Shown here: positions 1 to 50,408 of the stretch, piece by piece
Layout: each line of letters opens with the position of its first letter
Position numbering within the stretch: position 1 is the first letter of the stretch
Assembly (NCBI GenBank): GCA_022561985.1
Contig: JADFQE010000004.1
Location: 1-50,408, forward strand
Source: Chloroflexota bacterium
GTDB taxonomy: Bacteria; Chloroflexota; Dehalococcoidia; Lucifugimonadales; Australimonadaceae
Reading direction: 5' to 3'
Length of the DNA: 50,408 bases
Program-made: the position numbers and the translations under genes
The notes under the pieces: model-generated
Seen by the model: only the letters and a program-made list of their open reading frames with translations
What the model was told of the DNA's origin: nothing
Database searches by the model: none

Positions 1-377
1 CAGGGGTGGTCCGGCAGGCGGACCGCGACGGTGTCGCCACCGCCCGCGACCAGCGGCGGGAGGTCGGCGTGGCGGCGCACGACGAGCGTGAGCGCGCCGG
101 GCCAGAAGCGCGCGGCCAGCGCGAGCGCGGCGTCGGAGAGGTCCGCTGCGACCTCGGCGAGCTGGCTCTCCGCCGCGATCAGCACGGGGACACCCTGGGA
201 GCGGTCGCGGCCCTTCATCGTAAACAGCGCGGAGACGGCCTCCTGGTCGTACACGACCGCTCCGAGTCCGTACACGGTGTCCGTGGGGTAGGCGACGACC
301 CCTGAATCCCTGAGCAGGATCGTCGCCACGGAGCGGTTGTTCGGGTTGTCGGGTACGACCGCCATGACCGGGCCCAT
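1..377 (-). CDS. tsaC: Threonylcarbamoyl-AMP synthase (Sua5/YrdC family), 5' part; runs off the window edge
   Basis: Manual minus-strand translation MGPVMAVVPDNPNNRSVATILLRDSGVVAYPTDTVYGLGA...FTMKGRDRSQGVPVLI contains the YrdC PTDTVYGL and KxR motifs. Not in the ORF track. Start is 377 or 365. Confidence 0.85.
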   Translation of the reverse strand, partial: MGPVMAVVPDNPNNRSVATILLRDSGVVAYPTDTVYGLGAVVYDQEAVSALFTMKGRDRSQGVPVLIAAESQLAEVAADLSDAALALAARFWPGALTLVVRRHADLPPLVAGGGDTVAVRLPDHP

Positions 378-459
378 GTTACACCGGCGTAGTAGGCTGG
401 CGGCGGCGCCGAGCGCTGGTCGAAGCGCGCTCGCTGTGCGCGCTCTCTGGGGGTGAAGG

Positions 460-1311
460 ATGGGCCTGATGCCCGCGGAGGCGCACGAAGCGGTGATCGA
501 GGGCGAGCGCGTCCGGTACTACGCGGCCGGCTCGGGGCCACCCGTGGTCCTGCTGCACGGCCTGGGGGGCTCCGCGGCCGTCTGGCACCGGAACGTCGCC
601 GTGCTCAGCGGGCGCTACCGCGTCTTCGCGCCCGAGCTATGGGGCGCGGGCCGGGGGGACTCCGGCGGCCGGGCGACGCCCGAGGCCGGCGTGCGCTTCG
701 TGACGGGGTTCCTCGATGCGGTGGGCGCCCCCTCCGCGCATCTCGTGGGCGGCTCCCTCGGCGGCTTCATCGCCGGGGCCACGGCCATCAGCGAGCCCGG
801 CCGGGTCCGCTCGCTCACGCTGATCGGGACGGCCGGGCTCGGCCGGCGCATCGCCCTCTCGCAGCGGCTGCTGACGCTCCCGCTGGTGGGCGAGGCTATG
901 TTCCGCCCGAGCCGGCGGCGGGTCGAGCGCATGCTGGCGATGCTGCTGCGCGAGTGGGACGCGGACGCCGAGCGGCTGGTGGACGAGCTCTACGCGATAC
1001 GCTGCGAGCCGGGCGTCCCCCGCAGGATGCTGGAGGTGCTGCGCTCCGGCATCAACATCTTCGGCGTCAAGCGCTCCACGCGGCTGATGCCCGCCCTGTG
1101 CGGCGTCCGGACGCCCACGCTGCTCGTGTGGGGCAGCCACGACCCGCTGTTCCCGATCGCGGACGCCCGGCGCGCGGCCGCCGTCCTCTACGACGCCGAG
1201 CTGCTCGTGGTGGAGGGGGCGGCGCATTGGCCCTACCTCGAAGCGCCCGAGACGTTCAACCCCGCGCTGCTGGGATTCCTCGCCCGGTGCGAAGAGTTGG
1301 CCCTCCGGTAG
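460..1311 (+). CDS. Alpha/beta-fold hydrolase
   Basis: LLHGLGG oxyanion motif, GGSLGG nucleophile elbow, WGSHD acid, AAHWP catalytic His. Confidence 0.85.
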
Positions 1312-1323
1312 TACCTTCGTCTG

Positions 1324-1353
1324 TTGACCCTTTCGGCGGGCCGGTGCTAGCGT
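1324..1353 (+). promoter_or_regulatory. Putative sigma70-type promoter for guaA
   Basis: TTGACC-18 bp-TAGCGT, with TG upstream of the -10, in the intergenic region. Confidence 0.4.
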
Positions 1354-1439
1354 ACGAGGACGCCCCTCTGGCTTGCCAGCATCGACGGCCGCGACGGCCG
1401 CTGGCATACCCACGGGCCCCTCTCGAGAAGGCAGGCACG

Positions 1440-3137
1440 ATGGCCGACGAACCCATACCGACGTCTCCGCAAGAGCCCACCCACCGGGTGTCGACCAGCG
1501 GGGATATCGAGGTGTCGACGTATCTCGAGATCGCGCAGGAGCGCGAGGGCGTGCGCGGGAAGAGCCGGAAGGATGGGGCGCTCTCCCCTCCCCGGCACGA
1601 GGCCATCGCGGTCCTCGATTTCGGGTCGCAGTACAGCCGCCTCATCGCCCGGCGGATCCGCGAGCACCACGTCTACTGCGAGATACTCCCGCCGGATGCC
1701 ACCCGCGAGGCCGTGGCGCACCTGGACCTGCGCGGCATCATCCTCTCCGGCGGGCCCGCGAGCGTCTACGAGGAAGACGCGCCGCTGGCTCCGGCGTGGG
1801 TGTTCGACGCGGGCGTGCCGGTGCTCGGGATCTGCTACGGCATGCAGCTCATCGCGCACCAGCTCGGTGGGAAGGTGTCCGGAGAGTCCGGCTCACACGC
1901 GCGCGAATACGGCTTCGCGGTGATCCGCAAGAACGAGCGCTCGCCCCTCTTCGACGGCCTGGACGACGAGATGCCGGTGTGGATGAGCCACGGCGACCGC
2001 ATCGACGCGACGCCGCCGGGGTTCCGGTCGATCGCCTACAGCGAGAACTCCCCCATCGCGGCGATGGCGAACGATGCGGGCATCTTCGGCATCCAGTTCC
2101 ACCCCGAGGTCGCCCACACGCCGCAGGGCTCCCAGATGCTGCGCAACTTCACCCACGGGGTCTGCGGGCTCCGCGGCACGTGGACGCCCGGCAACTTCGT
2201 CGCGGAGACCGTGGAGCACATCCGGACGCAGGTGGGCGACGGCAAGGTCATCTGCGCGCTCTCCGGTGGCGTCGACTCCGCCGTGACCGCGAAGCTCGTG
2301 CACGAGGCGGTGGGCGACCAGCTCACCTGCATCTTCGTCAACAACGGCCTGCTCCGGCGGGAGGAGCCCGAGCGCGTCCGCGACGTCTTCCAGCGGAGCG
2401 TTGGCCTGAAGCTCGTCTACGTCGATGCGACCGAGCGCTTCCTGAGCGTGCTCGCCGGGGTCACCGACCCGGAGGAGAAGCGCAAGCGCATCGGGGCCGA
2501 GTTCATCGACGTCTTCGAGGAGCAGGCCGGGGCGTTGGGCGAGGTCGACTTCCTGGCCCAGGGCACGCTCTACCCCGACGTGATCGAGTCCCAGACGTCC
2601 GATAGCAGCGCCGCGCACAAGATCAAGACGCACCACAACGTGGGCGGCCTGCCGGACCGGATGCGGCTCAAGCTCGTGGAGCCGCTGCGATTCCTGTTCA
2701 AGGACGAGGTCCGCCTGGTGGGGGCCGAGCTCGGCATGCCGCCGGTGGTGCTCAACCGCCAGCCCTTCCCCGGCCCCGGCCTGGCGATCCGCGTGATCGG
2801 CGACGTCACCTACGACAAGCTCGAGGTGTTGCGCGCCGCCGACTGGATCGTCATGGACGAGATCAAGGCCGACGGGCTCTACGACAAGCTCTGGCAGAGC
2901 TTCGCCGTGCTCACGGACACACGCACCGTCGGCGTGATGGGCGACCAGCGCACCTACCAGCACGTGGTCGCCATCCGGGCCGTGACCAGCGAGGACGCGA
3001 TGACCGCGGACTGGGCCCGCCTGCCCTACGACACCCTCGCCCGTATCTCCAACCGCATCGTCAACGAGGTGGCAAGCGTCAACCGCGTCGTCTACGACAT
3101 CACCTCCAAGCCGCCGGGGACGATCGAATGGGAATGA
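1440..3137 (+). CDS. guaA: GMP synthase (glutamine-hydrolysing), with ~55-aa N-terminal extension
   Basis: [61 protein letters not shown] 1440 is in frame with ORF 453..3137. Confidence 0.97.
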
Positions 3138-3322
3138 GGGCGGTCCGGCGGGCCATCGGCACGGCCTTCGGCGCCCTGGGCATCGTGTTCCTGCTGGGCG
3201 GCCCCCCGATGGCCCTCACGCGGGACTGGGGCGCGCTCACCGTCCTGCTGCTGCCGGCCATCGGCATCGTCATGATCGTCCTCGCCGTGCTCCTCGCCCG
3301 TCAGCCGGAATCTCCCGAATAG
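3134..3322 (+). CDS. Small two-helix membrane protein, hypothetical
   Basis: ATGA overlap with the guaA stop, two hydrophobic segments, ends 2 bp before purD. Confidence 0.6.
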
Positions 3323-3324
3323 CC

Positions 3325-4599
3325 ATGCGCGTGCTCGTCATCGGCAGCGGCGCCCGCGAGCACGCCATCGTCTGGAAGCTGGCGCAGAGCCCGCGCAACC
3401 CGGAGCTGTACGCCGCTCCGGGCAATGCGGGCACGGCACAGATCGCCACGAGCCTCGACGTGCGGGCCGACGACGTCGAGGGCATGCTCGCGGCCGTGCG
3501 CGAGCACGCCATCGACCTCACGGTCGTGGGGCCCGAGGCGCCGCTGGTGGCCGGCCTCGTCGACCGCTTCCGCAGCGAACGGCTCCGCGTCTTCGGGCCA
3601 ACGCGGGCCGCCGCGCGCATCGAGTCATCCAAGTCCTTCGCGAAGCAGACGATGGCCGCCGCCGGCGTCCCCACGGCGGCCTTCGCCGTCTTCGACGACC
3701 GCGAGGCCGCCGCCGCCCACGTCCGCAAGCTCGGCATGCTGCGCCCCGGCACGCCCATCGTCGTCAAGGCCGACGGCCTTGCGGCTGGCAAGGGCGTCGT
3801 GGTCGCGGCGGACGCCGAGGAGGCGCTCGGCGCGCTCAAGCGCATGATGGAGGACCGCGCCTTCGGCGAGGCCGGCGCACGGGTGCTCATCGAGGAGTGC
3901 CTGAGGGGCCCGGAGGTGAGCGTCTTCTGCTTCACCGACGGGGTGCGCGTGACGCCGCTGGTGGCGGCCTGCGACTACAAGCGCATCCACGACGGTGACC
4001 GCGGCCCGAACACCGGCGGCATGGGCGGCTACAGCCCGCCGCCGTGGTGGGACGCGGCGATCGAGCGCCGCATCAGGGAGACGTGCGTGGAGCCGGTGGT
4101 CCGCGCCCTTGCAGCGAGTGGATCACCGTACACGGGCGTGCTGTACTGCGGCCTGATGCTGACGGACGACGGTCCGCAGGTCATCGAGTTCAACGCCCGC
4201 TTCGGCGACCCCGAGGCCCAGCTCGTGCTGCCACGGCTGGAGAACGACCTGCTGGACGTGATCGACGCCGTGCTCGATGGGCGCCTGGACGCCCTCGACC
4301 TGCGCTGGTCGGACGAGGCTACGGTCGCCGTGGTCCTCGCATCGGGGGGCTACCCCGGCTCGTATGAGACGGGCGTGCCGATCACGGGGCTCGACCGCAT
4401 GCCCAGCGAGGCGCTTGTCTTCCACGCGGCGACGGCGCTCAGGGGCGAGACGCTCGTGACGAGCGGGGGCCGCGTGCTGACGGCGGTCGGCCGCGGCGCG
4501 ACCATCGCGGACGCCCGCCGCACGGCCTACGAGGCGGCGGACCGCATCGACTTCGCGGGGGAGTACCACCGGGGAGACATCGCGTCCTTCGCGACCTAG
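3325..4599 (+). CDS. purD: Phosphoribosylamine-glycine ligase
   Basis: GSGAREHA, PGNAG, VGPEAPL, KADGLAAGKGV, GPNTGGMG, EFNARFGDPE. Confidence 0.97.
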   Translation: MRVLVIGSGAREHAIVWKLAQSPRNPELYAAPGNAGTAQIATSLDVRADDVEGMLAAVREHAIDLTVVGPEAPLVAGLVDRFRSERLRVFGPTRAAARIESSKSFAKQTMAAAGVPTAAFAVFDDREAAAAHVRKLGMLRPGTPIVVKADGLAAGKGVVVAADAEEALGALKRMMEDRAFGEAGARVLIEECLRGPEVSVFCFTDGVRVTPLVAACDYKRIHDGDRGPNTGGMGGYSPPPWWDAAIERRIRETCVEPVVRALAASGSPYTGVLYCGLMLTDDGPQVIEFNARFGDPEAQLVLPRLENDLLDVIDAVLDGRLDALDLRWSDEATVAVVLASGGYPGSYETGVPITGLDRMPSEALVFHAATALRGETLVTSGGRVLTAVGRGATIADARRTAYEAADRIDFAGEYHRGDIASFAT

Positions 4600-4605
4600 C
4601 AGCGC

Positions 4606-5893
4606 TTACGCGTCGGCGGCGAGGCGCACGCCCTGGAACTGCCAGCGGTCGGAGGGGTAGAAGAAGTTCCGGTACGTCGGGCGGATGTGCGAGAGCGGCG
4701 TGACCGCCGAGCCCCCGCGCAGCACCATCTGGCCCACCATGAACTTGCCGTTGTACTCCCCGAGGGCACCCGCGGTCGGCGCGAAGCCGGGGTACGGCAG
4801 GTACGCGCTCTGCGTCCATTCCCACACGTCCCCGTAGAGCTGCGCCAGGGCCCCGGCGGGCCCGTCCGCCGCGATGGCCCCCCCGGCTGCGACCGGCTGA
4901 AACAGGCCGGACTCCGCGAAGTTGCCGCCGACCGGCGCAGCGGCCGCGGCGTGCTCCCACTCCTGCTCCGTCGGCAGCCGCTTGCCCGCCCAGCGCGCGA
5001 AGGCGTCGGCCTCGACGTAGCTCAGGTGGCAGACGGGGGCGTCCTCGTCGAGGCGCTGCATGCCGGAGAGCGTGAACACCCACCACTCGCCGTCGATGCG
5101 CTCCCAGTACAGCGGCGCCTCCCACCCCTCGGCCTCGACCGTGCTCCAGCCCGAGGAGAGCCAGAGGTCCGGCCGCGCGTAGCCGCCGTCCTCCACGAAC
5201 GCGGCGTACTCACCGCAGGTCGCCGGGCGCGATGCCATGCGGTGCGGCTGGAGCAGCGCCTGGTGGCGCGGCGACTCGTTGTCGAAGGCGAAGGCCGTGC
5301 CCGCCCCCGTGCCCGATCTCGACGATGCCGCCCTCGACGTCGTGCCAGCCCAGCGCTGCCGACGGACGCCGGGGCAGCTCGACGGCGTGGTATGCGGGGC
5401 GCAGGGGGTTGATGGACAGGTTGTATTTGATGTCCGTGAGCAGCAGCTCCTGGTGCTGCTGCTCGTGGTTGATACCAAGGGTCACCGCGGGCGCAAGCTC
5501 GGCCATCTGCGCCTCGTCCACCCCTTCGAGGAGCGCGAGCATCGCGCGGTCCACGTGCGCGCGGTACGCGTAGACCTCGGCGACCGTCGGACGCGACAGC
5601 AAGCCACGGCTGGGGCGCTGGTACTGCGGGCCGACGGCGTTGTAGTAGGAGTTGAAGAGGTAGGCATACTGGGGGTCGATGGACTCGTACCCCGGGAGGT
5701 GGGGCTTGAGCAGGAAGGTCTCGAAGAACCAGGTGACGTGAGCGATGTGCCACTTGGTGGGGCTCACATCAGGCGTGGCCTGGATGACGTAGTCCTCCGT
5801 GACGAGCGGGCTGCAGAGCTGCTCGGTCGCCCGGCGCACCGCCGTGTAGGCGGTCACGAGCTCCGCAACGTCGGTCTGCTGGGTCGTGCTCAC
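4606..5893 (-). pseudogene. egtB: Ergothioneine biosynthesis sulfoxide synthase, interrupted by a 1-nt frameshift near 5295-5314
   Basis: N-half (ORF 5210..5893): [27 protein letters not shown]-half (ORF 4606..5478): [37 protein letters not shown]. Total 1288 nt = 3n+1. Confidence 0.85.
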
Positions 5894-6026
5894 ACGTGCT
5901 CCTTCGCGGATCGGGCTGCGGACCGGGCGCCGGACCGGGGTAGCAGCATAGTCGGCCGAGATCGGCCCAGCAATCGTTGGGCCGGCAACGGGTTTGACGC
6001 TTGCGTGCGCTCGAAGGTGCGCGGAG

Positions 6027-6056
6027 TTGACGGCCGGCCGGGGCGCCCCCTAGGCT
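6027..6056 (+). promoter_or_regulatory. Putative promoter of the purE-purB-purC operon
   Basis: TTGACG-18 bp-TAGGCT; GGAGG RBS before TTG 6102. Confidence 0.45.
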
Positions 6057-6101
6057 GGGAGCAGGCCGTATCGGGCGAATGCGGATCCCGGGAGGACAAG
6101 A

Positions 6102-6560
6102 TTGCCGCAGGTAGGCATCATCGTCGGCAGCGTCAGCGACAAGCCCGTGATGGAAGATACCCTCAAGACGCTGACGGACCTCGGCGTCGAGGCCGAGCTC
6201 ATCGCCGCTTCGGCGCACCGCGACCCCGAGAAGGTCCGCGCGTACGTCCTGGGCGCGGAGGAGCGCGGCATCGAGGTGTTCATCGCGGCGGCCGGCGGCG
6301 CTGCCGCGCTTCCGGGGGTCGTGGCCTCGCTCACGACGCTCCCCGTGATCGGCGTGCCGCTGGCATCGAGCGAGCTCGGCGGGGTCGATGCGCTGCACTC
6401 GATCGTGCAGATGCCGCCGGGCGTGCCGGTCGCCTGCGTCGCGGTTGGGGCGTGGGGCGCGCGCAACGCGGCGCTGCTCGCGGCCGAGATCCTGGGCCTC
6501 AAATATGCTAAGATACGCGAGGCGGTCGAGAAACAGCGGCAACGGCTTCGTGAAGCCTAA
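6102..6560 (+). CDS. purE: N5-CAIR mutase / AIR carboxylase
   Basis: [39 protein letters not shown]. Confidence 0.95.
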
Positions 6561-6604
6561 AACGCCCTCCGCCACAGCCCGATATCGTGCCCTCCTGGTG
6601 ACCA

Positions 6605-6922
6605 ATGGTCATCCTCTGTGACTTCGACGACACGGTGGCCGGCCGCAACATCGCGACGCTGTTGCTCGACCGGTTCCACCACGCACCCTCCTCAAGCTCC
6701 GCGGGAGCCGGCGGCGTCCCCTTCTTCGCGGTCGAGACCGGCGAGCGCGACGGCCGTCCGACGTTCTCGTACCCCTACGCGGACCCGGCCTGCGGCTGGT
6801 ACCCCGGCAACTGCAAGTGCTCGGTGCTCGAATCGCACCGCGAGCTCACCGACTTCCACGTGCTGCTCGATCACGTGAAGGCCATGCCCGCCGGCCTGCG
6901 GACACAGGGGACACGCGCATGA
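6605..6922 (+). pseudogene. Internally deleted HAD-IB (MtnX-like) phosphatase remnant, 105 aa
   Basis: Motif I CDFDDT and YPYADPAC...GNCKCS are present. Cap domain, motif II and GDGxxD motif IV are absent. Stop overlaps the purB ATG. Confidence 0.6.
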
Positions 6923-8247
6923 TCGACCGCTACTCCCGCGAGGCGATGGCTGCTGTGTGGAGCGAGGATGCCACCTTCGACCTCTGGCTCAAGGTCGAGG
7001 TCGCGGCGAGCGTGGCGTGGTCGGAGCTTGGCGTCGTCCCGAAGGCGGACGCCGAGAAGATCCGCGGCGCGCGCTTCGACCGGGCGCTCTACGACAAGTG
7101 GTTCGAGGAGACGAAGCACGACGTCGTGTCGTTCACCCGGGCCGTCACGCCCAGCCTCGGCCCAGAGGGACGCTGGATCCACCACGGCCTCACCTCGAAC
7201 GACGTCAAGGACACGGCCTTGAGCCTCCAGCTCGTGGGTGCGGTGGACCTGATCGACGCCGAGGTCGAGCGGTGCATGGGCGTGGTGAAGGCCAGGGCGG
7301 AGGAGCTCGCCCACACGCCGTGCATCGGACGCTCGCACGGGGTGCACGCCGAGCCCATGAGCTTCGGCCTGAAGCTCGCGCTGTGGTGGGACGAGCTGCG
7401 CCGGCACCGCGTGCGGCTTGGGCAGCTCCGCGAGATGGTCGCGGTGGGCAAGATATCGGGCCCCGTCGGGACCTACGCGAGCATCCCGCCGGAGATCGAG
7501 GCCTCGGTCTGCCGCCAGCTCGGACTTGCGCCGGCGCCCGTGTCGAACCAGATCCTCCAGCGCGACCGGCACGCCCAGTTCGTGCAGACCCTCGCGCTCC
7601 TCGCGGCGTCGCTGGAGAAGTTCGCCACGGAGATCAGATCGCTCCAGCGGACGGAGATACGGGAGGTCGAGGAGCCCTTCGGCACGCCCGGCTTCGTGAG
7701 CACAGGGTCGTCGTCGATGCCCCACAAGCGCAACCCGGAGCTCTCGGAGCGCATCTGCGGCCTGGCCCGGCTCGTGCGTGGACACGCCGTCACCGCGCTC
7801 GACAACGTGGCGCTCTGGCACGAGCGGGACATCTCGCACTCCTCCGCGGAGCGCATGATCCTGCCGGACTCGGCCCTCGCGCTCGACTACATGCTCGATC
7901 TGCTGACGCGCGTCGTCTCCGGCATGCGTGTGTTCCCCGAGAACATGATGCGGAACCTCGAATTGACCAAGGGGATCGTCTTCTCGGAGCGCGTCCTGCT
8001 GGCACTCGTCGAGAGCGGCATGGACCGCACGGCGGCCTACGAGCTGGTGCAGCGCCACGCGCTCGCGGCCTGGGACCGCGGCGAGGACTTCCGCGAGGCG
8101 ATACGCGCCGAGCCCGAGGTCACCTCGGCCCTGAGCGCAGACGTCCTGGATGGACTCTTCGACTACGACTACTACCTGCGGCACGTCGGGACGATCTTCG
8201 AGCGCCTCGGCTTCGCCGCGAAGGGGGGTCCCATTGCCACTGCTTGA
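6919..8247 (+). CDS. purB: Adenylosuccinate lyase
   Basis: [46 protein letters not shown]. Confidence 0.96.
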
Positions 8248-9136
8248 GACCGGCCTTCCCGACCTGCTGTACCGCGGCAAGGTGCGCGACACCTACGACC
8301 TCGGCGACCGTCTGCTGCTGATGGTGGCGACGGACCGTATCTCCGCCTTCGACGTCGTCCTGCCCAACGGCATCCCCGAGAAGGGGTACGTCCTCAGCCG
8401 CATGTCCAAGTTCTGGTTCGATATGACCAAGGACATCGTGCCGAACCACTTCATCGGCCTCGCGGACGACCCGGAGGCGCTCGGTACGCTGGCCGACCAC
8501 CCGCGTATCAAGACGCTGCCGCCGGAGATCGCGCGCCAGGCGATGGTCGTGAAACGCGCCGAGCGCGTGGACGTGGAGTGCGTGGTGCGCGCGTACCTGA
8601 CCGGCTCCGGGCTGGTCGACTACAAGGCGACGGGCACGATCTTCGGGATCGAGGTGCCCAAGGGCCTCGTCGACGGCTCCAAGCTCCCGGAGCTGCTGTT
8701 CACGCCGACGACCAAGGCGGAGACCGGACACGACGAGCCGATGACGATGGCCGAGGTCGCCGGTCTCGTGGGCGCGGAGGTCGCGGAGCAGCTCCAAGAG
8801 ACCTCCTTCGCGGTCTTCCGCCGGGCGCACGAGTATGCGGCTGGGCGCGGTATCATCATCGCGGACACCAAGTTCGAGTTCGGCATGCGCGACGGGGAGA
8901 TGATCCTCATCGACGAGGTGCTGACGCCGGACTCGAGCCGGTTCTGGGACGCGGAGGGGTACGCCCCCGGGAAGTCGCAGCCGAACTTCGACAAGCAGTT
9001 CGTGCGCGATTGGCTCCTGGAACAGCCCTGGGACCGCACCCCGCCCGCCCCCGCCCTCCCCGACGACATCGTCGCGAAGACCCGTGAGCGTTACCTGCAA
9101 GCCTACGAGCGGCTGACCGGCCAACCGCTCCTCTAG
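8234..9136 (+). CDS. purC: SAICAR synthetase
   Basis: YRGKVRD, ATDRISAFD, ECVVRAY, FTPTTKA, ADTKFEFG, DEVLTPDSSRFW, DKQFVRDW. TTG start overlaps the purB end. Confidence 0.96.
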   Translation: MPLLETGLPDLLYRGKVRDTYDLGDRLLLMVATDRISAFDVVLPNGIPEKGYVLSRMSKFWFDMTKDIVPNHFIGLADDPEALGTLADHPRIKTLPPEIARQAMVVKRAERVDVECVVRAYLTGSGLVDYKATGTIFGIEVPKGLVDGSKLPELLFTPTTKAETGHDEPMTMAEVAGLVGAEVAEQLQETSFAVFRRAHEYAAGRGIIIADTKFEFGMRDGEMILIDEVLTPDSSRFWDAEGYAPGKSQPNFDKQFVRDWLLEQPWDRTPPAPALPDDIVAKTRERYLQAYERLTGQPLL

Positions 9137-9178
9137 CACCGCGCACACGCCCCCATATCCCGCCGCAGGTGAATAACG

Positions 9179-9997
9179 TTGGTCGACGACGAGCGAGCAG
9201 ACGGCCCCGCGTCCGATGAAGGAACCGAGCCCGAAGAGGCGCAAGACGCAGCGCCGGCCGAGCAGGATGCCCGGCCCGGAGCGCGGCAGCAGCAGCGGCG
9301 CTCGCGCAGCACCCTCGCCCGGAGCGAGCGCCGCCGCCGCGCGAGCCGCAAGGCCTCGCGGCGGCAGTGGTACGTCGGCATCGGCGGCGGGACCATCGCC
9401 CTCATGCTCATCGCTGGCCTCTTCCTGCCGTCCCTCGGCGGCCTCAGCAGACACATCGTGCCGACGGACCAGGCGGACAACACCCCGCTCGCCGGCACCG
9501 CGCTCCCCGTGCAGCCCGGCGGCGAGATCGAGATCGGTGCCGCCCACGACGCCTACTCGACGCAGCCGCCGACCTCCGGCCCTGGCTACGCCGATGCGGC
9601 GCCCTGGGGCGTCCACGCAGCGCAGATCGACGACGAAACGGTCGTTCGCAACCTCGCGATGGGCGCCGTGGTCTTCAACTCGAACCTGGGGTCCGAGGAG
9701 CAGCAGGCCGACCTGCGCCAGCTCATCGAGTCGCTGCCCGGCTACCCGGGGTGCTACATCCTCCACCCCTACGAAGGGATCCCCGCCGGGAGCGTGACCA
9801 TGACCGCCTGGGGGTGGACGCAGAACGTCACCGGCGCCGACCCGTTCCTGATACAGACCTTCGCGGACGACCACGTCAACCAGGGCCCGCAGTTCCTGGG
9901 CCCCTCCTGCGGTGCGCCACCCCCGGCGGAGACGCCAGAGGAAGCACCAACGCCGGAAGAGGCGACCCCGACGGGCGACGCGCAGCAGGGGGAGTAG
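9179..9997 (+). CDS. Membrane-anchored DUF3105-like protein
   Basis: Basic stretch then one TM helix; YSTQPPTSGP, APWGV, VRNLAMGAVV, MTAWG motifs; Pro/Thr/Glu-rich tail. Confidence 0.65.
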   Translation: MVDDERADGPASDEGTEPEEAQDAAPAEQDARPGARQQQRRSRSTLARSERRRRASRKASRRQWYVGIGGGTIALMLIAGLFLPSLGGLSRHIVPTDQADNTPLAGTALPVQPGGEIEIGAAHDAYSTQPPTSGPGYADAAPWGVHAAQIDDETVVRNLAMGAVVFNSNLGSEEQQADLRQLIESLPGYPGCYILHPYEGIPAGSVTMTAWGWTQNVTGADPFLIQTFADDHVNQGPQFLGPSCGAPPPAETPEEAPTPEEATPTGDAQQGE

Positions 9998-10002
9998 GCG
10001 CG

Positions 10003-10254
10003 ATGCGATTCTCGGCAAGCGTTTACGTCGCCCTCAAGCCGGGCGTGAACGACCCACAGGGCAACGCCGTGCTGGGCGGCCTGCACTCGCTGGGGTTCAG
10101 CTCCGTCGACGGCGTGCGGGTGGGCAAGTACCTCACCCTCGAGCTCGACGCCCCGGACGAGGCGGCCGCGAGCGTGCAGGTGGGCGAGATGTGCGAGAAG
10201 CTGCTCGCGAACCCCGTCATCGAGTCGTACCGGGTCGAGGTCGCCGCGCTGTAG
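10003..10254 (+). CDS. purS: FGAM synthase subunit PurS
   Basis: LKPGVNDPQG, VRVGKY, MCEKLLANPVIESY. Confidence 0.95.
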   Translation: MRFSASVYVALKPGVNDPQGNAVLGGLHSLGFSSVDGVRVGKYLTLELDAPDEAAASVQVGEMCEKLLANPVIESYRVEVAAL

Positions 10255-10269
10255 GGGCGCACGGCGTGC

Positions 10270-10304
10270 GCCCTCGCGCTTCGCCATGCGGCCCTCGCGC
10301 TTCG
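10270..10304. repeat. Short direct repeat GCCCTCGCGCTTCG x2 (21-bp period) between convergent purS and hisB
   Basis: Copies at 10270-10283 and 10291-10304. Confidence 0.6.
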
Positions 10305-10313
10305 GGACCGCGG

Positions 10314-10925
10314 CTAAGCCGAGATCGTTCCCTTGGTGCTCGGCACCTGGCCGGACGCGCGCGGGTCGAGCTCCACGGCATCCCGCAGCGCCTTGGCCAG
10401 CGCCTTGAAGGTCGCCTCCGCCTTGTGGTGCGCGTTGACGCCCGAGAGCACCGTCGCGTGCAGCGTCAGGCGTGCCTCCGTGGCGAAGGATTCGAGGAAG
10501 TGGCGCACGAGGTCCCCCGGCAGGTCGCCGATGGTCGTGCCGCTGATGCCGAGCTCGACCGTGGCGTGCCCGCGGCCGCTGATATCAAGCGCCACGCGAG
10601 CGAGCGCCTCGTCCAGCGGGACGAGCGCGTGGCCCATGCGCCGGATGCCGGCGCCGTCGCCGATGGCGTCCGCGAAGGCGCGCCCGAGCGCGATGCCGCA
10701 GTCTTCCACCGTGTGGTGCCAGCCGGTCTGCGCGGCGTCGCCCTTCGCCTTGATGTCGAGGTCGATCAGGCCGTGGCGGCAGAGCTGGCTCAGCAGGTGG
10801 TCCAGCATGCCGTTGCCCGTGTCGATGCTGGCGCGGCCGGTGCCGTCGAGGCCGATGGTCACGGACACGTCGGTCTCGCCGGTGGTGCGTTTGTAGGTGC
10901 CGGTGCGGCTCGTCATGGGGCTCAT
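10314..10925 (-). CDS. hisB: Imidazoleglycerol-phosphate dehydratase
   Basis: RTTGETD, HHTVEDCGI, PLDEAL, NAHHKAEATFKA, PSTKG. ATGA overlap with hisC. Confidence 0.96.
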   Translation of the reverse strand: MSPMTSRTGTYKRTTGETDVSVTIGLDGTGRASIDTGNGMLDHLLSQLCRHGLIDLDIKAKGDAAQTGWHHTVEDCGIALGRAFADAIGDGAGIRRMGHALVPLDEALARVALDISGRGHATVELGISGTTIGDLPGDLVRHFLESFATEARLTLHATVLSGVNAHHKAEATFKALAKALRDAVELDPRASGQVPSTKGTISA

Positions 10926-12025
10926 GCCTGCAGCGCTTCGGTGAGCGCCGCGATCAAGCGGTCGGTGTCCGATGGCGTGCCCGCGCTGATCCGTAGATAG
11001 TCGGCCAGCACGCCGCGCGCGTAGTATCGCACGAAGACGCCGCGCCGAGCGAGGCGTTCGTGCACGTCCCTGGCCTTCCCGCTGGGCAGACGGCAGAGGA
11101 TGAAATTGGCTTCGGAGGGCAGCGGCGTGATGCCGGGGATGGCCTCCAGCAGCCCGTGCATGCGGGTGCGCTCGGCGACGATGAGGCGCACGCGCTCCAT
11201 CAGCGCATCGGCATCGGCCAGCGACGCGAGCAGCGCGGCCTCGGCCGCCTGATTCACGTTGTAGGGGGGCTTGGCGCGCATCAGGACCTCGGCGAGCTCC
11301 ACGTCCATGAGCCCGTACCCGACGCGCAGCCCGGCGAGCCCCGCCCACTTGCTCATGGTCCGCAGCACGACGAGGTTCGAGCGCTCGGGGACCAGCGAGG
11401 CCACGCTCGCCCCGCCGAACTCGGCGTACGCCTCGTCCACGATCACCAGGCAGCCGGAGCCCAGCAGCCGCTCGATGTCCTCCCGGGGCGTCAGATTGCC
11501 CGATGGGTTGTTGGGCGACGCGATGGCGATGATCTTCGCGCCCTGATCGCGGGCGGCCGCGAGCACGCCGTCGACGTCCACGCGGAAACCGTCGTCGCGC
11601 TCGACGGCGACGATGCGCCCGCCGCACACCTGCGCGGTGAACTCGTACATGCCGAAGGTCGGCACGCTGTTCACCACGGCGTCCCCCGGCCCGAGCACCG
11701 CACGGAAAAGCAGGTCGATGATCTCGTCGCTGCCGTTGCCGACGACCACGTGCTCGGGCGCGAGCCCGATGTAGCGGCCGACCGCCGCGCGCATGGCCCC
11801 CTGGGCCGGGTCGGGGTACAGGTGGGCGTCCTTCATCGACGCGAGGGCGTCCGCGACCTTGCTCGATGGGCCGTAGGGGTTCTCGTTGGCATCGAGCTTC
11901 ACGAGCTCCGAAGCGGGGATGCCGGCACGCTCGGCCAGCACCTCCGGCGGGTCGACCGCCTCGTAGCCATCGAGCGAGCGCAGGTGAGGCAGGACGAGGT
12001 CGATCGAGCGACGTTGCCCGGCCAT
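10922..12025 (-). CDS. hisC: Histidinol-phosphate aminotransferase
   Basis: LDANENP, GNGSDE, SPNNPSG, DEAYAEF, RTMSKWAGLAGLRVGY. Confidence 0.95.
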   Translation of the reverse strand: MAGQRRSIDLVLPHLRSLDGYEAVDPPEVLAERAGIPASELVKLDANENPYGPSSKVADALASMKDAHLYPDPAQGAMRAAVGRYIGLAPEHVVVGNGSDEIIDLLFRAVLGPGDAVVNSVPTFGMYEFTAQVCGGRIVAVERDDGFRVDVDGVLAAARDQGAKIIAIASPNNPSGNLTPREDIERLLGSGCLVIVDEAYAEFGGASVASLVPERSNLVVLRTMSKWAGLAGLRVGYGLMDVELAEVLMRAKPPYNVNQAAEAALLASLADADALMERVRLIVAERTRMHGLLEAIPGITPLPSEANFILCRLPSGKARDVHERLARRGVFVRYYARGVLADYLRISAGTPSDTDRLIAALTEALQA

Positions 12026-13374
12026 CAGCGCACCCCTTCTTCAGGGGCCGCCGGCGTTCGGAGCGCGCTCTTGCCCTCGAGCCGGAGCTCGACCGCGCGG
12101 GCGTGCGCCGTCAGCCCCTCGACCCGGGCAAGCGCGGCCGCCGCAGGTCCTATTTGCGTAAGCGTAGCTTGACTCAGTCGCACAACAGGCTGGTAGCGCA
12201 AGAATGTGTGGACGCCGAGGCTGGAGGCGAAACGCGCCGTCCCCCCCGTTGGCATGACGTGGCTGGGGCCCGCGACGTAGTCGCCGAGGACCTCCGCCGA
12301 GTGGTCGCCGACGAAGATGCCGCCCGCGTTGCGGACCGCATCCACATACGAAGGCGCGTCGCGCACCAGCAGGCACAGGTGCTCCGGAGCGAAAGCGTTG
12401 GCGAGCTCGATCGCCTCCCCGACGCTCCCGGCGACCACCGCCATGCCGTTCCCCTCGACCGCCGCGGAGGCGATGGCCCGCCGGTCGAGCGTTGCGAGCT
12501 GGCGGCCGACCTCGGCCACGATGCGCTCTGCCACGCCCTCATCGGTCGCGATGAGGATCGGCGAGGCCAGCTCGTCGTGCTCGGCCTGCGCCAGCAGGTC
12601 GGCCGCCGCGATGACGGGGTCGGCGCTCTCGTCGGCGATGACCAACGTCTCGGTGGGGCCGTAGAGGCCGTCGATGTCCACCTGGCCGTAGACCTCCCGC
12701 TTCGCGATGGACACGAAGACGTTGCCCGGCCCGCAGATCTTATCGACCCGCGGCACGCTGTCCGTGCCGTAGGCCAGCGCACCGATGGCCTGCGCACCGC
12801 CGACCGCGAACAGCCGGTCGGCGCCCGCGAGCGCCGCCGCCGCGAGCGTCGCTGCGCTCGGGTCCGGCGTGCAGACGACGACCTCGGGCACGCCCGCGAC
12901 CTTCGCTGGGATCACGGACATCAGCACCGTGGAGGGGTACGACGCGGAGCCGCCGGGGACATAGAGCCCCACGCGCTCGATGGGCACCGGCCGCAGGCCG
13001 TAGCCGGCCTCGGCGTCCTCCCAGGCGCGCGGCATCGACGCCTCGGCGTAGGCGCGGATGCGGTCTGCCGCGACGCGCATCGCGTCTTCCACGCCGCCTG
13101 GAAGCTCGCGGAGCGCCTGCGCCCAGGCGGCCTGCGGGATCTCGAGCTCGCGCCGGTCGTCGCCGTCGATGCGCTTGGCGTAGTCGCGGACGGCATCGTC
13201 GCCCCGCTCGCGGACGTCGGCCAGGATGCGCCGGACGGCCTCGGTGGCCGTCAGCGGCTCACCGAAGATGGCCTCGGTGCGCTTGGCGGCGGCCGGCCCC
13301 AGCACCGGCTCCACGTACGCGGGCCGCCGCGTCAGCAGCGCGCGTGCCTCCTCGATGTCGGTGATGATGCGCAT
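12025..13374 (-). CDS. hisD: Histidinol dehydrogenase
   Basis: GLYVPGG, GGAQAIGALAYG, GPGNVFV, LLAQAEHD, APEHL, GDYVAGPSHVMPT. Confidence 0.96.
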   Translation of the reverse strand: MRIITDIEEARALLTRRPAYVEPVLGPAAAKRTEAIFGEPLTATEAVRRILADVRERGDDAVRDYAKRIDGDDRRELEIPQAAWAQALRELPGGVEDAMRVAADRIRAYAEASMPRAWEDAEAGYGLRPVPIERVGLYVPGGSASYPSTVLMSVIPAKVAGVPEVVVCTPDPSAATLAAAALAGADRLFAVGGAQAIGALAYGTDSVPRVDKICGPGNVFVSIAKREVYGQVDIDGLYGPTETLVIADESADPVIAAADLLAQAEHDELASPILIATDEGVAERIVAEVGRQLATLDRRAIASAAVEGNGMAVVAGSVGEAIELANAFAPEHLCLLVRDAPSYVDAVRNAGGIFVGDHSAEVLGDYVAGPSHVMPTGGTARFASSLGVHTFLRYQPVVRLSQATLTQIGPAAAALARVEGLTAHARAVELRLEGKSALRTPAAPEEGVR

Positions 13375-14420
13375 CACCCAAGCCCCAGCTCCCGGAGCAG
13401 GGCGGCGTAGGCGGCGCTCTCCCCTCCGAAGACGTAGTCGGCACTCGACACAGTGACCGACGCGCCGCCGATCGACCGGAAGTGGTCGACGACGGCTGTT
13501 AGGTCGGAGCGGCGGACGTACACCGTCACCGAGAAAAACGTCCTGCCGTCCGGGGCGTAGACGCGCGCGATGGTCGGGCCGTGCAGGCCGGCGGTCTCCG
13601 GCCGCTCCAGGACCTTCGCGGCGACCTCCTCCTCGCTCCTGCCCTCGACGTTCGCCGCGGCGCGCACGTACCCCGCCGCGGCCTGGTGGGCCTCGATGCG
13701 CTCGATGATCTCGCGCGCGATGGAGAGGCGGCCGGCGTGGCGCTTGAGCAGCGTGCGGTTGCCGACCAGCGCGCCCTCGGACGTGAGCACGGTGCCGTCG
13801 TCGAGGCGCCGCAGGTGGTTCTCGCGGAGCGTCACGCCGCTCGCCGAGATGTCCGCGATGACGTCGGCATAGCCCATGGCGGGCGCCGCCTCCAGCGTGC
13901 CGGTGACCGCGGCCATGCTGAAGTAGTTCACGCCGTGGCCGAACAGGTACCGGCCGACCAGGCGTGGGTACTTGGTCGCCACCCGCAGCTCCCGGCCGCT
14001 CTCGCGGAACTCGACGGAGAGATCGGCCAGGTCGGCCATGGAGTCGACGTCCATCCACGTATCCGGCACCGCGATCACCAGGTCGCACGCGCCGAAACCG
14101 AGGCCGTCGAGGATGAGCAGCGCCTCACCGCCCTCGACCCGTCCCTCGACGTAGCGGTCGTAGCCCACGAGGCCTAAGTCGGCGTTGCCGTCCTCGACCT
14201 TCGATGTGATGTCGGCGGTCCGCTGGAAGATGACCTCCAGCCCGTCGATCGCCGGGATCGAGGCCGTGTAGCGCCGGGCGCTCGGGCGCACCACGGGCAT
14301 GCCGCACTCCGCGAGGAAGCGCAGCGTCGGCTCGTACATCTCGCCGTCGCTGGGGACGGCAAGGCGCAGCCCGCCGTTGGAACGCTCCCCGTTAAACGTT
14401 CTTCTCTGCGACTTTGCCAT
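13374..14420 (-). CDS. hisG: ATP phosphoribosyltransferase, long form with C-terminal domain
   Basis: LGFGACDL, VATKYPRL, GTLEAAP, ADISASGVTLRENHL, plus ~90-aa C-terminal extension (GLHGPTIARVY). Confidence 0.92.
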   Translation of the reverse strand: MAKSQRRTFNGERSNGGLRLAVPSDGEMYEPTLRFLAECGMPVVRPSARRYTASIPAIDGLEVIFQRTADITSKVEDGNADLGLVGYDRYVEGRVEGGEALLILDGLGFGACDLVIAVPDTWMDVDSMADLADLSVEFRESGRELRVATKYPRLVGRYLFGHGVNYFSMAAVTGTLEAAPAMGYADVIADISASGVTLRENHLRRLDDGTVLTSEGALVGNRTLLKRHAGRLSIAREIIERIEAHQAAAGYVRAAANVEGRSEEEVAAKVLERPETAGLHGPTIARVYAPDGRTFFSVTVYVRRSDLTAVVDHFRSIGGASVTVSSADYVFGGESAAYAALLRELGLG

Positions 14421-15804
14421 CTTGTCCCACCCGCATCACCGTCTGTATCCCCCGCGCCTGGGCCAGCTTCGCCACCTCGGCGTCCGAGCGCCCGGAGAGC
14501 TCGAGCTCGGCGGGGATGCCCTGCGCGCGCAGCCGCTCCGCCAGGGCGACGGCCTGCTCGGCCGAACCCTCCTGCTGCACGACCAGCACGCGCTGCTGGC
14601 CGCCCATCTCATCGGCCCCGAACCCGGCCGGCAGCAGGTCGGCGATGCGCTCCACGGCGTAGGCGAAGCCCAGCGCCGGGACGTCGCGCCTGCCGCCGAG
14701 TGCGGTCACCAGGCCGTCGTACCGTCCGCCACCGCCCAGCCACGGCGCGCTCTTGACCCTCGTGTGCTCGATGTCGAAGACGACGCCGGTGTAGTACGCG
14801 ATGCCGCGGGCCATCCCGAAGTCGAGCACGACGGGCACGCCCTTCAGGTCGTAGGGGGCCAGCGCGGCCAGCAGGTCGTCGACCGGCGCAAGCAACCCCG
14901 CATCGAGGCCGTAGCGGTCCAGGAGCTTGCGGAGCTTCGGCAGCACGCGTCCGGCGGGGCCGGAGAGCGCGACCAGCTCCTGAGAGAAGCGCAGCGACCG
15001 CTCGACGATCTCGGGGACGCCGGCCTCGCGGAGCTTCTTCAGGTAGCGGCGGAATATCTCCTCCGGCGTCCGCTGCCCGGTGATGCCGTCGATGCCCTGG
15101 CCCAGGAACCCCTCCACCATGTCCTCGGCGTCCTCCGGCGCCATCCGGCGGGCGAGCTGCGTGATGCGGCGGTTGCCTTCGGACGGGAGCAGCCCCATCT
15201 CCAGCGCGCGCGCCCGCACCGCGTCGAGGCCCTGCGGCCCGCTCGCCAGCTCCTCGAAGCTGCCCAGGACGAACACGCGGGCGCGCTCGGAGAGGCCGAG
15301 GGCGTCCAGCAGGGCGTTCACGACGCCGATGTGCCCGATCCGCAGCCGGTGGCCCTTCACGCCGAGCGCCGTGAGCCCCTGCGCGGCGAGCGCGATCACC
15401 TCCGCGTCGGCCACGGCCCCGCCCGCCCCAACGAGCTCGGCTCCGAGCTGCTGGAACTCGGAGCCGCCGCCCGAGCCATCGGCCGCCTCGCCCTCGTAGC
15501 GGAACACGGGCCCGCAGTACTGCCACCGCTGCGGCATCGGGCCCTTCAGCGCGCCGTCCACGATCCCCTGCACCACCGACGACGTGAACTCGGGGCGCAG
15601 GCTGACACGCCGGCCGCTGGGGTCCACGAAGCTGTACATCCTGGCGGCAAGCTCCCCGCCCGACTTGCGGAGGAAGAGATCGGTGCTCTCCAGGATCGGC
15701 GTCGTGACGGTCTGGTACCCCCGCCGGTCGAGGAAGCGCTCCAGCCGCTCGCGGATGGTCACCAACCGCCGCCAGCGCGCCGGCGAATAGTCTCGAAGGG
15801 ACAT
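14392..15804 (-). CDS. hisZ: HisZ / HisRS-like ATP-PRT regulatory subunit
   Basis: TPILE, LRPEFTSS, GPVFRYE, EFQQLGAE, RGIAYYTG, GGGRYDGL; degenerate motif-2 loop; first gene of the his operon. Confidence 0.75.
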   Translation of the reverse strand: MSLRDYSPARWRRLVTIRERLERFLDRRGYQTVTTPILESTDLFLRKSGGELAARMYSFVDPSGRRVSLRPEFTSSVVQGIVDGALKGPMPQRWQYCGPVFRYEGEAADGSGGGSEFQQLGAELVGAGGAVADAEVIALAAQGLTALGVKGHRLRIGHIGVVNALLDALGLSERARVFVLGSFEELASGPQGLDAVRARALEMGLLPSEGNRRITQLARRMAPEDAEDMVEGFLGQGIDGITGQRTPEEIFRRYLKKLREAGVPEIVERSLRFSQELVALSGPAGRVLPKLRKLLDRYGLDAGLLAPVDDLLAALAPYDLKGVPVVLDFGMARGIAYYTGVVFDIEHTRVKSAPWLGGGGRYDGLVTALGGRRDVPALGFAYAVERIADLLPAGFGADEMGGQQRVLVVQQEGSAEQAVALAERLRAQGIPAELELSGRSDAEVAKLAQARGIQTVMRVGQDGKVAEKNV

Positions 15805-15830
15805 CACATCTTCTCTCCACAAGGGCACCG

Positions 15831-15852
15831 CAAGGGCACCGCCCTTGACCCA
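15831..15852. repeat. REP-like palindromic repeat, copy 1 (CAAGGGCACCGCCCTTGACCCA)
   Basis: Hairpin CAAGGGC-ACC-GCCCTTG followed by ACCCA; an 11-bp partial tandem copy lies at 15820-15830. Confidence 0.65.
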
Positions 15853-15929
15853 TAAGAGGGGAGCGGCGCGAGCGACGTCGACCGTCTCCGGCCCACCAGC
15901 GTCACGCCCCGTGCCGCAGGCGGCGGCCT

Positions 15930-15938
15930 ATTGTACCA
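15930..15938 (-). promoter_or_regulatory. Extended -10 promoter (TGGTACAAT) for the his operon
   Basis: TGn-TACAAT on the minus strand ~125 bp upstream of hisZ. Confidence 0.5.
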
Positions 15939-15943
15939 CCACG

Positions 15944-15971
15944 AGGGCACAGCCCTGGACCCACTCGCCAG
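15944..15971. repeat. REP-like palindromic repeat, copy 2
   Basis: AGGGCACAGCCCTGGACCCACTCGCCAG; 27/28 identical to the reverse complement of 32900-32927. Confidence 0.75.
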
Positions 15972-15984
15972 ACGGGGCGCTCCC

Positions 15985-16758
15985 CTACCCCGCCAGCGTC
16001 ACGTCGCCCTCGTCGAGGGCGTGCAGCACGCCGTCGTCCGTCCGCAGCAGCAGCCGGCCCGCCGCATCGACGTCCTCCGCCAGGCCGGAGAGCGTGGCGT
16101 TGCTCCCACGTACCCTGACGCTGACGCGCCGCCCGAGCGTGTCGATGGCCTCCCGCCAGCGTGCGATGAGTGCGGCCGGCTCGGCGCCGCCATACCAAGC
16201 GTCCAGGCTGGCGAAGAGCGCGTCGCCCGCCGTGCGCAGGTCGATCGAGCGCCCCGTCTCGGCGAGGAGGCTCGTGGCGGTGGCGGCGAGCTCGGGGTGC
16301 TCTGCAACGTCGAGGCTCACGTTGAGACCGATGCCGAGGACAGCGACACCGGCGCCGGTGGTGCCCGTGGCGTAGATGCGTCCCTCGGCAAGCACGCCGC
16401 AGAGCTTGCGGCCGTCCACCTGCACGTCGTTCGGCCACTTGATGGCGCAGCGGAGACCGCACAGCTCGCGGACCGCGTCGCGGACGGCCAGACAGCCGAT
16501 GATGGTGAGCAGCGGCGCGGTGGAAGCACTCGGACGCAGGACGACGGAGGCCAGCAGCGAGTCGCCCGAGACCCACTCGCGGTCGAAGCGGCCGCGCCCG
16601 TGGGTCTGCGTCCCGGCGACCACGCACGTGCCGTGGGCGGCCCCCGCCTCGGCCAGCTCCCACGCGACGTCCATGGTGGAGCCGACGCTCCGGTAGCCGT
16701 ACTCGTGGTGGCCGATGACGGCCGGCGGCCTGAATCGCTCCCAGTCGGGTCGTGGCAT
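15985..16758 (-). CDS. birA: Biotin-protein ligase without N-terminal HTH
   Basis: GSTMD, QTHGRGRFDREW, IKWPNDV, KLCGVLAE, LGIGLNV, EGDV. Confidence 0.93.
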   Translation of the reverse strand: MPRPDWERFRPPAVIGHHEYGYRSVGSTMDVAWELAEAGAAHGTCVVAGTQTHGRGRFDREWVSGDSLLASVVLRPSASTAPLLTIIGCLAVRDAVRELCGLRCAIKWPNDVQVDGRKLCGVLAEGRIYATGTTGAGVAVLGIGLNVSLDVAEHPELAATATSLLAETGRSIDLRTAGDALFASLDAWYGGAEPAALIARWREAIDTLGRRVSVRVRGSNATLSGLAEDVDAAGRLLLRTDDGVLHALDEGDVTLAG

Positions 16759-16821
16759 GGGGGGATTGTAGCGGTCCTGAGCGGCCCTGGCCCGAAGGCT
16801 GCAGCCTGCTAGGATGCCGCC

Positions 16822-18102
16822 GTGGACCTCTCCCGCCTCCTCTCTCCCTTCCGGGGCGCCATCGGCCCCGGGATGCTCCCGGTCTTTCTCATGTTCTTCT
16901 TCTGGGGATTCGGCACGGGCGGCCTCTGGCTGGCGCGCCCGCTCGTCGCCTACCAGGTCGGAGGATCGTTCCTGCTGGTGGCCCTCGTCTCCGCGGCCAG
17001 CGCCGCACCGCGGGTGATCGCGGGCCCGGTCGCCGGCTACCTGACGGACCGCTTCGGCAGGCGGCCGTTCATCGTGCTGGGCGCCGTGCTGCACATCGTG
17101 GCACTCGTCGGCCAGTTCTCCTCGGAGAGCTACATCGGCTTCCTGCTGCTGGAGGTCGTCGGGGGCACCGGCATCGCCGTCTGGATGACGAGCTCCAGCG
17201 CGCTGCTGGCGGATTCCACCGAGGTCGAGACGCGCGGGCGGGTCGTCGCGCTGCGCGCCTCGGCGTCGCGGGCCGGCGTGCTCGCCGGGCCGGTGGTCGG
17301 CGGCATCGTGGCGAGCCTGCTCACGCTGCGCCACGTCTTCCTGTTCATCGCGCTCACGAAGCTCATCGTCATCGCCATCACGCTGCTGCTCATCCGCGAG
17401 AGGCGCCGGCGGCCCGAGCCCGGCGTGCGGCCCGGCGTGCGTCTGGGCGCCCTGCCCCGCTGGCGCATGCCGAAGGTCGATCTGTCGATGTACCGCACGC
17501 GCGCCTTCCTGGCGCTCTCCATCGGTGCGATGGCCGTCGGCGGCGTGCTCGGAGGGACGGGCGCATTCAGAACGCTGTTCCCGGTCCAGGCCGCGGAGGG
17601 CGCGGGCCTCGGCGAGGTGGGGATCGGGAACCTGATCGCCATCGCGGGGCTGCTGGCGCTGGCCGCCTCGTTCCCGGCGGGGATGGCCGCGGACCGTATC
17701 GGACGCAAGCGGCCGCTCATCTTCGGGCTCCTGGGCGCCGCGCTGGGCGTGTGGCTCATGGCGGACATGAGCAGCTTCGGGACCGCGCTCCTGGCGGTGG
17801 CCGTCTTCGGGACCGCGGAGGCCTTCGCCACCGGAACGATCATGGTCTACGCCATGGACCTCGCCCCCGAGGACCGGCGCGGCGCATTCCTGGGCGCGTG
17901 GCAGCTCTCCATGAACGTCGGCCAGATGGCCGGACCGCTCGCGATCGGCGCCATCGCGGACGCCCGGGGGTTCCCGGCCGCCTTCGCCACCGTGGCCGTG
18001 GCCCTGGTCGTCGGCGCGGCGATGATCGCCGTTCTCGGTACCGAGACCCGCCGGGCCCGCCGCTATAATGATGGGGCCCCACGCACCAGGGACGGCCCCT
18101 GA
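16822..18102 (+). CDS. MFS transporter
   Basis: About 12 hydrophobic helices; motif A GYLTDRFGRR and GMAADRIGRK. Confidence 0.9.
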   Translation: MDLSRLLSPFRGAIGPGMLPVFLMFFFWGFGTGGLWLARPLVAYQVGGSFLLVALVSAASAAPRVIAGPVAGYLTDRFGRRPFIVLGAVLHIVALVGQFSSESYIGFLLLEVVGGTGIAVWMTSSSALLADSTEVETRGRVVALRASASRAGVLAGPVVGGIVASLLTLRHVFLFIALTKLIVIAITLLLIRERRRRPEPGVRPGVRLGALPRWRMPKVDLSMYRTRAFLALSIGAMAVGGVLGGTGAFRTLFPVQAAEGAGLGEVGIGNLIAIAGLLALAASFPAGMAADRIGRKRPLIFGLLGAALGVWLMADMSSFGTALLAVAVFGTAEAFATGTIMVYAMDLAPEDRRGAFLGAWQLSMNVGQMAGPLAIGAIADARGFPAAFATVAVALVVGAAMIAVLGTETRRARRYNDGAPRTRDGP

Positions 18103-18115
18103 GGAGGACGAGAGC

Positions 18116-18577
18116 ATGTCGAAGGTCGAGGACAAGCTAGCCGAGCTCGGGCTCGAGCTCCCGGAGGCCGTGCCCCCCGTGGGCAGCTACATCGTGGCGT
18201 ACCGGTCGGGGAACCTCGTGTTCACCTCGGCCGTCGGGCCGCGCTCAGCCGACGGCAGCATCACCGGCGTGCTCGGCGCCGACTGCACGGTGGAGCAGGG
18301 CTACGAGGCCGCGCGCCGCACGTGCCTGCGTATCCTGACCAACGTGAAGAGCATCGTCGGCGACCTGGACCGCGTCTCGCACGTCGTCAAGGTCTTCGGT
18401 ATGGTGCAGTCGACGCCTGAGTTCACCCAGTACGGGCAGGTGGTCAACGGCTGCTCCGACCTGCTGGTGGAGATCTACGGCGAGGCGGGCAAGCACGCCC
18501 GGACGTCCATGGGCGTGGCCCACAACCCCTTCGACGGTACGGTGTCGATCGACGCGATCTTCGAGGTCCGGGACTAG
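18116..18577 (+). CDS. RidA/YjgF family protein
   Basis: GNLVFTS, VVKVFGMV, VNGCSDLL, GKHARTSMG; GAGGAGG RBS. Confidence 0.88.
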   Translation: MSKVEDKLAELGLELPEAVPPVGSYIVAYRSGNLVFTSAVGPRSADGSITGVLGADCTVEQGYEAARRTCLRILTNVKSIVGDLDRVSHVVKVFGMVQSTPEFTQYGQVVNGCSDLLVEIYGEAGKHARTSMGVAHNPFDGTVSIDAIFEVRD

Positions 18578-18588
18578 GGCCGGAGCGA

Positions 18589-18663
18589 GCGGGAGTAGCT
18601 CAGCGGTAGAGCTCCTGCCTTCCAAGCAGGAAGTCGAGGGTTCGAATCCCTTCTCCCGCTCCA
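18589..18663 (+). tRNA. tRNA-Gly (anticodon TCC), CCA encoded
   Basis: GCGGGAG/TTCTCCCGC acceptor region, D arm TAGCTCAGCGGTAGAGC, anticodon arm CCTGC-CTTCCAA-GCAGG, T loop GGTTCGAATCC. Confidence 0.97.
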
Positions 18664-18848
18664 ACGCGCGATAGACCGCTACCCAGCGACCTGCAAGTTC
18701 CGGAAGGGAAGCTGACCATCGGCGGGCCGATGCAGCCGTTCCTGAGCGGCGTGGGGTTGCTGGCCCTGGAGGTCTGTGCCCCAGTCGTCCCGATGCATCT
18801 CGCCATCCACCGCAGCGCGCCCGGAATCATCGGGGAACGGTGGTCAGC

Positions 18849-19919
18849 TCAGACGGCTGCCTGGATCACCGTGACGGACGGCAGGTCCGTGATCAGCGGT
18901 TGCCAGCTTTCGCCCCGGTCTTCGCTCATGTAGACGGCCCCGGAGCCGGGTACGCCCGGGGTGAACCCGAATGCCTGGGACTCGTTACCGAGAGCGGCGA
19001 GCACGGTGTCGGCATCAGTCGGATGGTGGGTCAGCGCATGGGCGAACCATTGGGTCGACTCGGGCAGTCCCCGCGTCGTCACCTGCCAACTGCCGCCGAG
19101 GTCGTTGCTGATGAGGAGCACGCCCTCGGGCCCCGAGGGCCGGTGCCAGAACCCGGGGGAGCCCCTGGAGCCCGCCAGCAGCATGCGGGGCGGACTTCCC
19201 GGGAGGAACAGGAAATCATGGGAGTAGCTGTCCGCCTCGGTATACGCCCAAGGCATCCCCTCTTCCGCACGCTGCCACCCATCGCCGGGGCTGTCCGTCA
19301 CGAAGAATCCCCTCGCAGACGACACGAAGTAGCGGTCCCGACTTCCGGGGTAGTTGGCAAGCACGTGCATGTCCGGATAGACGAGTCCTTCGCTGACATC
19401 GTCCCACGACGCGCCCCCGTCCCGGCTCCGGACGACCCCTCCATGCTCCAGCGTGAGGAAGAGGAGGTCCGCATCGTCAGGATGGATGAAGATATTGCAG
19501 ACGTGGGGCGGGATGCGGCCCAGATGCCTGGCCGGGACGGTCCATTTGGCCGTCACCTCCTCCGGCATCTCCAAGAGCGTGTCGATCGCACGCCAGGATC
19601 GACCCTCGTCGGTGCTGCGGTGCAGTCGTATCGGCCCCGCTCCAGCGTAGATGGTCCGCCGGTCGTGCGGGTCCACCGCGAACGCACGCACGTCCTCATC
19701 GATGACCCGCTCCCACTGGACCCCCCCGTCCGATGAGCGATACGCGCCGTCGTAGGCGACCCCCGCCAGCAGGACGTCCGGGTCGTCAGAGGGCGTGCAC
19801 AGCTTCGTGATGGACTTGCCCTCGAAGGACCTCGCGACGATGCTCGCACGGCCCTCCTCGCAGTCGACGACGAGCAGCCCCACGTGTGTGCCCAAGTACA
19901 GTCTCAGATGCTCGGCCAA
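18849..19919 (-). CDS. BNR/Asp-box beta-propeller protein (Ycf48/sialidase-like fold), no signal peptide
   Basis: Repeated SxDxGxxW boxes (SSDGGVQW, STDEGRSW, SRDGGASW, SNDLGGSW, SEDRGESW); GGAGGTGA RBS before TTG. Confidence 0.8.
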   Translation of the reverse strand: MAEHLRLYLGTHVGLLVVDCEEGRASIVARSFEGKSITKLCTPSDDPDVLLAGVAYDGAYRSSDGGVQWERVIDEDVRAFAVDPHDRRTIYAGAGPIRLHRSTDEGRSWRAIDTLLEMPEEVTAKWTVPARHLGRIPPHVCNIFIHPDDADLLFLTLEHGGVVRSRDGGASWDDVSEGLVYPDMHVLANYPGSRDRYFVSSARGFFVTDSPGDGWQRAEEGMPWAYTEADSYSHDFLFLPGSPPRMLLAGSRGSPGFWHRPSGPEGVLLISNDLGGSWQVTTRGLPESTQWFAHALTHHPTDADTVLAALGNESQAFGFTPGVPGSGAVYMSEDRGESWQPLITDLPSVTVIQAAV

Positions 19920-20113
19920 GGCTCACCTCCATGTGCATCGCTACTGTACTCGCGCGGGGCTCCCCCGGCAAAACCGGTCCGAACGGCTCCCGCCGATGCG
20001 GACGTACCCCTGGCCATCTCGGCCCGCCTCCTCCATCCAGGCCCCATTCCGGATGCCGCCGAAGGCGCGTATAGTGTCGCGCAAGCACGGAACGTGGTGG
20101 CGGAGCGTCAGCC

Positions 20114-21400
20114 ATGGTGACCGAGAAGGAACGCGAGCAGACGGCGGCGGCCGAGCCGCTGCCCTACCTCGGGCGCAGCGCGCGCATCGTCGGCGACTGG
20201 CGCTCGGTCGACGTGGAGCAGACGCCCCACAACAAGAACAACCGGGGCGAGCTGGGCAAGGCGCTCTACTACTACCGGAACAACCGCGTCTCGCCCGACC
20301 CCCTCAGCCGCATCGAGACCTCCGCGCTCTCGGCCGACCGGCGGAACACCTTCGAGCGCGTCCTCGCGCAGGCGCCGGCCGGCGCCATCAACCCCGAGCG
20401 CGTGCCCGTCCCCGACCCCAAGGCGATGACGGCGCACATCAAGCGCGTCGCCAAGTACCTGGGGGCCTCCGACGTCGGCATCATGCGCATCCGCGCGCCG
20501 TTCCTGTACGCCAAGGGCGCCTATCCGGACGAGGGCACCGGCGCGGTCGCCACGGACTCGAGCTCGCTCACGCCCGAGGAGGCTTCGGAGCGCTACCCCT
20601 ACGCCATCGCCCTGGTCTACGCGTGGGACTACGAGATGGGCCGCGCCCACCGCCACCGCATCGGCGACGCGGCCTACCACTTCGGCGCGGAGCACCTGCG
20701 CGCGACCTACGCCAACTTGGCGTCGTACATCAAGGAGCTCGGCTACTCCGTCGTCCAGCGCGTGGCCACGCCCATGCCGGTGGCACTCGCCGCCGGGCTC
20801 GGCGAGATGGGCCGCCACGGCATGCTCATCACGGAGCGCTTCGGAGCGCGCGTGCACCTCGGGTCACCGATCCTCACGGACATGCCCTTGGTCACGGACG
20901 AGCCCATCGACCTCGGCGTCACTGACTTCTGCCAGGTCTGCAACAAGTGCGCGACCGCCTGCCCGACGAACAGCATCACGACCGGGGGCAAGGCCGTCGT
21001 CAACGGGGTCGAGAAGTTCAAGATCAACTGGGAGACGTGCTACCGGCTCCGCCCGCACGTCGTGGACTACTGGTCGTCGTGCCTGACGTGTGTCGCGGTC
21101 TGCCCCTACACGAAGCCCAACGTCTGGTGGCGGACGGTGGCCATACGGGCGATCAAGTGGACCCCGATCCCCCTCCGCGGCCTCGTCACCCGGCCGCTCA
21201 AATTGATCGACGACACCTTCTGGGGCAAGCTCGGCCGCAAGCGAGTCCGGTTCATGAGCTACGATTCCGGCAGCCTGAAGCTGCCGGACGGCACGCACGT
21301 GGGGCCCGAAGGCGACACGGGGTACTACTACCCGCTCAAAGAGAACGCCCGGCGGTTCGACCTGCTCAAGGCGAAGCTCAAGAGCAAGCCCGACGCCTAG
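20114..21400 (+). CDS. Reductive dehalogenase-like (RdhA/QueG superfamily) cobalamin and 2x[4Fe-4S] protein
   Basis: LGASDVGI, AGLGEMGRHGMLIT...ILTDMPL, FCQVCNKCATACP and C-x13-CLTCVAVCP. No Tat signal, no rdhB. Confidence 0.8.
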   Translation: MVTEKEREQTAAAEPLPYLGRSARIVGDWRSVDVEQTPHNKNNRGELGKALYYYRNNRVSPDPLSRIETSALSADRRNTFERVLAQAPAGAINPERVPVPDPKAMTAHIKRVAKYLGASDVGIMRIRAPFLYAKGAYPDEGTGAVATDSSSLTPEEASERYPYAIALVYAWDYEMGRAHRHRIGDAAYHFGAEHLRATYANLASYIKELGYSVVQRVATPMPVALAAGLGEMGRHGMLITERFGARVHLGSPILTDMPLVTDEPIDLGVTDFCQVCNKCATACPTNSITTGGKAVVNGVEKFKINWETCYRLRPHVVDYWSSCLTCVAVCPYTKPNVWWRTVAIRAIKWTPIPLRGLVTRPLKLIDDTFWGKLGRKRVRFMSYDSGSLKLPDGTHVGPEGDTGYYYPLKENARRFDLLKAKLKSKPDA

Positions 21401-21447
21401 GGCGCGGGGACCAGACGCTGGGCACGCTCGGCGTTGTCGTGGCGCGC

Positions 21448-21849
21448 TCAGACCCCGAGAAGCTCGAGCGCCCTCGCGAGGAGCTCCGCCGGGCGGAAGG
21501 GCTTGGTCATGTAGCCGTCGGCGCCCGCCTCCAGCGCTTTGTGCATCGTGGAGTGCTGCGCGAAGGCCGTTAGCACGACGACCTTGATGTCGGCCGTCGC
21601 GGGGTCCGCCTTGATCGCCCGGCACACGTCGTAGCCGTCCATGCCCGGCATCATGACGTCGAGGAACACCAGCTCCGGGTGCGCGGTCCGGCAGATCTCG
21701 ATCGCGGACGGGCCGTCCGAGGCGACCAGCGCATCGAGCGCGGGATGCCTGTCGAGGGTCGCCTGCCCGAGCTCGCGGATCAGGGCTTCGTCGTCGACCA
21801 CCAGTACCTTCTTGCGCACGGGCTTGCGCACGACGTCCGCCTCGCTCAT
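21448..21849 (-). CDS. Stand-alone response regulator receiver (CheY-like)
   Basis: VLVVDDE, VFLDVMMPGMDG, LTA, TKPF; overlaps the kinase stop codon. Confidence 0.93.
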   Translation of the reverse strand: MSEADVVRKPVRKKVLVVDDEALIRELGQATLDRHPALDALVASDGPSAIEICRTAHPELVFLDVMMPGMDGYDVCRAIKADPATADIKVVVLTAFAQHSTMHKALEAGADGYMTKPFRPAELLARALELLGV

Positions 21850-24764
21850 GGGGTCCAGGCCGACTCTTCCACCCGGGAGCCGAGCCTGGCGATCGGCACG
21901 GTGAAGAAGAACGTGGAGCCGCGGCCCGGCTCGCTCTCGAGCCAGACCTCGCCGCCCATGAGGCCCACGAGCTGCCGGACGATATAGAGGCCGAGGCCCG
22001 ACCCGCGGATGTGGTCCGTCTCGGCGTTGCGGACGCGGTGGAAGGTCTCGAAGACCGCCTCGGCGTCCTTGGGATGGATGCCGATCCCCTCGTCCGAGAT
22101 GCTGATGACGACCCGCTCGTCGCGCGGCTCGTGCCGCCCGCTGACGACGATCCTGCCGCCCTTGGGGCTGTACTTCATCGCGTTGGTCAGCAGGTTCATC
22201 AGGACCTGAGAGAGCTTGTTGCGGTCCGCGAGCACCTTCGGCAGGAACGGGCCGCAGTCCACGATGAAGTCGTGCATCTCCGTCGTGGGCGCGAGCACCG
22301 CCACCACGTCCGCGATGCTCTCGTGCATGGCGATGCGCTCCACGGTCAGCCCGACCTTCCCCGATTGGATGCGCGAGACATCCAGCATGTCGTCCAGGAT
22401 CCCCGTGAGCCGCTGGGTCTCCTCCGAGATGTACTTGAGCCAGCGCTGCTGGCGGGAGTCGTTCCCAACCTCGTCCAGCAGCAGGTCCGTGAAGCCGATG
22501 ATCGTCGTCATCGGCGTGCGGAGCTCGTGCGAGGCCACGGACACGAAGGTGTCGCGCCGGCGGTCGAGGTCGCGGTCCTGGGTCACGTCCCGGATCAGGA
22601 TGCCGACCATGCCTTCGTCGGGCGAGAGAGCGATGGGGAAGCTGCTCAGGGACAGGTCCAAGCGCTGCGGCCGGACCATGACGAGGTCCACCCTCGCGTC
22701 CTTCGCGCTGCCGTCCACGAGCGACATGAGCGCCGTGGCCGCCGCAGAGGGGTCCTCGAAGTCGGGCGCGCGCGCGTCCACCAGCTCGCTGAAGAGCCGG
22801 CCTTTCGCTGCGCTCGCAGCAACCGCGAGGAGGGTCTCCGCCGCGCCGTTGAAGTACACCACGCGCCCATCGGCATCGAGCACGACGAGGCCCTCGGTGA
22901 TGGAGGCTTGGATCGCGGTCAGCGTGCTGCGCTCACGGGTCTGCGCGGCGTAGAGCCGGAGGTTGTCGATGAGCACGCTGGCAAGCATGGCGAAGAGGTC
23001 GAGCAGCCGCTGATCGTCGTCGTTGAATGCCGTGTCGTCGCTCTTGCCCTCCAGGTAGAAGACGCCGCGGCCCAGGTCCCGGGACCGGAAGGACGACGCC
23101 AGCGACGAAGGGGTGTCTGCGTCGGAGGGGCTCCGGGAGATCGACGGAGGCCCGCCGAGGCCCGCCGCCGCCAGGGTCGGCAGGTATTCGCCGATCACCT
23201 TCACGGCCTCGCCCTGCGCGTTCCAGACGACCACGGCGCCGTGGCGCGCACCGACGAGGTCGCGGGCGGCCTCCACGAGCTGCTCGAGGGTCTGGTCCGC
23301 GTTCTCCTCCAGGGCGAGCCGGCTCGCCGCCGCCTGGAAGGCCTCGGTGCGCTTCCGCCCCGTGGCGAGCTGCGCGTGCACCTCCTGGTACAGCCGGGCG
23401 TTCTCCATGCCCGTCGCGGCCTGGTTGGCCACGGCCTGGAGCAGGTCCACGTCCTCCTGGCTGTAGCGCCCGCCGCGCTCCCGTTGGCCCAGGAGCAGGA
23501 CGCCGGCGAGCTCACCCCTGGAGATGACCGGCACGTAGAGCCGGAAATTCGCCTTCTCCAGGGCGTCTCGGGTCGCCTTGCTCAGCGCCTGCCACTCGGG
23601 GAGCAGCGAGAGCTCCTCCGCGAACATCACCCGCTCCAGACGGGCCAGGCGCGCGAAGGCGGCGCTGCCGGCGGCGAAGGGAACCGATAGCGAGAGGTCG
23701 ATCCCGGACGCGGCCGTGAGCCGGAAGCCTCCGCCCCGGCCGTCGGGCTGGAGCAGCCCAACGAACTGGGCGTCGACGGACCGGCGCACGAGCTCGACCA
23801 GCGTGCTGGCGAAGGTGTCGGCGTCGGTGATGTCCCGGATGCCCTGGCTGAAGCGCTCCAGCGCCCGCAGCGAGGAGTACCGCCCCCGGAAGAAGCCCTG
23901 GTCCACCCAGCGCTGCACGCGCTCATTGAAGCGCGGGACCGTGGCGACGACGACGACGGCGAAGGTGAGCGTGAACGTCAGCGCCGGCGGCGCGAGCGCC
24001 GTCCCCGACAGGCGCCCGATGACGGCGTGGACGAGCGCGTAGCTCGCGAGGACGAACCCCACGAGCAGCGCGGACGAGATGGACTTCCTGCCCACGAGCT
24101 TGATGTCGATGAGCCGGCCCTTGAGCATCGCGAAGGTGACGAGGACCGCGAAGAGCACGTTGCCGACGATGCCGGCCGGGAAGATGGGCACGCCGAGGAC
24201 CGGCAGCACGTCGGTCGTCGCGCCGATCAGCGACGCGATGATCCCCGCCATCACGTAGCTGGCCCGGTTTCGGATCGCCGGCGACTCGCCGTGACGGATG
24301 GCGTGCCCGATGTTCCCCAGACCGATGGCGGTGGCGGTGTAGGTCACGACGAGGAACGGGACGAACCCGGGGCCCATGATGAATGCGTAGCCGTAGTCCT
24401 TGAGCTGCATGCCGGTGACGATGACGCCCAGGAACGTCGCGACGCCGATGACCGCGACAGCGCTGTACGCGAGGGGCATGACGAGCTTGAACGGGGACAG
24501 GCGGGCGAAGGAGTAGGTGAAGTGGAGGAAGAGGACCGTGATGAGCGCCAGGTCCACGATGACGAGCTTTTCCCAGAGGTAGGCGTCCTCGAGGGTCGCG
24601 CTCGACCGCATCATGTAGAGCAGACCGCCCCACATGGCCATGCTCAGCAGGAACAGCGCGAAGGGACGGCCACCCTTGGCCTGCCACTGCCCCCTCCACG
24701 CGAAGAGCGCCAGGCCCAGGTTCGCAACCAGGGCGATGAGCGGCAGCAGCAGATACATCGACAT
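21846..24764 (-). CDS. Sensor histidine kinase: N-terminal multi-TM (HisKA_7TM-like), GAF, GAF-like, PAS, HisKA, HATPase
   Basis: ~280-aa hydrophobic N-terminus; YSQEDVDLLQAVANQAA GAF end; PAS EGLVVLDADGRVVYFN; SHELRTP, NLLTNAMKYS, DEGIGI, GSGLGL. Confidence 0.92.
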   Translation of the reverse strand: MSMYLLLPLIALVANLGLALFAWRGQWQAKGGRPFALFLLSMAMWGGLLYMMRSSATLEDAYLWEKLVIVDLALITVLFLHFTYSFARLSPFKLVMPLAYSAVAVIGVATFLGVIVTGMQLKDYGYAFIMGPGFVPFLVVTYTATAIGLGNIGHAIRHGESPAIRNRASYVMAGIIASLIGATTDVLPVLGVPIFPAGIVGNVLFAVLVTFAMLKGRLIDIKLVGRKSISSALLVGFVLASYALVHAVIGRLSGTALAPPALTFTLTFAVVVVATVPRFNERVQRWVDQGFFRGRYSSLRALERFSQGIRDITDADTFASTLVELVRRSVDAQFVGLLQPDGRGGGFRLTAASGIDLSLSVPFAAGSAAFARLARLERVMFAEELSLLPEWQALSKATRDALEKANFRLYVPVISRGELAGVLLLGQRERGGRYSQEDVDLLQAVANQAATGMENARLYQEVHAQLATGRKRTEAFQAAASRLALEENADQTLEQLVEAARDLVGARHGAVVVWNAQGEAVKVIGEYLPTLAAAGLGGPPSISRSPSDADTPSSLASSFRSRDLGRGVFYLEGKSDDTAFNDDDQRLLDLFAMLASVLIDNLRLYAAQTRERSTLTAIQASITEGLVVLDADGRVVYFNGAAETLLAVAASAAKGRLFSELVDARAPDFEDPSAAATALMSLVDGSAKDARVDLVMVRPQRLDLSLSSFPIALSPDEGMVGILIRDVTQDRDLDRRRDTFVSVASHELRTPMTTIIGFTDLLLDEVGNDSRQQRWLKYISEETQRLTGILDDMLDVSRIQSGKVGLTVERIAMHESIADVVAVLAPTTEMHDFIVDCGPFLPKVLADRNKLSQVLMNLLTNAMKYSPKGGRIVVSGRHEPRDERVVISISDEGIGIHPKDAEAVFETFHRVRNAETDHIRGSGLGLYIVRQLVGLMGGEVWLESEPGRGSTFFFTVPIARLGSRVEESAWTP

Positions 24765-24769
24765 GGGCC

Positions 24770-26419
24770 CTAGACCACCAGGCTCGGTGTTGGCCCGACG
24801 CCCGTTGCGCCGGTGCCCTTCGCTTCGATGACGAGCCGGCTCTTGAGCATCAGCTCCTCGATCTCCTCGTCGGCCGCATTGATGTGCGGGATGGCCTGGC
24901 GGTCGAGGTCCACGCGCCGCGCGCGGCGGTCCTTGGCATAGGCATCGAACGCCCCCGGCTCGATGGCCGCGATCCGCAGCGGCCGCACGGCGAGCATCTC
25001 CTGGAGGTCGCGGTAGTAGGTGTCGCGGTCGAGCAGGCTGCGGTGGAGCGCGGCCTCGACCTCCACGCCGTCGCGGCCGGTGCGCTCCATGTACACGCGG
25101 AGGACCGGGTCCGGCCCCTCGTACTCGCGGCGGGCGGTCCACGTGAACGGGGAGAGCCCGGCATCGCGCATGGCCGCCGCGATCGTGGCCTCGTCCAACC
25201 GCGTGAAGCCCGCGATATCGATCAGGTCGTTGACGCGCCCGCACGGGACCACCTGCGGCAGGGCGATGCCCGCGTCTTCGTCCGAGAGGGCGAGCACGTC
25301 GACCAGGACGCCGGTGCGGTAGCGCAGGAACGGCATGCCGACGCACGAGGTGATGACGACCTCGTAGCGCACCCCCGGCTCGATCTCGTCCATCAGGACC
25401 GTCCCCAGATCCGATGGCCCGGCGCCATCCCGCGCGAGGGCGTCCTCCTCACGGATGAATTCGAAGAAGTTGGTCCCGGGCACGAAGGTCATGCCCGCAC
25501 GCGTCCAGCTCTGCATCGCCAGGATGCCGCCCTCCGTGATGGCGAGGAACTCGTAGGGGTCGCACCCCCAGTAGTGGCGGATCTGGTCGCGGTAGACGCC
25601 GGTATCGGTGCCCCAGCACACGAGCGCCTTGAGCTTCCAGAGGTCCTTGGGCAGCACCGCGCGGCCCTCCCGCTTGGCCCTGAGGACGGCGCCAAGCATC
25701 CGCCAGGCGACGTTCGGCCTGCGCAGCAGGCCGATCGCTGAGCGGCCCTTGGAGCGCTGCTCGAAGGACTCGCCCATCTTCAGGAGGACGCTGGTCATGG
25801 ACGCGACGACGTCCACGCCACCCGCCAGCGCGCGCTCGAACCCGAGGGCCACCTTGTCCTGGAAATCGAGATCCTCCGCCTCGTCGAACCCGACGACGGC
25901 CCGGAGCTGGACCCGCTCGGCCAACCCCTGGGCAAGCATGCCCGAGAGGTAGGGACTCGGGGGGAAGTTGTAGAGGATGCGGTCCTGCGCTTCGAGGCGC
26001 GTGTCTCCCCTGCCGTCCGCCGCGGCCAGCAGGAACGCCGCCGTGGAGCCGTCCATGAGGTGCTCGAAAGCGGCCTGGTTGTAGGGGACCAACGCCTCGT
26101 CCATGTTCAGGCGGCTGGTCTTCGCCCAGAAGATGGGGGGCTCGGGCAGCGTGATCGACATGAGCGGCTGGAAGAAGCTCCGGTAGTCCTCGAAGCTCGT
26201 GAGGGGGGCCACCCTCCTCAGCTGCTCGACCGACGCGACGGCGTGTCCGTCGAGGAACGTCCTTCCTATGCCGGACTTCGCGAGCGCGGGGAGTGCCTCC
26301 ATCAGCCTGCCGCGCTGGACCTCCATGAACGCAGGCGTCGAGAGATCCAAGAAGCCGCAGTACTTCTCCCAGGTGAGATGGCTCGGTACCCCGGCCGCTA
26401 GCGCCTGACTCCGGTACAT
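24770..26419 (-). CDS. GH3-family (acyl-adenylate/amido synthetase fold) protein with degenerate motifs
   Basis: PLTSFEDY, xTEGG, NFFEFI, YEVVITS, LRYRTG, GR hinge; 549 aa; ends 5 bp upstream of the kinase start. Confidence 0.75.
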   Translation of the reverse strand: MYRSQALAAGVPSHLTWEKYCGFLDLSTPAFMEVQRGRLMEALPALAKSGIGRTFLDGHAVASVEQLRRVAPLTSFEDYRSFFQPLMSITLPEPPIFWAKTSRLNMDEALVPYNQAAFEHLMDGSTAAFLLAAADGRGDTRLEAQDRILYNFPPSPYLSGMLAQGLAERVQLRAVVGFDEAEDLDFQDKVALGFERALAGGVDVVASMTSVLLKMGESFEQRSKGRSAIGLLRRPNVAWRMLGAVLRAKREGRAVLPKDLWKLKALVCWGTDTGVYRDQIRHYWGCDPYEFLAITEGGILAMQSWTRAGMTFVPGTNFFEFIREEDALARDGAGPSDLGTVLMDEIEPGVRYEVVITSCVGMPFLRYRTGVLVDVLALSDEDAGIALPQVVPCGRVNDLIDIAGFTRLDEATIAAAMRDAGLSPFTWTARREYEGPDPVLRVYMERTGRDGVEVEAALHRSLLDRDTYYRDLQEMLAVRPLRIAAIEPGAFDAYAKDRRARRVDLDRQAIPHINAADEEIEELMLKSRLVIEAKGTGATGVGPTPSLVV

Positions 26420-26692
26420 CGAAAGCCCCCGATCACACGCTCCGGGCGGAGCGGGACAAATCAGGCTAGCCCAGGGGGGTCGTGAATTGACCCTATGAAC
26501 GCGACGGCTAAAGAGAATCGTCCGAAAGTACTAGCCCATCACCCGAAAGGAGTAGAGACACCCGTCCCTTGGGACGCTGCGACGGAGGGGGCGCTGCGGC
26601 AGGGGCGGCCGATGCTGACGGTGGCGGGCGCCGCGTACTACACTATCGGCCGTCGCCCACTGCGGTGCGACACTCTTCTGAAGGGGGCGCCG

Positions 26693-27814
26693 ATGGTACG
26701 CAGCTACTTCACACACGACAACTGGATGGAGAAGCAGGCCGACGGCGGAGTGCCGGTCTACCACGACTGCTACGTCGACGACCTGCGCACGCTCAAGCTC
26801 GGCCACTGGGCCATGCGCGACTGCGATGCCGCGTTCATCCGCTTCACGGACATGGGCGGCGTCACGGAGGCCCGCGTCCAGGAGATCCCCCCCGGCGGCT
26901 CGCTCAAGCCATTCAAGCTGGGCGTCGACGAGATGGTGTACGTGCTCAGCGGCACGGGACTAGCCTCCGTCTGGGGACGCTCGGCCGAGGTCCGCCGCGA
27001 TTTCGAGTGGTCTGCCAGGAGCGTCTTCATCATCCCGCGGAACTCCTGGTGCGAGCTCCGGAACATGGAGGGTGACAAGCCGGTGCGCCTGCTGCACTAC
27101 AACTACCTGCCCATCGCCATGAGCGTCATCCCCGACCCCTCCTTCTTCTTCAACAACCCCGACGTCAACGACAGCCTGATCGACGACGCCGACGCCAACT
27201 TCTTCTCCGAGGCCAAGGACTTCGTCAAGGAGTTCGGCAGCGCCTGGGGCAAGGTGGGCGGCCAGGTCTGGCGCGGCAACTTCTACCCCGACCTCTTGGC
27301 GTGGGACAAGATCGTGAGCGTCGGAGACCGGGGGGCCGGCGGCGCGTCCGTCTACATGTACGTGCCCGGCTCGGAGATGTCGTGTCACATGTCGGTGTTC
27401 CCCCCGGGTACCTACAAGAAGGCGCACCGCCACGGACCGGGGCGCCTCATCATCATCCCCGGCGGCGAAGGCTTCTCCATCATGTGGCCCGCGGGCGGCG
27501 AGAACGACAAGAAGATCTACCGCTGGCACGAGGGAAGCGCGCTGACCCCGCCCGACCAGTGGTTCCACCAGCACTTCAACCTCGGCTCCAAGCCGGCCCG
27601 CTACTTCGCCCTCCACCCACCCGTGCAGTTCATCGGCAAGGAAGAGGACGCGCAGGGCAACTCGACCGAAGTGAACATCGAGTACGTCGACGAGGACCCG
27701 TGGATCCGCCAGGTCTTCGAGGAGGAGCTCGCCAAGCACGGCCTCACGACGGGGATGCCGGAAGAGTGCTACACGGACCGGGATTACAAGTTCAAGAGCG
27801 TCAAGCTCTCCTAG
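26693..27814 (+). CDS. Bicupin protein, gentisate-1,2-dioxygenase-like metal site in the C-terminal cupin
   Basis: DEMVYVLSGTG (N-cupin); KAHRHGPG and QWFHQHFN (C-cupin). Confidence 0.75.
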   Translation: MVRSYFTHDNWMEKQADGGVPVYHDCYVDDLRTLKLGHWAMRDCDAAFIRFTDMGGVTEARVQEIPPGGSLKPFKLGVDEMVYVLSGTGLASVWGRSAEVRRDFEWSARSVFIIPRNSWCELRNMEGDKPVRLLHYNYLPIAMSVIPDPSFFFNNPDVNDSLIDDADANFFSEAKDFVKEFGSAWGKVGGQVWRGNFYPDLLAWDKIVSVGDRGAGGASVYMYVPGSEMSCHMSVFPPGTYKKAHRHGPGRLIIIPGGEGFSIMWPAGGENDKKIYRWHEGSALTPPDQWFHQHFNLGSKPARYFALHPPVQFIGKEEDAQGNSTEVNIEYVDEDPWIRQVFEEELAKHGLTTGMPEECYTDRDYKFKSVKLS

Positions 27815-27837
27815 GATCGCGCACTCGGGAGCAACCC

Positions 27838-29142
27838 ATGTTGACCCAGGAGCAGAACGAGCGGCTCACCCAGGTTGGTCCGGGCACGCCGATGGGCGTG
27901 CTGATGCGGCGCTACTGGCACCCCATCGCCGGGAGCGCCCAGCTCAACGACGACACGCCCACCAGGGAGGTCCGCCTCCTGGGCGAGGACCTGGTGCTCT
28001 TCCGAAGCTCGGCGGGCAAGCTCGGGCTGATCGAGCCAAGCTGCGCGCACCGCAAGGCGAACCTCTCCTACGGCATCCCCGAGCCAGAGGGCATCCGCTG
28101 CCCCTACCACGGCTGGCTCTACGACGAGAGCGGCCAGTGCATCGACCAGCCTTCGGAGCCCGAGGGCAGCCGCTTCAAGGAGAAGGTCAAGCTCAAGGCC
28201 TACCCCGTCGAGGAGCTCGGCGGGCTGATCTTCACCTACATGGGCCCCGAGCCCGCGCCGCTCCTCCCGCGATACGACGTGCTCGCCTGGGACGGGATCA
28301 AGGACGCGCACTCGACCGTCCTGCCGTGCAACTGGCTCCAGTGCATGGAGAACTCGCTGGACCCGCTGCACTTCCAGTGGCTCCACCGCTACTGGGGCGG
28401 GTGGACCATGAACCGCACGAAGTCGGCCGCGGAGCGGGACGCTTGGAACGCGCAGGTGGGCGCCCGGGGCGCCGAGCACCGCAAGATCGGCTTCGAGATG
28501 ACGGACTACGGCGTGATCAAGCGGCGGCTCGTGGGGGATGAGACGGAGGCGGACGACCACTGGCGCGTCGGTCACCCCATCCTGTTCCCGACGATCCTGC
28601 GGGTGAGCCACGGGCTCGAGTTCCGCGTGCCCATCGACGACACGCACACCCTGCACCTCATCACCAACTACCGCCAGCGCGAGAAGGGCGAGGAGGCTCA
28701 GACCGAGGTCCCCTTCGTGGACCGGCCCCTCTACGACGAGGCCGGCCTGCTGATCCGTGACTACATTCCCGCCCAGGACCAGGTCGCCTGGATCATCCAG
28801 GGCCCGGTGAGCGACCGCACGACGGAGCGCCTCGGCGTGACCGACGTCGGTATCATCATGTTCCGCCGCATGCTGGAGGAGCAGATGAACGTGGTGGCGG
28901 ACGGCGGAGACCCGCTGAACACCCACCGTGACCCGGCGGAGAACGAGACCATCGTCCTGCCCTGCGAGTACTACATGTACCCCGGCTACGACGAGGTCGG
29001 CGGCCCGTTCAAGGACGCCGTCCCGCGCGAGCCGGACGTGCAGGCCGTGCTCTCGGGCGAGGGCGCTACGCGCGATGAGTGGGAGGGCATCGAGGCCCGG
29101 AGACGTGTCTGGGGCATCGGGCCGGCCAGAGAGTACAAGTAG
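27838..29142 (+). CDS. Rieske non-heme iron oxygenase alpha subunit, LigXa (DDVA O-demethylase)-like
   Basis: MLTQEQNERLTQVGPGTPMG, CAHR...CPYHGW Rieske motif, CNWLQCMENSLDPLHFQWLH, FRVPIDD, QDQVAW. Confidence 0.85.
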   Translation: MLTQEQNERLTQVGPGTPMGVLMRRYWHPIAGSAQLNDDTPTREVRLLGEDLVLFRSSAGKLGLIEPSCAHRKANLSYGIPEPEGIRCPYHGWLYDESGQCIDQPSEPEGSRFKEKVKLKAYPVEELGGLIFTYMGPEPAPLLPRYDVLAWDGIKDAHSTVLPCNWLQCMENSLDPLHFQWLHRYWGGWTMNRTKSAAERDAWNAQVGARGAEHRKIGFEMTDYGVIKRRLVGDETEADDHWRVGHPILFPTILRVSHGLEFRVPIDDTHTLHLITNYRQREKGEEAQTEVPFVDRPLYDEAGLLIRDYIPAQDQVAWIIQGPVSDRTTERLGVTDVGIIMFRRMLEEQMNVVADGGDPLNTHRDPAENETIVLPCEYYMYPGYDEVGGPFKDAVPREPDVQAVLSGEGATRDEWEGIEARRRVWGIGPAREYK

Positions 29143-29177
29143 GCCGCGCCAGAACCCGGGGCGCTGGCGCCGCGCCG

Positions 29178-30260
29178 CTACAGCCAGCGCGCGAAGGCCC
29201 AGCCACCACCCGTGCCAGCCGGCGTCCGGTACACGGGCACGTACTCGACGAGGTCCATCTCCAAGGGCGAATCGTGCAGCACGCCGCCCAGGGCCACCCA
29301 GTTCTGCGTCTCGGATGCCGCCGAGTAGAGCCGGTGGCGCGGGAGCGTCATCAGCGTCTCGGAGTCCCGCTCCGCGAGCGCGCCGAGCATCATGCGGTCC
29401 AGCTCCTCGTCCACGACGAAGTGGCTGAGCCCGCCCGAGGCCACGACGGCCACGCGGGCGTCGGAATCCCAGGCCTCGATCGCACCGGCGATCGCCTGGC
29501 CGAAGTGGAACGACCGGCGGCACGTCGGCTGGTTCGGCGGGTAGCAGGTGTTCTGGAACACGGGCAGGATCGGGGTCGGCTCGTTCTCGAAGAGGCGCTT
29601 GATCACGAAGGCGAACCCGTGGGGGAGCCCCTGGGGTTGCGGCTCGGTGACGCGGACGTTGTCCTCGTTCACGCCGTTCACCGTGGGGTAGCGGCGGCCG
29701 ATGCTCCCCCCGTAGGTCTCGTGGACGTGCTTGAAGTGGGCCACGTCGAAGTCGTGCTCGATCATGTACCCGATCATGTGGTACCCGAGGTCGCTGGCCA
29801 CCGGAACGTCGATGGGGATGTCGCCGTAGCCGAGGCGGATCGCCTCGTTCACGTCGGGGTCGCGGCTGTTGCCGCGCCGCGGCATCGGCCGGAGCGGGAC
29901 CGAGTCGCCCCAGAAGATCGAGAACGTCGGCATGTTGTCCTCGAAGAACCACTCGTCCTGGTCGTCGCTGATGATGACGGTGACGTCGGGCTTGGCCTCC
30001 CGCAGCGAGCGGCCGATCTCGGCGATGCCCCGCTGGCACGCGTCGACCTGCGCGGAGAAGACCTCGTCCGTGAGCGGCCGCTCCCTGATCGCGGCGGGGA
30101 CCTGTGCCAGCCCCTCCTCGTAGGACATCGAGATGCCGTCCGGGGGGAACACGAGCCCCTTGTGCCCGTAGTCGCCCACGGCGTAGCGCGGCCACTGCTC
30201 GGCGGTGAGTGCGAGCATCGGGCTGTGGGACGTTCCGATGCCCAGGACGATCTTGGCCAT
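29178..30260 (-). CDS. Type II extradiol ring-cleavage dioxygenase, LigZ-like
   Basis: MAKIVLGIGTSHSPML, PHGFAF, NTCYPPNQPT, AVVASGGLSHFVVDEE, SETQNW, YVPVYRTPAGTG. Confidence 0.85.
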   Translation of the reverse strand: MAKIVLGIGTSHSPMLALTAEQWPRYAVGDYGHKGLVFPPDGISMSYEEGLAQVPAAIRERPLTDEVFSAQVDACQRGIAEIGRSLREAKPDVTVIISDDQDEWFFEDNMPTFSIFWGDSVPLRPMPRRGNSRDPDVNEAIRLGYGDIPIDVPVASDLGYHMIGYMIEHDFDVAHFKHVHETYGGSIGRRYPTVNGVNEDNVRVTEPQPQGLPHGFAFVIKRLFENEPTPILPVFQNTCYPPNQPTCRRSFHFGQAIAGAIEAWDSDARVAVVASGGLSHFVVDEELDRMMLGALAERDSETLMTLPRHRLYSAASETQNWVALGGVLHDSPLEMDLVEYVPVYRTPAGTGGGWAFARWL

Positions 30261-30366
30261 GTCACAACCTCCGTGCGTACCCGGCGCCGGCGACCGGCGC
30301 TGCCCCCGCCAGTCTACAGCGCACGGTGAGGCCGTACCACGCCGCGAGCGAGCGCCACAGTCGTGC

Positions 30367-30395
30367 TTGACATACCTCCCGCGTGCATGTAAGAA
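30367..30395 (+). promoter_or_regulatory. Putative sigma70 promoter for the LigY-like gene
   Basis: TTGACA-17 bp-TAAGAA in the divergent intergenic region. Confidence 0.4.
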
Positions 30396-30528
30396 ACGCG
30401 CGGGCCTGTGACGCAGTGGCGCACCCGCGGTGGCGGCCTGCCGCACGGGTTTCACGCGCACACAACCCCACCCGCCTATCTTGTGCCGCCTGCCGGCGGC
30501 GCCTCGGCACCGCATCAAGGAGGACCCG

Positions 30529-31554
30529 ATGCTTGACGGTCAGAAGATCCTAGACGCCCACGCCCACACCAACGCACCGCCGGAGCTCTACGCCTACAAG
30601 GCGGGGCTGCTGTCCAGCCGCGGCTACCACGGCAAGGGCAACCCCAACATCTCGGACGAGCGGCTCGCCGGCGCCGTCAAGCGCGGGCTGGACATCATGG
30701 ACAGCGTGGGGACGGACATGCAGTTCCTGTCCCCCCGGCCGTTCCAGCTGATCCACTCCGAGAAGCCGGCGGAGATCGTCGACTACTTCTGCGAGGCGAA
30801 CAACGACGTGATCGCCCGCGTCGTGAAGTCCCACCCCGACCGGTACGCGGGGGTCTGCGCGCTGCCGCACCATGTGGACGAGCCGGACACCAAGCACCTG
30901 CTCGGCGAGCTCGGCCGCTGCATCAACGACCTGGGCTTCATCGGCTGCATGATCAACCCCGACCCCGGAGAGGGCGCGGGCTACACCCCGCCGATGGACG
31001 ACGAGTACTGGTACCCGCTCTACGAGGAGATGGTGAAGCTGGACGTGCCTGCGCTGATCCACTCCGCGGCCTGCAAGGACCCGCGCGAGTCCTACAGCGC
31101 GCATTTCATCACCGTCGAGTCCCAGGTGATCCTGAACCTGATCAAGCCCGAGAGCAACGTCTTCAAGGACTTCCCGAAGCTCAAGATCATCGTCGCGCAC
31201 GGCGGCGGGTCGGTCCCCTACCAGATCGGCCGGTGGCGGGCGTCGCGGTTCAACGCCATGAAGCGTGACTCCGCCCTCGAGGACTTCGACACCAGCCTCA
31301 AGCGGCTGTACTTCGACACGGTCCTCTACAACAAGGAGTCGCTGGACCTGCTCTTCCGGCTCGTCGGCTCCGACCGCTGCATGTTCGGGACGGAGAACCC
31401 CGGCAGCGGGACCTCCACCGACCCCGTGACCAACAAGCAGCTCGACGACACGGCGCCCGTCATCAACTCCATCGAGTGGCTCTCGCCGCAGGACAGGAAG
31501 AACATCTTCGAGGACGTTCAGAAGAAGGTCTTCCCGCGCCTCAAGGTCAAGTAG
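30529..31554 (+). CDS. Amidohydrolase, LigY (meta-cleavage product C-C hydrolase)-like
   Basis: DAHAH, APPELYAYKAGLL, GTDMQFLSPRPFQ, YWYPLYE, HGGGSVPYQIGR, LYFDTVLY, FGTENPG. Confidence 0.85.
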   Translation: MLDGQKILDAHAHTNAPPELYAYKAGLLSSRGYHGKGNPNISDERLAGAVKRGLDIMDSVGTDMQFLSPRPFQLIHSEKPAEIVDYFCEANNDVIARVVKSHPDRYAGVCALPHHVDEPDTKHLLGELGRCINDLGFIGCMINPDPGEGAGYTPPMDDEYWYPLYEEMVKLDVPALIHSAACKDPRESYSAHFITVESQVILNLIKPESNVFKDFPKLKIIVAHGGGSVPYQIGRWRASRFNAMKRDSALEDFDTSLKRLYFDTVLYNKESLDLLFRLVGSDRCMFGTENPGSGTSTDPVTNKQLDDTAPVINSIEWLSPQDRKNIFEDVQKKVFPRLKVK

Positions 31555-31592
31555 CATCAAGTAGCACACTAAGCGCGCCAGGAGGAAGCAAC

Positions 31593-31796
31593 ATGGCAGA
31601 ACGAACGCTCATCACCGCCATCGAGGGCCCCAAGGGGAAGGCGGAAGTCTGGGAAGTGTCGGACGAGCAGACCGGCACCGTCACCTCCGGCGTCGCCTCC
31701 TCGACGTACGAGATCGTGTGCGGCGAGCAGAAAGAGACGACGCTGACCCTCGGCGAGGCGTCCATCGTGGCGCACGAGTTCGCGGGCATCGCTTAG
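31593..31796 (+). CDS. Hypothetical 67-aa acidic protein
   Basis: AGGAGG RBS, GC-rich third positions, 38 bp after the LigY-like gene, followed by a hairpin. Confidence 0.7.
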   Translation: MAERTLITAIEGPKGKAEVWEVSDEQTGTVTSGVASSTYEIVCGEQKETTLTLGEASIVAHEFAGIA

Positions 31797-31823
31797 CCCG
31801 CCACAGACCCGGAGCATGGAGCG

Positions 31824-31854
31824 AGAGGGGCCCGGTCGCCGGGCCCCTCTTCTC
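31824..31854 (+). terminator. Intrinsic terminator-like hairpin
   Basis: AGAGGGGCCCGG-TCG-CCGGGCCCCTCT 12-bp stem followed by TCTC. Confidence 0.6.
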
Positions 31855-31925
31855 GTGGCCGGAGCCCCGTCCTCCAGGATGAGCGGTCCCGTGGCGCAGA
31901 CTCGCTCTGCTACGATGCCGCTCCC

Positions 31926-32858
31926 ATGCCCGCTCACGCCGCACCCGCCGACACGCCGCACCCAGCCGCCCTGCACGCTGCACTCGCCGACTGGTACGCC
32001 TCCCACGCCCGCGACCTGCCCTGGCGGCGCACCACGGACCCGTACGCCATCTTGGTGTCCGAGGTGATGCTCCAGCAGACCCAGGTGGCGCGGACGATTC
32101 CCAGATACGCCGAGTTCCTCGCGTCCTTCCCGACGATCGAGGCCCTCGCCCAGGCGCCCGTCGCCGATGTGATCCGGGCCTGGTCCGGCATGGGCTTCAA
32201 CGCCCGCGCGGTGCGCCTCCACCGGCTCGCCGTCGAGGTGGTGGCCCTGCACGGGGGGAAGCTGCCCCCCACGGCCGTGGCGCTCCGGACGCTGCCCGGC
32301 ATCGGCCCCTACACCGCGGCCGCCGTCGCCTGCTTCGCCTTCGGCGCAAGCGAGCCCGTGCTGGACACGAACGTCTACCGCGTCCTCAGCCGCGTGGCGC
32401 ACGGGCTCACGCCGCCATCACGCCAGGAGCTTGAGCCGCTGGCCCGGGCGCTGCTGCCGGGGCCGGGCGCGCCGCTGGACCCCTCGTCGTGGGCCCAGGC
32501 GCTCATGGACGTGGGCGCGGCCCTCTGCTCGGTCTCGGCCCCGGCGTGCGGCGACTGCCCTCTGGAGCGCCACTGCGCCGCCGCGCCGGAGCTCGCGCGC
32601 GCAGACGCGCCACGCACGCTTGCCGAGTCGTCAGTGCCGTACGCGCCGAAGCAGGGGACGTTCGCCGGCTCGACGCGCTTCCACCGCGGCCGCATCGTCG
32701 CCGCGCTGCGCGATCTGCCGGAGGGCGGGAGCTTGAGCGCCCAGCAGCTCGCCGATGCAGCCGGCGGCAGATCGCCCGCCGAGATCGCGGCGCTGGTCGA
32801 CGGCCTCGTGCGCGACGGGCTGGCACGCCGGGTCGGCGGCGGCGCCGCGCTGCCGTAG
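31926..32858 (+). CDS. mutY: A/G-specific adenine glycosylase (short form)
   Basis: RDLPWR, VSEVMLQQTQV, LPGIGPYTA, LDTNVYRV, Fe-S loop CSVSAPACGDCPLERHC. Confidence 0.92.
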   Translation: MPAHAAPADTPHPAALHAALADWYASHARDLPWRRTTDPYAILVSEVMLQQTQVARTIPRYAEFLASFPTIEALAQAPVADVIRAWSGMGFNARAVRLHRLAVEVVALHGGKLPPTAVALRTLPGIGPYTAAAVACFAFGASEPVLDTNVYRVLSRVAHGLTPPSRQELEPLARALLPGPGAPLDPSSWAQALMDVGAALCSVSAPACGDCPLERHCAAAPELARADAPRTLAESSVPYAPKQGTFAGSTRFHRGRIVAALRDLPEGGSLSAQQLADAAGGRSPAEIAALVDGLVRDGLARRVGGGAALP

Positions 32859-32899
32859 GCTGGCATACGCCCCCGACGGTGTAAGACCCCCGTTCTGCG

Positions 32900-32927
32900 C
32901 TGGCGAGTGGGTCCAGGGCTATGCCCT
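32900..32927. repeat. REP-like palindromic repeat, copy 3
   Basis: CTGGCGAGTGGGTCCAGGGCTATGCCCT; contains the stop codon of the Ham1-like gene. Confidence 0.75.
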
Positions 32928-33542
32928 GGATAGGCGCTCGAGCAGGTCGCGAGCGAGGGGCGTGAGCGCGAGCCACGGGTCGTCCTCGAGGGCCAGGTCG
33001 GCCTCGGACCGCTCCCAGTGGCGCTTGCCGGAGGCGTCCGAGACCCACAGGCCGCTGACCCAGAAGCCGGTGGGGCCGTCAGGCGGAGGGACGTAGTCCT
33101 CCGCGATGCGCCCATGCAGCCCGCTGGCCTCCCACGCGCCCAGCAGTGCGCCGTCGCGCGCGATGGCGACGGCCTCGGTCCAGTGCGCCGAGCGCCGCTC
33201 GCCATCGAGGTCGCGCATCCGGCGCAGCAGGCGCTTCGCGTGCTCCTCGTCGCTCACCTCACCGCCCGTCCCGCGGCGCGTCACCAGACTCGACCAGCCG
33301 TCTCCGAGCGCGGGGATGACGAGGCCGCCGTCGCTGGCGAGGGCGAGGCCCTGGTGCGCGCGGGACCAGACCACCGCCTTGCGGATCGCGTTGCCGAGGT
33401 GCGAGGCGCTGTCCTCCTCGACCTCCGGCGGCGATGCGATGCTCGATGCGTCGAGGAGCGTGATGCCGGCTCCCGTGGCAAGCACGCGGAGGCGCTCCGC
33501 CTTCGCGGGGTTCGTCGTCGCCAGGAGGACCGATAGCGTCAT
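32919..33542 (-). CDS. Ham1/ITPase-family NTP pyrophosphatase, divergent
   Basis: LLATTNPAK, EVEED..HLGNAIRKA, LASDGGLVIPALG; lacks the FGYDP and SHR signatures. Confidence 0.72.
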   Translation of the reverse strand: MTLSVLLATTNPAKAERLRVLATGAGITLLDASSIASPPEVEEDSASHLGNAIRKAVVWSRAHQGLALASDGGLVIPALGDGWSSLVTRRGTGGEVSDEEHAKRLLRRMRDLDGERRSAHWTEAVAIARDGALLGAWEASGLHGRIAEDYVPPPDGPTGFWVSGLWVSDASGKRHWERSEADLALEDDPWLALTPLARDLLERLSRA

Positions 33543-33606
33543 GCGGGAAGCGCTGCCTCTCTCCCGTGGCGTCGTTGCCAGACGGGCCCTTCGACCATCC
33601 CCCCGT

Positions 33607-33698
33607 CCCCCTTCCAGCCTGGAAGGGGGTGATGACCCTGGATACGGGGGAGACCCCCGTGCCCCCGGCAAAGGGGCTCCGCCCCTCCGCGCTCCCCT
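33607..33698. repeat. Cluster of three GC-rich hairpins (REP/MITE-like)
   Basis: CCCCCTTCCA-GCC-TGGAAGGGGG (33607-33629); ACGGGGG-AGA-CCCCCGT (33644-33660); AGGGGC-TCC-GCCCCT (33672-33686). Confidence 0.6.
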
Positions 33699-33747
33699 GC
33701 CTTCCAATAGCGGTGCTATCGCAGCGCGGCAGCGCCCGCCACGGCTG

Positions 33748-35511
33748 CTAGCTCCGGCCGAATTCGCGCTCTAGCGAACTCGTCGTGACGCGCAGCATCG
33801 TGGGGCGTCCGTGGGGGCAGTGCTGCGGTATGTCCTCCGTCGTGAGCGCGTGGCCCAGCGCCTCCATCTCCTGGCGGTCGAGGGTCTGCCCGGCCCGCAC
33901 GGCCGAGTGGCAGGCGATGGAGGCCGCGACGGCCAGGTGCGTGTCCGAGCCCGCGCCGCCGCTGTGTGCGTCGAGTATCTCCGCGACGAGCTTGGCGGCG
34001 CTGACGGAGCGCGCCATGAGCGGCACCGAGCGCACCAGCCACGTCGAGCCGCCGAAGGGCTCGATCCTCACGCCGTAGCGCTCCAAAGTCGGCTGCGCGC
34101 CGGCGACGGCCTCGACCTGCTCGGGCGTGAGCTCCACCGGCAGCGGCTCCAGCATGGACTGGACCTCCGGCCGCCGCTCCTCCCACTGGCGCAGCAGCCT
34201 GTAGTAAAGCACCGCCTCGTGGGCCGCGTGCTGGTCGATCAGGTACATGCCGTCGGCCCCTTCGGCCACCACGAACATGTTCGATATCTGGCCGAGGATC
34301 CGCAGCGGCGCTCGCGGAGACCCGGGCGCCCCCTGCCCAGCGGCCGCCGGAGCCGCGAGAGCGTCTTCGCCGCCGCTCGGTGAGGCCGAGGGCTCGGGCA
34401 GCGGAGCGAGCCCGGCGCTGAGTGCCGGGGCCAGCCCGCCGAGCGCGAGGGTTGGTGCAGGCGTGGGCGCCTGGGCAGGCGCGGGCGGCGGGGCGAGCAG
34501 GCCGCGCGCCTCGGCCACGGGCGAGTCTGCGAGCAGCGCCTCGCGCACCGCACGCTGCACGCTGGAGAAGGCGTCGGCGTCGCGGACGAGGCGGACCTCG
34601 CGCTTGTTGGGGTGCACGTTGGGGTCGACCTCGGCCGGCGGCACATCGACGAACATGGCCGCGATCGGGTAGCGGCCCTCCATGAGCAGCCCCGCGTAGG
34701 CCTGCTCCACGGCGACGCTGAGCGTCCTGTTGGAGACCCACCGGCCGTTGACGAACAGACTCATGCCGGTGCGGTTCGGCCTGCTGCGCTCCGCGGGGCT
34801 CACCATGCCATGCACGGGATACACGCCGCGCGCGGACCCGGTGACCTCGATCAGCGAGTCCGCGACCTCGGCGCCGTACACCGCCGCCATGACGTCGCGC
34901 AGCGCGCCGTTGCCGGAGGTCTGGAGCAGCATGCGCGCCTCCGAGCGCAGCGAGAAGCGCACGTGCGGGCAGGCCATGGCCATGTGGTCGAGCACGCCGC
35001 GGATGCGTGCCGTCTCCGCGCTGGCCGAGCGGATGAACTTGAGGCGCGCCGGGATCGTCGAGAAGAGCGCCTCGACCGTGACGGACGTGCCCGGCGCGCC
35101 GGAGCTCGTGCCCTCCGCGATGACGGCGCTGCCCTCGATCTCCACGAACGCGGCCGCCTCCGCCCCCGCGGTGCGCGTGAGGAGGCGCACGTGCGCGGCT
35201 GCTGCGATGCTCGCCAGCGCCTCGCCGCGGAAGCCGAGCGAGGTCACCGCCGCGAGGTCATCGAGCGATCGAAGCTTGCTGGTGGCGTGGCGCTCGAAGG
35301 CAAGCCGGAGCTCGTCCGGCGCGATGCCGGACCCGTCGTCGGTCACGCGGATGCTCTGAAGGCCGCCCTGGAGAACCTCCACGCCGACCGTGCTCGCGCC
35401 TGCGTCCAGGGAGTTCTCGACGAGCTCCTTGACGACCGAGGCGGGGCGCTCGATGACCTCCCCGGCGGCGATCCCGGCGGCGACGGCGGGCGGCAGCACG
35501 CGTATCACCAC
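33748..35511 (-). CDS. mutL: DNA mismatch repair protein MutL
   Basis: IAAGEVIERPASVVKELVENSLDAG, HATSK, GFRGEAL, NVHPNKREV, DQHAAHE, ACH, CPHGRP. Confidence 0.97.
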   Translation of the reverse strand: MVIRVLPPAVAAGIAAGEVIERPASVVKELVENSLDAGASTVGVEVLQGGLQSIRVTDDGSGIAPDELRLAFERHATSKLRSLDDLAAVTSLGFRGEALASIAAAAHVRLLTRTAGAEAAAFVEIEGSAVIAEGTSSGAPGTSVTVEALFSTIPARLKFIRSASAETARIRGVLDHMAMACPHVRFSLRSEARMLLQTSGNGALRDVMAAVYGAEVADSLIEVTGSARGVYPVHGMVSPAERSRPNRTGMSLFVNGRWVSNRTLSVAVEQAYAGLLMEGRYPIAAMFVDVPPAEVDPNVHPNKREVRLVRDADAFSSVQRAVREALLADSPVAEARGLLAPPPAPAQAPTPAPTLALGGLAPALSAGLAPLPEPSASPSGGEDALAAPAAAGQGAPGSPRAPLRILGQISNMFVVAEGADGMYLIDQHAAHEAVLYYRLLRQWEERRPEVQSMLEPLPVELTPEQVEAVAGAQPTLERYGVRIEPFGGSTWLVRSVPLMARSVSAAKLVAEILDAHSGGAGSDTHLAVAASIACHSAVRAGQTLDRQEMEALGHALTTEDIPQHCPHGRPTMLRVTTSSLEREFGRS

Positions 35512-35586
35512 GGCGATACGCCTTCAAGCCTGTCTTGCACGGACGTGGCTATTGTCATGGTGACAGATGCTGTACGAACGCAAAAC

Positions 35587-35940
35587 TCAGAAACCGAGCT
35601 CGGCTCCCAGCTTCTTGGCGTTCGTCCCCGCGGTCAGCCGCCCGTCGATCACCACCAGCGGCCGCCGGAAGTAGCGGGGCTCCTCGACCAGGAGCTCGAG
35701 GAGCCGGCCGTCGGTCAGCGAGTCGGGGTCCAGCCCGCTCTTCTTGAAGGCGGCCGACTTGAAGTTGAACACCTCGCGCGGCGACTCGTCCCCGAGGAGC
35801 GCGCGGAGCTCGTCCGCGGAGAAGCGGTCCTTGAAGAAGTCCCGCTCCCCGAACGCGAGGCCCGCCTGCGAGAGCGCCGCCCTCGCCGTTCGGCAGGTCC
35901 CTCAGCCCTTCCACCAGTAGAGGTCGATGCTCGTTGCCAT
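35587..35940 (-). CDS. ArsC/Spx-family thioredoxin-fold protein with in-frame UGA (probable selenocysteine, UxxC), 117 aa
   Basis: MATSIDLYWWKG-(TGA 35902-35904)-GTCRTARAAL...ERDFFKD...PRYFRRPLVV. TGA occupies the first Cys position of CxxC; hairpin directly downstream. Confidence 0.82.
35865..35897 (-). promoter_or_regulatory. Candidate bacterial SECIS hairpin
   Basis: mRNA after UGA: CCUGC...GAGGGC-GGC-GCUCUC-GCAGG; G-starting apical loop 23 nt after UGA. Confidence 0.55.
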
Positions 35941-36101
35941 GGCGCGATTCTAGGCGAGGGGCGGGCCATATCGCCAGAGGGGGGGCCGGCCACTTGCGGA
36001 GGTTCCTTGGGACCCCTAACCGCTCGTGCCCGGACCCAGACCACTCGCGCCGAGGTTGCCGCCCGTTGCTCCCAGGCAGGCGATGGCCTAGCATCTCGCG
36101 C

Positions 36102-36569
36102 ATGGCCGACGTCTTCCTGCTCATCGTCCGCTGGGCCCACGCCATCGCGGCCGTGGCCTGGGTGGGCGGCGGCATCTTCTACTGGGTCGTGCTGCGGCCC
36201 GCGCTCCGGACCGAAGGCGTCCCGCCGGCGGTCGCCCGCTTCGCCGGAACCGAGTTCGGCGGGCTCGTGGCGCTGTCTGCGTGGACGCTCGTGATCACAG
36301 GCGCCGTCTTGGTGTTCGCGCGGCTCTCGGAGCCGGCGGCAGACGTCCCCTACGCCGCCGTCCTCGCGGTCAAGATCGCGCTCTCGGGCTGGATGTTCTT
36401 CCTCATCAGCGGCCGCCGCCGGCGCCGCACGCCCCCCGACGGTGCGCCGCGCGGCCGGCTCCGGGCGGCGGCGGACGCGCTCGGCCACGTCAACATGACC
36501 GTGGTCCTGGGCATCGTCGTCTTCGGGCTCTCCGACGTCCTGCGCCTGCTCATCGAACGGAACCTGTAG
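36102..36569 (+). CDS. Four-helix membrane protein, CopD/DUF4149-like
   Basis: RWAHAIAAVAWVGG, LVITGA, YAAVLAVKIAL. Confidence 0.65.
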   Translation: MADVFLLIVRWAHAIAAVAWVGGGIFYWVVLRPALRTEGVPPAVARFAGTEFGGLVALSAWTLVITGAVLVFARLSEPAADVPYAAVLAVKIALSGWMFFLISGRRRRRTPPDGAPRGRLRAAADALGHVNMTVVLGIVVFGLSDVLRLLIERNL

Positions 36570-36580
36570 ACTAAGCCGCC

Positions 36581-36763
36581 ATGCGCCGCGATCTGATGGA
36601 CATACTCGTGTGCCCCGTCTGCAAGGAGCCGCTGGAGCTGCACGTCGAGCGCGAGGAAGACGGCGAGGTGCTCACGGGGACGCTGACCTCGCCGGGGTGT
36701 GGGGCCACCTACCCGATCGAAGACGGCATCCCCAACCTGCTTCCCGCCGACATGCATGCCTAA
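36581..36763 (+). CDS. Trm112-like (UPF0434) protein
   Basis: LMDILVCPVCK...YPIEDGIPNLLP. Confidence 0.85.
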   Translation: MRRDLMDILVCPVCKEPLELHVEREEDGEVLTGTLTSPGCGATYPIEDGIPNLLPADMHA

Positions 36764-36780
36764 CGCCGCCCCTACCCCGT

Positions 36781-36803
36781 GTGGGTCAAGGGCTGTGCCC
36801 TTG
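36781..36803. repeat. REP-like palindromic repeat, copy 4
   Basis: GTGGGTCAAGGGCTGTGCCCTTG; near-identical to the reverse complement of copy 1. Confidence 0.7.
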
Positions 36804-36860
36804 CTTTGACACTCCGGAGCGGGGCCGATACCCTTGGCGCGCCCCGGCTCGCTTCTCCTC

Positions 36861-37871
36861 ATGACTGATACCGCCCACGCGAACACCGAGCTTGCAGCCC
36901 GCCTGACGATCGACGTGGTCGACGGAGGCGGCGCGTCCGGCACCATGGCCGAGGACGTGCTGGCCGGGCTCACGGCCGAGCGCAAGCAGCTGCCGCCCAA
37001 GTACTTCTACGACGACGCCGGATCGCGGCTGTTCGAGCAGATCACGGAGCTCCCCGAGTACTACCCGACGCGCGCCGAGCGCGAGCTGCTCGAGGAGACC
37101 GCGGACGGCCTCATGGCCGGTCTGCGGCCCGTCGAGATCGTGGAGCTGGGCGCGGGATCGTCGGCGAAGACGCGGCGGCTGCTGAGCGCCCCCACCGCCC
37201 ACGAGCACCTGCGGCGCTTCGTCCCCATGGACGTCAGCCGCGAGATCGTGGAATCGAGCGCCCTCGGCCTGCTGCGTGACTACCCCTACCTGAGCGTCCA
37301 CGGCGTGATCGGCGACTTCGAGCGCCACCTCGGGCGCATCCCGCAAGCGCTGGGGCGGCGCCTCGTGCTCTTCCTGGGCGGCACCATCGGCAACCTGCAC
37401 CCGCCGGAGCGCACCGCCTTCCTCACCGGCGTGCGCGGCCTGCTGGGTCCCGGCGACCGCGTGCTCATCGGCCTGGACCTGGTGAAGGACGTCCCGACGA
37501 TGGAGGCCGCATACAACGACGCAGCGGGGGTCACGGCCGCGTTCAACCGGAACATGCTCTGGGCCATCAACCGCGAGCTCGGGGCGAACTTCGACCCCGA
37601 TGCCTTCGCACACCGCGCGTTCTTCAACGCGGAGGAGTCACGCATCGAGATGCACCTGGTGCCAAGCGTGGCCCAGGAGGTCAGCGCACCGGACATACCG
37701 CTGCATGTGACCATCAGACCGACCGAGACCATCTGGACCGAGAGCTCGTATAAGTTCACCGTCGCGTCGATCGAGGAGATGCTCACCGGCGCAGGCCTGC
37801 GGCTCGAGCACTGCTACACCAACGAGCACCCCGACCGCCGGTTCGCCCTCGCCCTCGCCGCACCTGCTTAG
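36861..37871 (+). CDS. egtD: L-histidine N-alpha-trimethyltransferase
   Basis: KQLPPKYFYDDAGSRLFEQITELPEYYPTRAE, ELGAGSSAKT, FLGGTIGN, AYNDAAGVTAAFN, RIEMHL, TESSYKF. Confidence 0.93.
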   Translation: MTDTAHANTELAARLTIDVVDGGGASGTMAEDVLAGLTAERKQLPPKYFYDDAGSRLFEQITELPEYYPTRAERELLEETADGLMAGLRPVEIVELGAGSSAKTRRLLSAPTAHEHLRRFVPMDVSREIVESSALGLLRDYPYLSVHGVIGDFERHLGRIPQALGRRLVLFLGGTIGNLHPPERTAFLTGVRGLLGPGDRVLIGLDLVKDVPTMEAAYNDAAGVTAAFNRNMLWAINRELGANFDPDAFAHRAFFNAEESRIEMHLVPSVAQEVSAPDIPLHVTIRPTETIWTESSYKFTVASIEEMLTGAGLRLEHCYTNEHPDRRFALALAAPA

Positions 37872-37883
37872 CCCCACGTATGG

Positions 37884-37936
37884 TTGCCCTACCGTCTTTG
37901 TTCGTATAGACTACCGGCAGACTTAGGACGTCCTGA
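37884..37936 (+). promoter_or_regulatory. Promoter with overlapping DtxR/SirR-type operator-like palindrome
   Basis: TTGCCC-17 bp-TAGACT (37884-37912); TTAGGACGTCCTGA (37923-37936) fits TTAGG-N4-CCTAA with one mismatch; upstream of the iron SBP. Confidence 0.55.
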
Positions 37937-37974
37937 TTTCTAACAGGGGGCGCCCTTCACGAACGAGGTTTGCC

Positions 37975-39012
37975 GTGCACCCCCATCCCGTCTCCATCCG
38001 TCACCTCCGGCCCAAGCTCCTCCTGGCGCTCGTGGCCCTCATCGCTGGGCTGACTGCCGCCGGGTGTGCCTCCGACGCCAACGACGCCGGCTCGCTGGTC
38101 CTGTACTCCGGGCGGAGCGAGAGCCTGGTCGACCCGATCATTCAGGAGTTCGCCGCGCTCACGGGCATCGACGTGCAGGTGAAGTACGCCGGCACGGCGT
38201 CGCTGGCGGCCACGCTTCTCGAGGAGGGCGAAAAGAGCCCCGCGGACGTCTTCTACGCCCAGGACCCCGGCGGCCTGGGAGCCGTGGAGGGCATGCTCGC
38301 GGCGCTCCCGGCCGAGACCCTCGCGAACGTCCCTGAGTGGGCACGCTCGCCCGAGGGGTTGTGGGTCGGGATCTCCGGCAGGGCTCGCGTGCTCGTGTAC
38401 AACCCTGAGCGCGTGAGCGAGAGCGAGCTGCCCGCCAGCATCGAGGACCTGACGGACCCGAAGTGGAAGGGGCGCCTCGGCTGGGCGCCCACCAACGGCT
38501 CCTTCCTGACCATGGTGACGGGCATGCGGGCGCTCTGGGGAGAGGAGCGCACGCGGGCCTGGATCGAAGGCATGGTCGCGAACGAGGCCGGCATCTACCG
38601 GAACAACACCACGCAGGTCGCGGCTGCCGCGTCGGGAGAGATCGACCTGGGTCTCGTGAACCACTACTACCTCTACCGATTCCTGGCCGAGGAGGGCGAG
38701 TCGTTCGCGGCCCGCAACTACCATCCCTCCGGGGGCGGGCCCGGCGCCCTGGTCATGGTCTCCGGCGCGGGCGTGCTCGCCACCGCCCCCAACGGCGAGA
38801 ATGCACGGAAGTTCGTGAACTTCCTGCTCTCGAAGGTGGCGCAGCAGTACTTCGCCAGCCAGACCTTCGAGTACCCCCTCGTGGAGGGCGTGCTGACGAA
38901 CCGTCTGCTGACGCCGCTCGCGGAGATCAACCGGCCCGACGTGGCACTCTCCGACCTCTCCGACCTCGCGGGGACGACCGAGCTCCTCCGCAGCGCCGGC
39001 GCGCTGCCTTGA
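37975..39012 (+). CDS. Fe(III) ABC transporter substrate-binding lipoprotein (FbpA/FutA family)
   Basis: Lipobox-like TAAGC, LYSGRSE, EEGEKSPADVF, APTNGSF, GLVNHYY, TFEYPL. Confidence 0.9.
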   Translation: MHPHPVSIRHLRPKLLLALVALIAGLTAAGCASDANDAGSLVLYSGRSESLVDPIIQEFAALTGIDVQVKYAGTASLAATLLEEGEKSPADVFYAQDPGGLGAVEGMLAALPAETLANVPEWARSPEGLWVGISGRARVLVYNPERVSESELPASIEDLTDPKWKGRLGWAPTNGSFLTMVTGMRALWGEERTRAWIEGMVANEAGIYRNNTTQVAAAASGEIDLGLVNHYYLYRFLAEEGESFAARNYHPSGGGPGALVMVSGAGVLATAPNGENARKFVNFLLSKVAQQYFASQTFEYPLVEGVLTNRLLTPLAEINRPDVALSDLSDLAGTTELLRSAGALP

Positions 39013-40616
39013 GCACCGTCCCCGGCGCCCCCAAGGGCACCACCAGAGCCGCGGCCCGGGCTCGCCCGCCCGCGTACATCTGGGTCCCGTCCGTCGCCAT
39101 CGCCATCGCGATGCTCATGCCGCCGGTGTACCTGGGCGTGCGCGCCGCCGATGCGGGCACCGGCGTCTTCGACATACTGCTGAACGTCCGCACCTTCGAC
39201 ATCTTGGTGCGGACGTTCGCGCTCGTGGGCATCGTCACGGCCGCCTGCGTGGCGCTCGGCGTGGCGCTGGCGTGGCTCACGGTGCGCACGGACCTGCCGC
39301 TGCGCCGGACCTTCACCGTGCTCACGGCACTGCCCCTCGTCATCCCCTCCTACCTCTTCGCGCGGCTCCTCGTCATCACGCTCGGCCCGAAGGGCACGCT
39401 GCAGGGGTGGCTTGAGCCCCTCGGCGTCGAGCGGCTGCCGGAGATCTTCGGGCTTCCCGGCGCCGCCCTCACGCTCTCGCTCCTGAGCTTCCCCTACGTG
39501 CTGCTGCCCGTCCGCGCCGCGCTGCTCCGGAGCGACCCGTCGCTCGAGGAGGCCTCCCGCGGACTGGGGCGCAACGGCTGGACGACCTTCGTCCGCGTCA
39601 CGCTGCCGATGCTGCGCCCCGCCGTCGTCGCCGGAGCGCTGCTCGTCGCGCTCTACACCATGAGCGACTTCGGCGCCGTTTCGCTGCTGCGGTACCAGAC
39701 GTTCACGTGGGCGATCTACATCCAGTACGAATCGCTCATCGACCGCACGGTTGCGGCGGCGCTCTCCCTCGCGCTGGTCACCCTCGCCCTCACGCTGCTC
39801 TTCCTCGAATCGCGCACGCGAGGGCGCGCCGAGTACTTCCGCGCCTCGCCGGGTGCCGCGCGGGACGCGGCCGTCGTGCGGCTCGGACGCTGGCGGTGGC
39901 CGGCGGCCGGGTTCGCCGCGGCCGTCGTTGGCGCCTCGCTGGCGGCGCCGATCGCGATACTGCTCTTCTGGGTCGTGCGTGGGCTCGGTGCGGGTGAGTC
40001 GCTCACCCTGCTCTGGAGCAACACCGCGAACACGCTTTATGTATCCGTGCTCGCCGCGGCGGTCGCGGCGGCGGCGGGCATCCCCGTCGCCGTGTTCGCC
40101 GTGCGCTATCCGAGCGCGGCGAGCGGGGCCATCGAGCGGCTCACCTACGTGGGCTTCGCGCTGCCGGGGGTGGCCGTGGGATTGGCCTTCGTCTTCTTCG
40201 CGCTCGCCGTCGCGCAGCCCATCTACCAGACGCCGGCGCTGCTCGTCTTCGCCTACGTGGTGCTGTTCCTGCCGGCCGCCGTGGGGACCACGCAGGCATC
40301 GCTGCGGCAGGTGAGCCCGCGCTTGGAGGAGGCCGCTCGTGGCTTGGGGAAGAGCGCGGCGCAGGCCTTCCGGCTCGTCACGCTGCCGCTGCTCGGGCGC
40401 GGTGTGCTCGCGGGGGCCGCGCTGGTGCTGCTGCTCACGATGAAGGAGCTGCCGGCGACGCTGATCCTCGCCCCGCCCGGCTTCACGACGCTGGCGACGT
40501 CCATCTGGAGCGCGGAGACCGAGGCATTCTTCGCGCGCACCGCGATGGGCGCGCTGCTGCTCGTCCTCGCCGCGACGCCGCCGGTGCTGTTCCTCGTGTT
40601 CCGCGAGCGCCGCTAG
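39009..40616 (+). CDS. Fe(III) ABC transporter permease (FbpB family)
   Basis: Two EAA loops (LEEASRGLG, LEEAARGLG), SDFGAVS, MKELPATL; TTGA overlap with the SBP. Confidence 0.9.
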   Translation: MSTVPGAPKGTTRAAARARPPAYIWVPSVAIAIAMLMPPVYLGVRAADAGTGVFDILLNVRTFDILVRTFALVGIVTAACVALGVALAWLTVRTDLPLRRTFTVLTALPLVIPSYLFARLLVITLGPKGTLQGWLEPLGVERLPEIFGLPGAALTLSLLSFPYVLLPVRAALLRSDPSLEEASRGLGRNGWTTFVRVTLPMLRPAVVAGALLVALYTMSDFGAVSLLRYQTFTWAIYIQYESLIDRTVAAALSLALVTLALTLLFLESRTRGRAEYFRASPGAARDAAVVRLGRWRWPAAGFAAAVVGASLAAPIAILLFWVVRGLGAGESLTLLWSNTANTLYVSVLAAAVAAAAGIPVAVFAVRYPSAASGAIERLTYVGFALPGVAVGLAFVFFALAVAQPIYQTPALLVFAYVVLFLPAAVGTTQASLRQVSPRLEEAARGLGKSAAQAFRLVTLPLLGRGVLAGAALVLLLTMKELPATLILAPPGFTTLATSIWSAETEAFFARTAMGALLLVLAATPPVLFLVFRERR

Positions 40617-40619
40617 CGC

Positions 40620-41756
40620 CTAGACCCGGTCGACGACGATCCCGGCGTCGCGCGCCGACTGCTGGATGGTGAGCATCGCCGTGATGGCCAGGATGCCGTG
40701 CGCGCCCTCGGCCACCACGGCGTCGGTCCTCATCTCCTTGAGCGCGGCCGCCTGCTTCGCGGACAGGCCAAGCGCTGCCGACACGCCGTCCATGTCGCGG
40801 ACCCACCGGGCGCGCAGCTCGTCGTCGGTCCGGAGCAGGTACAGCGCCTTGTTCAGCGGGAAGGTCGCCGGCTCCGGGTACTTGTAGAACTCGTAGCCCT
40901 GCCCCTTGAACTCGAACCCACCGAACCGGGGCATGTCGCGGTGGGCCTGGCCTCGTCCGGCGGGCTCGGGGATGAACTGCATCACCGCGTGCCCGTGGTG
41001 CGAGGTCGGCTGATAGCTGAGCAGCTTCCCACGCTTGCGCCCGATCGCCCCGAGCATGACCATCCACGGCAGCAGCTCCCCGTTCCCGACCTCGTCGAGC
41101 TGCTCGCCGGTGAGCTCCAGCAGCGATTCGGGCCTGCCCTCCTCGATCTCCTGGATCACCCAGTGGTCGAACTCGTATTCGGGGTCGTAGTACTTCCACG
41201 TGCCGGGGTAGTGGGACATCCCGCCGCTCGCCAGGATGGCGACGCGCTCCGGCCGCTCCTCGATGACCGCGGCGATGGCCGCGCCCAGGTCCATGCAGCG
41301 CTGCGTCGTCGGCAGCGGCGGGAGGTACACGTTCACGAACATGGGGATGACGGGGATGGCCCGGCCCGCGTGGATGTACTCGAAGGGGACCGCGAAGGCG
41401 TGCCCCAACAGAGCCTCCTGCGCGTAAGCCAGGTCGTGGCCGCTCGCCACGAGCCCGTCCAGCAGCGCCCGCGCGAGCGGCTGGTGGATGGGTATGTCGT
41501 AGTCGTGGCCCGCGAAGGACGCCGTGGCGCGCTCGCCCGAGACGATAGCGAAGGTCGGCACCGCGGACAGGAAGAAGGTCTCCAGGTGGTCGATGCCCAC
41601 GACGATCAGCGCGTCGGGCTTGGTCTCGTCCAGCAGGCCGCCGAGGGCCGACATGGCGGCGATGCCGGCGTCGAGCTGCGCCTGGTCCTCCTGCGGTGGG
41701 CGCGTGAGTAGCTGCGGCGCGTGGACAGACGCCGACGCCCAGACGATCTCACCCAT
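40620..41756 (-). CDS. Extradiol dioxygenase, LigB-like domain fused to a C-terminal LigA-like domain
   Basis: SVHAP, IDHLETFF, LGHAFAVP, ASGGMSHYP, GNGELLPW; C-terminal PLNKALYLL...GLSAKQAAAL. Confidence 0.8.
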   Translation of the reverse strand: MGEIVWASASVHAPQLLTRPPQEDQAQLDAGIAAMSALGGLLDETKPDALIVVGIDHLETFFLSAVPTFAIVSGERATASFAGHDYDIPIHQPLARALLDGLVASGHDLAYAQEALLGHAFAVPFEYIHAGRAIPVIPMFVNVYLPPLPTTQRCMDLGAAIAAVIEERPERVAILASGGMSHYPGTWKYYDPEYEFDHWVIQEIEEGRPESLLELTGEQLDEVGNGELLPWMVMLGAIGRKRGKLLSYQPTSHHGHAVMQFIPEPAGRGQAHRDMPRFGGFEFKGQGYEFYKYPEPATFPLNKALYLLRTDDELRARWVRDMDGVSAALGLSAKQAAALKEMRTDAVVAEGAHGILAITAMLTIQQSARDAGIVVDRV

Positions 41757-41780
41757 CTCGCGCTCGCTCCCGGCCCGCCC

Positions 41781-42542
41781 TCAACGGGCGGTTGCGGCCT
41801 TGGGGACGCCGTACCCAGCCGGGGCCTGCCACTCGTGCATCCAGGTCTGGATCTCCGCGAGCGGCAGCACGTCGGCGTACTTCTGGTTCATGTCGAACAG
41901 GTTGATGGCGTGGGTCGCCTGGTGCCGGTCGAAGACGCACTCCTCCGCCACGATGGTGTGGTAGCGGTGGGTGCAGGCATCGACCACGGAGGCGCGGACG
42001 CACCCGCTGGTGCTCTCGCCGGCCACGATCAGCGTATCGACGCCGAGGGAGGTCAGGTGAGCAACGATCGGGGTGCCGTAGAAGGGGCTCGGGGAGGACT
42101 TCCGGAGGAACGCCTCACCCTCGATGGGTGCGACCTCGTCGATGATGTCGTGCATCCCCTCCGTGCGCGGCGTGCGGCCGCTGCTGGAGCCCATGTAGCC
42201 GGCGCGGCTCCCGCCGCTGCGCGTGCCGCCGGCCCAGCCCGCGACGCCCGACTGCGTCTCGGGCAGCCCCGTGACGTGGACGACGGGCATGCCGACCTCG
42301 CGAGCGGTCGCGAGCAGCGACTGGATGTGCGGCAGCGCGTCCCAGGCCGCGAGCCCGCAGCTCCCGGGCCACTCCTTCATCGCCTCCAGCAGCGGCTGCG
42401 GACGGTCGCCGAAGACCCACCGGTAGAGGTCGATCATCAGCAGCGCCGGGCGTGTGCCGAACCCCTTGGTCCGGTGGCCGCTCGCCTCGACGTGCGCCCT
42501 GTCCTGCTCGGTCAGGTACTGTTCCCAGACACGCTCTGCCAT
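41781..42542 (-). CDS. Isochorismatase-family cysteine amidohydrolase
   Basis: PALLMID, K..PSPFYGT, GESTSGCVRASVVDA, QKYADV. Confidence 0.88.
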   Translation of the reverse strand: MAERVWEQYLTEQDRAHVEASGHRTKGFGTRPALLMIDLYRWVFGDRPQPLLEAMKEWPGSCGLAAWDALPHIQSLLATAREVGMPVVHVTGLPETQSGVAGWAGGTRSGGSRAGYMGSSSGRTPRTEGMHDIIDEVAPIEGEAFLRKSSPSPFYGTPIVAHLTSLGVDTLIVAGESTSGCVRASVVDACTHRYHTIVAEECVFDRHQATHAINLFDMNQKYADVLPLAEIQTWMHEWQAPAGYGVPKAATAR

Positions 42543-42718
42543 GACGACCTCCTCCGGGTTCAGGATTGCAGCCGAAGGCTATCACAGCGGCCATGCACCT
42601 GCTGTGCCCCCGCCCGCATGCTCTGCGCGGGAGCGGGGTGATACGCTAGGGCCCCGATATCCCCCACGACGCCACGAGTACCCCCTGACCGGATACTCCG
42701 CAGGGCTTGAGGACACGT

Positions 42719-43033
42719 ATGTTCATCCGGATGATCATTTTTCACGTCGACCCGAGCGACGTCGATATCGACGCCGCCCAGGACGTCTTCGAGCGGCTGG
42801 TCGTGCCGGAGATGCGCAAGCAGCTCGGGTATGAGGGGTGCTACCTGCTGCGCACGGAGCACGGCAGGGGGGCCATCGTCTCGCTCTGGGAGAGCGAGGA
42901 GGTCGCCATCGCCAGCGAGAAGAGCGGCCACTACGCAGATCAGCTCGCCGAGCTCATGCCGCTCCTCGGCCCCTCGGCCGGCGTGGACACCTTCCGGGTG
43001 GCATTCGCCGACCACCCCGTCGCGGACGTCTAG
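42719..43033 (+). CDS. ABM-like (dimeric alpha/beta barrel) small protein
   Basis: QLGYEGCYLL...IVSLWESEE pattern; ~104 aa. Confidence 0.65.
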   Translation: MFIRMIIFHVDPSDVDIDAAQDVFERLVVPEMRKQLGYEGCYLLRTEHGRGAIVSLWESEEVAIASEKSGHYADQLAELMPLLGPSAGVDTFRVAFADHPVADV

Positions 43034-43055
43034 CGGGTCCGCGCCGGAGCTCCCC

Positions 43056-44897
43056 CTACCCTTCGCCGGTGGTGGACGGCGCGCGGCCACGCGTTGCAGC
43101 GACGCGGCGGGCGCCCCGCACGCGGCCGACCGGATCGCCGTGCGCCTGGATGTTGTGGCGCACGCCCATCCGCAGCGCGAAGTGCCGGCCGACCATCGCG
43201 ACGCCGAGGGTCATGGCCATGATGACGAGGGTCACGATGCCCGCGGCCTCGCGGCGTCCGATCTCGGGCGCCGCGTACTCGAGCGTCAGCAGCGACAGCG
43301 TGATCGTCCGGCGCGACGCGAGCAGGATGATGTTGGAGGTCGCGCCGGCGGCGGAGACGAAGTTGAGCACGCCGATCAGCACCATCGTCGGCATCAGGAC
43401 GGGCAGGACGACGGTGAAGTAGGTCCGCGCCCACCCGGCGCCGGCCACGCGGGCGGCCTCCTCCATATCGTTGCCGAGCTGGACGAACACCCCCTTGAAG
43501 ATATTCGTCCCGGTGGTGTTCCCGGAGATGATGAGCACGAGGATCAGCGCCCAGATGGTGCCGTAGAGCCACGAGAGCCCGGGCACCCACAGGAACATGA
43601 TCAGCAGCCCGAGGCCCGAGAGTATGCCCGGTATCCCTGCGGACACCCAGATGATGCCGTCGAGGGTCCCGCGCCCCCGCAGTTTCGTGCGGACGATGAG
43701 ATAGGCGACGACCGAGAAGAGCAGCGGGCTGCCGATCCCCGCCACGATGGCCAGGATCGTCGTGGTCTGGAGCGCCCGCATGAACAGGTTGTCGCCGAAC
43801 ACGAACTGCCAGTGCACGAGCGTCCAGAGCGGCGTCGTCTCCAGGAACCCGGCACGCGCCATGAAGCTGCCCACGATGACGATGACGAAGGGCAGGATGG
43901 TCAGGACGAACAGCAGGGCGAGGAGGCCGCCGAAGGTGAGGTTGTGCCAGCGTCCGAGGTCGATCAGCCCCGGCTTGAAGCTGCCCGTCACCGTCGTGTA
44001 CTGACGCCGGCTGATGATCCAGCGCTGGAGCGGGATGATGAGCAGGATGATGAGGAAGGTGAGGCTCCCGAGCACCATGGCCTGGGCGTACTGCGGCGCG
44101 CCCTCCAGCGACACGAGCCGGTAGATCAGCGTGGAGTAGACGTAGAAGCCCCAGGGCGTGCCGATGAGCTGCTCCGTCTCGAAACCCTGGAACACGCGGA
44201 GGAGCTGCAGCGCGAACACGAGCACGATGGGCGAGGACATCATGGGCAGCGTCACGCGCCACATGGTCCGCAGGTCCGATGCGCCGGAGACCCGCCCGGC
44301 CTCCTCCAGCGTGCGGTCCATGTTCCGGAACGCGGGCGTCAGCAGCATCACCTTGTACGCGACGCCGTCGCCCATCAGGCGGGCCCACACGATCCCCGTC
44401 ACGCTGAAGATGTTGAAGGGCCCCTTGTCGACGAAGGGGAGGTACTCCAACAACGTGTTCGCGAAGCCGACGTCCGGGTCGAGGATCATCATCCAGCCGA
44501 TGGTGGACGAGAGCGACGGGAACATGAAGGCGACCCAGAACAGGTACTCGATGCTATACGACCACTTGATCGTCGTCCGCGCGAGTATCCATGAGATCGC
44601 GATCGCGCTCGGCAGGCTGATCACCACGACGAAGAACCAGATGGTGAAGGAGTTCCACAGCGACGGGAGCAGCAGGGGGTGGTCCCACGCGCCCGTCCAG
44701 TTCGAGAACCCCCACTGCCACGGCGGGACGAGGATGTCCGTGGCCACGTTGAAGCTCATGGTGAGCAGGATCACCACCGGCGTGATCAGATAGAAACCGA
44801 GCACCAGGATGACGATGGCCATCATGAACGTGCCCATGCCGGGCCGGAACTGGGAGGGGCGCCGTATCCCCACCCGTGCCAACGTCTGTTGAATCAT
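43056..44897 (-). CDS. ABC transporter permease, FbpB/ThiP-type double domain
   Basis: LEEAGRVSGA and MEEAARVAGA EAA loops; about 12 TM segments. Confidence 0.9.
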   Translation of the reverse strand: MIQQTLARVGIRRPSQFRPGMGTFMMAIVILVLGFYLITPVVILLTMSFNVATDILVPPWQWGFSNWTGAWDHPLLLPSLWNSFTIWFFVVVISLPSAIAISWILARTTIKWSYSIEYLFWVAFMFPSLSSTIGWMMILDPDVGFANTLLEYLPFVDKGPFNIFSVTGIVWARLMGDGVAYKVMLLTPAFRNMDRTLEEAGRVSGASDLRTMWRVTLPMMSSPIVLVFALQLLRVFQGFETEQLIGTPWGFYVYSTLIYRLVSLEGAPQYAQAMVLGSLTFLIILLIIPLQRWIISRRQYTTVTGSFKPGLIDLGRWHNLTFGGLLALLFVLTILPFVIVIVGSFMARAGFLETTPLWTLVHWQFVFGDNLFMRALQTTTILAIVAGIGSPLLFSVVAYLIVRTKLRGRGTLDGIIWVSAGIPGILSGLGLLIMFLWVPGLSWLYGTIWALILVLIISGNTTGTNIFKGVFVQLGNDMEEAARVAGAGWARTYFTVVLPVLMPTMVLIGVLNFVSAAGATSNIILLASRRTITLSLLTLEYAAPEIGRREAAGIVTLVIMAMTLGVAMVGRHFALRMGVRHNIQAHGDPVGRVRGARRVAATRGRAPSTTGEG

Positions 44898-44922
44898 CCC
44901 CGCCTCACGCCCTCTTCACCCG

Positions 44923-46218
44923 CTAGTACCCGCCGATCCCCAGCTCGGTGTAGATCGACACGAGCCACTCGTTCACCCCGTCACGTGCCACGAACCACTC
45001 CGGCGTGCTCTGCGAGATCGCGCTGGCGGGGTCGAGTGCCAAGAACTGCTCCCACTGGCGGTCGGACACCTTGCCCTGCGTCAGGTCCGTCCGGAGCGAC
45101 GGCGACACGTCCGAGTCCTCGGTCAGATCGAGCCTGGCCTGCTGGCCCTCGCGCGAGAGGTACCAGTTGACGAAGAGCTGGGCGGCCTTCGGGTGCGGGG
45201 CCGACTCCAGGATCGTCAGGGTGCCCCTGATCTCCACCGTGCCGCCCTCGGACAGGGTGCGCGTCAATTTCCCGACCGGGAGCCCAAGGGCCATCATGGC
45301 CTCCATGTCCGTCGACGCAGCGCCCGTGAACATCGCGATGTGGTACTTGCCGCGAGCGAGGCCGTTCGCCATGTCGGCGAAGCTGCCGCCGGGCAGGAGG
45401 AACGGCTCCTGGTTCCTGATGAAGGGCTCCAGCCACTCCTGACCCAGCAGTATCCACACCAGCGTCCGGTCGGTCGTTGCCCCGCCGAAGCCCGGGTCTA
45501 TGATCGCGGCGATCCGGCCTTTCCACTCCGGCTTCAGGAAGTCCTTCCACGACAGCACCGAGTCGATCTCGGCCTGGCTGACCTCATTGGTGTTGTAGAA
45601 GATCTCGACGATGTTCTCGCGCAGGCGCAGGTTGAAGGCCGGCGAGTACTTGTTGTCGACGTCGGTCCACGCCCACTCCGTCAGCAGCCAACCCTGCGAG
45701 CGGTCGTTCACCTCGGGGTGGATGATGAGCGGCTCGATCGGGACGATGGCGCCGGCGACGCGCAGACGGTCCGTCGAGCTGGCACCAACGACCGAGACGT
45801 CCACGGTGTAGACGCCGCGCCCACGCTCGGCGAGGACCCGGTTGACGTTGGTCGTGCCGCTGCCCGTGGACTGCAGCACGGTGATCCCGAACTTCTCGCC
45901 GAAGGAGTCGAAGATCACGCGGTTGTTGCGGCTCGCGGGAGCACTCAGGATGATGACGACCTCGCCCTCGGCCTGTGCCTCGGTGATGAGCTGCTCCCAC
46001 TCGATCTGGAACAGCTCCGCTTCCGAGGGCGTCGGCGTCGGCTCGGGCGTCGGCGTCGGGATCGCCCCCGGAACCGGCGTCGCGGTCGCCGTGGGCACCG
46101 GCGTCGCGGTCGGCTCATCCTGGCCGCAAGCGGCCGCCACGGCCACGACGACGAGCGTCAGCAACAGCAGTCCGACCACCCCTCGGATCTTGCGCATCGC
46201 CAACGTCGGCTGAGTCAT
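44923..46218 (-). CDS. ABC substrate-binding lipoprotein (paralog 1)
   Basis: VAAAC lipobox, Pro/Thr linker, AQAEGEVV, KPEWKGRI, APHPKAAQLFVNWYLSREGQ. Confidence 0.88.
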   Translation of the reverse strand: MTQPTLAMRKIRGVVGLLLLTLVVVAVAAACGQDEPTATPVPTATATPVPGAIPTPTPEPTPTPSEAELFQIEWEQLITEAQAEGEVVIILSAPASRNNRVIFDSFGEKFGITVLQSTGSGTTNVNRVLAERGRGVYTVDVSVVGASSTDRLRVAGAIVPIEPLIIHPEVNDRSQGWLLTEWAWTDVDNKYSPAFNLRLRENIVEIFYNTNEVSQAEIDSVLSWKDFLKPEWKGRIAAIIDPGFGGATTDRTLVWILLGQEWLEPFIRNQEPFLLPGGSFADMANGLARGKYHIAMFTGAASTDMEAMMALGLPVGKLTRTLSEGGTVEIRGTLTILESAPHPKAAQLFVNWYLSREGQQARLDLTEDSDVSPSLRTDLTQGKVSDRQWEQFLALDPASAISQSTPEWFVARDGVNEWLVSIYTELGIGGY

Positions 46219-46239
46219 ATCTACTTTCCCCCGATCACG

Positions 46240-47514
46240 CTAGTAGCCGTATTTCCCAACCTCGGCGTATATCTCTCTCGTCCACGCGATCGCTTCGTCG
46301 CGTGCCGCGAACCACTCCGGCGTGCTCTGCGACAACGCCTGGGATGGATCAAGATCCTGGAGCAGGCTCCACTGGCGGTCCGAGACCCTGCCCTGCGTCA
46401 CGTCCGTCCGGAGCGACGGCGCGACGTCGGCGTCGTTGGTCAGGTCGTGCACGCTCTGCTGGCCCTCTCGTGAGAGTATCCAGTTGACGAAGAACTGCGC
46501 GGCTTTCGGGTGCGGCGCGTTCTTCATGACCGTCATGGTGCCCCGCACCTCCACCGCGCCGCCCTCCGAAAGCGTGCGCTCAAGCCGGCTCACCGGGATA
46601 CCCAGCTCCCCCATAGCCTCCATGTCCGACGACGCCTGGCCGGTGAACACCGCGACGTCGTACTTCCCGCGCCCCATACCATTCGCCAATCCGGCGAAGT
46701 CGCCGCCGGGCAGGAACGCCACGTCTTGGCTCCTGATGTACGGGTCGAGCCATTCCTTGCCGAGCAGGATCCACATCAGCGTCCGGTCGGTCACCACGCC
46801 CCCGTGATCGGGGTCCAGGATCGATACCATCCGCCCCTTCCACTCCGGCTTCAGGAAGTCCTGCCACGACCGCACCGAGTCGATCTCGGCCTGGCTCACC
46901 TTGTCGGTGTTGTAGAAGATCTCGATGATGTTGGGACGCATGCGGACTTCGTAGGCGGGCGAGTAGAGGTTGGCGGCGTCCGTCCATACCCACTCCGTCA
47001 GGAGCCAGTTCTGCGACCGGTCGACGACCTCGGGATGGATCATGAACTGCATGATCGGGACCACGGCGTCGGCCTTCACCAAGCGGTCCGTCGAGCTGCC
47101 GCCGACGAACGAGATGTCGACGGTGAACCTGCCGTTGGCCTGCTCGGCGAGGACCCTATTCGCGTTGTCCGTGCCGCTGCCCGTGGACTGCAGCACGGTG
47201 ATCCCGAACTTCTGGCCGAAGGCCTCGAAGATATCGCGGTCGCTCCGGCTCCCCGACGCGCCCAGGATCATGACGAGCTCGCCCTCTTCCCGTGCATCGG
47301 CGGCGAGCTGCGCCCACTCCACCTCGAAGGCCTCGGCCGCCGTCTGGGTCGGCGTCGGCTCGGGCGTCGGCGTCGGGATCGCCCCCGGCACCGGCGTTGC
47401 GGTCGCCGTCGGCACCGGCGTCGCCGTCGGCTCCTCCTGTCCGCACGCGGCCGCCACCGCCACGACGACGAGGCTCAGCAGCGCCAATCCGGCCATCTCT
47501 CGCATCTTACGCAT
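46240..47514 (-). CDS. ABC substrate-binding lipoprotein (paralog 2)
   Basis: Same motifs as paralog 1; GGAGG RBS before ATG 47514. Confidence 0.88.
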   Translation of the reverse strand: MRKMREMAGLALLSLVVVAVAAACGQEEPTATPVPTATATPVPGAIPTPTPEPTPTQTAAEAFEVEWAQLAADAREEGELVMILGASGSRSDRDIFEAFGQKFGITVLQSTGSGTDNANRVLAEQANGRFTVDISFVGGSSTDRLVKADAVVPIMQFMIHPEVVDRSQNWLLTEWVWTDAANLYSPAYEVRMRPNIIEIFYNTDKVSQAEIDSVRSWQDFLKPEWKGRMVSILDPDHGGVVTDRTLMWILLGKEWLDPYIRSQDVAFLPGGDFAGLANGMGRGKYDVAVFTGQASSDMEAMGELGIPVSRLERTLSEGGAVEVRGTMTVMKNAPHPKAAQFFVNWILSREGQQSVHDLTNDADVAPSLRTDVTQGRVSDRQWSLLQDLDPSQALSQSTPEWFAARDEAIAWTREIYAEVGKYGY

Positions 47515-47731
47515 CGCTTCGGCCTCCAGGTCTCGCCGCCTATCGTCTAGCTGCCTATCTTGGGATATGCCAAACCGTGGGCCTCGCTGCGTAACCCTGC
47601 GTCCATGAGCCAGCCGTCGCTGTTTCACCCGTGCGCGGCTGGGGCAGAAACGCCCTTCCACCAGCCCACGGCGGCTCAGAGGCCGTGAATCGAGTGAGTG
47701 GGCGCACCCTATCCAACCGCCCCCTGCCCGT

Positions 47732-47773
47732 CAAGTCGCTCGCGCTCCCGGGCAAGTCGCTCCCGCTCCAGGG
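47732..47773. repeat. 21-bp tandem duplication
   Basis: CAAGTCGCTCGCGCTCCCGGG / CAAGTCGCTCCCGCTCCAGGG. Confidence 0.6.
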
Positions 47774-47789
47774 CGCCGCGTGCGGGCGC

Positions 47790-49160
47790 TCAGCCGTCCT
47801 GCAGCAGCGGCCGGAGCGCCCGCACGCGAGCCCTCTCGTCCAGCGCCCACACCGCCCCGACGACCGCACGGGCGCGGTCCGCTCCCAGGACGCTCGCGAT
47901 GAGGTCGGTGGCCTTGGCCTCCACGTCCTCGCGCGTCATCGGGTTGTCGGACGTGCCCCTGACCGCGGGGACGTGGCGCTCGAGCACGCGGCCGTCCGTC
48001 AGCGTGACCCGCACCGTGGCGGGCCGCTGCCGCTCCATGTCCGCGAACTCCGGGGAGCCCGTGAGCGTGACCCGCGAGCGCATATCGAGCACGGCGGGGT
48101 CGTCCATGCGGCCGTCGGTGTGCGTGGCCTCGAAGGACAAGCTCCCGCCGTCCAGCAGGATCACCGCCATGGCGTACTGGCAGTTGATATCGGGCATCGA
48201 GCGGTCGTCGACGATCCGCGCCCCATTCGGCGGCAGCGCCACATCGACCTTCGCCACGGAGCCCGGCTCGATCCCGTGCTCGGCCACGAGGCTCGTCAGC
48301 GCCTCGGCCGCGGCCTGGATCGGCGATCCCACGGGGAACTTCTTGATGTTGGTCTCGGTGATCTCGTAGTGGGTCCCGAGGCTCTCGACCCACCCCGCGA
48401 GCTCGTCGCGGTCCGGACAGAAGACGTCCAGGAAGTTGAACTCGCCGCTGAAGACGTCCTCCTCGCCGGTGAGCCCGGCCTGGACGAACAGCGCGGACGT
48501 GACGCCGTTGCGCGCGCCCATCCCGCCGAAGACGAAGGCCTTCTCCACGTGCTCCGAGTCCCGCGCCCAGGACGTGATGCCCGAGGCCTGCTGCGCCGTG
48601 TAGGCGAGCGCGTGCCGGACGCCGCGTGCATCCAGCCCCGCCAGCGCCGCCGCGGCAGCGGCCGCCCCGAACATCGGGCCGATGGCATGCGTCGCGTGCC
48701 CGGAGACCCCGCGCGAGCCGATGCCGCCCATGGCGCGTCCGATGCGGCAGCCCACGTCGTAGCCGAGCGCCACCGCACGCAGGAGCGCCTCGCCGCTCGC
48801 GTCCTCGCGCTCGGCGACCGCGAGCGCCGCCGGCACGACGGCACACCCTGGGTGCGTGAGCGAGGGCGCGTGGGAGTCGTCGGTCTCGTCCGCGTGGGCG
48901 AGCATGGCATTCGCCATCGCGGCGTTCACGGCGGTCGTCACCACCTGCGAGCCGACGACCATGCTCTCCGGCGTCCCGCCGGACGAGGCGGCGAACCGCG
49001 TCGCCAGCACGCCGGGCTTGAGCCGGGAGCCCGTGACCATCGCGGCGATGGTATCCAGCACGTGGTGCTTGGTCTTCTCGATGACCTCGGGCGGCAGCGG
49101 GCGCGCGAGCGCCCCCGCGATGTACCCGGCGAGGCGCTCGATGAGCGAAGGTCCCGTCAT
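47790..49160 (-). CDS. MmgE/PrpD family protein
   Basis: HADETDDSH, THPGCAVVPAALA, IKKFPVGSPIQ, RGTSDNPMT. Confidence 0.9.
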   Translation of the reverse strand: MTGPSLIERLAGYIAGALARPLPPEVIEKTKHHVLDTIAAMVTGSRLKPGVLATRFAASSGGTPESMVVGSQVVTTAVNAAMANAMLAHADETDDSHAPSLTHPGCAVVPAALAVAEREDASGEALLRAVALGYDVGCRIGRAMGGIGSRGVSGHATHAIGPMFGAAAAAAALAGLDARGVRHALAYTAQQASGITSWARDSEHVEKAFVFGGMGARNGVTSALFVQAGLTGEEDVFSGEFNFLDVFCPDRDELAGWVESLGTHYEITETNIKKFPVGSPIQAAAEALTSLVAEHGIEPGSVAKVDVALPPNGARIVDDRSMPDINCQYAMAVILLDGGSLSFEATHTDGRMDDPAVLDMRSRVTLTGSPEFADMERQRPATVRVTLTDGRVLERHVPAVRGTSDNPMTREDVEAKATDLIASVLGADRARAVVGAVWALDERARVRALRPLLQDG

Positions 49161-49188
49161 GTTCATCTCCTCAGGCTGTCCGGCGGGA

Positions 49189-49920
49189 TCAGGCGCCGCC
49201 CTGGCCGCCGTTGACGTGGAGTGTCTGCCCCGTGATGTAGGCCGCGTCGTCGCTGGCGAGGAACGCGCAGGCCGCTGCGACGTCGCCGACCGTCCCCTTC
49301 CGGTCGCCCTCCTCGCCGAGGCCCTTCGGGTACCAGGCCGAGTCGCGGGTCGTGTCGATGATGCCCGGCGAGACGAGGTTGACGCGGATGTTGTGCGGCC
49401 CGAGCTCCCGCGCCAGAGAGCGGCCGAGCCCCACCAGGCCCATCTTGGCCGCCGAGATGTGCGCGCGCTCCTTCCCGCCCGAGAACGCACCGCCCCCCAC
49501 GATGAGCTGTATGTTCCCCGACCCGCGCTCGATCATGCCGGGCACGACGGCGCGCGTGCAGTAGAACGCGCCGTCGAGCACGACGCCGCGGACGCGCTCC
49601 CAGTCGTCGTCGGTGAGATCGACGAAGGGCTTCGACGGCCGGATCGCCGCGTTGTTGACGAGTATGTCGATCCGGCCCAGCTCCGCGATCGCGGCCTCGA
49701 CCATCGCGTCGACGGCCCTGCGGTCGGCCACGTCGGCGAGCACGGCGATCGCCCGCACGCCGAGCGCCCGCGCCTCGGCCGCCACCGCGTCCGCCTCCGC
49801 GGCGTTCGTGCGCGCGTTGACGACGACGTCCGCGCCGTCCGCCGCGAGCCTGAGGATGATCGCCCGGCCGATGTTGCGGCCGGAGCCCGTCACCAGCGCG
49901 ACGCGGCCTGCGAGACTCAT
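49189..49920 (-). CDS. Short-chain dehydrogenase/reductase (FabG-like)
   Basis: VTGSGRNIG, LVNNAA, HISAAK (HxxxK-like variant of YxxxK), YITGQTLHVNGG. Confidence 0.88.
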   Translation of the reverse strand: MSLAGRVALVTGSGRNIGRAIILRLAADGADVVVNARTNAAEADAVAAEARALGVRAIAVLADVADRRAVDAMVEAAIAELGRIDILVNNAAIRPSKPFVDLTDDDWERVRGVVLDGAFYCTRAVVPGMIERGSGNIQLIVGGGAFSGGKERAHISAAKMGLVGLGRSLARELGPHNIRVNLVSPGIIDTTRDSAWYPKGLGEEGDRKGTVGDVAAACAFLASDDAAYITGQTLHVNGGQGGA

Positions 49921-49947
49921 CGCGTGCACGCCTTCCGGCGTCCGGGC

Positions 49948-50408
49948 TCACTCAAAGTGCGCGCCCCCGTTCACCCCGAAGCACTGGCCCGTGATGTAGC
50001 CGGCATGGGCGCTCGCGAGGTACACGACGAGCGCAGCGACCTCGTCGGGCCGTCCGAACCGCGGGACCGGCACGCGCTCGCCGACGCGGCCCGCGATATC
50101 CTCGGCGCGCTCCATGCCGGGGTCGCGCTCGACCTCGATGGAACCGGGCGCGATGCAATTCGCGGTGACCCCGTGGGCGCCGAACTCGCTGGCGATACCG
50201 CGGGTGAAGCCGACCACGCCGAGCTTGGCCGCGCCCTTCGCCGGACCGCCGCCGGTATAGGCCGAGATGCCGGAGTAGTTGACGATGCGCCCCCACCCCC
50301 GCTCGACCATGCCGGGGAGCACCGCGCGGCAGGTGAAGAAGGGCCCATCGAGGTTGACGGCCATGCTCCGGCGCCACTCCTCGGTCGTCGTCTCGAGGAA
50401 CGGTCCCT
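49948..50408 (-). CDS. Short-chain dehydrogenase/reductase, 3' part; start outside the window
   Basis: VNLDGPF, WGRIVN, NCIAPG, YITGQCFGVNGG. Confidence 0.85.
   Translation of the reverse strand, partial: GPFLETTTEEWRRSMAVNLDGPFFTCRAVLPGMVERGWGRIVNYSGISAYTGGGPAKGAAKLGVVGFTRGIASEFGAHGVTANCIAPGSIEVERDPGMERAEDIAGRVGERVPVPRFGRPDEVAALVVYLASAHAGYITGQCFGVNGGAHFE

Follow-up and report, generated by a model that had tools for sequence, protein, structure and literature searches.

Why should a bacterial gene for a GH3-like protein lie directly beside a gene for a membrane sensor kinase, and what might its product contribute to signalling? We address this question for one locus in the window, by which we mean the whole 50,408-nucleotide stretch of Chloroflexota DNA analysed here (contig JADFQE010000004.1). 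The preliminary description of this DNA read the locus as a candidate signalling module consisting of a synthase or ligand-binding partner together with its cognate receptor. Our preferred reading, to which we assign a probability of roughly 0.45, is that the three genes of the locus form one signalling unit, in which the GH3-like protein would be a co-sensor of the kinase that derives from a synthase and probably no longer adenylates.

Gene order and domain content of the locus

Three genes follow one another on the minus strand between 21448 and 26419: the gene for the GH3-like protein (24770..26419; P0001, 549 aa, assigned by Pfam GH3_M, profile and fold model), a sensor histidine kinase gene (21846..24764; 972 aa) and a stand-alone receiver gene (21448..21849; 133 aa). 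The best start of the kinase is the ATG at 24764, which leaves a 5-bp gap behind the GH3-like stop codon at 24770-24772, and the receiver gene shares 4 bp with the end of the kinase gene. On the opposite strand, a cupin gene (26495-27814, plus strand) starts 75 bp from the GH3-like start, across a divergent intergenic region (26420..26494), and is followed by a Rieske/LigXa-like gene (~27823-29142). The tight spacing, the divergent cupin-Rieske genes and the lack of a DNA-binding output domain (the receiver is Response_reg alone in Pfam) all agree with the preliminary description.

The source genome (2.39 Mb, 88.7% complete) contains exactly one GH3-like gene and exactly one HisKA_7TM gene; because each is present in a single copy and the two lie side by side, their adjacency is far above chance. 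Contigs from the RNA-seq libraries of two studies, at least 95% alike, span the two gene junctions and cover stretches of each of the three genes, which is consistent with expression of the three genes and is no proof of it. These contigs leave 25112-25963 without coverage and end at 24771, although contigs cannot mark transcript ends. A scan of 21200-26700 returned 0 promoter-like and 0 terminator-like sites, a result that is uninformative in 70% GC Chloroflexota DNA, and the 75-bp divergent region gave no sigma-70-like promoter match.

The kinase consists of a multi-pass membrane region, a GAF domain, a second GAF-like stretch, PAS, HisKA and HATPase_c (Pfam: HisKA_7TM 1.3e-14, GAF 5.8e-17, PAS 3.2e-7, HisKA 9.8e-20, HATPase_c 8.2e-30). 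Its HisKA_7TM membrane domain (PF16927; residues 9-221, 24102..24740, minus strand) scores 55 bits against a cut-off of 28.6, and 60 bits in the genome search. Residues 1-279 hold about nine hydrophobic segments, two of which lie beyond this domain and reach approximately residue 279. Together with the 7TM domain, the GAF domain (residues 313-455, 23400..23828, minus strand) is the part common to all receptor types described below. The transmitter (PAS 617-731, HisKA 737-802, HATPase_c 847-959; 21888..22916, minus strand) has intact H, N, G1 and G2 boxes, with H746 in HELRTP, NLLTNA at 857, DEGIGI at 891 and GSGLGL at 921. The receiver, a single-domain (CheY-like) response regulator, matches Response_reg at 2.4e-29 over residues 15-126 of 133, and its acid pocket (D19, D20), phospho-acceptor Asp (D64), Thr (T94) and Lys (K116) are all there. 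Stand-alone receivers also occur in the related loci L002 and L003 (123 aa).

Conservation of the pairing across lineages

To judge how far this arrangement extends, the preliminary description had suggested a survey of GH3 and HisKA_7TM linkage. Our set comprised 78 assessable loci, namely 77 of 79 loci from species-representative genomes plus the window; pairing was scored with a family-specific 7TM model, with the receptor ORF starting downstream on the same strand. The linkage proved strongly conserved: the receptor starts no more than 250 bp downstream of the GH3-like gene in 68 of the 78 loci, and no more than 3.5 kb downstream in another 6. In a separate metagenome set, the receptor was adjacent in 50 of 74 and near in 13 more among the matches listed. 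A metagenome scan for the window's own clade added one locus, L082, among the matches listed. In all five window-clade loci with readable downstream DNA (the window, L001, L002, L003 and L082), three of which are close kin, the receptor begins 4-5 bp after the GH3-like stop.

Carriers of the pair include Dehalococcoidia, Anaerolineales, Spirochaetes, one delta-proteobacterial MAG and several Firmicutes or Mollicutes-like genomes. At least one cultured organism, Alkalithermobacter paradoxus DSM 7309, also carries it. Across loci the receptor outputs comprise HD_5, GGDEF+HD_5, HisKA+HATPase, HisKA_2, HisKA_3 and hybrid kinases, and about half of the receptors terminate in HD-GYP or GGDEF+HD-GYP without a kinase core. 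Because the output can be a histidine kinase, HD-GYP or GGDEF+HD-GYP, the conserved unit is the GH3-like protein plus the 7TM-GAF sensor. The earlier idea of a GH3-kinase module thus holds in that the pair is conserved across lineages, but the partner is the 7TM-GAF sensor and not the histidine kinase as such.

A check of co-phylogeny, likewise suggested beforehand, gave a Mantel r of 0.97 between GH3-like and receptor distances, a value reached by 0 of 2000 permutations, and the two trees have the same major clades and mirror each other. Since kin share neighbours, mirror trees show co-inheritance and are no proof of co-evolution beyond it. The survey lends strong support to the view that the GH3-like protein works with the 7TM/GAF receptor as a single functional signalling module. 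Literature searches on GH3 with 7TM/GAF, on HisKA_7TM, and on GH3 with histidine kinase and gene neighbourhood did not find this pairing described.

The distribution of the GH3-like gene is patchy. Among genomes of the same family that were sampled, 0 of 9 had a GH3-like match, as did 0 of 11 same-order genomes listed (all 92-97% complete), and a class-wide genome search brought up nothing from the window's clade, its best match being 43% identical.

The cupin-Rieske neighbours are common to L001 and L002 only (83-84% identical) and occur at no other surveyed locus; upstream of its GH3-like gene, L003 has an IS110 transposase and the cupin-Rieske genes are missing. We therefore reject two ideas. 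The aromatic-acid sensor of the preliminary description found no support here, the neighbours in question being restricted to close relatives, and control of the cupin-Rieske genes by the receiver is unsupported, since the stand-alone receiver has no DNA-binding domain and the synteny is not conserved.

GH3 fold and nucleotide-binding motifs of P0001

Among Pfam models, only GH3_M (PF23571) passes on P0001 (1.2e-7; 32.2 bits, where 23.6 is the cut-off); the GH3 N-terminal (PF03321) and C-terminal (PF23572) models go unreported. Relatives 40-47% identical to P0001 match all three. NCBIfam gave no useful name; its best hit, to the DVU_1553 AMP-ligase family, scored 20 bits where 300 are required. 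A single-sequence search of solved structures had GH3.15 as its best match at an E value of only 0.11, and a profile was required: the P0001 profile matched plant GH3 structures at 2e-15 with a collinear alignment. The AlphaFold2 model (pLDDT 86.7, pTM 0.81) has a two-domain GH3/ANL fold with a large N-terminal and a small C-terminal domain. Foldseek placed GH3.15, GH3.6, GH3.5, OsGH3-8, GH3.12 and JAR1 at the top of its matches to this model (E 3e-21 to 2e-19, TM 0.5-0.65; 6e1q at E 3e-21, 4epl at TM 0.65), followed by BT_0428 and PaaK-type ligases. At the level of the predicted structure, the GH3 fold of P0001 is confirmed.

The plant enzymes (JAR1/GH3.11, GH3.5, GH3.6, GH3.12 and GH3.15) share this two-domain fold with P0001 at TM up to 0.65. 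They are only 13-16% identical to it, however, and their SSGTSxGxxK, YRxGD and Q-Y-K-x-P-R Lys are missing from P0001. For the GH3 family's nucleotide-binding motifs we used the definitions in the available text of PMC12493201. Motif I (SSGTSxGxxK; P-loop-like) has left a remnant at residues 101-110 (26090..26119, minus strand), T101-S-R-L-N-M-D-E-A-L110 (TSRLNMDEAL) where T-S-G-x-S-G-x-x-x-K is expected; its first Gly is kept in 0 of the 32 rows of the window's clade and is Arg in all 32. Motif III (YRxGD) reads Y367-R-T-G-V371, with V371 (25307..25309, minus strand) at the position of the ribose-binding Asp in the alignment to relatives and plant GH3, and Asp is found in 0 of the 32 rows. 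At the position of the C-terminal-domain Lys, which we take to be the ANL A10 Lys used in adenylation, P0001 has A509 (24893..24895, minus strand), aligned with the Lys of plant Q-Y-K-x-P-R and of L-K-P-P-H in intact-motif relatives; here, too, Lys occurs in 0 of the 32 rows (two have Arg). E296, the Glu of motif II, and R395, the hinge Arg, are both retained in P0001. Motif II (YGSSE) appears as A293-I-T-E296, with the Tyr and Ser positions differing and the Glu invariant in 76 of 76 aligned sequences.

These replacements belong to a well-supported clade (32 rows, SH-aLRT 100, stem length 0.45), which takes in roughly 27 metagenomic clusters (P0004-P0030); the basal branches of the family retain TSG[RK][SG]G...K, YRxGD and L-K-P-P-H. 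In a large HD-GYP-linked clade the motif III Asp is His in 38 of 38 rows. Because most of motif I is kept there, this Asp may be dispensable in the bacterial GH3-like family.

Conservation within the window's clade argues for remodelling over decay. S102, R103 and N105 are invariant across 21 members that are 47-83% identical, as part of 150 invariant columns, and the GH3-like gene is under purifying selection, with dN/dS of 0.26 in the comparison with L002 and 0.34 in that with L003; the kinase gene gives comparable values (0.19 and 0.40, respectively). Because these residues are invariant and the dN/dS values lie near those of the kinase, the GH3-like gene in this clade is, as judged from sequence comparison, remodelled and not decaying. 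The motif replacements suggest that adenylation has most likely been lost in the window's copy. Phosphate binding by the new invariant Arg and Asn of the former P-loop is nevertheless conceivable, as is an altered chemistry.

Possible roles of the GH3-like protein

In the reading we favour, the GH3-like protein would act as the cytoplasmic partner of the kinase's 7TM-GAF input module. The kinase would phosphorylate the stand-alone receiver, which in turn would relay the signal through protein contact or phosphorelay rather than DNA binding. Family-wide, the GH3-like protein probably once used ATP to make a signal of the acyl-amino-acid type, which the neighbouring receptor sensed. Intact-motif relatives are often accompanied by genes for a PEMT-like methyltransferase, ThiF, B12-radical-SAM or ketoacyl synthase; none of these lies nearby in the window's clade. 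With such tailoring genes absent and the ATP/AMP-binding signatures remodelled, adenylation is most likely gone from the window's lineage, and its GH3-like protein could be a pseudoenzyme, retained for what it binds and serving the kinase as a ligand-binding or regulatory co-sensor. Of the two roles that the preliminary description left side by side, a synthase fits the intact-motif relatives but suits the window's copy poorly; a ligand-binding partner is the better match for that copy.

Co-folding, proposed earlier as a check on the pair, gave a weak pass that points to physical contact between the GH3-like protein and the kinase, with an ipSAE of 0.40 (runs 0.45, 0.39 and 0.40), where the best of 3 controls scored 0.00. 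The runs share at least 92% of contacts, with a partner pLDDT of 71. Of 157 solved complexes, 116 reach the mark used, as do 2 of 215 mismatched pairs, and scores of at most 0.60 include 18 of the 157 solved complexes and both passing mismatches. There is some precedent for proteins of working families that serve a kinase: UhpC with UhpB, and DctA/DcuB with DcuS, are transporter-family proteins that act as ligand-sensing accessory subunits. The proposed co-sensor resembles them in this respect, but they differ from it in being membrane transporters. We know of no GH3/ANL-fold co-sensor, and literature searches for one found none.

It is tempting to speculate further that the window's clade represents a signal synthase turned receptor subunit, one that, with its ATP-binding motifs and tailoring genes lost, has stopped making an acyl-amino-acid-type signal and whose GH3 shell, with a remodelled, invariant S-R-x-N pocket, is bound to the 7TM-GAF kinase as its ligand-recognising part. 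We regard this more specific picture as tentative and hold it with low confidence. If true, the cell could listen to a signal from other members of its community.

An alternative is that the GH3-like protein is still an active synthase, ligating an acid to an amine with ATP and so making what the 7TM-GAF kinase senses, in a circuit of the quorum-sensing-like or autocrine kind. Several known systems invite comparison. JAR1 makes a receptor-active hormone conjugate and so is a synthase feeding a receptor; the plant receptors are soluble F-box proteins unrelated to 7TM-GAF sensors. In CqsA/CqsS of Vibrio and LqsA/LqsS of Legionella, an autoinducer synthase gene lies beside that of a multi-pass membrane sensor kinase, and a lipophilic signal is sensed in the membrane. 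The window's pair likewise joins an enzyme gene to a kinase with a membrane-helix-bundle sensor, and, in keeping with a synthase-receptor cassette, its enzyme and receptor genes are conserved as neighbours across lineages. CqsA and LqsA, however, are active PLP-dependent acyl-CoA transferases without a GH3 fold, and the membrane domains of CqsS and LqsS are not HisKA_7TM-GAF. The Rpf/DSF system combines a synthase (RpfF), a sensor kinase (RpfC) and an HD-GYP protein (RpfG) around a fatty-acid-derived signal, and RpfF has been reported to bind RpfC directly. It shares the sensor and HD-GYP output with the GH3-linked family and offers a precedent for synthase-sensor contact, but RpfF has a crotonase fold and the Rpf HD-GYP is a separate response regulator, whereas it is fused to 7TM-GAF in GH3-linked receptors.

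Among GH3-like proteins, the closest guide to such chemistry is OlsH of Singulisphaera acidiphila, like P0001 a bacterial GH3-fold member, which the available text of PMC12493201 describes as an N-acyl-ornithine synthase that uses fatty acid, ornithine and ATP and serves membrane-lipid synthesis with the acyltransferase OlsI. OlsH keeps all three nucleotide-binding motifs (T114SGTTQGATK123, T289YPCSE294 and G353MWSHLIGD361); the Ser mutants S115A (motif I) and S293A (motif II) validated the functional importance of these Ser residues, and the part of that source available mentions no receptor neighbour for OlsH (PMC12493201). P0001, in contrast, has lost motif I and the Asp of motif III and is coupled to a sensor kinase. 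By analogy, the joining of a fatty acid to an amino acid with ATP would be the most plausible ancestral chemistry of the family. The family-wide pairing, the additional biosynthetic genes that intact-motif relatives carry next to synthase and receptor or between them, the retention of E296 and R395, and the purifying selection are all in line with an active synthase. The window's own copy argues against it: all 32 of 32 clade rows have replacements in motif I, at the motif III Asp and at the C-terminal Lys, the Pfam N- and C-terminal GH3 models no longer match, and no methyltransferase or other tailoring gene is near. We consider present-day synthesis in the window's lineage possible and rather doubtful.

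We find it improbable that the GH3-like protein works on the receptor itself or downstream of it, covalently modifying the receptor or the carboxylate of another protein, or serving as a receptor-controlled effector. A pairing independent of the output domain is what one would expect of a protein that touches the sensor, and the co-folding score leans the same way, as do the ThiF-type E1 genes in some relatives, ThiF-type E1 enzymes in other systems having protein or peptide C-termini as their targets. The motif losses, however, speak against any ATP-dependent ligation in the window's copy, and the membrane PEMT-like methyltransferase, ketoacyl synthase and radical-SAM genes of relatives suggest small-molecule chemistry. 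The enzyme gene also precedes the receptor gene, as it does in known synthase-receptor pairs. Finally, lost catalytic signatures and a patchy distribution might mark the gene as a functionless, decaying ex-synthase or its adjacency as meaningless, but a frame open over 549 aa, kinase-like dN/dS, a clade with 150 invariant columns and a new invariant S-R-x-N, 4-5-bp coupling to the receptor in five of five clade loci and a confident AF2 model make this very improbable.

The co-sensor reading, if true, would make this the first ANL/GH3-fold pseudoenzyme to serve as a two-component co-sensor, and the window's clade a new example of a pseudoenzyme recruited into signalling. To our knowledge, the ligands of bacterial 7TM-type sensors (HisKA_7TM) are essentially unknown, and OlsH is the one characterised bacterial GH3-like protein. 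A conserved enzyme-sensor pair offers a route to both, the enzyme product being a candidate ligand. The window's clade provides a natural experiment in this respect: the same pair persists with its ATP-binding signatures gone and the protein conserved, which can separate a catalytic from a structural role of the partner. The wider GH3-like/7TM-GAF pair would then be an undescribed small-molecule signalling system feeding histidine-kinase and c-di-GMP outputs; with kinase, HD-GYP and GGDEF outputs, it would tie a new class of signal to both c-di-GMP and phosphorelay control in Dehalococcoidia and in other anaerobes for which genetic work is difficult.

The three-gene unit and its first protein

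Three minus-strand genes occupy positions 21448–26419 of the window, in the tight layout that the preliminary description had proposed. The first (24770–26419) encodes a GH3-like protein of 549 aa, in which GH3_M (1.2e-7) is the sole Pfam GH3 domain assigned. It is followed by a 972-aa sensor histidine kinase with HisKA_7TM, GAF, PAS, HisKA and HATPase_c domains; a sensible start choice, the ATG at 24764, leaves a 5-bp gap after the GH3-like stop codon. The kinase stop overlaps by 4 bp with the gene for a stand-alone receiver (21448–21849; 133 aa; Response_reg only). All of the H, N, G1 and G2 boxes are present in the kinase, as are the acid pocket, D64, T94 and K116 in the receiver. The GC content of the window is ~70%, and named homologues come from Chloroflexota/Dehalococcoidia MAGs. 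In the source genome (2.39 Mb, 88.7% complete), GH3-like and HisKA_7TM genes each occur exactly once, as the adjacent pair described here.

Descent and fold both place the first protein in the GH3 branch of the adenylate-forming superfamily. A single-sequence search against solved structures returned an insignificant match (E 0.11); a 17-sequence profile aligned collinearly with plant GH3 structures (2e-15), and homologues with 40–47% identity contain all three Pfam GH3 domains. Our AlphaFold2 model (76 sequences) is of high confidence (pLDDT 86.7, pTM 0.81) and is most similar to GH3.15, GH3.6, GH3.5, OsGH3-8, GH3.12 and JAR1 (E 3e-21 to 2e-19, TM up to 0.65), with PaaK-type ligases ranking after plant GH3.

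Sequencing runs annotated as marine sediment metatranscriptome contain the stretch. Each of the three genes is partly covered by contigs of 95% or higher similarity that derive from the RNA-seq libraries of two studies (contig sets X5 and X7; X6). One X7 contig (record 27, 24679–24863) bridges the GH3/kinase junction and one X5 contig (record 10, 21667–21920) the kinase/receiver junction. These contigs fall short of proving transcription or a single transcript, and such libraries may contain DNA. Two contigs, one from each study (X5 record 13, X6 record 22), both stop at 24771, which lies 7 nt before the kinase ATG, and a probable DNA run continues across this position; the shared end hints at best weakly at an internal 5' end or processing site.

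Linkage to 7TM-GAF receptors

We took 79 GH3-like loci from species-representative genomes and scored the ORFs called in them against a 7TM model that was based on 20 of the downstream receptors. With the window this gave 80 loci, 78 of them assessable, as two end inside the GH3 gene. In 68 of the 78, a receptor gene on the same strand begins no more than 250 bp downstream, and in six more (L038, L039, L062, L064, L075, L078) it does so within 3.5 kb. No receptor was found downstream in the other four, and in two of these (L068, L073) the downstream sequence is shorter than 800 bp. A second, independent set comprised 80 metagenome loci among the matches listed; of the 74 assessable, the receptor was adjacent in 50, near in 13 and not found in 11, eight of these with less than 800 bp of room. 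The linkage on which the preliminary description had staked its module is thus conserved. Carriers include Dehalococcoidia, Anaerolineales, Spirochaetes, a delta-proteobacterial MAG, Alkalithermobacter, Faecalibacterium-/Gemmiger-type Firmicutes and Haloplasmataceae.

Pairwise distances of the GH3-like proteins and receptors (residues 1–460) are strongly correlated (Mantel r 0.97, matched by 0 of 2000 permutations). The two trees share their major clades, and in both the delta-proteobacterial pair (L059) nests within a Chloroflexota clade. This co-phylogeny shows that the pair is inherited and transferred as a unit, but because kin share neighbours it is not in itself proof of co-adaptation.

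The 7TM-GAF input is constant while the outputs vary. By Pfam, among 71 downstream ORFs, HD_5 (HD-GYP) is the output in ~30 Dehalococcoidales loci, GGDEF+HD_5 in seven, HisKA+HATPase in ~11, HisKA_2 in three Spirochaetes loci, and HisKA_3 and a hybrid kinase in one each. OmpR-type regulators follow the kinase-type loci with intact motifs (L020, L029, L031, L040, L067); stand-alone receivers occur in the window, L002 and L003.

Some loci depart from this organization. The receptor at L005:4624–6709 seems split into a 394-aa 7TM ORF and GAF and kinase-core matches in a different frame, which could be due to a frameshift or an assembly error. The GH3-like gene at L074:6944–8635, possibly a decaying copy, is broken up into two ORFs, one of 431 aa and one of 121 aa with GH3_C, and no 7TM receptor was found within 7.3 kb. 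In-frame stops also interrupt the GH3-like matches of four genomes from our class-wide search (G400, G215, G070, G147). For the HD-GYP-linked Dehalococcoidales loci, the opposite-strand gene upstream (L006:801–3482, L008:3843–6473 and similar) is often a molybdopterin oxidoreductase whose first domain is AhtL-like (pyrogallol hydroxytransferase-like).

Intact and replaced nucleotide-binding motifs

The nucleotide-binding motifs of AtGH3.11 are S100SGTSQGRPK109, Y330GSSE334 and G397LYRYRLGD405; as described in PMC12493201, they are retained in OlsH, where Ser mutagenesis confirmed their functional importance. We aligned 112 members of the GH3-like family and placed 104 in a tree. Its basal branches carry TSG[RK][SG]G...K, YRxGD and L-K-P-P-H, the Lys of the last aligning with that of plant Q-Y-K-x-P-R. 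The motif III Asp is lost in a derived clade of 72 rows (SH-aLRT 98). Nested in it is an HD-GYP-linked Dehalococcoidales clade of 38 rows, in which the Asp position is His and TSGxxG is mostly retained.

Three changes mark the window's clade, which has 32 rows, a support of 100 and a stem length of 0.45. Motif I reads T-S-R-[LR]-N, with Arg replacing the first Gly in 32/32 rows; the motif III Asp gives way to V, E, L, H or Q (Asp 0/32), and the Lys to A, S, T, M, V, Q, H or R, with a gap in one row (Lys 0/32, Arg in two). The window protein itself has T101-S-R-L-N-M-D-E-A-L110, V371 and A509 and retains the motif II Glu (E296) and hinge Arg (R395). Among 21 clade members (47–83% identity), S102, R103, N105 and ~150 other columns are invariant. 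Compared with L002 and L003, respectively, dN/dS is 0.26 and 0.34 for the GH3-like gene, 0.19 and 0.40 for the kinase, and 0.27 and 0.18 for the receiver. The window's GH3-like protein is under constraint despite motif replacement, and wherever downstream DNA of the clade is readable (five loci) the receptor lies 4–5 bp behind the GH3 stop. The clade is patchily distributed: a GH3-like match is missing from all nine sampled same-family genomes and from the 11 listed for the same order (all 92–97% complete); elsewhere in the class, 95 of 400 genomes have a match, at no more than 43% identity.

Intact-motif relatives have a different setting. A PEMT-like membrane methyltransferase of ~190 aa lies directly upstream of the GH3-like gene at L042:6351–6965, L067:6360–6932 and L072:6338–6928, and is fused to the GH3 N-terminus at L038:6362–8596 and L073:6401–8635; several more upstream 190-aa ORFs gave no Pfam match at 1e-5. 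Between GH3-like gene and receptor lie ThiF and a B12-binding radical-SAM protein (L038:8613–11349, L039:3354–5823) or a ketoacyl synthase and a B12-binding radical-SAM protein (L062:8701–11494, L064:8669–11439). This pattern fits a small-molecule synthase and tailoring enzymes beside their own receptor. An HTH_45 regulator gene was also seen upstream in L038, L039, L077 and L078. OlsH, the single bacterial GH3-like enzyme characterised so far, joins fatty acids and ornithine using ATP (PMC12493201). It is speculative to tie the PEMT-like/GH3-like loci to a compound class known from Roseovarius, for which no synthase gene has been identified (PMC11580390).

A candidate sensor unit

We propose that the GH3-like protein and the 7TM-GAF receptor form a sensor unit. 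In members with intact motifs, the receptor probably senses the product of the neighbouring enzyme. The synthase with cognate receptor envisaged initially is probable for these members, given their tailoring genes, but fits the window's copy poorly, where the signatures are replaced and the methyltransferase and other tailoring genes are absent.

Two further suggestions, that the unit senses an aromatic acid and that it controls the divergent genes, fared less well. An aromatic-catabolism-like cluster (26495–31554) does adjoin the unit: a cupin (26495–27814) and a Rieske/LigXa-like oxygenase (~27823–29142), both divergent from the GH3-like gene, a LigB-type extradiol dioxygenase (29178–30518, minus strand) and an amidohydrolase (Amidohydro_2, 30430–31554). 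The cupin and Rieske genes are kept only in L001 and L002 (83–84% relatives), and an IS110 transposase lies upstream in L003. We found no support for an aromatic acid as ligand, and the cupin and Rieske genes are unsupported as a regulatory target.

On the other side, a reductive-dehalogenase-like gene (20114–21400, plus strand; TIGR02486 1e-43, 150.5 bits, just below the cut-off of 160; two 4Fe-4S motifs) is convergent with the receiver gene and not present in L002 or L003. Beyond it, a BNR/Sortilin-repeat protein (18849–19919) and a long ORF with a C-terminal biotin-protein-ligase domain (15985–18135), both on the minus strand, have no relation to the unit.

For the window's lineage we favour a derived state, read from its sequence, in which a GH3 shell without adenylation would assist the kinase as a binding or regulatory subunit. 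This shell may recognise a ligand once made by its ancestors, and the kinase would then phosphorylate the single-domain receiver. Co-folding, a check suggested at the outset, reached the mark set by the method: GH3-like residues 1–535 with kinase residues 1–460 gave an ipSAE of 0.40 (runs 0.45, 0.39, 0.40), compared to 0.00 for the best of three controls, and the three runs share at least 92% of contacts (partner pLDDT 71). Of 157 solved complexes 116 pass the mark, as do 2 of 215 mismatched pairs; these counts are approximate here as we used our own alignments, and the range up to 0.60 holds only 18 of the 157 complexes plus both passing mismatches. The predicted interface offers weak support, a small increment towards GH3-like/kinase binding short of proof.

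Among CC-licensed PMC papers and bioRxiv we found no paper on the GH3-like/7TM-receptor pair. New here are the tally of output swapping among 7TM-GAF receptors and a clade that has remodelled its nucleotide-binding signatures and retained the pairing. We class the finding with two-component systems that have an enzyme-derived accessory partner, or with synthase-receptor cassettes.

Follow-up and report, generated by a model that had tools for sequence, protein, structure and literature searches.

An in-frame TGA in an uncultured marine bacterium of the SAR202-type Dehalococcoidia (Chloroflexota) is very probably read as selenocysteine (Sec), and the gene that carries it would then encode a genuine redox protein of the ArsC/Spx fold with a UxxC motif. 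From the sequence comparisons set out below, the probability of this reading is put at roughly 93%, a figure that applies to the gene and its decoding rather than to any particular cellular role. The gene is intact and occupies positions 35590 to 35940 of the window, the whole stretch of 50,408 nucleotides that was analysed; it lies on the minus strand, as do all of the features described here. Translation with TGA as U starts at an ATG (35940-35938), passes through the TGA at 35902-35904 and ends with the sense codon whose last base is 35590, giving 117 residues, and a terminal TGA (35587-35589) closes the gene. This is the product that had been proposed in a first-pass annotation of the same DNA. 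The Sec codon is residue 13 and falls on position one of UxxC in the alignment of homologs, within the motif LYWWKG-U-GTC-R. The putative resolving cysteine of the motif, Cys16, is encoded by TGC at 35893-35895, and its column is invariant in a protein alignment of 30 sequences.

The first consequence is a correction of annotation. Gene calling with table 11 yields a 61-aa GTG ORF alone (35587-35772, minus strand), which is also all that the original ORF track held, and the database proteins of close relatives are cut to 64-100 aa, the length to be expected from a gene caller that halts at the TGA. Thus, the sole ArsC/Spx-family gene of this genome is called as a fragment that lacks the active site, and the same is true of the sole gene of this family in most Dehalococcoidia/SAR202 genomes. 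Surveys of redox and stress genes in these abundant marine bacteria consequently overlook it.

Genes of the relatives terminate with TAG, TAA or TGA at the matching place in the alignment of loci, which suggests that TGA is an ordinary stop in this genome unless a hairpin follows it. A spacer of 75 nt (35512-35586) separates the stop from mutL (33748-35511; 587 aa; Pfam MutL_C, DNA_mis_repair and HATPase_c_3), the co-directional downstream neighbor, whose GTG start at 35511 agrees with the distance and orientation first reported. Directly past the stop, the spacer contains the conserved TTTTGCGT (35585-35578), and similar motifs of the TTTGCGT type come after the stop codon in many loci of the family. 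This conserved motif forms the tail of a terminator-like hairpin at 35609-35588.

On the 5' side, a TAGAAT that had been taken for a -10 element is indeed present, 6 nt upstream of the ATG (35947-35952), but a strict scan of 35400-36150 found no two-hexamer sigma-70 promoter. The hexamer is common at this place to the window and its congener only; in the remaining relatives, a TACAAT lies 30-45 nt upstream, accompanied by GGAGG. If TAGAAT did serve as a -10, the mRNA would be leaderless.

The genome contains what is needed to insert Sec. At a completeness of 88.7%, selA, selB, selC and selD were all found: SelA scores 424.5 bits, SelB 335.5 bits (cut-off 242) and SelD 390 bits, and tRNA-Sec was detected at C82 both by aragorn and by Rfam RF01852 (68.2 bits; cut-off 47). 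The SelD gene itself contains a single in-frame TGA, located at the active-site position of SelD, and together with the ArsC/Spx-fold gene it adds to the picture of a selenoprotein-rich genome.

Conservation of the TGA and of the hairpin that follows it

A nonsense mutation or read error had been anticipated in the first-pass annotation for the case that the genome lacked Sec machinery and all close homologs carried TGC or TGT. Instead, the machinery is present, and the homologs pair TGA with Cys in a single alignment column. Exactly one TGA occurs in 46 of the 47 related genomes that have a near-full-length match, the exception being genome G007, which has none. At the Sec column, 29 of 30 relatives' loci have TGA and one has TGC; in 80 public loci (genome_contigs), the corresponding numbers are 77 and 2, with one locus uncovered. 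A search of 401 genomes of the class Dehalococcoidia gave 95 matches at E <= 3e-24, which divide, by a hand count from the match table, into 85 with one TGA and 10 with none. Those exceptions that were checked carry TGC at the Sec position, and full-length Cys forms are found in P0025, P0029 and P0030. Full-length SelA was present in each of the five Sec-form genomes tested but in only 5 of the 10 genomes without the TGA; G007, which is the sole Cys form within the family, lacks SelA in a genome that is 93% complete.

The TGA has been kept among dozens of species, down to a protein identity of about 40%, and the 12 codons 5' of it are conserved at the protein level together with the UxxC motif. 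It is also unchanged in contigs from two DNA runs and one RNA-library run (all four sequencing runs were compared as contigs, and run X18 has no coverage of 35581-35987). Since independent contigs from DNA and from the RNA library retain it, the TGA is not a read error. The RNA-library contig covers 35100-36200, including the divergent upstream gene; because DNA may be present in such libraries, this contig is no proof of a transcript or of co-transcription with mutL.

The hairpin (35868-35886) lies within the coding region and consists of an 8-bp stem, in which 35886-35879 pairs with 35875-35868, and a GGC loop (35878-35876). The stem begins 15 nt and the loop 23 nt past the TGA, so that the G-led loop is where the first-pass annotation had placed it. 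In bacterial SECIS elements, the distance from UGA to loop is 16-37 nt. In addition, the small apical loop must contain a G, as stated in Zhang, Fomenko & Gladyshev 2005 (PMC1088965). The first loop base (alignment G30) is invariant both in 29 and in 78 sequences.

As a single sequence, the region folds with -27.5 kcal/mol (z -1.78), and 11 of 200 shuffles do equally well or better, which is only moderately unusual for GC-rich DNA. Comparison among relatives is more telling. The consensus of 29 Sec forms (RNAalifold) contains the 8-bp helix, with 97.8% of cells paired and compensatory changes at four pairs. When 78 sequences are taken, 93.5% of cells are paired vs 33-66% in slid controls, and there are 43 double-change cells vs 11.6 +/- 2.3 in shuffles. 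Neither this number nor the covariation score was reached in any of 500 shuffles, although these statistics are inflated by protein constraint and shared ancestry, the hairpin being situated in a coding region and the genomes being related. The double changes fall in only four of the eight stem pairs, and in some of the compensatory changes, such as AGG/TCG to AAA/TTG, each of the two arms comes to encode a different amino acid. In a fixed register, at least 7 of the 8 pairs can form in 70 of 77 TGA forms, whereas the two TGC forms reach 5 pairs in one case and 3 in the other and lack the hairpin. Furthermore, strain variants seen in the run contigs leave the hairpin untouched, while its flanks are variable. 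A bacterial SECIS-like hairpin with covariation therefore does follow the TGA, and the comparative evidence that the pattern exceeds chance is decisive.

A search with Rfam at a permissive E-value returned no SECIS family at the locus, only a chance match to IRES_Hsp70 (E 0.6). A possible lower helix that would lengthen the hairpin to 35861-35897 (35897-35892 with 35866-35861) is predicted in the single-sequence fold. Among relatives, 67% of its cells are paired, without convincing covariation, and it was dropped as a part of the SECIS.

Fold, proposed mechanism and the resemblance to Spx

The protein belongs to the Pfam family ArsC (PF03960; E 8e-14, 52.1 bits vs a cut-off of 24). An AlphaFold2 model of the 117 residues has a pLDDT of 90.3, and in Foldseek its best matches are Spx and ArsC-family chains (TM 0.77-0.80), with Spx, YffB and ArsC covering the range 0.74-0.80. 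With this protein, every curated NCBIfam model stays below its cut-off, the best being TIGR01617 (Spx/MgsR) at 54 bits vs 75.05. R93-P94 is invariant in the family and is followed by L, V, M, I, A or F.

From these features, a mechanism can be proposed. SelB and tRNA-Sec would be brought in by the 8-bp hairpin 15 nt downstream of the TGA, and the UGA at codon 13 would be decoded as Sec, while the terminal TGA, which is followed by no such hairpin, would act as the stop. The thioredoxin-like product would have a redox center of U13-x-x-C16, whose exposed selenolate would attack an oxidized substrate or an oxidant. Cys16 would then resolve the adduct to an intramolecular selenenylsulfide, to be recycled by a cellular reductant. 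The analysis shows the conserved Sec/Cys pairing, the covarying hairpin, the Sec machinery and the fold, whereas the insertion of selenium, the catalytic cycle and the kind of substrate are inferred. A thiol/selenol-disulfide oxidoreductase or redox sensor is the likeliest role, with the balance tipped slightly in its favor, ahead of a regulator of the Spx type; a role in arsenate reduction is unlikely.

As a regulator of the Spx type, the protein would have a selenenylsulfide rather than a disulfide for its redox switch and, by binding to the alpha-CTD of RNA polymerase, would redirect transcription when the cell is under oxidative stress. The first-pass annotation had left the choice at a redox enzyme or a Spx-like regulator, and profile and fold are indeed nearest to Spx. 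A profile search of the PDB places the Spx chain 1z3e_A on top with 81 bits vs 60 or less for ArsC-type chains; Foldseek likewise has Spx first (3gfk_A; E 1.9e-9, TM 0.79, 30% identity). In an HMM alignment, the counterparts in Spx are C10 for U13, C13 for C16 and R91-R92-P93 for the RRP motif. TIGR01617 is the top-scoring model for all 30 of 30 family members, and some of the full-length Cys homologs have been named 'regulatory protein spx' by JGI, through automatic annotation. CXXC and RPI motifs are described as conserved in Spx in PMC8501982.

However, the score of 54 bits is well short of the curated Spx/MgsR cut-off given above, and the 117-aa protein has no counterpart to the C-terminal tail of Spx. 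The hydrophobic contact of Spx with the alpha-CTD is listed as L46, G52, V71, M74, L76 and L79 (PMC8501982), and by the HMM alignment just three of these six have an identical or similar residue in the present protein, L49, L75 and L80 matching L46, M74 and L79. The other half appear to differ: G52 falls on a variable Ser (a call made uncertain by a two-residue gap in the loop), V71 is aligned to Pro, and L76 is aligned to Asp. A Gly is nearly always present two or three residues before the position aligned with Spx G52. The host polymerase appears to differ as well. Where Bacillus subtilis has Tyr263, the host alpha-CTD has Leu, just before N-C-L-K-R-A, in an alignment made by eye with the B. 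subtilis sequence, and the host thus appears to have no equivalent of this Tyr. In low-GC Gram-positive bacteria, by contrast, Tyr263 is highly conserved throughout (PMC8501982). A Spx-type regulator is rather unlikely. A literature search for a Sec-containing bacterial transcription factor found none, and we know of no such factor. Were this reading nonetheless true, a selenocysteine switch would have been found in a transcription factor for the first time.

Mismatch-repair neighbors and less likely readings

At this locus, the selenoprotein gene has mutL, a Ham1-like gene and a gene for a membrane protein as its neighbors. Among relatives, mutL is downstream in 28 of 30 loci, and in the public set (genome_contigs) it is downstream in 42 of 80; mutS is upstream in 19 loci. 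With X standing for the selenoprotein gene, the clusters are ordered X-mutL or mutS-X-ORF-mutL, and in four loci the stop codon of X overlaps the ATG of mutL. The intervening ORF of other lineages (147 aa) has no Pfam match and only a weak NCBIfam match to a HAD N-terminal model (22 bits vs a cut-off of 137). The MutL of the host carries the Cys-containing endonuclease motifs ACH and CPHGRP.

These arrangements have led to the idea that the selenoprotein serves in the mismatch-repair operon of Dehalococcoidia and could be a dedicated selenol/thiol reductant or a redox gate for MutL or MutS. In addition, the decoding of UGA could couple the synthesis of MutL to selenium or redox status, since ribosomes would have to decode the UGA on their way to the mutL start, which overlaps the selenoprotein gene or lies close behind it. 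If the placement in mutS/mutL clusters is functional, selenium or the redox state would be linked to replication fidelity. However, MutL_C is found in 370 of the 401 genomes of the class (a tally that includes the unpublished genome G299) vs 95 with strong matches to the selenoprotein; consequently, MutL does not need the selenoprotein gene. In one family, MutL is present in 25 of 25 genomes and the selenoprotein gene in 0 of 25. Furthermore, mutL is absent from the 2.5-kb flank in 38 of 80 loci, and all five of these whose flanking ORFs were scanned have unrelated neighbors. The linkage to mutL could reflect a gene order passed on by descent, and a working part in mismatch repair is improbable. 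With MutL_C so widespread (370/401), phyletic co-occurrence with mutL is a non-discriminating test of function. Literature searches, with subscription journals outside their reach, found no description of a Sec-containing Spx-like gene in mismatch-repair clusters and nothing on this gene under SAR202 and selenocysteine.

It is very improbable that the protein is ArsC proper, a glutaredoxin-coupled arsenate reductase whose catalytic Cys would have been replaced by Sec. Membership in the Pfam family and a fold that matches R773 ArsC (TM 0.74) would allow for this, and Sec 'arsenate reductases' have been reported from the Sargasso Sea (PMC1088965); however, the motif given there for that group is UxxS, not UxxC. 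The scores with the specific models are far below their cut-offs (TIGR00014 arsC, 37.5 vs 106.05 bits; NF007456, 23.8 vs 242), and R773 chains are the lowest of the ArsC-family matches in the PDB, at 47 bits. Neither is the selenoprotein gene adjoined by any ars gene. The arginine triad of ArsC (R60, R94 and R107) has only a partial match in the window protein.

Two further readings would dispense with Sec altogether. That the TGA marks a nonsense mutation or sequencing error in a pseudogene, or that a downstream ORF of 61-100 aa is the real gene, would agree with the result of table-11 calling and with the shortened products in databases, but the conservation data have already refuted this reading: the TGA is kept across dozens of divergent species and in independent runs, the protein is conserved on both sides of it, the hairpin covaries, and the Cys forms are of full length. 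A genome-wide reassignment of UGA (for example, to Trp or Gly) is hinted at by a W at the Sec column of one database protein, P0026, which is most simply explained by a pipeline that translated with another table, and it is hardly credible in a genome with complete Sec machinery, where the selenoprotein gene itself ends in TGA, as do several of its relatives, where matches with exactly one TGA always have it on the Cys column, and where no in-frame TGA at a non-Cys column was seen in the genes examined.

Comparison with known selenoproteins and ArsC/Spx proteins

The Sec-decoded UxxC protein favored here belongs to a family that is already known: it fits the 'Arsenate reductase 2 (UxxC; cd03032)' group that was described in the selenoproteome of the Global Ocean Sampling (GOS) data [Zhang & Gladyshev 2008 (PMC2398784)]. 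The novelty suggested by the first-pass annotation was thus overrated, as published accounts of ArsC-like UxxC selenoproteins go back to 2006-2008. The same kind of protein had been entered as 'ArsC-like' in Zhang et al. 2006 (PMC1794560) and appears in a 2022 review as 'Arsenate reductase-like protein, COG1393, UxxC' (PMC9312934). The GOS group, for which the table gives 42 Sec sequences and 238 Cys homologs (PMC2398784), is likewise of the ArsC/Spx fold, has Sec first in UxxC and was predicted from TGA/Cys pairs together with SECIS elements. Among the GOS reads available, at least three share the layout of the present protein (an aromatic pair before U, U-[ST]-T-C-[KR], ERD-F and EPRL-RRP), as judged by eye without alignment. 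However, the heading is mixed, and most of the reads viewed under it have a C-terminal motif of another kind and come from a separate subfamily. In the parts available, the papers on the GOS group give no organism, gene context or function for it; the present copy is from a high-GC genome of the SAR202 type and is found in marine sediment runs.

The Sec 'arsenate reductase' of the Sargasso Sea and ArsC of the R773 type are in the same Pfam family as the window protein. The Sargasso protein also has Sec at the N-terminal active-site position, as here, but its motif is UxxS [Zhang, Fomenko & Gladyshev 2005 (PMC1088965)] rather than UxxC. A curated ArsC-family model that allows Sec does exist, NF041106 (ArsC_rel_Se_1); the window protein scores 20.3 bits with it vs a cut-off of 85, and it matches only 16 of the 30 family members. 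NF041106 represents a different subfamily, so that the present one is not captured at cut-off by any curated NCBIfam model.

YffB (PA3664, PDB 1RW1) and other uncharacterized 'ArsC family reductases' are alike in size and fold (TM 0.79, 55 bits), and the score with NF008107 is 20.1 bits vs a cut-off of 121. YffB presumably has no CxxC pair. The closest solved relative is Spx of Bacillus subtilis (PDB 1Z3E, 3GFK and 7F75; 81 bits, TM 0.79-0.80, 30% identity). The two proteins have their redox pair at the same two positions and their RRP motifs in register, and they differ in that the present protein would carry Sec in place of Cys10 of Spx and is found in a Chloroflexota host, whereas Spx is a protein of low-GC Gram-positive bacteria.

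A reading frame with a conserved TGA

On comparative sequence grounds, the gene at 35590-35940 on the reverse strand (the Sec gene) is very probably, at roughly 93%, a genuine Sec-decoded gene for an ArsC/Spx-fold UxxC redox protein. It starts at an ATG (35940-35938, reverse strand), carries an in-frame TGA at codon 13 (35904-35902), and ends at a second TGA in the same frame (35589-35587). Translation with TGA as U gives 117 residues with the motif U-G-T-C; the sole table 11 entry for the gene in the ORF list is a 61-aa GTG fragment (35587-35772, reverse strand). The first-pass annotation had described both this fragment and the 117-aa read-through product, together with a TAGAAT ahead of the ATG and a co-directional mutL 75 nt downstream of the stop, and all of these elements are present in the window sequence. 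The TAGAAT lies 6 nt upstream of the ATG. At 35941-35952, the source genome and a congener have such a -10-like hexamer 6 nt from the ATG and lack a Shine-Dalgarno sequence, which suggests that the mRNA may be leaderless in these two; most relatives (upstream regions of loci L014-L035) have TACAAT 30-45 nt upstream and GGAGG before the start.

A six-frame search of 60 relatives and the source genome itself yielded near-full-length matches in 47 genomes, with exactly one TGA in 46 and none in genome G007; a 48th genome matched by a C-terminal fragment only. Among the best 30 loci, the TGA occupies the same alignment column in 29 and is replaced by TGC in G007. At least 537 relatives emerged from a scan of all prokaryotes at one genome per species. 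The best 80 of these (78 labelled as Dehalococcoidia, SAR202 or Chloroflexota MAGs, and two as Syntrophaceae) have TGA at this column in 77 cases and TGC in two, with the column unreached in one; the 30- and 80-locus sets are overlapping species collections whose counts are not additive, and both contain the Cys/TGA pairs sought in homologs. A class-wide search of 401 genomes gave 95 matches at E <= 3e-24; by a count of the results table, 85 of them have one TGA and 10 have none, and one of the ten does not cover the site.

The source genome (2.39 Mb in 153 contigs, 88.7% complete) encodes SelA (424.5 bits), SelB (335.5 bits against a curated cut-off of 242), SelD (390 bits; G000:C37:6788-7708, reverse strand), and, on contig C82, a 98-nt tRNA-Sec with anticodon UCA (Rfam 68.2 bits against a threshold of 47). 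Thus, rather than a genome devoid of Sec machinery with only TGC or TGT in its homologs, what is found is a genome with the machinery and a TGA that its relatives share. SelD is itself a selenoprotein here: its reading frame contains a single TGA, which falls at the N-terminal active site. Aragorn reports a second tRNA-SeC(tca) of 88 nt (G000:C152:2922-3009), which scores 40.8 bits with Rfam tRNA-Sec, below the cut-off of 47; G+C around it is 59%, versus 74.5% in an equal-sized stretch around the C82 tRNA-Sec, and C152 may be a contaminant contig or its tRNA another kind of UCA tRNA.

Full-length SelA occurs in all five Sec-form genomes tested; among 10 genomes with a stop-free copy, five have it and five do not. 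G007, the sole Cys form inside the family, lacks full-length SelA at 93% completeness. This pattern is as expected if Cys replaces Sec upon loss of the machinery, yet some genomes have kept the machinery and have a sense codon at the Sec column.

Public runs labelled as marine or marine sediment, 20 in all and drawn from 11 studies, contain near-identical DNA. The TGA is retained in contigs of two DNA runs and in a 1336-nt contig of one RNA library; being contigs, these attest presence, not transcription. Between strains, the sequence differs in the flanks but not in the hairpin discussed below. A sequence error at the TGA is ruled out by its retention in contigs of separate runs.

In the protein database, close relatives appear as fragments of 64-100 aa that begin past the TGA, some bearing the JGI label 'arsenate reductase-like glutaredoxin family protein', and the full-length entries are Cys forms. 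One full-length homolog from an ENA metagenome (P0026) carries W in the Sec column; the likeliest source is a pipeline that translated TGA by another genetic code. The Sec reading amounts to an annotation fix for the whole bacterial class Dehalococcoidia.

The hairpin past the TGA

An 8-bp stem, formed by 35886-35879 and 35875-35868 (reverse strand), begins 15 nt past the TGA, and its apical loop, GGC, starts 23 nt past that codon, where the first-pass annotation had placed a hairpin with a G-led loop. From 29 Sec-form sequences, RNAalifold predicts exactly this helix, with 97.8% of cells paired and both-sided changes in four pairs. Across 78 sequences, 93.5% of cells are paired, versus 33-66% in slid controls (3' partner moved 1-3 columns), and in both sets the loop opens with an invariant G. 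Double-change cells number 43 in the 78 sequences, versus 11.6 +/- 2.3 after shuffling (0/500 shuffles reach the observed value); however, these figures overstate the covariation because the sequences are related and coding, and more weight goes to the slid controls and the Cys-form contrast. With the register held fixed, 70 of 77 TGA forms have seven or all eight pairs, versus five and three pairs in the two TGC forms. Four TGA forms have only four pairs in this register but, by our reading, could adopt a stem of 7 bp with a single bulged base. As a bSECIS candidate, the hairpin is therefore paired and covarying in Sec forms and poorly paired in the two TGC forms. Furthermore, in some cases the compensation also replaces the amino acids encoded by the two arms of the stem; the RNA thus seems to place a constraint on the protein. 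The source sequence alone folds moderately better than its shuffles (z -1.78), and a scan of the locus found no Rfam family matching the hairpin. A lower helix, present in the fold of the source sequence, pairs in only 67% of cells across relatives and is not claimed.

Protein role and gene neighbourhood

The product falls in Pfam ArsC (PF03960, E 8e-14). A 30-member family profile matches Spx chains best (81 bits), followed by 'putative arsenate reductases' (60), YffB (55) and R773 ArsC (47), and aligns U13 and C16 on Spx C10 and C13. An AlphaFold2 model (pLDDT 90.3) gives TM scores of 0.79-0.80 to Spx and 0.74-0.79 to other ArsC-family chains. No curated NCBIfam model matches at its cut-off: the best, TIGR01617 (Spx/MgsR), scores 54 against 75.05 bits, and the Sec-aware NF041106 scores 20.3 against 85. 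Of the first-pass alternatives, a Sec-dependent redox enzyme or an Spx-like regulator, the former is favoured. With some reserve, the modelled fold and motif point to a thiol/selenol oxidoreductase or redox sensor, which would cycle via a U13-C16 selenenylsulfide.

An Spx-type regulator with a selenenylsulfide switch is unlikely, even though Spx chains are the best profile and fold matches and the CXXC pair (here UXXC) and R-P motif, conserved in Spx-family factors according to PMC8501982, are both present. The TIGR01617 cut-off is not reached; of the six Spx residues that this paper assigns to the hydrophobic alpha-CTD contact, three have a counterpart here and the other three do not, with Asp at one of the latter positions; and the host RpoA alpha-CTD has Leu at the place of Tyr263, a polymerase residue that the paper likewise gives as conserved. 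Gly52, which the same paper reports as conserved, aligns with a variable Ser beside an alignment gap. No feature in this comparison therefore demonstrates an Spx-type regulator, and some argue against one.

The gene's surroundings raise another reading, namely that it is a working part of a Dehalococcoidia mismatch-repair operon. mutL lies downstream in 28 of the 30 relatives' loci, within 181 nt in 25. The Sec gene's TGA stop and the mutL ATG share one base in one genus (L019, L020, L021, L024), and the two genes are 9 nt apart in another (L015, L016, L025), which suggests that mutL may be translationally coupled to a gene requiring Sec decoding. Of the 80 public loci, 42 have mutL within 2.5 kb downstream, 19 have a co-directional mutS ending just upstream, and 20 have a 147-aa ORF between the Sec gene and mutL. 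However, 38 of the 80 lack mutL in the 2.5-kb flank, and five of these, scanned for flanking ORFs, have unrelated neighbours. MutL_C occurs in 370 of the 401 genomes (the unpublished genome G299 is part of this count), versus strong Sec gene matches in 95; one family has MutL_C in 25/25 genomes and the Sec gene in 0/25. A working role in mismatch repair is thus improbable.

The order mutS, Sec gene, 147-aa ORF, mutL is seen in another Dehalococcoidia lineage (for example L104:44-5075; also L084, L086, L088, L090, L093, L096, L101, L102, L105, L106, L109-L111, L113, L114, L116, L117 and L120). The 147-aa ORF has no clear family in Pfam or NCBIfam, only a weak HAD N-terminal match. Just past mutL in the window lies a second DNA-fidelity gene, for a Ham1/RdgB-like NTP pyrophosphatase (32919-33707, reverse strand). 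Directly past the Sec gene stop, many family loci have a conserved TTTTGCGT-type motif (window 35578-35585, reverse strand), here the tail of a terminator-like hairpin (35609..35588); it could serve as a terminator or attenuator, as the -35 element of a mutL promoter, or as a binding site. Upstream and divergent is a membrane-protein ORF (35934-36569, forward strand; weak Urate_ox_N and CopD matches) whose listed TTG start overlaps the Sec gene start; its true start is probably near 36102, because relatives align only from about residue 22-57 on. Beyond it, on the forward strand, lie genes for a Trm112-like zinc-ribbon protein (36581-36763) and an EgtD-type histidine methyltransferase (36834-37871; PF10017, E 2e-106).

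Relation to published selenoproteins

Arsenate reduction is weaker than the Spx-type reading and highly improbable, with the arsC NCBIfam model at 37.5 against 106 bits and R773 ArsC the lowest profile score. Literature searches found no paper that treats selenoproteins of SAR202 or places a Sec-Spx-like gene in a mismatch-repair cluster. The ArsC/Spx-like UxxC selenoprotein reading of the first-pass annotation is borne out by TGA conservation, the hairpin and the Sec machinery, and similar proteins have been described. ArsC-like selenoproteins were reported from two deltaproteobacteria in 2006 (PMC1794560), and the Sargasso Sea 'arsenate reductases' (PMC1088965) have UxxS, in contrast to the UxxC of the Sec gene product. 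Among the families that the GOS survey counts as previously described is 'Arsenate reductase 2, cd03032, UxxC', represented by 42 Sec sequences (PMC2398784); in the accompanying sequence file, at least three reads show, on comparison by eye, the motif layout of the Sec gene family. A 2022 review likewise has the entry 'Arsenate reductase-like protein, COG1393, UxxC' (PMC9312934). The Sec gene thus belongs to a kind of selenoprotein that is already known and is not new as a kind.
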